A DNA stretch of 64,000 nt from Stylophora pistillata (Eukaryota). The notes beneath the pieces are model-generated. The model searched no databases. It saw nothing but the letters and a program-made list of their open reading frames with translations, and had not been told where the DNA came from. Position numbers and translations under genes: made by a program. Of the stretch, positions 1 to 64,000 are shown piece by piece. Location of the stretch: NCBI RefSeq assembly GCF_002571385.2, contig NW_019218203.1:1-64000 (forward strand), written 5' to 3'. The stretch's first letter is position 1, and each line of letters starts with the position of its first letter.

Positions 1-24700: not shown

Positions 24701-27227
24701 TAATAATAATAACAATAATAATAATAAAGTATTTATATGGCGTTATTTTCCTCAAAGTTCAAAAGCGCTTAACAAGAGTGACACAATTGTAAAATTAGAA
24801 AAACGCTTTTTTAAAATGAGAAGTTTTAAGTTTGTATTTAAAAACGGACACTGAGGAGCAGTTCATGATTTCGCACGGCAAAGTGTACCAGAGTGTGGGG
24901 GCAGCTACAGAAAAAGATCTTGCCCCAAATGTCTTCAAACTGGGGGCTATTATGAACTTTGCGTTGGCTTAACAGCATAAATGATACATGTGCATGTTTA
25001 TATCAAAGAAACGACTTAGGACGCTAATCCAATATGATTTCTACTTTTGGCTTAGGTATCGCTGAAAAACAATTTCTTCCTTATTACCCATCTTCATCCG
25101 CAGTTTTTGATGTTCTGTGGCAACATATATTTCAGTATTTCCTGATTCTTGGACATAACCAAATGCACTTCTGTTGAGTCATTTCCAAAAATTAAAACAT
25201 GCACTAAAGTGGAGCTGCAAAGTAGTCCATGTCAGGTTGAAAATTACTTTTATTGATACAGTTTGATTTCCAGAGATTGTTTGCTTGAAAATTTAACATA
25301 TGTTCCGCAATTAAATCGATTCGGACAAAATTAATTCTTGCTCCTTATTCTTTATTGTGAAGTAGAAGTCTCCTTTGCGAATTAATTGCCAAAACCACAT
25401 TTAATGGCATGCATTTTAGTTTTAACAATGTCGATTGAAGCAAATTTTTACGCAATTCTGAACTTCATGACGAAATTTAAGTCCCCTGAAGTAAGAGAAA
25501 TTGAGTCCATTGAGTTTCCCTATAAGGCAGATTCAAAATTTATGCGTAGCCCAGTCTGATATCATATCAGACTGTTAAAAAATTAATCAGAGAAGTGAAA
25601 ATTATGCTGTACTAAGTGTCCAAAATGTTGCTTATAGATGATTCGAATTCAGCCAGGAAAGCAATTGGTCGTTCAATATGAATCCACGAGTGGAACAAAC
25701 TTCGAACTCCAAGTACATGACGGGAACACTACAAATGCCACAACAATTTCGTTTGTCAACCAACTGACAGGTGTCGTCCCACCATCTTTGAGCTCTGGTC
25801 ACGAACTATTCCTAAGATTTCGATACAGTGGTGGTGGTTCAGACGCAAAAGTCAGATTTATAATGACCAGCAGTCAAGGTAGGAAGAATAGCACTTTAGA
25901 AATCTATTTTGAAGGGTTATAAAGCAAAAATCCAGAGGAAGGTTCTGGTGCTCCAGATCTCCCCTGACTTCGTCAAACCCTGTGCATCAATTACTTCTTG
26001 TCTGACTCCCAAACGTTTTCAAAGACAGGACTGCGCATAGGCAACCGACTTGCTGATACATCATGCTTTAGATGAAACTCGCACTTGCGTGAAACACAAT
26101 TTAATCTCAGAGGTCTGTCAGGGTGTACCCGCGGATGGTTTGCCGGCCGTTGCTTCTTGCAAGGCAGATGCATTTACCACGTTCACGTAAACTTGTGTTC
26201 GTCTCTGCCTGAGTGATAAAATCTGCATAATGACGTATAGAGTGTAACGGAGAGTGACGGACGTGGAAGGGGGGGGTAAGGAGGAGGATGAAGGCTGGAT
26301 TGATAGAATTTAGCTAACAATTCTGTGCTTTCTTTCTTTTGGATACCCAACAAAAACGTCCTTCGTCAGCCCGGTAATCATCTCCAAGTTCCCCCCCCTG
26401 CAACACGCACTCATCAAATAGGTAACGTATGTTACATCTGCTAACTGACTCTCAGGCGTTTGTGACTCAAAAAGCGAAGACTACTATTACATCTTGGCGT
26501 AGCTAAACACAAGATAATTTTGGCTTTATCAACTGTGTCCTCTTCTTGTTTCACCAGAGTATATCTTTTTGAAATAAATGTATGTTACGCAATAGATGAC
26601 ATTCGAATCCCGTACAGGCCTGAATTGTTTCAGGTCTGATTTTCACTATTATATTGCTTAAATAGTGCTCTTTACTGCGAGGATCGTGCCCAAATACATA
26701 GATGACATTGGTGGAGGTGTACGTCAAGTGCTCAGTAATTTTAAGGATCCATATTTCCTCAACGTTACGAATGAAAAGACAAGGTTTACATCGTGTGCGA
26801 GTGCATTTAAAAAGCTCCAGGTTGGTCATTACTCTGATCAACTTCTGACCTAAAAGTTCCTTTTGTTTTGTCGCCTTTTGAAGACGACTGAGTGATCGTT
26901 TCTGAGAGCACCTTCGCGACGTAGAAAGGAAAGACAAGAACGCATCCAAACCAGTCGCTAAACACTTCAATCTGCCTACTCATTCTAAACAGCATATGGC
27001 AGTTTGTGGCTTTTCCCTACATCTAAGCAGTCCGAATTCGGAGAGCTGCAAAACTCTAGAACAAAAATTCTTCTTTCAAATCGGAAATCTTAATTCTACG
27101 ATATCAACATACGTTTTACATTCAACAAGTTTATACTTGTCTTTTTCGTTACCTTGTTCCCACCGATAGCGTTGCTCTATTTTCTGCGTATAAACACACA
27201 CACAACCTACTGTTCCTTCATTCGCTC

Positions 27228-27260
<33 letters not shown>

Positions 27261-30200
27261 GAAACTTATTACGGTGGCCAATTTACATTATCAACTTATT
27301 ATACTCCCTCGCCGATGGAGTACCACAGTCTCTTTAGAAACTTACACCCTTTATTCACTACTTTATTCTTTATTCACTGTTGTTTAGAGTTTTTATAATT
27401 TTTAATCTAATTTTAAATTTTTTAATTGTACTTTTTGTAGATTTTATATATTGGAGATATCTTTAATCCCCAGGACCCTATGGATACCAGCCAAGTTGGT
27501 GAATGGGCTAACCTGGTTAACTAAAGTCACAGTGGGCAGTGGTCCTATACTAGGAGTTTATATTCTCTCCCGTTTTCTGAATCTATTAGTTATGGTTATA
27601 TCTTTGTGTAGTCCAAATCTCTCAGTTATTGGTTCCCAAGTCAATTTATTTTTTAAACCACGATAGGATCTGAAAGGTCGGAAGGTCTCTGAATAACGGT
27701 ACTATCTCTTTTCAGATTGTTGCTCTTTGGTAATATTCAACTCTTCATTCAGCGATAACCAGGGGAGAGGTATATTTTTGAAAGATTTCGTAGGAAATTT
27801 GGACATTTCTGAGACAAAGGTCTTTAGAAATGGCATGGATGGCCTAATGATTGAACGGACCCATGGTAAAATAACAATGCTCGGCTCTCACTTTATTGAC
27901 AACAGTGCTAATGGTCTTGGATTCTTGGACAGCAGCTTTCTTTCATATATTCTTTGCCAGCTATTTTTCAAAGGAAACGGATATAATGGATTGAATGTCC
28001 AACGGGTGGCTTTCAAAGGTAAAATTTCCGATTCGGAGTTCACTGAAAATGGTTACAACGGACTTGTGATCGCTTCTGGAACTGGCGAAGTTGTAATGCA
28101 AAACGTCCTTGCGATTTTGAATAAACAAAATGGAGTAATGGCTTACGATGGTAAAATCGCCACTGAATTTAAATTTTGCAATTTTTCAAGAAACCAAAAA
28201 GATGGATGCTACATTGCCAACCAGGCGGGATCTCATCAATTGTACAACTGCTCGGCAAATTCAAATTCAAGATGTGGAATTAGTCTTTCAGATCCAATTT
28301 ATTACTCTTCGCCAAATTATCATTTCAAGGGATTTATTTTAAAGGACAGCACCATCCAAAACAATGCACTCTTTGGAATCAAGTTCAGCTTTGGGGAAAA
28401 AAACCCAAGGGAATATGGAGTCAATCCTAGTATTGTGATAAAGAGAAACTCCTTTGTTGGAAACAGCAGAGGAGGTATCGTTTTGTCGTCAAACTACCGC
28501 AGGTGGTATTGGAACGACCCAAGAAAAATTGATTTTGTTGTAAATAACAATCTTTTTGAACAGAACAAAGCTAACTCAATTTATGTTAACTGTTTCAGTT
28601 TTCTTGGTTCAAATTCTTTGATAGAATCAAACAAATTCGTAAACAATAGTGACGGAGTGGTGACGTTTTTGCACGATAACAATTGTAAGCCTGATCGCAA
28701 AGGTAACCCCATTATCGTGACAATCAACGGAAACACATTCACCAAAAATCGTGTTGATAATGTGATATATATTGACTACAACTTATACCCTGAGACACGC
28801 TCAGCTTCTATAGGAAACAACACTTTTGAAGATAACGAGCCTCCTACGAAAGAACTTTTTCCAAACTTTTTCCTTCGGCTGACAAGTCATGCAGTCATTG
28901 TTCTTAAGGAAGGCAATTTTACTGTACATGATAACATCTTTGAAAACCCCAGCTACACATTTCAGATCTCTTCATTGCTTCGTGATCATCATCGAGTTGT
29001 TGATGCAGAAATGAACTGGTGGGGAACCGCTGATGGATGCGAAATTATGGACAGAGTCTTTGATTTTCAACACAATGCCCATTTATCCCAATTTCAATTC
29101 TTCCCATATTACACCTCTTTGGACAAAAGTGCCGTGAGTACTTCAAGACCATACTGTTTCCTTAGAGGTTCCAGCATTGGTGGAAGCCTAGACAGACTGC
29201 TGACCTTGTCAAATGCTGACTCACCTTACGACGTCCGACAAGACGTTGTTATCCTGACCAACGGTACTTTGGTCATACCTAAAAATGTCACGTTAAGGTT
29301 TCCTCCCAGATCAGTGATGGTGGTAAAAGGAAAGCTCATTGTCAATGGGACTGATAATGAAAAAGTTAGATTTTCGACAAAGCCATACCAAGAGGAATTC
29401 CGTTTGGCTGGAGGTGCTGGTCCTTGGGAAGGAAGAGTGGATTTTCTGGTGAACAATACCTGGTCGCCAGTGTGCGTTTCTTACTACAGATCATTTACCT
29501 CAGAATCAAAAATTATTTGCCAGCAATTTAATCTCTACTATCAGACCTACTGGTTTCACTCTCCTACTGGACAAGGCTCTGGCTTTGTGCATAACGTCAT
29601 CTGCGACGAGAACATTGACAATGATATCATGAACTGCAGTGTTAACACTTGGAGTTATAGACCCTCTTGTACAGGTTATACTGTGCACGTGACTTGTCAA
29701 CAGTACAACTGGGCTGGGCTTCACCTAGCAATGACCAATCATCAAAGCTTGTTACGTTACGTGGAAATCTTAGATGCTGGGTTCGCCTATCGCAGCGACA
29801 TCCAAATCTCCGGTGCAGCTCTGACAATCGACCTCAACCATCATAACATAAGCAACATTTTCATTAATAACTCTTTGGGAATTGGTGTTAAAGTGGTATA
29901 CCAGAGCTTCATTCATTATGCGTCGTTGATACCACAATCTACAATATCATATACAAAGTCACACGGTGTTCTTTCATACTCTCCGTCCCTTGTTCTCACA
30001 GACATAAACATGACAAGAAACGATGGGAACGGTTTCATTTTCAAAGGTACAACAAGTTCATGGGATAGTACACGCACATTTACCGCCAAAATGGCCAGTC
30101 GAGACATGGATAAATATCTCTATATCTGCTCCCACAACAAAACATTTCTATCCGCCGAAAAGGTATTTTATTTCAGTCTAGAAGCACTGGAAGATAGCCT

Positions 30201-33200
30201 TCGGTTCAGATGTCAACACGTGCTGGAAACAGAGCCAGGGTATATAATACTTATTCAGGAGCTTTACACTTCAACAAATTTGGACGATTACCATATCTTC
30301 CTACACGTGTATAACGGAGATAATATGTCACTAGGGATCCCTTTTAAGTTGGGATCATCATCCTTGGAGAATCGACCTGTTTTCAACTCGGTGAATTCTT
30401 CTATTTTGTTTGATTTTTTCAAGCACTCTGGCTTTAGTGAAGATATGAACTTCTTGGTGTATACAGTGAAAGGTTTGTTATTGTTTGCAACGACTTTCTA
30501 TTCAATATTTTACCACGCTTGGCAGTAATGTCGAAATGTGATTGGCTAATATGTCGTTGTCGACAAGATTACAGACAACGCTGCTTGCGTCAAAGTGTCA
30601 CGCAATGTCTTCATTAGCTCTTAAACATGGACGAATCGGAAATTTTGGCGTAGACATTGTCGTAAAATACAAATCGACAGTGGTTTAGCGTGGTCTGTCA
30701 AAATTTGTTTCGGACTCTCTCGGCTCCGCAACCTGAGTCCACAAAATTTTGAACATTGTGAAGACGAATGTTGTTGTCGATAAGAATACAGACGACGCTA
30801 AACCACAGTCGATTTTCTAAATCTATACCCTCTGACATTGGACGAACCTAGATGATGAATTTCCTAGATGGGTTCGATCATTCATAAAGTACATTTTTGA
30901 TAGGTTATGGTATGTGAAGACTCAGCAATTCAACACATAAACGTTTTTGTTTCTTTGTTTCTTTTTATTTTGATTAAGAACTTAATTCTAAAAGAAGAAT
31001 GAGAAACAGTAAAAAGGGAAGGAAAGGATTCAAAGTGTCGGGGAGAATAGACAATTAGGAAGATGCAGTCGTCATTAATTTTAATTTTGCTTTTTTTTTA
31101 GCAGTTTAAATTTGTTGTGTTTATTTTAAACATTTTTAACAGGAAGTCAAAACGTTGTGTACGTCGGAGAAGAAATCAAAATAGCTCGAGCCAAGATAGC
31201 CAATAGCCTTCAAGGAGGTATTCTCATTGGAGGACGTGTGTTGAAGCACCTCTGCGTAAGTGAGACAGAAATCACTCATTCAGAATTCGGAATACAGTTG
31301 ACCCCGAGTGGTATCAATGCCGTTAAAATTGTTTCATCAAAGCTTCACCAAAACAACCAGGGAATTTTTATAGATTTGATCTCCTCTCAAGATGTTTTTA
31401 GCGTGCAAGACTGTGTTGTCAACGGATCACTATATCATGGCATACATATCAACGTACTTTATCAGTCAATTCGTCATGCACATCACATCCAGATTTTAAA
31501 CTCGAGTATTACAGAAAATCGTCAACGCGGCCTCTTTATCTCGGAACACTCATACGGGATGGATTTAAACATATCACTCATTGGCAACTTTTTCTCTTCG
31601 AACGTAAAAGGAGGCGTTTTTTACCATCAGTACTATTATTATTATTATTACCATCATTACAGAAATCCTTCCTCAGTAATAAAATCGAACCATTTTTTGC
31701 GTAACGAAGGATCCACCATTGAAATTCAATGTCGCAGCTACTACAGTAATCAAGTGTTCGCAATTGTTAGTAATTTATTCCAGGAGAATTTGGGCTTCTC
31801 TGTTATCTCCTTGACGACCTCTTACGGGAGAATAACTTTACTAATTCATCGGAATTTGTTCTTGGCGAATCGTATCCAGGATAATGCAGCGATTGTCATT
31901 TATAGGTACACAGGGCGAGGTACTTTTGACATTAGAAGCAACAACTTCACCCTGAATTCCGGACGTTGCCTATTTCTTGGAAGAACAGTACCTTATGTTC
32001 AACTTACTGTTACAAATAACCTGTTCCGTGAGAATTATTGCAAAAATAAAAGTGTTATAGAAATACTTCGCATGGACGAAAACAACATCATTGAGAGTAA
32101 TATCTTCATCAACAACAGGGCAAACAGTGTAGTTCTTCTTCAAGTGATGTATGATATCCATCTATCACTTGAGAGGAAAATGGTTGCCTTCAAGAACAAT
32201 ACCCTATTCGATAACGTTCCTTATTCTGAAACTCAGTCTCTAAACGAACGTGATTCTTGTGCGGTTGTTCTGTCTGGTATCCTAGGGCACAAAGAAACAG
32301 AGTTTTACTTCAACAGTTTTAATAATACTCGATACTTGATGGAACTTTGTGTTAAAGTACTGGCCACTTCCGAGTATGACGTAGTGAATTTGACATACAA
32401 TTGGTGGGGAACAGCGAATGAAAGCAAAGTGCGTGAAAGGATATGGGACTTTGATGACAATTATGACTTTGCTGTTGCTAATATATCGCCAGTTCTTTTG
32501 ATTAATAATGAACACGACTTAATTTCTTTCGAACAGCACAACTTAACACAAACGCGTAGTATTCTCTCAGGGCGACTGATAGAGTCTCTGACACTTAAAC
32601 CCTCGCAAAGCCCTTACTTCGTACCTTCAGACTTTATTGTCACGGCAAACGTTACCCTCACCATACAAGCTGGAGTTATCGTGAAAGTAAGCCCTGGGAA
32701 GAGAGTACTTGTCGCTGGAACATTACAGGCATTGGGAACGTTTGCCAAACCAGTGATATTTACAGTTAAGGAGCCTACAGAAGATAACATCAGGTCACAG
32801 TTTCCTTTACGTCTTGTGGATGGCGATTTTCCTTGGAAGGGGAGAGCAGAATTATTTTATAACAAATCGTGGAAGCCGATAACTGTTTCAAATATCTTAG
32901 CCATCAGAAACATTACAAGACTACTCTGCCATCAGCTGGGATATGGTCCAGGTGATGTTTCGAAAGGAAAGTCCCATGGTATTGGTCAGGATGGGAAAGG
33001 GTCGTGGATGGTAGAGATCAGCTGCTTTGGACACGAAACAGGGCTTCAAGAATGTTTATTCAACCTGGTAATGCCAAACGAAACCACTGCTTTACAAGTT
33101 GTAAAATGTGAGGGCTTACCTTGGGGAAATGTAAGATTTGTGCCACCCAGAGATAAGAACACCTCCAACTTGCAGTCCGTGTTAAATCACGTTCAGTTTT

Positions 33201-36200
33201 CTAACTGTGGCAATCGCCATGGAGCTGCTGTGCCAGCCATTGAAATCGTGAACAGAGCGCCCAAATTACAATTTGTTACAGTGAAAAACTGCACATCCGG
33301 TGGCTTAAGAATCTTCTCTGCAAGAACTGATATTCACCTCAATCACTGTACATTTATCAACACAGGAGGCACTGGGATAAGCTTTGTAGAGACACATCAA
33401 AGCATCATGCTTGACAGTTTAGAGTCGAGCAAGAACCTACTGGGCGCCTCGTTTGAGGAACCAAATCGTGAAAATATCCCTCGCGTTTTTTATGGCCGAG
33501 TGTTTGTATGCGGTGCCAAACAAATTGTACATATAAAGAAATTAACTTATCTTTACTTTGATACTGCGAAACTGAAAGATGCATGGGAGTCGATGACTTG
33601 TCTAAAAGTATTGACTGTTTCCAAAGGTCATGGGATCAAAGTTACTTTATTACATACTACAGGAACGCATCGAGTGAGGATTTACGATTCTGGGAACTTT
33701 GGCAATTTAATCCTGGATAGCTCTTACGGAAGCCTGAACGCGTTTGTAGGTAAAGCTTTGTTTATACTGCGTGATGCAATTTTACTACAGTGGACTGGTG
33801 ACACTAACTCTGAAATTGTCGTTGAAGTGGAAGACATAAATGTTGTTGGTGAGTACAGATATGTTATTCACCAGCCGGGAGGTTTGACTTGGGAAAAACT
33901 GTGCCCGAGGTCTTGGATATCCTCGAGGCCGTAGGCCGAGGGCGGTACTCAAAACAGAGGACATAGTTTTTTCCAGTGTGAACCGACCTATGCTGGTGAA
34001 TAACATTTTTATTTTTTTCTAACACATAACAAAATGATTCCCAAAAGAACCCAAATGATTTAGGGCTACAATTACGAGTTTAAATATCGGAAAATCATCT
34101 ATAAGCATGACTTTTTTAATGAGTGGATGATAAAGAAAACAGGCGTTATTGAACTTTAAGAGAAAGCTTTCACCGTAAACTGTTTATTTGTAAAGGTAAC
34201 TTGAAAGGCTTCTAAGCAAATTTTGAAACATATTTTGATGAGTATCTGTGACGATGTGACACCTGTCAATCGAATAGGAAAAAAACGTATGTACGCTCTT
34301 GAATAAACACAGTGTTGGTGAGACCAACACATACCAGTCAAAGGACCATGCGACGACCTTCCCGTTCCAAAAAAAAAATAAATAGTCAGAGATCTTACGG
34401 AAAGTATTTACCTCTGTTCCCTTTTAGAACTTCACGGAAAGTCAAATTGTAAGTGAATGCAAATGTTCGTTTAGGAGTTGTCAGTCTGCTTGTTAGTTTT
34501 CTGCAATGGTGTGTATAAATCTGTCTTTCTTCCACCGAAAAGCTGAATTCAATGAGACTCTTCCTAGCTAGACACAAAGGGATTAAACGCGACTTTCATT
34601 GATCGAATTCCGTCGGTTCTGTCGTGACATTTACCGTCAAAATGTCCAAATTCAAGGGAATTGTAAAGAATACGCGAAAGTTTGTTCATAGAAGAATTCA
34701 AAACTTCGCTCAACGTTTCACAAACGAATGAAAGTCTTGTCTCTTAACTGCAACTACCTCTCGTTTTAACTTTCTGAGTTACTTTTTGTGAAGGATTATT
34801 GGATGACTATTGCCCTTTTGTGATTTCTAGACTATAACCACGAGCACGTTATGTTTCCAGTTCTTGCTGACTCCACGAAAGACAGCAAAGAGCGATAAAT
34901 TAAACATCTCGCAATCATCTCAGGATTTTGTGCGATTTAAAACAAGTTTTCCTCATAGAAATATCTAAATAGGTGTGATAAGTGCATTATAAAACTTTGG
35001 GGGAATTTATTTTTCTTAGAAGAGAGAGCATTTTACCGTTTAAATCAGCAAATTTTGTAGGTCCGAAAATATAATCTTTTCAGTTCTTGCCGAATGACAG
35101 TGACACTACAAAAGACAAGAAACATCCCAAAATAATTCACAGTGACATCCACATACGCATAATTGAAATCGAGACTTTTCCTCGCAGAAATATCTCAATA
35201 GACGTAAACTGCACATCATGTAGGCTTTGAGGACATTTTTTCCTTTCAAAGAGGGCATTCTACTCTTTGAATCAGCGGCTTATGCCGAAAAAGGCCGCTA
35301 AATTTACGAAGCGAGGAAGCTGCAAAATACGATACCTTGAGTTATTCAACAGAATGATGGAATGGAGAACAGTGCATCAGCGAATGGCGGAGTATCTTAA
35401 GACGGGGAGTGACAATATATCCCGAAACAAAAGTCTTAGAAAATGGAACTGCAACCAAATTATAAAGATGTGCAACTAACAGGCAAAATGAAAAGAAGCA
35501 AACGTAATCATTGTTGAAGTCCAGAGGAGAGGGCAACTATGACTTTTTGGAGCCAACCCCTTTAAATTATTATTATACTACCATTGTTGTCTTTATTATG
35601 ATTATTATTATAAATATTATTATTTGTCACCATTTAATTATTGGTTGTATGTCTATTAGACAATATATTCTTGAATCACCTTTCTCCATTGGAACAGGGT
35701 GCTGAGAGATACCTGGGATGCGGCAGGTTTTCTATTTTGGATGCGAGACAATTGTTCTCAGTACAGCCCTCTAGTGTCATTATAAAACTTCTAGTTCTCT
35801 CCAATGCTTCAAAAACTGTGTTAAACTAGTTGGCACATGCAGTCTTTGACTGTCTAGTTTTTGGTTCAATGGCTTAAGTCCTAGTTTTTTCGAGGCGTAT
35901 GGCCACGTTCTAAAAAAACATCCCTCCATATTACCCACCAAATTGGGAGTCTAGATCATGAAAAAACTGTTGGGCATGTGGACCAATGTACTTCACATTC
36001 TTCCACAGATTCACCATGCACTTACGAGATAGGATTTTGCGGTTGGAAGACACTCAGTAACACGACCCTTGAAGGGCTTAACATCACCAAGACATGGAAA
36101 ATCCGAGCTGGGGGGCCATTCAACATACACGACTTCTCTTATTTGAATTACTATGGTACGTTTTGAAATCAGCTAACGCTTTCTCAAGCACAAAGTTTGA

Positions 36201-39200
36201 TATGGTAACATCCGCATCAGTCAAGTTTAGAGATACCTTGTGTCTTGAACGATCTCTCTTTTGCTTCTTAATCGTACCTATTATGTTGACGCCCATTCAT
36301 TAATATTGAAATTCAATACCAATGATTATCGATTATTATAACTGTAGTACTTCGCTCACATCCGTATATCACAATTCTCTCCTTTCTACTTTCCAGTCTG
36401 CTCTGCCTGTATTTGAGTATCATGTCTTGTTTTAACTCACTAGTAGTTTTATTGTATCTAATTTGTATGACATCTGTACGTATCTTTTAGCTTATAATGT
36501 AGTAAAATAATGCATGGCTTATAACCCCAATAATATTGCTGTAATGAAATCTCTTTAATATATTGTAAAATCTCTTTAGTTTATGGTGGTAATCAAACTT
36601 CTTTAGCTCGCAATGTGTAGTATTTACTCATTTATTTCTAATACCCGCCAAGACTAGCTAATGCTATATGCGAGTTGTGTAAATTTGCTTGTAATGTTCC
36701 ATAAAATAATAATAAACAAACAATAATAAACAACCTGTTTTGTTCAAAGAAAAGTGAGGATACTTTTTCGCAGAAAAGTGGAATCCATATGTAAAGAAGT
36801 TAGAGAGATGATCATAATCAGTCAGTCAGTAAGAGAATTTAAACTTGGCAGAACCGGGCAGAGGCGATAATCCTCAAATCACCGATTTGGGTTAGACTTG
36901 CATAAATGCTAAGTATCAAGAGTTAAAAAATTTGTGAAAATAATAGGTCAAAATATCTAATTTACTGGGAGATAAAAGGTACCCTAGAAAAACCCCCCTT
37001 TCCAACATTCCTCCATTTCCTGCAGCTAGGGATTTAAATATTTTGACCTCTTATTTTCACACATTTGTTAACTCTTGATCCCTAGCATTTGTGCTAAGTT
37101 TGAGCCAAATGGGCGGTTTGAGTATTATTGCCCCCTGCCCGGTTTTCTCGTGAACATGCTCTTAATCAAATGTTATTTATTAGTCCGCTTTGCTCAGTTT
37201 CTAAACAACTACAAAGCGATAATTTATCCAAAAAATCAGCTGTTATCTAGCCAACGAGAGAATTTCAACGAGCTGTAACCGGTTAGTTTTTCAGGAAAGG
37301 TTCTGTTAGCTGGTTCGGACTATTACTGGGATCGAACTGGTGGCTTAGCAGCCATGATCAGCCCTCCAATCACAAAGCAGTCCCAGTGGTGCACTTTAGT
37401 TTACTTCTACCGCCTGAGAGGAAACGGAGATGCTGTTCTGTCAGTCTACGCACAAACAGGTTTGTCCGTAATTTTACTGACTTAAAAAAAAAAAATTAAA
37501 AGAAAGAGCCAGCATCACCGGGTTTCCACTCTCTTTTTCTTTTTGTTTTCCATCGTTTAAAGGAACCTTTTCCAAGATTGACCACAGGCTGATATGGAGG
37601 TCTACGGACGACTACGTATGGGATTGGAGAAAGGTGGTAATTGACCTTCCTAGTGACATTGATGAGTACAGACTTTTGCTCGTGGCTCGGTACAACTCGT
37701 CATCTTATTACTACTCAAGAAACTACGTCGCTGTCGATAATTTACTATTAAGTGGCTGTTTAGCTAAAGGTAGATCGTTTTTGTCTCTTCGTTTGGAATA
37801 TTATGCTTTGTTATTGCCAATGAGTAATTTCAAGGAATATTTTCGCATTGTGTATTGATAAAAAATTCTTTTCTATCTTCTATCCACAACTGCACAACCA
37901 CTTGTTTTTTTCTAAATTCATAGCTCCCGGAATGGTTTTTTTCTGTCAGATAATACCCTTTCTCTCTTGCAGAACATCGCATATCAAACAGCGTTTTCAG
38001 CGGAAACCAGCATCAGGCCATAAATTACGTTTCTACCACTGGTAGCAGCGATAACCCTCCTTATTTAACGATTGAAAGGTGCAAAGTCACCGACGGTTCC
38101 TTCTCAAACTTGAATCCAAAGACCTCTATTTTCTTGGACATTCATGATACAGAATTTGCGATTACCAACAACTTCATCTTTGGAAACCATTACGGAGGTG
38201 TAACCGTGCGAGCAGGTCGATCCGAAGGAACAAGCTCATCAAGAAGCCTAGTGTTTGGAAATACGTTTTCCAGTAATGAAAATAGAGCCACACTTGAATT
38301 AAGAAAACAAGGGAATACAGCCAACTACAGCTTCATTTATATCAAGGACAACGCATTTGAAAGTAATTCGGGATACGGTTTCAGGATCGTACGAGTCTCT
38401 GATGTGGCATGCGAAATCGTTAATAATTTCTTATACAATAATTCTGGCTTATACCTGATAGATTATCAACTTTTTAGTCCTTGGCTGAAGGGACAAAGGT
38501 GTGAATTAAACAGTTTTTATCACAACCAAGGTTCCATCACTATCAATTCCAACGGGCCAGTGGTATACCGCAGAAATGTTTTTGAGAATCCGTCCAATCT
38601 TTACGAGTTTAGCTCAACAAGCTCGCCAGTTACTGACCCAATTGATGCCGCGCAGAATTGGTGGGGCAGTGGAAACGAGTCCTTAGTTTCTCTGCGTATC
38701 TACGACAAAAATGATTATCCAAGACTGGCAACTGTGTAATATAAACCTGTTCAAAAATCATCACCTTTCAACCTCTTAACAGGTGCGTATCCCTTTTTTT
38801 GAAAGATAGATTTTAATCTCTTTCATTCATAACACCAATGCGAAATCTAAATTTCACAGTAGAATGTGAGCTGGGTCGGTGCAATATGACGCTTGAATTA
38901 CGAACATGATGCTTGGTAGGAGAAAAATACTCAAAAACGGAATCTTTCCCGTTCGTTTTAATGTTCTTAGAGAGGATCAAGCCTAAAGACTTCCTAGGTA
39001 TAGGCGTACTAGAAAGCAAATCAGGCAGGGTAGATAACTTGATTAGATTGCATACTTTACCCTATAGCAAAGTCATCTTAAAGGAATAGCACCAAATCTA
39101 CCAAGCGTGTTGTTTTACTGTTTAGGTGGAAAAAATGCATGCATAATGAAATGGCAAAATTCGTGACACAAAAAGGGTCGTTCTTGAATTATACAGAGTA

Positions 39201-39977
39201 AAGCCTTTTTTTGATCCCAACCGTGGAATTGTTTTTGATCACTTGAATGAAATATATTCGACAGTGAGACCCCGTTCTTCTTCTCACTCATATATCTTTT
39301 TTTCCCAATACCAGGCACGTAAAAGCAGTGGATTATAAGTAGCATGCAAAGATAGCAATAAGTAACACTCACCACTGCATACAGATAAAATAACTTTGCT
39401 GTTCCCTTGTAGATGACTGTCCCCTTGGGTGGATTAATAAAGGTCGGACGTGCTACATTTACAGGGGTGAAAGTAGGACGCTAAAGGAAGCCAAGGATTA
39501 TTGTAAGGTATGGATTGTATTTGTATTTTACAGTATCCCACTAAGACTCTCTTAATGCAAGATAAAACAACAATATCAAGCAAAGCAGGTGCATGCATAC
39601 AAAGGCATTATTGTCTCCTCAGTAGTTTCCTTTTTTCAGTTTTTTTCCAGGTATATCCATGCCAGAAAAATCACTGTCATTTTGCATCTCCTACACCCTC
39701 TTTACCCTGACTATCCATAGTACAAAAGACAATTTCATAAAAACAATTACTTCGTCTAGAGTAGATGAGGCCAGCTACTCTGTCCGAATTAGAACAGCTA
39801 CCATGTCTACAGTAGATATTGCCATATACACTAAAGCAAAGGCAACTTTATGTGTAGTATCTTGCTGTAGACAAGGTAAATAATCATTATGATTGTATCG
39901 ATTGTAAGCAGCGTAGATAGCTGTGTCTACTACAATTGGATTATTTAGGTAGCTGTATCTACAGTATTGGAGACAGC

Positions 39978-40008
<31 letters not shown>

Positions 40009-43000
40009 CATACGTACATACATAAACTTTATTTACCTCGAGTTTAAGAGCAGCCGTAAGCTAATATCTTCGAGTGATTAAAATGAAGTAAAAGAAATAA
40101 GCTAAACTAGAATAAATAGCTTCGATCACTATACCCACTGTAGAGAGTATAGATGGCTTCATATGCTGCACACAGTATAGATGGCTGTATCCTCTACCGG
40201 AAGTGCAGATAGCATACTAACAGACAGTAGAGTGTGTAGATTCGCCTTTTCCACTTTAGACAGTGTTTCTGTAGTGTACATTGAGAAGTTGAACGTGTTC
40301 ATACATGAGTATAAAATACGCGAATTATGAGACTACAAGCTGTTTTAACATGTGGTGTATACCTTCGTTTGCTTCCGTATAACTGATTATTGAATATCAC
40401 TCTGTTGAAGCTCTATGGAGGGCATGTGACTTCCACCCATTTATTAGAGGATATGGAACTGATCAACTTGGTGATGAAAAAAATTAGACCAGATGGAAAA
40501 CCAAATGCTCCCGTATGGATTGCAAAAGAAGGAAACGAAGTGAGTTTTGCTGTGTTTTTTTTGTCAAACTCATCTACTGTTGCATATACTGCTGTTCACG
40601 GTCCCTATCTTTAATTTTGAACTGGGCCTTGACAAGTTTGTTTGAGTACTGCAGGTAATTAAGAGGATATCTTTCTTGGTGACATGAATGGAGCTGATAA
40701 ATGTTGCCTACATTTTTTGACACAAATAGAGCTCGAAGTTTACCATATATTTTTTGCCAAATCCCTGCTATTCATGGTCCCTATCTCTGATTTTCAAATT
40801 CTGCCTTGACAAGTTTGTTTAAGTACAGTAGGAAATTGAGAAGAGAAATTTTTGGTGAGATAATTAGAGAGTTCGAAGTTTACCAAGCTCTAGTTTAAGT
40901 TTAGAAATCTTAATGGCTTTTTGCGGAATTAGCTAAATGTTTAGACACTTGTAATTGTGGTTATTTCCTTTGTATTTAGTCCGTCAAGACCTCTGCTAAT
41001 ATTTGTTCTCTACGATCCTCGGACCGTCAAAAACAGGGTTTAGTTTTGAAACCATACGCTGAACTTTTTTGGAATCTTTGATTATTTTATTAAACAGGAT
41101 TTAGATGATCAACTCTGCACCGTGATAACACCCGATAAACTTCAAAAAGAGGTTTCCTGTGACAGTCTTTATCCCTTTGTCTGTACAACGGCTGGTGAGT
41201 ACGTGCTTCTGTTGAATCCAATCGGTGCCATATAGCTAATCTCTGCACGCAGTGTGTATTCTTTTTTTACGTAGCAATCTCTCTTTTTTTATTTCATTAA
41301 TTTTTTTGGCATTTTCTATAGCCATTCTTCAGTCCTCCTTTGGAAATTTGGAGTCTCTGACATGATTTTTCACATGGTCATACATTTGACTGTATTGGCA
41401 TAAGAAAGCCTTGCGCGATCATACGGGCCTAACATCGAGCCAACTTTAAGAAACTTTCAGTTCTAAGTTACAGCTGTACAGACAGTAGATCTGTATGACA
41501 TCGTGTCGTATGATTGGTGTCGTATGACATCAATCCATACATTAAGAACTGGATAATAAGCTTCCTATGTGATCGCCGACAGAGAGTAGTAGTTGATGGA
41601 GTGGTTACCACTTTTCTGAACGTTAACAGAGGGGTTCCCCAGGGAACTGTGCTTGGACCCTTACTTTTCTCTATCATGGTGAATGATATTAAACCGGTCA
41701 GCCCCCAAACCCTACTGATCAAATATGCTGATGATATTACAGCCCTAGTCTTAAAGATTTATCACATTATGAAGTAGAAAATATCAAACGTTGGGCAGAT
41801 AAAAACCTGATGACACTAAACACGAAGAAAACCTTTGAGATGGTTGTTAAAGGTAAAACCACAATGCCCCTTCCTGAGCCCGTGGACGAAATAACCAGAA
41901 AAAGCGAACTAAAGCTGCTAGGAGTTGCAGTAAACGAAGATCCATGTAACTGGGACGTTCAATTTGAAAACATGCTCAGCAAAGCAACTTCTAGACTGTA
42001 CATCCTCAGAGTCTGCAAATACTACGGCTTTTCATTACAAGAACGCACACTGCTGTTTGACAGTCTAATTATGTCACTTTTTACTTACGCAATTGAGGTG
42101 TGNNNNNNNNNNNNNNNNNNNNNNNNNNNNNNNNNNNNNNNNNNNNNNNNNNNNNNNNNACTTTTACCAGCTCAGAGAGCTAGGAGCCTCAGGAAAAGAG
42201 GACATAATTACATCCTGCCTCTAGTTAGAACCCAACGTTTTAAACGTTGCTTTTTTAATAGATGTCTTTTCGAATTTGTGTAGCCACTTAGTCTTGAATG
42301 TACATAATGAATTGATATATGTAGGAAATTGTAAGTCCAGACGTTTTGTCTCTGGACGTGTTTCTTTTATTTTTTCCAAGTCAATAAAGATCTTATCTAT
42401 CTATCTATCCTGATTACCCACGGAGCTGACCACCTTCAGAACTGTGAACCCGAAGAAAACAAAAAGATCGCTTAGTCTCACAAAGGCGCGCTTAAGAGTT
42501 AAAAGCTTATTTGACCCTTCATCTTCGCTCTGACAAAGGGCTAACGCTCGAGACGTCAGCATTAGAAACTATTTACGATGGCCATTATACATTATCAATT
42601 CAGTTAATAAAACCAAATTATCTTTTATTACCCCTCACCAATGCAGCACTACAGTTTCTTTAGAAACCTACCATCTTTATTCATTTGTCCCTTCATCATA
42701 CTCATTACTTTTGATGGATTATGTTTCCGCCTCTGATTTGAAAGAAGTCAGCTTTTAAAGTGGTCTAGCGCCTTTTTAACGAGGTAGGCTCTAGTTAAGC
42801 TTCAGTGGAGCTTTTTCATATCTAAAGTAATCGAAAACAATTGTCTATTTTTCTCGTTTTTAATTTCAGTTTTGAAGTGCTTCAGCTGTACCCCAAATAT
42901 AACAATGGTGCCACCATTTCTTTGCGATAATCTCAGAAACTATGCTGTGGTAGATTGTGCGAAGAGTACATCGTGTTTGACCACTACTTTAACGACGTCT

Positions 43001-43395
43001 ACAAGCCAACCGATATATATGATGGCTTGTGGTGAGGTGAGCAAAGTGATGTTATATCTCTAGAAGAGATTTGTGCACTTAACACTACGAAATGACTGTT
43101 CAATAGTCATGACCACCATCACCGAATATTTGTATTCCATATTGCTACCTTGGGTAAAAAGATTCCTTTAAACGGTCTCCCTTACAGGCAATCGCTCCTA
43201 ACTCCAAGGTTTTGAATTGTTCGGTTATGGCGAAGTACGCGTGTGAAAGCGTGATATCATCAATGGTAAACAGCTCAGAAGTAAACGTAGCTTCGTGTCG
43301 ATCAGTCTGCTGTGGGAAAGATAAGTGTAATGTTAAGGACCTTGGTGCTACAGACCCACCAGTGACCACTTTTCCGCCTACCACCGAAGCAACAG
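23103..43395 (+). CDS. Bark beetle/Anakonda-like giant SRCR/CUB/beta-helix protein, copy A (15 exons; one in-frame stop at 38737; 3' end not found)
   Basis: Exons 23103-23570, 23873-24026, 24120-24589, 25638-25878, 27716-30472, 31143-33848, 36009-36155, 37295-37459, 37563-37769, 37973-38782, 39413-39507, 40411-40539, 41098-41194, 42870-43036 and 43188-43395; all GT-AG and phase-consistent, total 8821 nt. Confidence 0.85.
23873..24026 (+). CDS. Copy A exon 2: SRCR1 core
   Basis: VACRQL...[35 protein letters not shown]. Confidence 0.9.
24120..24589 (+). CDS. Copy A exon 3: end of SRCR1, beta-helix, start of CUB-like module
   Basis: GHGEDIGIEC..WNGIEF...FCSFDD...IDCAK; AG/GT boundaries. Confidence 0.85.
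24666..24950 (-). mobile_element. LINE 3' remnant with (TTA)n tail in intron 3
   Basis: (AAT)n run at 24666-24726, followed by minus-strand FGARSFSVAAPTLWYTLP-like sequence. Confidence 0.6.
25638..25878 (+). CDS. Copy A exon 4: CUB-like domain
   Basis: MIRIQPGKQLVV...LQVHDG...SSGHELFLRFRY...VRF; phase 0 to phase 1. Confidence 0.85.
26690..27356 (+). mobile_element. Degenerate Penelope-like element with hammerhead motif in intron 4
   Basis: Decayed copy of the GIY-YIG/pLTR sequence at 8101-8680, with a short inverted piece at its 5' end. Confidence 0.75.
27224..27257 (+). ncRNA. Minimal type I hammerhead ribozyme motif (canonical CUGACGA core)
   Basis: GCT-CTGACGA-A-GGGC(TAAC)GCTT-GAAA-CGTC-AGC. 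Confidence 0.65.
27716..30472 (+). CDS. Copy A exon 5: beta-helix, NWWG motif, SRCR2, CUB-like
   Basis: Open 2.76-kb exon with N..F..N coils, MNWWGT, RLAGGAGPWEGRVDF and CQHVLETEPGY. Confidence 0.9.
30670..30814. repeat. Palindromic element in intron 5 (same family at ~12050-12220 and ~63185-63300)
   Basis: Arms AATCGACAGTGGTTTAGCGT and ACGCTAAACCACAGTCGATT. Confidence 0.65.
31143..33848 (+). CDS. Copy A exon 6: beta-helix, NWWG motif, SRCR3, CUB-like
   Basis: Open 2.7-kb exon; YNWWGT, LRLVDGDFPWKGRAE, LCHQLGY; GTGAG donor at 33849. Confidence 0.9.
33861..34006. repeat. Palindromic hairpin element at the start of intron 6
   Basis: Arms ATGTTATTCACCAGC and GCTGGTGAATAACAT; core CGAGGCCGTAGGCCGAG. 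Confidence 0.7.
36009..37769 (+). CDS. Copy A exons 7-9: MAM domain (36009-36155, 37295-37459, 37563-37769)
   Basis: CTYEIGFCGW...AMISPP...CTLVYFYRLRG...LSVY...LIW...WRKVVIDL...VAVDNLLLSGC match MAM hallmarks; all introns phase 1. Confidence 0.8.
36852..37144. mobile_element. ~290-bp foldback MITE-like palindrome in intron 7
   Basis: AACCGGGCAG...CAAGAGTTAA...GGTCAAAATAT mirrored by ATATTTTGACC...TTAACTCTTG...CTGCCCGGTT. Confidence 0.7.
37973..38782 (+). CDS. Copy A exon 10: beta-helix and third NWWG motif; contains an in-frame TAA at 38737
   Basis: IDAAQNWWG...RIYD...LATV*YKPVQK..LLT, then a GT donor at 38783 in phase with the lectin exon. Confidence 0.8.
39413..41194 (+). CDS. Copy A exons 11-13: C-type lectin-like domain (39413-39507, 40411-40539, 41098-41194)
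   Basis: CPLGW....TCY.....EAKDYCK / YGGHV...VWI / C......VSCDSLYPFVC. Confidence 0.8.
41500..42410 (+). mobile_element. LINE RT 3' fragment in intron 13
   Basis: WIISFLCDRRQRV, GVPQGTVLGP and YADD motifs; stop at 41775; (TATC)n tail; spans the N gap at 42103-42159. Confidence 0.85.
42515..42685 (+). mobile_element. Short Penelope pLTR remnant with decayed hammerhead
   Basis: CGCTCTGACAAAGGGCTAACGCTCGAGACGTCAGC...CAGTTTCTTTAGAAAC. Confidence 0.65.
42870..43395 (+). CDS. Copy A exons 14-15: Ly6/uPAR three-finger domain and T/P stalk (42870-43036, 43188-43395)
   Basis: LKCFSC...C...DC...SC...ACG / NC...C...SC..VCCGKDKCN, then TDPPVTTFPPTTEAT; phase 1 acceptor matches exon 13. Confidence 0.75.
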
Positions 43396-43800
43396 GTACC
43401 AGCAATAATCTAATAGCGTCAGGTTGGAATTCGAGTATGGCCTTAAGCTACTGTAAGTATATAAACTGTAAAACCCTATGCTTTCGCCGATTCATGGCTT
43501 TAAATATTGCGAAATCGTTCATCGACCAAAGCTCAGGTTTTAACTTTTAATGTTTACGGTACTTTAAGGCCTTACTGGAGTTCCAGTACTATCACTGAAA
43601 TACAGTGAAGGACAACCTAACCTACTTATAAAGCATCGGAATTGGATGTAAAAAAATAGAGAAGTCTCTAGGATTGTTACCAAAATCTTACCATGCCATA
43701 GTTCTTTCCGTCCTTTTTTACATTCTTGCATGTTGTGTTTTTCCTATAGAAAGTAGTCGATCGTTTACTTGGTAGCTCGTTCATTCATTTCAAGCTAATA

Positions 43801-44219
43801 GAGAGATTTAGCTCCCACGATTACGTGAAACGGCAAACGACAGCTTGCCCTTTCAAGGTTCACGTAAAATAGCTCAGATCACTTCGGAATGGACTGGCAG
43901 CCGTCTCATGAGTTAGCGTGAGTTCTTGTAACTGGCTGATGAAGAAGAGTGCAGCATTTGAAGGATTTTTTAACATGAAAGCTCATCTGTCCTTATATGA
44001 CTCAAAGGAAATAGTTTTGTTACACTATTTTCTGGGAGTTATCTTCCACGCTCCGCGAGAATAAAGGAAAAATCTTATGCACACGGCATGCGCGAAACAG
44101 CGTTCGTTCACGAGCAAACGGCAAGGCGCATCCGGCAAATGCGAAAAATGGCTGGAAAATCGTGGTCACCAGGTCATTCTTGCCGTTCACGTTTCGCGAA
44201 AACTCGGCGCTAAATCTCT
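43801..44219. mobile_element. MITE-like element
   Basis: Imperfect TIRs AGAGATTTAGC..ACGTGAAACGGCAA and TTGCCGTTCACGT..GCTAAATCTCT. Confidence 0.55.
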
Positions 44220-45139
44220 GGAATGTCTATCATTCTTTTAAACAGTTATAAAGATACATACCCGTTTGTTTATTTCTTTAGATGCTTACTGGGTCAGTAA
44301 TTACATATCTCCATGATATAGTAGATCCAGACCAACAAACGATATATCAAGGATTGAGTAGAAGAGTGTTTTCCAAAATGAAACTCATTACAGCGGAAAA
44401 ATCTTTTACTTTCTACCAAGCTTTGCATTTTCGTGAAGTGTTTCGCTGAGCACCGAATAGTTGAAGTATTTACAAATCTGTGGCATAACTTTGTGCAGAG
44501 AAGCACACTGAAAAGCCAATAGGCGAGGCCTGTAGCTTTTCATTGGTCTCTGTAGGTCATTCACTATTTGGGAGTTTGTTGAGGAAGGTTTTAATTACTA
44601 AACTATGATTCCACAAACTAAATCCACCTAATAGTTGGAGTGACCTGGCCTTGCGAACGTCTTTTTAAAGGTGCCTTGGAGTCCAAGGTACGCGTACAAG
44701 AAGTTTGCTTAGTGAAATGTTGACTTCTGATTTCTTGAGACAAGAAATCGAAAGCATAATCGTTCCCTCGGTACTTTCACATATTAGTGGCTTCAGTATA
44801 TAAATTTTTCAGGGTGATATAGCTGAGTTAACACTCGGAGAAGCCTATAATGGACTCCGGGTTCGCTTATCTCCATGTGAACGATGTTGTCACTGTGTCA
44901 AAAAGCATGGTCTCACATCATTGAACATGATACAATGCCACTTCAGAGTAGCTGAATGTGAACACCCATGAAACATGCTGAATCCGTGTTTGTATTAACA
45001 GAAAGCCCCCTTCAGCAACTAAAACTTGAAGGGAGGTGTAAAGTTCCCTATATGTTCGAGGGTTTTTCTCTAATACTGTAGCGAACATGATTTAAATGTG
45101 CTCGCGAGGTTTTGGGACACATCATGTATGTTCTTAGCT

Positions 45140-45405
45140 CAAAATCATCGTCACCTGCGCGTGTAAAGCGGGCTTATGAAAACGAAGGTAAAAAATCTAT
45201 TCAAGGACCTCGCCTTCAGCTTGGAAGCTCGACTTTGATACTTTTATGCCTGTTCAAGATGTGTCTTTTATGTTTGTTATTGATGAGACGGGGAGTATGG
45301 GCCAGGAAATTCAAGCTACAAAGAACATTGTTATTGCTTTCTTTAATTATCCGCGTCAAGCCCCCGTTGAGTACACTCTCTCACCATTCAAAGACCCTAT
45401 CCCAG
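45140..45405 (+). pseudogene. Degenerate vWA exon of a VWA7/hemicentin-like paralog
   Basis: FMFVIDETGSMGQEIQATKNI...VEYTLSPFKDP (MIDAS-type DxTGSM) ending at a GTAAG donor (45406); the upstream part is frameshifted and no downstream exons are visible. Confidence 0.7.
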
Positions 45406-46114
45406 GTAAGTCAGGCTATCACGCACTATCCTGCATTGTTACGTATTACATGTTTGATGCAGCAGGCACAGTAAGGTGTCTGAATGAGAGAAGTGAATTT
45501 AGTTTTGTCAAATGAATTGATAATGTAAATTTGCCAGCGGTAAAGACTTTCTAAGGCTGACGTTCCAAGCGCTAGTTCTTTGTTAGAGCCAATGACAAAA
45601 GGATTACGGTCGAAACGTCACTGATACAAGCGTCTTATTTGTTGAGCACGAGTGAGCATTCTGAGTTCGCGATTTGTTCACCGAACGTCCACGTTTATTG
45701 TAGGGTTAGCGGAAGGGTACACGCAAATTTTTCTTTCGCCTTCCCCCTAACCTTTCCTTTCTTCTCTCCCAACAACCATCCCCTGGATACAAATTTCACT
45801 CTCTCCCAACCGTGCTCCAGTTAATATCCAAGATGTTGATTAATCCCCTCGCGCAGACATAAAACTCATAGGGTTGCCTTGCAGAAAACACGCGTCACAA
45901 ATCAATTTACATAAGAGGCCGGACATTCTTTATTGCCTTGGGGTAGGGGGAGAGGGGTAGAGAAATTCTGGTTGTGTCACTAACCATCCTGAAGAAAAAA
46001 TCTGCTGTTACATACCTAGGCTTTCAGTCAACAAAACGGGCACTATGATTGGTTGATTCGTGGTCACGAGCCACTGATTAAATTCAAATGTAACTCGGAA
46101 AGTTTCTTTGTGAA

Positions 46115-49100
46115 ATCATTGTTTCCTCGTAAATTAGAAACTGTTTAAACTTTAATAATTTCTTTGTTTTATTTCATCGTTTAGTGTCAAGGTATTTCGG
46201 GTTCCTCGGTAAGAAAGTGGTCGAACTAAAGAATGAGATAACGGAGGCATGATCGACTTGTTGCACTGGTGTGTTTTGAATGTATGTTCCTCTTCCATAT
46301 TTACTTACAATATATTTCTTAGCACTAGAAAAATCATAAATTTTTAGTGAATAGTTCTTAGTACTAAGTTCTTACTACAAATTACAGACTATGACAGCCT
46401 AGTGCGGCTGGAAAACTGAAAAACTTCCTGAAAACTTGAGAAGGCTCTTACAAGTGCAGTCATATTTAGAACAAACTTTATAATAACGTGAGCGCAAATT
46501 TCTTACCAGTAAGTTAAGAAATAAAGTATAAAGTCGCGGTCGATTTCGCGGAGCTTTCTTGCGATCAAAGTATTCTTCTCAAATCATAAAAAAAAGCATN
46601 NNNNNNNNNNNNNNNNNNNNNNNNNNNNNNNNNNNNNNNNNNNNNNNNNNNNNNNNNNNNNNNNNNNNNNNNNNNNNNNNNNNNNNNNNNNNNNNNNNNN
46701 NNNNNNNNNNNNNNNNNNNNNNNNNNNNNNNNNNNNNNNNNNNNNNNNNNNNNNNNNNNNNNNNNNNNNNNNNNNNNNNNNNNNNNNNNNNNNNNNNNNN
46801 NNNNNNNNNNNNNNNNNNNNNNNNNNNNNNNNNNNNNNNNNNNNNNNNNNNNNNNNNNNNNNNNNNNNNNNNNNNNNNNNNNNNNNNNNNNNNNNNNNNN
46901 NNNNNNNNNNNNNNNNNNNNNNNNNNNNNNNNNNNNNNNNNNNNNNNNNNNNNNNNNNNNNNNNNNNNNNNNNNNNNNNNNNNNNNNNNNNNNNNNNNNN
47001 NNNNNNNNNNNNNNNNNNNNNNNNNNNNNNNNNNNNNNNNNNNNNNNNNNNNNNNNNNNNNNNNNNNNNNNNNNNNNNNNNNNNNNNNNNNNNNNNNNNN
47101 NNNNNNNNNNNNNNNNNNNNNNNNNNNNNNNNNNNNNNNNNNNNNNNNNNNNNNNNNNNNNNNNNNNNNNNNNNNNNNNNNNNNNNNNNNNNNNNNNNNN
47201 NNNNNNNNNNNNNNNNNNNNNNNNNNNNNNNNNNNNNNNNNNNNNNNNNNNNNNNNNNNNNNNNNNNNNNNNNNNNNNNNNNNNNNNNNNNNNNNNNAGA
47301 TGCACATCACTAAATTTGGAGACAAAGCCCCTAGATTGATTGAAGTAGCCGGAAACGAGTGCTCTGAATTCCAAATTATAATGGTAACCCATGTACCCAG
47401 GTGCTGGGCCCTGGGTTCTACGCCTCAGGTACTTGAAAAAGCGTTGTGGCCCTGATGCGTGAGACAGACAAAACTTTCACCTTGTGACTTTACACTGAAG
47501 TGAGCTTTTGTTCGCTTTTGCATTTTATAGGCTGCAGCTTAAGTCCTGTGTGAACCACAGGTGACGTTGCTGCCAGAAGGGTGTTTTCAATCACATCTAT
47601 TTGGCTATTCATCGTTTCACGTTGATAGAGGTAGGTTTCTATCTTAGCATTTTGAAACAGAATCATAAGTTGAGCTCATTTATCAACAACATTTTCCTGC
47701 GTAACGACCATTAATGTGATTGGGTCACCGTAAATTTAGACAAAAAGTTTGAAATTGAGAGCGCGCTCACAAAACCGTGCAAGAGAAATTATGCTATGCA
47801 AAAGAACTAGCGTTCTCCGTCTTTGTAACAAACAAGTAGAGCTTTATAAAAGCATGGAAGGAAGTAATTATGTTCCAGTACTCCAATATGAGCAAGATGA
47901 CTAAAGAAAATGTAGTTTTCAAACTGGCAGGATAACTTGTTTGACTTTGGACACTAAAAGCATTCATTTGATGTCAGCTTAAAACGTAATTAAGAAGAAG
48001 GAGACTTTTTGGAGCACTGAAAGCCTTAGAAACGTGAAATTAATGCTTGAAAATGTCATAAAACCGCACGAACAGTGGACAAAACAACGCCAACGCAATA
48101 TGTCGTACACTCGAACATGATTTACACACAGGACTGAACATATCAAATAAGTATCTTATACCTTGAAAATCAGTTTGAGGGGAAATAATTTTAACCATAT
48201 TTTAGGATTTTAAGGGTTGACCAAAATATTCCGATTTGAATCCGCAAAAGGAAATATTTTTGCGCATAAGATTTGCTATTTTAAGTAGGAAAACTCGGGA
48301 AGTTCTCTTTCTTGTCGAGCAAGCTACATAAGAATATGGACATTTTCAAAATAGTGCCATAAGATAGCGCGCGCGCAGTGGTACGTAATTCCTAAAGAGC
48401 TACTATGGTGGAAATAACGGCCGTGTGTACATAACATGTCGTGTGCAGTTTTACTGACTTTAGCTGCAACTTCCCTTCGAGTTTAGCCGCAAGGTTTCAA
48501 ATTTTCAGGAATGTCTTTCGGTTCTATTTCAATTGTGATCGACGCTTTGGAGCTCAAAATGAAACGTAAATGGGCTAAATAATACTCGATTCGAAAAACA
48601 ATGCTTGTGTAGCTCTTTCTAGCGATCAAATTAGCTTTGTGCCTAACTGCGATGGACTTTATGAGCCTTCTGACTCCAAGTGAGACTTTTCAAAGAAGCT
48701 GTCGGATCTTCTTTAGGAAGGTAAATATTAATTTTAAACGTTGATATTTCCCAAAAGTGCTGTTCAAAAGAAGATTTTGTTTTAAATCGTACAATTTCAA
48801 AATTTTGTTACATAGCTACACAATCTTCCGATCATAAATTTTTTAGTAAACAGCAGAAAAAGCAATCAAGAAGCAAAATTTAAATTGTTCTCGTCTGCGC
48901 CTCGAGCATCTCTCGCATCTGTCATGCCTCCCAAAGAGTCTGCAAATTTCCCGCGTGCATCCACAACTCAATACAAGCACACTAAGCATGAACCATTTTC
49001 TTATTGCTGCAGATTTGTAAGCTTCCATGCAAAAGATTTCACGTCACGAAAATGAACCCAGTAATCACTTTTAGCCTTGTTGTTTTGTCATGGAACAGTG

Positions 49101-51631
49101 ACCTCCACTGCGTTCTAAAAACCGAGTTCATTGCCAATCGTTAACAGTAGGGAGGCAGAAATTCTTGAAGCAACTGTGAAGTTCAGTACAAAATGTTAGT
49201 CTAGATAGAAGCAGATATGTCACGAATTTAAGAAAGTACATGACATCTTTAAAAGACAGGTTTCGACATGAATTTTAGTCCCCTAGAGCTAGGGAAATTG
49301 AGTCAATTGAAATTCTCTGCACGAGAGCAGTTAAAAATGCATGACAGCCTTTAGTGGCATTCAATGTCGTTTGTTAAGCAATGGCAAATGAAAAATGAAA
49401 ATTTCTTATGCTTTTAAAGTTGTCGCGAACTGATAAAGTGAGCCATCTCGGTTTCCATGGACAAAGGCATCAGGCGTCATCTTGACATTTATAAGCTATT
49501 TTTAACTCTGCGTATTATTAACTAACAATGTTTCGTTTAGTAAATAGGCGTTGCTTTTGATGACAGATATATTTTAATTTCACAACTTGTGATTGACATT
49601 AATTCCGTACAATGATTAAAAAAGTGTTAGCTTCTCATATTTTAAACCAGTTTTCAGAAGAATCAGTAAGAGAGAGAAGACGGTTTTTATAATCTGTTCG
49701 CTTACCCGAATCTGCTAACCTGAAGTGAGAAACCTATTTTTACGACCCGCCACAGAAGTAAGTTTCCAATAACGTTTTTCTTGAGTTTTGCTACGAGATT
49801 AAGACTTAATTTGCGTTTTTCTGATTTGGAATAATAAATGTATTTCTCTCAGATCGAATAATTATTAAAGCTTGGATAAGATTATACGGTTTGTGGTGGT
49901 CGTTTGAGCTGACCAGTTCCGAGCAAGGAAACAAACAATGCAATGGAAATTACCGAAGGAGAAAATTACAACCTGAGGATTGGAGACATGGTTGACAAAA
50001 ATATTCGAATTTGATTTCGGACACGAAAACTGGAGATATTTCCCCGTGTCATGCACATATGGCGACTTATGTCACTTCTTAGAGCAAGTTCTCATAAATG
50101 TTAAATAACAACTAGATATTAAGAATGTTCAACACGACGACAATCCATGCGTATCACATTTGCTAATTAATGGGAAAACATCAAAACTCGGGCTGTTTGT
50201 TTGTGTGTACAGTCCAAAAAAATGTTGTTGTCAGTTAAACATTGCTGCGATTTTAAATCTTTTACGTCAACTAAGAATTGTAGATTATCAGTCTTGCGAA
50301 AGTGTAGACATTGGATCCAAAATTCCTGATCAAAAGCCCCAAAATTGCTTTCCCTGGGAGTCAAAATATGCAAATATACGCGGAACTTATGAGCCCTAAC
50401 CTCCGTGAGTACAAAAGAAAAGAGAAAAGTTTGCATTATTTGAGGAATTATGGCTTCAATCCAACCTAAATACACCATATTGCCAAAAACTCATATCTAT
50501 GACGCATTTGCTTCCCTTTTGTGATCGTTTCATGAGTTTTCTGCGAATTTTTAAGATCGTGTGTTCACAAGTTTATTTGCTCAACTCTTGGTTGTTTACA
50601 GTTAATGACAAACTTCACTTCCTGTGGCCACAAAAATGTAGATTATTCAAATTGTAAATGTGAGGTAAACCTTTTTTTTTTTTTTTTTCAAGATCATGTT
50701 TATCAGTTTCCTAGGGGAGGGGTTGGTCGCCTTTCCATTCAAATACTGGATAATAGTCTTAAAAACAGCCCGCTGATCCACCGTGGATTTTCCATTCATT
50801 ATTTTATACTTTCAAACCATTTGTTGTTTGTCTTCTACGGATACTCTTCGTGTTACTGTTTAAAAAAAGAAAAAAATAATAAAAAGGCACTCTTGTGTAA
50901 CCTCACTCGATTCTTCTTTGCCGAATATATTATAAAGCTGGAGCATTTTCCAAGAATGAATGTTGTCTACTTTGTTAGAGCTTGGTACCAGAATAATCCG
51001 AGTTGAGAATCTTATCGATCAAAAATTGAAGCTTTTGTAGTGATATTGAAACCCATGGCTTTCTCCTGCAAACTAACATGAATTTAGGAAGGTGATGACA
51101 TCATCCCCCTCCTTCTCGCCTGGGAGAATGGACTGGTTGTGTCTTAGAGGGTTTGTTGATGAACCTGACCATTAAATGAACCTTTTGCTAATAAATGGGG
51201 TAAGTTTCTAATGGAACTGCGGTGCTGCGTCGGTGGGGATAACAAGTTTACATTACCAAAGTTGACATTACGAATTTACTTTTGCTAATAATTTTCAGAT
51301 GAAAATGTTTTAGACAAATTGATCCCCGTCTTTTATGTATGCAAGTAGCTTGAAGACTTACCACACAGCAAACAATAGCATTCTGTACAATGATTTCCAA
51401 TTTGTTTTTGCAGTAGTAGCCATATGTAGTCTTTGCCATCCTATGCTTCATTTTCCATGTTGTTTTGTCGAACTCGAGTTAATAATTTTCTGCGTTGTTA
51501 TGTGTTACGAGAATTTTTCATAATGAAATTATACAGTAGACTTTCCCTTAAATCTGGGCCAATCAAAACTCACAGAATTTTCCGCCTGCATTACCTTTAA
51601 GGCATAGAAACCTTGGAGTTATCGACCAGAC
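46115..51631 (+). repeat. Segmental duplication of the upstream region of copy A (lacking its TE insertions)
   Basis: Collinear with 14311-18214 and 21124-23102; extra pieces match ~11545-11970 and ~5785-6160. Confidence 0.85.
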
Positions 51632-54600
51632 ATGGCAGTTTATTCAACTGCTGTGATGTGGGAAATTATCTTTCTGTTGTTTGTAAAGTGCATCACACCA
51701 ACTTGTGCTAGTGGCACAAATATCGGTGGTGAGATAGTCGTCGACACAAACCTAACACTGAATGGAACCCCCTATGTGGTGACTCAGGACCTCATTGTAG
51801 CCGAGAACGCAACTCTCAGCATTCAACCAGGAGTACACTTGGACTTTGATGTTGCAGTTTCCTTGAAAGTTAAAGGTTCTGTGGTAGCAAAAGGGGATCT
51901 CCTTCAACGAATTGTTTTTACCATGAACCCGACAAATAATTCAGTAAACAGTTCCTATACCACACCGTTGAACTTACACTATAACGAACGAATTCGGCTC
52001 CGTGATGGGAGCAGTCCTCAAGATGGGCGCTTGGAGATTTTCGTGAATGGACAATGGGGAACTGTATGCGATGATAGGTGGGACATCAGCGATACTCAGG
52101 TAAATTTAATGGACATTGCTCTATCTTCTTATTGAAGAGGACATGGAAATGGAATTAAGATCATCTTCTATTTTGCCATAGGCAAATTATAATCGCAAAA
52201 AAATTTTATGGCACTGAATGGAACTTCAGTAAACAGAATTTAACCTGGTACTAGCTCACAAACAGTAAAGGCCACTAGTTCGCACAAAGAAAAAAAATGA
52301 GCCATTTTCACCGGCTTGCAGTCTCACTTTCAAACGTTCGACAACACATGAAAGAGAGCTATCCCTACCAGAACCGTTCAAATAGAAACACTGATAAATT
52401 AATTCGCTTGCATACGATTTATGGTCCGCCGTGCATCACCTTTAAACGTTCGTCTCTTTTTTACGAGCATAGGTCGCCTGCAGGCATATGGGTTTCAAAG
52501 AGGCCAAAAGATTCTACACGTTCGGTTGGGGAGATGGGCCTATCTGGTTAGATGATGTCGACTGTCATGGTCACGAAATGAGTTTGCTTCATTGCCGACA
52601 TCGAGGAATTGGATCTCATAATTGTGGTAGGTATTCGATATACAACCAAAAAACTAAAACGATCTCATGATAATCTATTGAAGTAAGAATCCCTGTCAAA
52701 ATATTTACTCACTGAATAGGTCATGGTGAGGATGTTGGAATTGAGTGCCAAATACAGGAATTGAGTGTCAAATATCCTCTTTGGAACGGGATTGAGTTCA
52801 TTGGTTCAAAGAAGTTCCGAGTGATAAAGTACGTGGACATCTCTCAAGCTCATAAAGCAATAAGCGGTAATGGATTTCTCCCACATCTCGATTATGTGAC
52901 TGTCAAAAGATCTCTGTATGGAGTGATGACCATAAATGGGAGTTATCCGCTGGCCATAAGTAATAGCAGTTTTAAAGATAATTTATTCGCTGCTATCAAT
53001 CTGAAGAGTCACTCTGGGAATGTTACAGTAGAGAACACCGTGATGGAAAATGCAACGTTAGGGTTTCAATACTCCGGAATTGCCTCAGATTCAGTAGACG
53101 TTGATTGTTCATTTCAAGGTAAGGATATACATAAATCAGTCTAGATAAAATTAGGAATTGGACGACATAAATTCCAAGTCAACAAACCACATACGAGTTA
53201 TCATGAACTTTGCGTTAGCTAAAAAAACTTCTTTGATAAGTTCTTATCTTAAAAACATGGTCAAGGACTGCAGATCCAGTCTGTTTCCGTCTTTTGGCTC
53301 AAATCTCAACCAAAAGTACGTGTGCTATAACCCATATGCAGAAAACATTAAGATAAGGCAGCCCCAGATTTGAGGAGCAGAGATATTCTTCCATGGTAAA
53401 TTTAATTAAAAGTGATTCCAATGTATAACAAAATACCCTTGTGTTCTATAACACCCAGTAATCAAAACGTAAATTAAGATGGGACAACTAGGAAGTCTTT
53501 GTCGGGTTAGGTTAATAGAGATTGTTTCGCTTGAAAATTCTGCATATGTTCAGCGATGAATTCCTTTCTGAGAAAATCAATAATTGCTTCTTTCTTATTT
53601 TTTGTGAAGCACAACTCTCTTTTGCGATTTGAAAACCGCGTCCAATGGCAGTTTTAACTTTGTCGATTGAAGCAATTTCTTGACGCAATTATTAAGTTCA
53701 TTGCGGCGAAATATAGGTACCTGAAGCAAAAGGAATTGAGTCAATTTAATTTTCGACAACTGTAAACAATCCATTGAAGAGGTGGAAATTATACTGTGCT
53801 AAGTTTTCAAAATGTTGGTTAAGGATGATTAGAACTAAACCAGGACAGAAATTGATGGTTTATTATGAATCCATTGATGGATCGAACTTTGAACTCTAAG
53901 TACGTGATGGAAACACAACAAATAAGGTTTTGATAGAATGATGGTGATTCAGATGCCAAAGAAATATGATTTTAATTAAGGGTTACAAAGGGGAAATCCA
54001 AAGGGATGGGCTAGTGATCGATCCAAACCCCCCTCTTTCCCGAACCTGTAGAACCTATGGATATTCACTTCTTGTCTGACAATGACAGTTTTTCAATGCA
54101 AGGGTCCCATATTACTATTCAACCGGCTGATGCTTCTGAGATGATATTCGCGTGAGTGTGAAACACTCTAAAACAAATACCCAGAGGTGTGCAAAGGGAT
54201 ACCCTCTGATGTCTTGCCGTTACTTGCTCTTGCAGAGCCGAAAAATTCACGGGCGTTAAAATAAATAAACTTAAGCTCGTCTCTACGTGCTGAAACAGGT
54301 CTGCCAAATGACGTATAGAGTGTAACGGAGAGTAATGGGAGAGGGGAGGGGGGTGAGGGTGAAGGCGTTGGCTGATAGAAAAGTTAGCCAGTTGATATTT
54401 GTGTGCTTCCCCTGTAAAAAATTTCCTGGATCAGTCTCGGTATCATCACGTGGTGTCCCCCTACTCTACCAAAGCAGGACTGTGTTTCCTAGTACATTCG
54501 TAATGTAACATCTGTTGATTTTCTCACAGGAATTGGGTGTTTCTGACCAAGAAGCAAAATCATCTATTACATTTTTTTCGTGTTATTGTTACTCTCTGTT

Positions 54601-57164
54601 TGCGGCTCCGGTTGATGAATATCGCCCAAGCTTTTGGTGACATCTTATATTAGGGACCTTTAGCACTGACGACGAGAACGTGGACGACGACGGATATGAC
54701 NGATTTAGGCCTGGGACGGGACCGTCGTCCACGGCGGGAAACATAAACACTTTAGCACATCGGTTACGTGGACGAGTCCTTTACTGCTAATTTGAAAATG
54801 CAAAAATTATCCACTAAAACAATTCAACTTTTTTTCAGTGTTGTAATCAACGTCAAGTGATTCAGAGCTAAGTTTACATACACAGTCGATCCGAGCGGTT
54901 CGGATATTTTTCAAAGCCCAGAAATCTTCTTAAAAATGCCAGCTGGCATAAATTACAAAACTCTAACGAAATATCCGCGATTTATATTTATAAAAGCATT
55001 TATAAGGCTACGTACATACCCTACAGCACTTTTATCATCATCCGCCATTGCTTTCTCCGCTATAAACTGTAAAGCTCAATCTGCAACTCGAAGGAAATAA
55101 AGTTTTTTCCATCACGGTACGATCAAATTACTTTCGGCACTGCTTTTATTCCCCAACCGACTCTTTAGATTTTAAGAAATCCCTAAGATAGGTAAGTAGA
55201 AATTAGAAAACAAATAAAACATACTCACGTTCTCGTCAAGACGGCAAATGGCGGCAAATGGCGTTTTGAACGAGATGTAGAAGACGACTCGTGCTCGATT
55301 AAGCATGCGTGGTAGCATTGAAATTCGTTTTCCCAACTTCCGGTCGGTCACATTCACGTTCTCGTCGTCACTGTTAAAGGTCCCTACTAGGTGCTAAGCG
55401 ACTAGCAAGATACACAATTGTGTATAACTGTCGGGTTGAAAACTGTGCCTGTGGTGTTTATATTCAAATGTTGTGGCTTTTGTACGTTTTCATAATTCTA
55501 ATAATTAATATTATGGTTTTTACTCTGTTTTGGGCAAATCTTAAGCTGCATTCATTTACAAATCTCACAGTTATTGGCTTTTAAGTTGATACATTTTTTC
55601 AAAAGCACGTCAAGGATCTGAAAAGTTGAAAGGTCACTGAATCAGAGTCGTTTCTATTTTCAGATTGTTGCTCCCTGGTAGTACTCAATTGTTCATTTAG
55701 TAATAACAGGGTAAGTGGCATATCTTTAAAAGATTTCGCAGGAAAGGTAGACATTTTTAGGACCATCTTCTCTAAAAATGGAATGGATGGTATGACAGTT
55801 GAACGGACCTCTGGTAAAATAACGGTGGTTGGCTCTCAGTTTATTAATAACAGCTTCAATGGTCTTCGCTTCTCGAACAGTAGCTTTCTGCCGTGTAACG
55901 GGTACAATGGATCGAATATCCAGCGGATGGCTTTCAAAGGTAAAATTTCTGATTCAGAGTTCATTGAAAATGGTTACAACGGACTTGAGTTCACTAATGG
56001 CGCTGGCGAAGTTGTTATACAAAACATTACTGCAATTTTAAATAATCAAAGTGGTGTAAGGGCTTACGGTGGTAGGATCTCCACTGAATTTAAATTTTGC
56101 GAGTTTTCAAGAAACCAAGAAGATGGATGCTACATTGCCAACCAGGCAGGATCTCACCAATTTTACAACTGCTCGGCAAGTTCAAATTTGAGATTTGGAA
56201 TGAGCGTATCAGATCCAAGTTATTACTCTTCACCAAGTTATTACTCTTCACCAAGTTATTATTTCGAGAAATTTATTTTAAAGGATAGCACCATCCAAAA
56301 CAATGCACTTTTCGGAATCAAATTAACCTTTGGGGGAAAAATTCGGAACGAGTATGAAGACAATTCTACAATGGTGATTAACAGGAATTCATTTGTTGGA
56401 AACAAGGGAGGAGGCATCGTTTTGTCGCCCAACTCGCACAGGTGGTATTGGTGGTGGCATTGGAACTACCCAAGAACGATTAATTTTGTTGTGAAGAATA
56501 ATCTTTTTGAACAAAACAAAGTTAACTCAATTTATGTTAACTGTTTCGGTTTTCTTGGTTCAAATTCGTCGTTAGAATCAAACACATTCCTAAACAATAG
56601 TGACGGTGTGGTGACGTTCTTACCTAATAACTATTGTGAACCTGATCGCAAAGGTAACCCCATCATCATGACAATCGACAGAAATACATTCACCAAAAAT
56701 CGTGCTGAAAATTTGATATATATCGACTTCAAACTATACCCTGAGACACGCTCAGCCTCTATAAGAAATAATACGTTTAATGACAACGCGCCTCCTTCGA
56801 AAGAACATTTTCCAAACTTTTTCCGTCGGCTAACAAGTCGTGCAGTGATTGTTCTTAAGGAAGGAAATTTTACGGTACAAGATAACATCTTTGAAAACCC
56901 CGACTTCACATTTCAGATCTCTTCATTGCTTCATGATCACCATCGAATTGTTGATACAGAAATGAACTGGTGGGGAACCGCTGATGGATGCAAAATTATG
57001 GACAGAGTGTTTGATTTTCAACACAATTCCCAGTTATCCCAATTTCGATTCTTCCCATATTACACCTCCTCGGACAAAAGTGCCGTGACTACTTCAAGAC
57101 CATACTGTTTCCTTAGAGGTTCCAGCATCGGTGGAAGCCTAGACAGTCTGCTGACCTTGTCAAA
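51632..57164 (+). CDS. Bark-like copy B, partial (exons 51632-52099, 52473-52626, 52720-53118, 55664-57164; exon 4 decayed)
   Basis: Homologous to copy A exons 1, 2, 3 and 5; the frame stays open if exon 4 is skipped; ends at a single N (57165). Confidence 0.75.
53825..53965 (+). pseudogene. Decayed exon 4 (CUB-like) of copy B
   Basis: [16 protein letters not shown]...FEL* with internal deletions and no donor site. Confidence 0.75.
54652..55385. mobile_element. MITE (PIF/Harbinger-like GGG..CCC termini) in copy B only
   Basis: TIRs AGGGACCTTTAGCACTGACGACGAGAACGTG and CACGTTCTCGTCGTCACTGTTAAAGGTCCCT; absent at ~60388 in copy C. Confidence 0.8.
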
Positions 57165-57876
57165 NCCGAATATATTATAAAGCTGGAGCATTTTCCAAGA
57201 ATGAATGTTGTCTACTTTGTTAGGGCTTGGTACCAGAATAATCCGAGTTGAGAATCTTATCGATCAAAAATTGAAGCTTTTGTAGTGATATTGAAACCCA
57301 TGGCTTTCTCCTGCAAACTAGTATGAATTTAGGAAGGTGATGACATCATCCCCATCCTTCTCGCCTGGGAGAATGGACTAGTTGTGTCTTAGAGGGTTTG
57401 TGGATGGACCTGTCCATTAAATGAACCTTTTGCTAATAAAAGGGGTAAGTTTCTAAGGGAACTGCGGTGCTGCGTCGGTGGGGATAACAAGTTTACATTA
57501 CCAAAGTTGACATTACGAATTTACTTTTGCTAATAATTTTCAGATGAAAATGTTTTAGACAAATTGATCCCCGTCTTTTATGTATGCAAGTAGCTTGAAG
57601 ACTTACCACACAGCAAACAATAGCATTCTGTACAATGATTTCCAATTTGTTTTTGCAGTAGTAGCCATATGTAGTCTTTGCCATCCTATGCTTCATTTTC
57701 CATGTTGTTTTGTCGAACTCGAGTTAATAATTTTCTGCGCTGTTATGTGTTACGAGAATTTTTCATAATGAAATTATACAGCAGACTTTCCCTTAAATCT
57801 GGGCCAATCAAAACTCACAGAATTTTCCGCCTGCATTACCTTTAAGGCATAGAAACCTTGGAGTTATCGACCAGAC

Positions 57877-60800
57877 ATGGCAGTTTATTCAACTGCTGTG
57901 ATGTGGGAAATTATCTTTCTGTTGTTTGTAAAGTGTATCACACTAACTTGTGCCAGTGGCACAAATATCGGTGGTGAGATAGTCGTCGACACAAACCTAA
58001 CACTGAATGGAACCCCCTATGTGGTGACTCAGGACCTCATTGTAGCCGAGAACGCTACTCTCAGCATTCAACCAGGAGTACAGTTGCACTTTGATGTTGC
58101 AGTTTCCTTGAAAGTTAAAGGTTCTCTGGTAGCAAAAGGGGATGTCCTTCAACGAATTGTTTTTACCATGAACCCGACAAATAATTCAGTAAACAGTTCC
58201 TATACCACACCGTTGAACTTACCCTATAACGAACGAATTCGGCTCCGTGATGGGAGCAGTCATCAAGATGGGCGATTGGAGATTTTCATGAATGGACAAT
58301 GGGGAACTGTATGCGATGATAGGTGGGACATCAGCGATACTCAGGTAAATTTAATGGACATTGCTCTATCTTCTTATTGAAGAGGACATGGAAATGGAAT
58401 TAAGATCATCTTCTATTTTGCCAAAGGCAAATTATAATCGCTAAAATATTTTATGGCACTGAATGGAACTTCAGTAAACAGAATTTAACCTGGTACTAGC
58501 TCAAAAACAGTAAAGGCCACTAGTTCGCAAAAAGAAAAAAAATGAGCCATTTTCTGCGGCTTGCAGTCTCACTTTCAAACGTTCGACAACACATGAAAGA
58601 GAGCTATCCCTACCAGAACCGTTCAAATAGAAACACTGATAAATTAATTCTCTTGCATACGATTTATGGTCCGCCGTGCATCACCTTTAAACGCTCGTCT
58701 CTTTTTTACGATCATAGGTCGCCTGCAGGCATGTGGGTTTCAAAGAGGCCAAAAGATTCTACACGTTCGGTGGGGGAGATGGGCCTATCTGGTTAGATGA
58801 TGTCGACTGTTATGGTCGTGAGATGAGTTTGCTTCATTGCCGACATCGAGGAATTGGATCTCATAATTGTGGTAGGTATTCGATATACAACCAAAAAACT
58901 AAAACGATCTCATGATAATCTATTGAAGTAAGAATCACTGTCAAAATATTTACTCACTGAATAGGTCATGGTGAGGATGTTGGAATTGAGTGCCAAATAC
59001 AGGAATTGAGTGCCAAATATCCTCTTTGGAACGGGATTGAGTTCATTGGTTCAAAGAAGTTCCGAGTGATAAAGTACGTGGACATCTCTCAAGCTCGTAA
59101 AGCAATAAGCGGTGATGGATTTCTCCCACATCTCGATCATGTGATTGTCAAAAGATCTCTGTATGGGGTGATGACCATAAATGGGAGTTATCCGCTGACC
59201 ATAAGTAATAGCAGTATTAAAGATAATTTTTTCGCTGCTATCTATCTGGAGAGTCACTCTGGGAATGTTACAATAAAGAACACCGCGATAGAAAATACAA
59301 CGTTCGGGTTTCAGTACTCTGGAATTACCTTTGATTCAGTGGATGTTTGTTCATTTCGAGGTAAGGATATACAGAAATCGGTCTAGATAAAATTAGGAAT
59401 TGGTCGACATAAGTTCGAAGTCAACAAACCATATACGAGTTATCATGAACTTTTGCATTGGCTAAAAAAGACATCTTTGATAAGTTCTTGTCTTGAAACA
59501 TGGTCAAGGACAGTAAATCTGGTCTGTTCTCTTCTTTTGGCTCAAATCTCTACCGAAAGTTTACGCGTGTTAGAACCCATCTCCAGAAAACATTAAAGAT
59601 AACGCAACCCCAGATTTGGGGAGCTGAGATTTCATTGTTCCATGGTAAATTTAATTTAATTTCTGATTCCAATGTGTAGCAAAATACACTTGTGTTCTAT
59701 TACACCCAGCAATCAGAATATAAATTAACGTGGGACAACTAGGTAGTCTATGTCAGGTTAGGTTAACACAGATTTTTTCGCTTCAAAGTTCTACATATGT
59801 TCAGCGAAGCACTCGTTTTGGACAAAATCAATACTAGCTTCTTTGTCCTTTTTTTGTAAAGCAGAACTCTCTTTTGAGGTTTGAAAACCGCGTCCAATGG
59901 CAGTTTTAACATTGTAAATTAAAGCAATTCAGTTTGAGACAATTCTGATTAAGTTCATTGCGGCGAAATATTGGTACCCTAAAGTAAGTGGAATTGAGTC
60001 AATTCAATTTCCTTACGACAACTGTAAAACAATCCAGTAGAGAATTGGAAGCTATGCTATGCTAAGTTTTCGAAATGTTGCTTAAAGATAGTTAGAACTT
60101 ACCCAGGACAGAAATTTATGGTTTATTATGAAACCATTGGTGGTTCGAACTTTGAACTTCAAGTACGTGATGGAAACACAACAAAAGCCCCAAAAATTTC
60201 GTTTGTGAACCAACGGACAGGTGTTGTCCCACCATCTTTGAACTCTGGTCACGGACTCTTCTCACAGGACTTGAGTGTTTCTCACCAAAAAGCGAAATCT
60301 ACTACTACATTTTGTTCGTGTTATTTTTACTCTTTGTTTGCGGCTCCGGTTGATGAATATCGCCGAATCTTTTGGTGATATGTTGTATAAGGTGCTAAGG
60401 GACTTGCAAGAAACTTTGTGTATAACTGTCGAGTTTAAAACTGTGCCTATGATGTTTATATTCAAATGTTGTGGTTTTTCAGGTTTTCATATGTCTAATA
60501 ATTATGGTTTTCACTCTGATTCGGGCAAATTTTAAGCTGCACCCATTTAAAAATCTCACAGTTATTGGTTTTTGAGTTAATAAATTTTTTTCCAAAAGTA
60601 CGTCAAGGATTTTAAAGGTTGAAAGGTAACTGTATCACGGCCCTTTCTCTTTTCAGATTGTTGCTCCCTGGTAGTGCTCAATTGTTCATTGAGTGATAAC
60701 AGGATAAATGCCATATCTTTGAAAGATTTCGTAGGAAAGGTAGAAATTTCTAAGACCATCTTCTCTGGAAATGGAATGGATGGTTTGACGGTTGAACGGA

Positions 60801-63800
60801 TCTATGGTAGAATAACGGTGGTTGGCTCTCATTTTATTAACAACAACGCCAGCGGTCTTCGCTTCTGGGACAGTAGCTTTCTGCCGTGTAAAAATCGGAA
60901 CGAGTATGAAGTCAATTCTACTATGGTGGTAAACAGAAACTCCTTTGTTGGAAACAAAGGAGGAGGTATCGTTTTGTCGCCAAATTCGCACAGGTGGTAT
61001 TGGTGGTGGCGATGGAACTACCCAAGAACAATTGATTTTGTTGTGAAGAATAATCTTTTTGAACAAAACAAAGTTAACTCAATTTATGTTAACTGTTTCG
61101 GTTTTCTTGGTTCAAATTCGTCGTTAGAATCAAACACATTCTTAAACAATAGTGACGGTGTGGTGACGTTCTTACCTAATAACTATTGCGAACCTGATCG
61201 CAAAGGTAACCCTGTTATCGTGACAATCGACAGAAATACATTCACCAAAAATCGTGCTGAAAATCTGATATATATCGACTTCAAAATATACCCTGAGCCA
61301 CGCTCAGCCTCTATAAGAAATAATACGTTTAATGACAACGAGCCTCCTACGAAAGAACATTTTCCAAACTTTTTCCGTCGGCTAACAAGTCGTGCAGTGA
61401 TTGTTCTTAAGGAAGGAAATTTTACAGTACAAGAGAACATCTTTGAAAACCCCGACTTCACATTTCAGATTTCTTCATTGCTTCGGGATCACCATCGAAT
61501 TGTTGATGCAGAAATGAACTGGTGGGGAACCGCTGATGGATGCAAAATTATGGACAGAGTGTTTGATTTTCAACACAATTCCCAGTTATCCCAATTTCGA
61601 TTCTTCCCATATTACACCTCATAGGCCAAAAGTCCCGTGACTACTTCAAGACCATACTGTTTCCTTAGAGGTTCCAGCATCGGTGGAAGCCTAGACAGTC
61701 TGCTGACCTTGTCAAACGCTGACTCACCTTACGACGTCCGACAAGACGTTGTTATCCTGACCAACGGTACTTTGCTCATACCTAAAAATGTCACGTTAAG
61801 GTTTTCTCCCAGGTCAGTGATGGTGGTGAAAGGAACGCTCATTGTCAATGGGACTGAAAATGAAAAAGTTAGATTTTCGACAAAGCCATACCAAGAGGAA
61901 TTCCGTTTGGCTGGAGGCGCTGGTCCTTGGGAGGGCAGAGTGGAATTTCTGGTAGATAACACCTGGTCGCCAGTGTGCGTTTCTTACAACAGATCGTTTA
62001 TCTCAGAATCAAAAGTTATTTGCCAGAAACTCAACCTCTATTATCAGACTTATTGGCTTCACACTCCTACTGAACAAGGCACTGGCTTTGTGCATAACGT
62101 CATCTGCGATGAGAACATTGACAATGATATCGTCAATTGCAGCGCTAACACTTGGAGTTATAGACCTACCTGTACAGGTTATACTGTACACGTGACTTGT
62201 CAACAGTACAACTGGGCTGGGCTTCACCTAGCAATGACCAGTCATCAAAGCAGCTTACTTTACCTGGAAATCTTAGATGCTGGGTTCGCATATCGCAGTG
62301 ACATCCAAATTTCCGGTGCAGCTCTGACAATCGACCTTAATCATCATAACATAACTAACGTTTTAATGAATAACTCTTTTGGAATTGGTGTTCAAGTGGT
62401 ATACCAGACATTACTTCATTACAAGTCGTTGATGCCACAATCTACAATATCATATACAAAGTCACACGGTGTTCTCTCATACTCTCCGTCCCTCATTCTC
62501 ACAGACATAAATATCACAAGAAACGATGGGAATGGTTTCTTTTTCAAAAGCGCAACACGTTCTTTGGATACAATACACACGTTTACAACTGAAATGGCCA
62601 GTCGAGACATAAAAAAAACTCTTTACATCTGCTCCCGCAACAAAACGTTTGTACCCCCTAAAAAAGTATTTTATTTTGGTCTAGAAACACTGGAACATAG
62701 CCTTCAGTTCAGATGTCAACATGTCGTGGAAACAGAGCCAGGGTATATAATAGTTATTCAGCAGCTTTACAGGTCATCATATCTAAACGATTACGATATG
62801 TTCCTGCACGTGTATAACGGCGTAAATATGTCACTTGGGACGCCATTTAGGATGGGATCATCATCCGCGGAGAATCGACTTGTTTTCACCTCTGTGAATT
62901 CTTCGATTTTTTTTTATTTTTTCAAGCGCTCTGGCATCAGTGAAGTCATCAACTTCTTGGTGTATACAGTGAAAGGTTTGTTTCTTTTTAGAACCAGCTC
63001 CTATTTCCATGATATATTAACTACGATTGGCAGTGATGTCGTCATGTGACTGGCCAATTTATCGTTGTCGACAAGAGTACAGACAACGCTACTCGCGTTA
63101 GCGTGTCATGGAATGTATTTGTCAGCTCTTAAACATAAATGACTCGGAAATTCTGACGTCGTTAATGCAGTAAAATACAAATAAACAGTGGTTGAGCGGG
63201 GTCTGTCAAAAACTTTTGCGGTTTCACTCGGCTGCGCCTCGTGAGACCAACAACATTTTGACCGTTGTGATGACAGTACAGACCACGCTAAACCACATCT
63301 AACATCGGTTTGTTTTTTGCCAAGTCATTTCTGTTTGAATGAAAATACTATCTTTATTGTTTGAAGCTGGGGCAGATCCTTGAAAAAAAGTTAACAAAGG
63401 AACCATAGGTGATAGGTTCTGATGTTTATTGGGCAAGCCTCGTCAATTCAACCCAGAGAGGTTTTCTTTCTTGCTTTCTTTTCATTTTGATTAAGGAATC
63501 AATCATGAAACAAATAAGAGGAACAATTAAACTCAAAGTATCGGAGAGAATACACAATCAGGATGAAGCAGTAGTAATTAATATTAATTTTGCTGTTTTT
63601 AGGAGACTAAAACAGTTGTAATTTTTTATCGTTTTCCGCAGAAAGTCAAACCTTTATGTACTTCGGAGGAGAAATCAAAATAGCTCGAGCTAACATAGCC
63701 AATAGCCTTCAGTCAGGTATTCTGATTGAAGTGATCTCTCAGAATGTTACCGTGCGAGACTGTGTGGTTACCGGATCATTATATCATGGCATATATATCT

Positions 63801-64000
63801 CCACACATTATAGATATTAGTGGTCAGCCCATGGCATTGTTAGGATTTCAAACTCGAGTATTACAGCAAATCATCAACGCGGCCTCTATATCCTGGACTA
63901 CTCATTCGGGAATGACTTAAACATTTTACTGACTGGTAACTTGATCTCTTCAAACATCAGAGGAGGAGTTTTGTATTACGCCTCTTATTGGTATTACTCT
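57877..64000 (+). pseudogene. Bark-like copy C (exons 57877-58344, 58718-58871, 58965-59360, 60657-62975, 63642 to end), two nonsense codons
   Basis: Homologous to copies A and B; in-frame TAG at 61622-61624 and 63818-63820; the exon 4 remnant (~60088-60260) has lost its donor. Confidence 0.8.

What the first reader, a model, noticed from the sequence alone, without database searches (positions are those of the whole stretch)
52720..55664. Clean removal of the first CUB-like module in copies B and C by a phase-shifting deletion plus exon loss
Seen: in A, exon 3 ends in phase 0 and the 241-nt exon 4 converts to phase 1. In B and C the 3' ~80 nt of exon 3 (the CUB start, FDD...IDCA) is deleted, so exon 3 (399 and 396 nt) now ends in phase 1, exactly what exon 5 needs. 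Exon 4 has then decayed differently in each copy: stop plus deletions in B (~53825-53965), lost donor in C (~60260). Inference: the B/C lineage made an in-frame exon 3 to exon 5 product with an asymmetric, CUB1-less triple repeat, so it was functional after the change.
Basis: partly seen in the sequence, partly recalled or inferred. Interest (0 to 1): 0.7.

Follow-up and report, generated by a model that had tools for sequence, protein, structure and literature searches.

The report
Re-phased exon skip removes CUB module
In two duplicated copies of a coral cell-surface gene, an 80-base deletion shifts the reading frame so that skipping the next exon gives an in-frame, spliced transcript without one CUB-like module; this shortened form likely kept working after the change, although one assembled copy has since broken.

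Summary
Observation confirmed to the base. The window holds three tandem copies (A, B, C) of a stony-coral 'bark beetle-like' gene (SRCR / beta-helix / CUB-like triple repeat). B and C share an 80-nt deletion at the end of exon 3 that keeps the donor but moves it from phase 0 to phase 1. Exon 4 (241 nt) has decayed in both. Exactly 107 codons, nearly the whole first CUB-like module, are removed in frame. The other 10 of 12 exon-3 copies in the genome lack this truncation. A polyA RNA contig carries the predicted joint 53118>55664 (GT..AG; 1 of 3 RNA runs laid). Retained exons show omega 0.58 along the B/C lineage (below 1, p=0.0006) and no frameshifts, so the lineage was likely functional after the loss. 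The direct exon-4 versus retained-exon rate test is not significant (p=0.27), and constraint since the B/C split is weak (0.69). RNA contigs of two runs lack one of C's stops, so an intact CUB1-less gene likely exists. A neat variant of post-duplication domain loss; function untested.

The parts
24120..24589 (+). Copy A exon 3 (end of SRCR1, beta-helix, start of CUB-like module 1), ends phase 0
24506..24585 (+). The 80 nt of A exon 3 that are deleted in B and C
   Evidence: alignment
25638..25878 (+). Copy A exon 4 (241 nt, phase 0 to 1), body of CUB-like module 1
27716..30472 (+). Copy A exon 5 (beta-helix, SRCR2, CUB-like module 2)
51632..52099 (+). Copy B exon 1 (hydrophobic N-terminus, start of SRCR1)
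   Evidence: joint 52099>52473
52473..52626 (+). Copy B exon 2
   Evidence: joint 52626>52720
52720..53118 (+). Copy B shortened exon 3 (399 nt), ends phase 1
   Evidence: joint 53118>55664
53825..53960 (+). Copy B exon-4 remnant: acceptor AG lost, TAA at 53897, 77- and 48-nt deletions, donor deleted
   Evidence: no RNA depth
54651..55386 (.). High-copy element with terminal inverted repeats inserted in B's fused intron, absent from C
55664..57164 (+). Copy B exon 5, open to the assembly break
57165..57165 (.). Single N joining B exon 5 to a copy of B's upstream sequence; likely an assembly break
   Evidence: contigs of X8 and X4 run on from 57164 into the sequence at 61717
57877..58871 (+). 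Copy C exons 1 (57877-58344) and 2 (58718-58871)
58965..59360 (+). Copy C shortened exon 3 (396 nt), ends phase 1
60088..60262 (+). Copy C exon-4 remnant: AAG acceptor, 58 open codons, 3' end and donor deleted
60657..62975 (+). Copy C exon 5: 441 nt shorter than B in frame, TAG at 61622-61624
63642..64000 (+). Copy C exon 6 start (continues to C419:66196): in-frame deletion of about 147 nt, TAG at 63818; two more stops beyond the window

Best explanation
An 80-nt deletion in exon 3 of the common ancestor of copies B and C moved the exon-3 donor from phase 0 to phase 1, so that exon 3 splices in frame to exon 5 and the first CUB-like module (107 residues) drops out, and this shortened cell-surface protein likely stayed functional while the unused exon 4 decayed. 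Steps. (1) Shown: one shared deletion, derived, since the sister copy D and nine other paralogues lack it. (2) Shown by translation: after the deletion, including an exon 4 of D's or A's type gives a stop within 3 or 15 codons, so skipping is the only productive splice. (3) Inferred: selection then favoured loss of the exon-4 splice sites; both copies share a T>A change at acceptor position -3, and each later lost the donor by a different deletion. (4) Shown: the 3>5 joint is spliced in polyA RNA. (5) Inferred: the module is a CUB-fold insert between beta-helix rungs, so removing it would leave a continuous helix with three SRCR and two CUB-like modules and one unpaired cysteine. (6) Inferred: the assembled C has since become a pseudogene, while B-like haplotypes likely still encode a full-length protein whose 3' half is missing from this assembly.
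For: Breakpoints and phases. Polarity: tree ((B,C)100,D)99 with A and E outside; D, A and E keep both parts; 10 of 12 exon-3 matches in the genome are not truncated like B and C (one of them runs into an N gap); 3 of 3 Oculina proteins keep the module; 27 of 28 short exon-3 relatives from the 50%-cluster library reach the module start. Splicing: run X8 contig of 1245 nt with joints 52626>52720 and 53118>55664, GT..AG, 255 letters on the short side, no depth over 53163-54611; it differs from B by 10 and 12 letters plus in-frame gaps of 18 and (next contig) 9 nt. Selection: retained exons, B/C stem plus tips, omega 0.58 vs background 0.52 (p=0.60) and vs 1 (p=0.0006); stem alone 0.46. Indels B vs C: 13 of 18 not a multiple of 3 in 1099 non-coding nt, 0 of 2 in 591 coding nt (p=0.004; 0.03 if coding-type DNA is half as indel-prone). 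B has no stop in 840 codons where 2.7-3.7 are expected if neutral (p=0.07-0.02). The stop at C419:64181 is absent from the only contig covering it in each of RNA runs X8 and X9, and both forms occur in run X4; the X8 contigs are not copy A (17 vs 48 differences over 260 nt) and follow from a contig that carries C's exon-6 deletion.
Against: The junction is seen in one contig of one run; raw-read runs X21 and X24 (about 2% and 6% read) had mean exon depth below 1 and show no joint. Exon 4 vs retained exons: omega 0.95 vs 0.69, p=0.27; on the stem 0.75 vs 0.30, p=0.13. B and C tips: 0.69, above background (p=0.016) and not below 1 (p=0.075); 0.90 in the diverged block. The deletion's place on the stem is unknown, so some of the stem constraint may predate it. 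The copies are mosaic (B vs C 97-98% at the ends, 84-90% in the middle; D's 3' end is almost A's), which breaks the single-tree assumption. No contig links the junction to exon 6; the letters at C's other three stops were not listed. Paralogue F appears to use an AAG acceptor, so the -3 change need not be harmful. No model of the spliced B protein was made; only 2 of 36 alignments to unrelated beta-helix proteins cross the junction.
Confidence: 0.7

Rival explanations
1. The deletion killed the gene: B/C is a transcribed pseudogene lineage, the phase match is luck (one in three deletions would give it), and the spliced joint is only the default outcome once exon 4 lost its splice sites.
For: Tip omega 0.69-0.90, not significantly below 1; four stops in C; many in-frame deletions (27, about 147, 441 nt); low expression in the raw-read runs; exon 4 not significantly faster than retained exons.
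Against: No frameshift among the coding indels, against 13 in adjacent introns; B open for 840 codons; RNA contigs with only in-frame gaps and no new stop in the 24 and 40 listed differences; the stop at C419:64181 absent from RNA contigs of two runs; whole-lineage omega below 1.
Confidence: 0.2
2. The order was reversed or buffered: exon 4 was first weakened or skipped as a minor isoform, and the 80-nt deletion came second as the compensating change while paralogues A and D covered the function.
For: Exon 4 already shows a raised omega on the B/C stem (0.75 vs 0.48 background), and the -3 acceptor change is shared by B and C.
Against: Both changes map to the same branch, so order cannot be read; C still has an AG acceptor and 58 open codons, and the donor deletions differ between B and C, so hard loss of exon 4 came after the split.
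Confidence: 0.07
3. B and C are two alleles of one locus placed in tandem by the assembler; the CUB loss is then a single-gene event with a working allele and a null allele. This changes copy number, not the mechanism, and its confidence is separate from the ones above.
For: Single N at 57165 with 97-99% identical flanks; contigs reaching 57164 continue into the sequence at 61717 in X8 and X4, and no listed contig bridges the N; the same contig has an 877-nt 100% duplicate beside another gap.
Against: B and C differ by 13% in introns of the middle block; in run X4 two exon-6 types lie side by side at depths of about 91 and 117, similar to C's intron 5 (103-121), which fits two loci, though the tool warns that contig depth is no copy number.
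Confidence: 0.35

Closest known systems
Drosophila Bark beetle / Anakonda, and coral proteins automatically named 'protein bark beetle-like' (P0003, Oculina patagonica)
   Same: Large extracellular protein built of three repeats; three SRCR stretches and beta-helix by Pfam; CUB-like modules. P0003 aligns along all of copy A at about 47-57% identity and keeps module 1.
   Different: Here an expanded family (12 exon-3 matches) with a MAM domain after the repeats. A cytoplasmic PDZ-binding end and tricellular localisation, described for Anakonda (PMC5509417, passages), are not shown. B/C lack module 1.
Exon or domain loss in a duplicate gene, e.g. repeated deletion of exon 6 in Drd3 (PMC12198306, abstract and outline seen)
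   Same: A paralogue loses a module-coding exon after duplication while the sister gene keeps it.
   Different: Here the lost exon is asymmetric (phase 0 to 1) and could only go because an exonic deletion re-phased the upstream donor; the exon decayed in place rather than being excised.
Compensatory frameshift pairs (general concept, recalled; PMC2194788 seen in a search listing only)
   Same: Two frame-changing events (-80 and -241 nt) sum to a multiple of three.
   Different: The second event is a splicing change, and no sequence is read in a new frame: the two losses are adjacent and together match one structural module.

Membership tests
CUB-like domain (lost module 1) | About 110-residue all-beta sandwich with CUB-type fold | tested here: met
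   Exon-4 model all beta, pLDDT 75. Atlas feature search with D residues 336-447: best named clusters are CUB, scores 0.85-0.89, lead level. Sister module 2 (model pLDDT 58): the 18 best rows by VIA-align are proteins known (recalled) or titled as CUB-bearing, e.g. C1s CUB2-CCP1 Z 8.4, rmsd 3.3, 105 aligned. Modules 1 and 2 align in register (hhalign E 0.0076, probability 5%). Support is indirect.
CUB-like domain (lost module 1) | Match to the Pfam CUB profile, or a direct fold match of module 1 itself | tested here: inconclusive
   No Pfam CUB hit in A exon 4, P0001, P0002 or P0003; the exon-4-only model, which lacks the first strands, matches generic jelly rolls, best Z 7.7.
Bark beetle / Anakonda | Triple-repeat ectodomain with SRCR and CUB modules | tested here: met
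   Three SRCR stretches in P0002 (a database model of copy A) and P0003; three repeats align. B/C keep two of three CUB-like modules by inference; B's 3' half is not assembled.
Bark beetle / Anakonda | C-type lectin domain, single transmembrane segment and C-terminal PDZ-binding motif | tested here: inconclusive
   Lectin-like and hydrophobic ORF pieces lie downstream of A and C (labels from recall), but they were not shown to be exons of these genes, and the candidate tails are very short.
Bark beetle / Anakonda | Orthology to the fly gene and localisation at tricellular septate junctions | not testable with these tools
   No fly sequence was fetched; searches for cnidarian bark or tricellular papers found 0.
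Pseudogene (assembled copy C) | Disabling mutations in the coding sequence | tested here: met
   4 in-frame stops, 0 frameshifts in exons 1-3, 5, 6; the form with the stop at C419:64181 is also present in run X4.
Pseudogene (copy B and B-like RNA) | Disabling mutations in the coding sequence | tested here: inconclusive
   None in the 840 assembled codons or in the listed RNA differences, but the 3' two-thirds is unassembled and 80 and 219 difference rows were not shown.

The most novel reading that the evidence does not exclude
One small exonic deletion acted as a phase switch that made a skip of an asymmetric exon the only productive splice and so founded a new, still active paralogue: a full-length, CUB1-less triple-repeat surface protein of Stylophora that segregates as mosaic, fast-changing haplotypes (working and null) like a recognition receptor, giving a natural test of whether bark-type proteins need three equal repeats.
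Probability: 0.25. Interest if true: 0.65.

Novelty: new variant of a known kind. Interest (0 to 1): 0.4.

Why it matters
Phase-asymmetric exons are usually treated as hard to lose. This locus shows a complete, traceable route around that, with the intact sister copy, two differently decayed remnants and the spliced product all available. For the bark/Anakonda-type family, where a model ties function to three equivalent repeats (PMC5509417, PMC11698045, passages), a naturally asymmetric expressed member would be a useful probe, but only if the coral proteins do a comparable job, which is untested. Practically, the assembly and the automatic gene models at this locus are unreliable.

Tried and rejected
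Raw-read RNA runs X21 and X24 were too shallow at the sampled share to show or exclude the joint; X17 covered exon 6 only patchily and not the stop sites listed. No contig bridging the N at 57165 was listed, but 126 pieces and 9 loose ends were hidden, so this is not evidence of absence. Sequence search of exon 4 against solved structures gave only spurious leucine-rich-repeat stretches; Foldseek on the exon-4 model gave nothing at E<=0.001. Three protein searches returned 5 distinct proteins, none CUB1-less; these searches are insensitive for long proteins, so absence in other corals is not shown. P0045's 68% coverage is a fused gene model, not a CUB loss. The idea that X8's exon-6 contigs are copy A was rejected; copy D as assembled is A-like there (6 of 217 differences to A, 17 to C), but a mis-assembled D cannot be excluded. 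Microhomology at the 80-nt deletion: none at the observed ends. Earlier findings of this scan: none by place or sequence. Literature: 6 searches found no paper on this locus or on coral bark-like genes; most subscription papers, including the original Anakonda paper, are not in the library, and no supplements were read.
Full report
What the locus is. The window is the first 64 kb of contig C419 of a 398-Mb genome. It holds three tandem copies, A, B and C, of a large multi-exon gene. The exons match Pfam SRCR and Beta_helix. Database proteins identical to copy A's exons (P0002) and to a copy on contig C288 (P0001, here 'D') are labelled Stylophora pistillata, and a relative from Oculina patagonica is named 'protein bark beetle-like'. 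The genome has 12 matches to exon 3, including E further along C419 and F on C142.

The observation. It holds to the base. A's exon 3 (24120-24589) ends in phase 0 and exon 4 (25638-25878, 241 nt) ends in phase 1. B and C lack the 80 nt that correspond to A 24506-24585, with identical breakpoints, and keep the last four exon bases and the GT donor. Their exon 3 (399 and 396 nt) ends in phase 1. Joined to exon 5, B is open for all 840 assembled codons. The loss is 321 nt, 107 codons. B's exon-4 remnant has lost the acceptor AG, has a TAA at 53897, and has 77- and 48-nt deletions, the second across the donor. C's remnant keeps an AAG acceptor and 58 open codons and then jumps into old intron 4 at about 60260.

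The loss is derived and happened once. A tree of the retained coding DNA gives ((B,C)100,D)99 with A and E outside. D, A and E keep the exon-3 tail and exon 4. Of 12 exon-3 matches, only B and C stop at the truncated position. Three Oculina proteins keep the module, and 27 of 28 short relatives from the 50%-cluster library reach the module start; the other ends early.

What was lost. Pfam does not recognise the module. An Atlas feature search of the intact module in D returns CUB clusters at 0.85-0.89, which is lead level. The exon-4 part alone folds as an all-beta sandwich but matches only generic jelly rolls. The equivalent module of repeat 2 lies within one exon; its model (pLDDT 58) has C1s CUB2-CCP1, Kremen, spermadhesin, neuropilin, TSG-6 CUB and MASP among its best matches (Z 7-8.7). 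Modules 1 and 2 align in register, including two cysteines (hhalign E 0.0076, probability 5%). 'CUB-like' is therefore fair, on indirect evidence. The deletion leaves the first cysteine and removes its likely partner. Beta-helix matches lie on both sides, so a continuous helix after removal is plausible but not modelled.

RNA test. Of 24 runs listed six were laid. On B (51300-57500), polyA run X8 has a 1245-nt contig with joints 52626>52720 and 53118>55664, both GT..AG, with 255 letters on the short side of the second; depth is zero over 53163-54611, including the exon-4 remnant. The contig differs from B by 10 letters in exon 3 and 12 in exon 5; A and D differ from B by far more. Gaps in this and the next contig are 18 and 9 nt, in frame, and none of the 24 listed coding differences makes a stop; 80 rows were not shown. 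The next contig runs past 57164 into the sequence that the assembly places at 61717. Raw-read runs X21 and X24, read at about 2% and 6%, had exon depth below 1 and show no joint. So the junction is seen in 1 of 3 RNA runs laid, one contig. C's own junction was not tested.

Selection test (MG94-type model written here). Over 840 retained codons the B/C lineage, stem plus tips, has omega 0.58: equal to the A/D background 0.52 (p=0.60) and below 1 (p=0.0006). The stem alone is 0.46. The tips are 0.69, above background (p=0.016) and not significantly below 1 (p=0.075); in the most diverged block they are 0.90. Exon 4 on the lineage is 0.95 against 0.69 for retained exons of the same block (p=0.27) and 0.47 for exon 4 in A and D (p=0.08). 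Indels are clearer: between B and C, 13 of 18 indels in 1099 aligned non-coding bases are not multiples of three, against 0 of 2 in 591 coding bases (p=0.004, or 0.03 if coding-type DNA is half as indel-prone). The first 99 nt of the exon-4 remnant also have no small indel, which tempers this. B has no stop where 2.7-3.7 are expected if neutral (p=0.07-0.02). The copies are mosaic, so all tree-based values are approximate.

The assembled C has four in-frame stops (61622, 63818, C419:64181, 65849) and large in-frame deletions, but no frameshift. B ends at a single N at 57165, after which the sequence repeats B's upstream region at 97-99%. Laid on C419:62900-66000 at 90% likeness, X8 shows the exon 5 to 6 joint on a contig that carries C's exon-6 deletion with 2 differences in 150 nt. 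At the stop at 64181, the only covering contig in X8 and in X9 has T>A, while X4 holds both forms (about 91 of 208 depth with the change). These contigs are not A (17 differences to C over 260 nt, where A has 48), and the bin depths show that both X8 variants follow from the deletion-bearing contig. None of the 40 listed differences creates a stop; 219 rows were hidden, and the letters at the other stops were not listed. No contig links the CUB1-less joint to exon 6. The likely reading is that C as assembled is a null copy and that B-like haplotypes continue into an exon 6 without at least that stop. Whether B and C are two loci or two alleles stays open.

Mechanism. After the deletion, including an exon 4 of D's or A's type stops translation within 3 or 15 codons, so the skip is the only productive splice. 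Both copies share a T>A change at acceptor position -3, and each later lost the donor independently. I infer deletion first, then selection for skipping, with intact paralogues as a buffer. The order on the stem cannot be read, and F appears to use an AAG acceptor. Odds: joint spliced, about 0.95; lineage functional for a time after the change, about 0.75; an intact member today, about 0.6.

Comparison. The proteins are built like Drosophila Bark beetle/Anakonda, a transmembrane tricellular-junction protein with a tripartite ectodomain and a PDZ-binding end (PMC5509417 and PMC11698045, passages read; the original paper was not read). Membership is not established: the coral family is expanded, has a MAM domain, and its C-terminus and localisation are untested. 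Exon loss in a paralogue is known (Drd3 exon 6, PMC12198306, abstract and outline). Six searches found nothing on this locus.

Verdict. A real, RNA-supported case of in-frame domain loss through a re-phasing deletion, likely functional at least for a time: a new variant of a known kind, interest 0.4.

Noticed in passing
window 18900-20846 (-): Open 648-aa ORF that looks like a piggyBac-type transposase (label from recall), inserted upstream of copy A.
   Followed up: no
G000:C288:402366-412766 (L020, L021): Copy D is mosaic: its 5' half groups with B/C, but from about codon 1150 on and downstream it is 95-100% identical to A; gene conversion, a hybrid gene or a mis-join.
   Followed up: partly
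window 52921-56400 vs 59166-60960: B and C are 84-90% identical in the middle block but 96-99% at both ends; RNA contigs mix B, C and ancestral letters, which suggests frequent recombination or conversion.
   Followed up: partly
window 23103-38736: The database model of copy A (P0002) adds two intronic pieces after exon 4 and skips part of exon 6, unlike the open six-exon frame found here.
   Followed up: partly
window 54651-55386: High-copy element with about 30-nt terminal inverted repeats in B only; depth about 3000-5000 in run X4, and related copies occur in RNA runs.
   Followed up: partly
window 42788-43800 and G000:C419:72565-76250: Cysteine-rich three-finger-like ORF pieces (label from recall), a Ser/Thr-rich stretch and a hydrophobic segment follow A once and C in two copies; possibly the last exons of these genes.
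   Followed up: partly
G000:C142 (L022-L024): Paralogue F has the start of exon 5 twice, about 1.45 kb apart.
   Followed up: no
G000:C419:122929-125344 (L019): An 877-nt stretch is repeated at 100% identity on both sides of an N gap, a sign of false duplication at gaps in this contig.
   Followed up: no
window 478-1767 and 45192-45512: ORF pieces resembling a VWA7/hemicentin-type protein (label from recall) at the window start and between A and B.
   Followed up: no
window 2042-3840, 7905-8435, 41514-42283: Fragments resembling non-LTR reverse transcriptases and a GIY-YIG endonuclease of Penelope-type elements (labels from recall).
   Followed up: no
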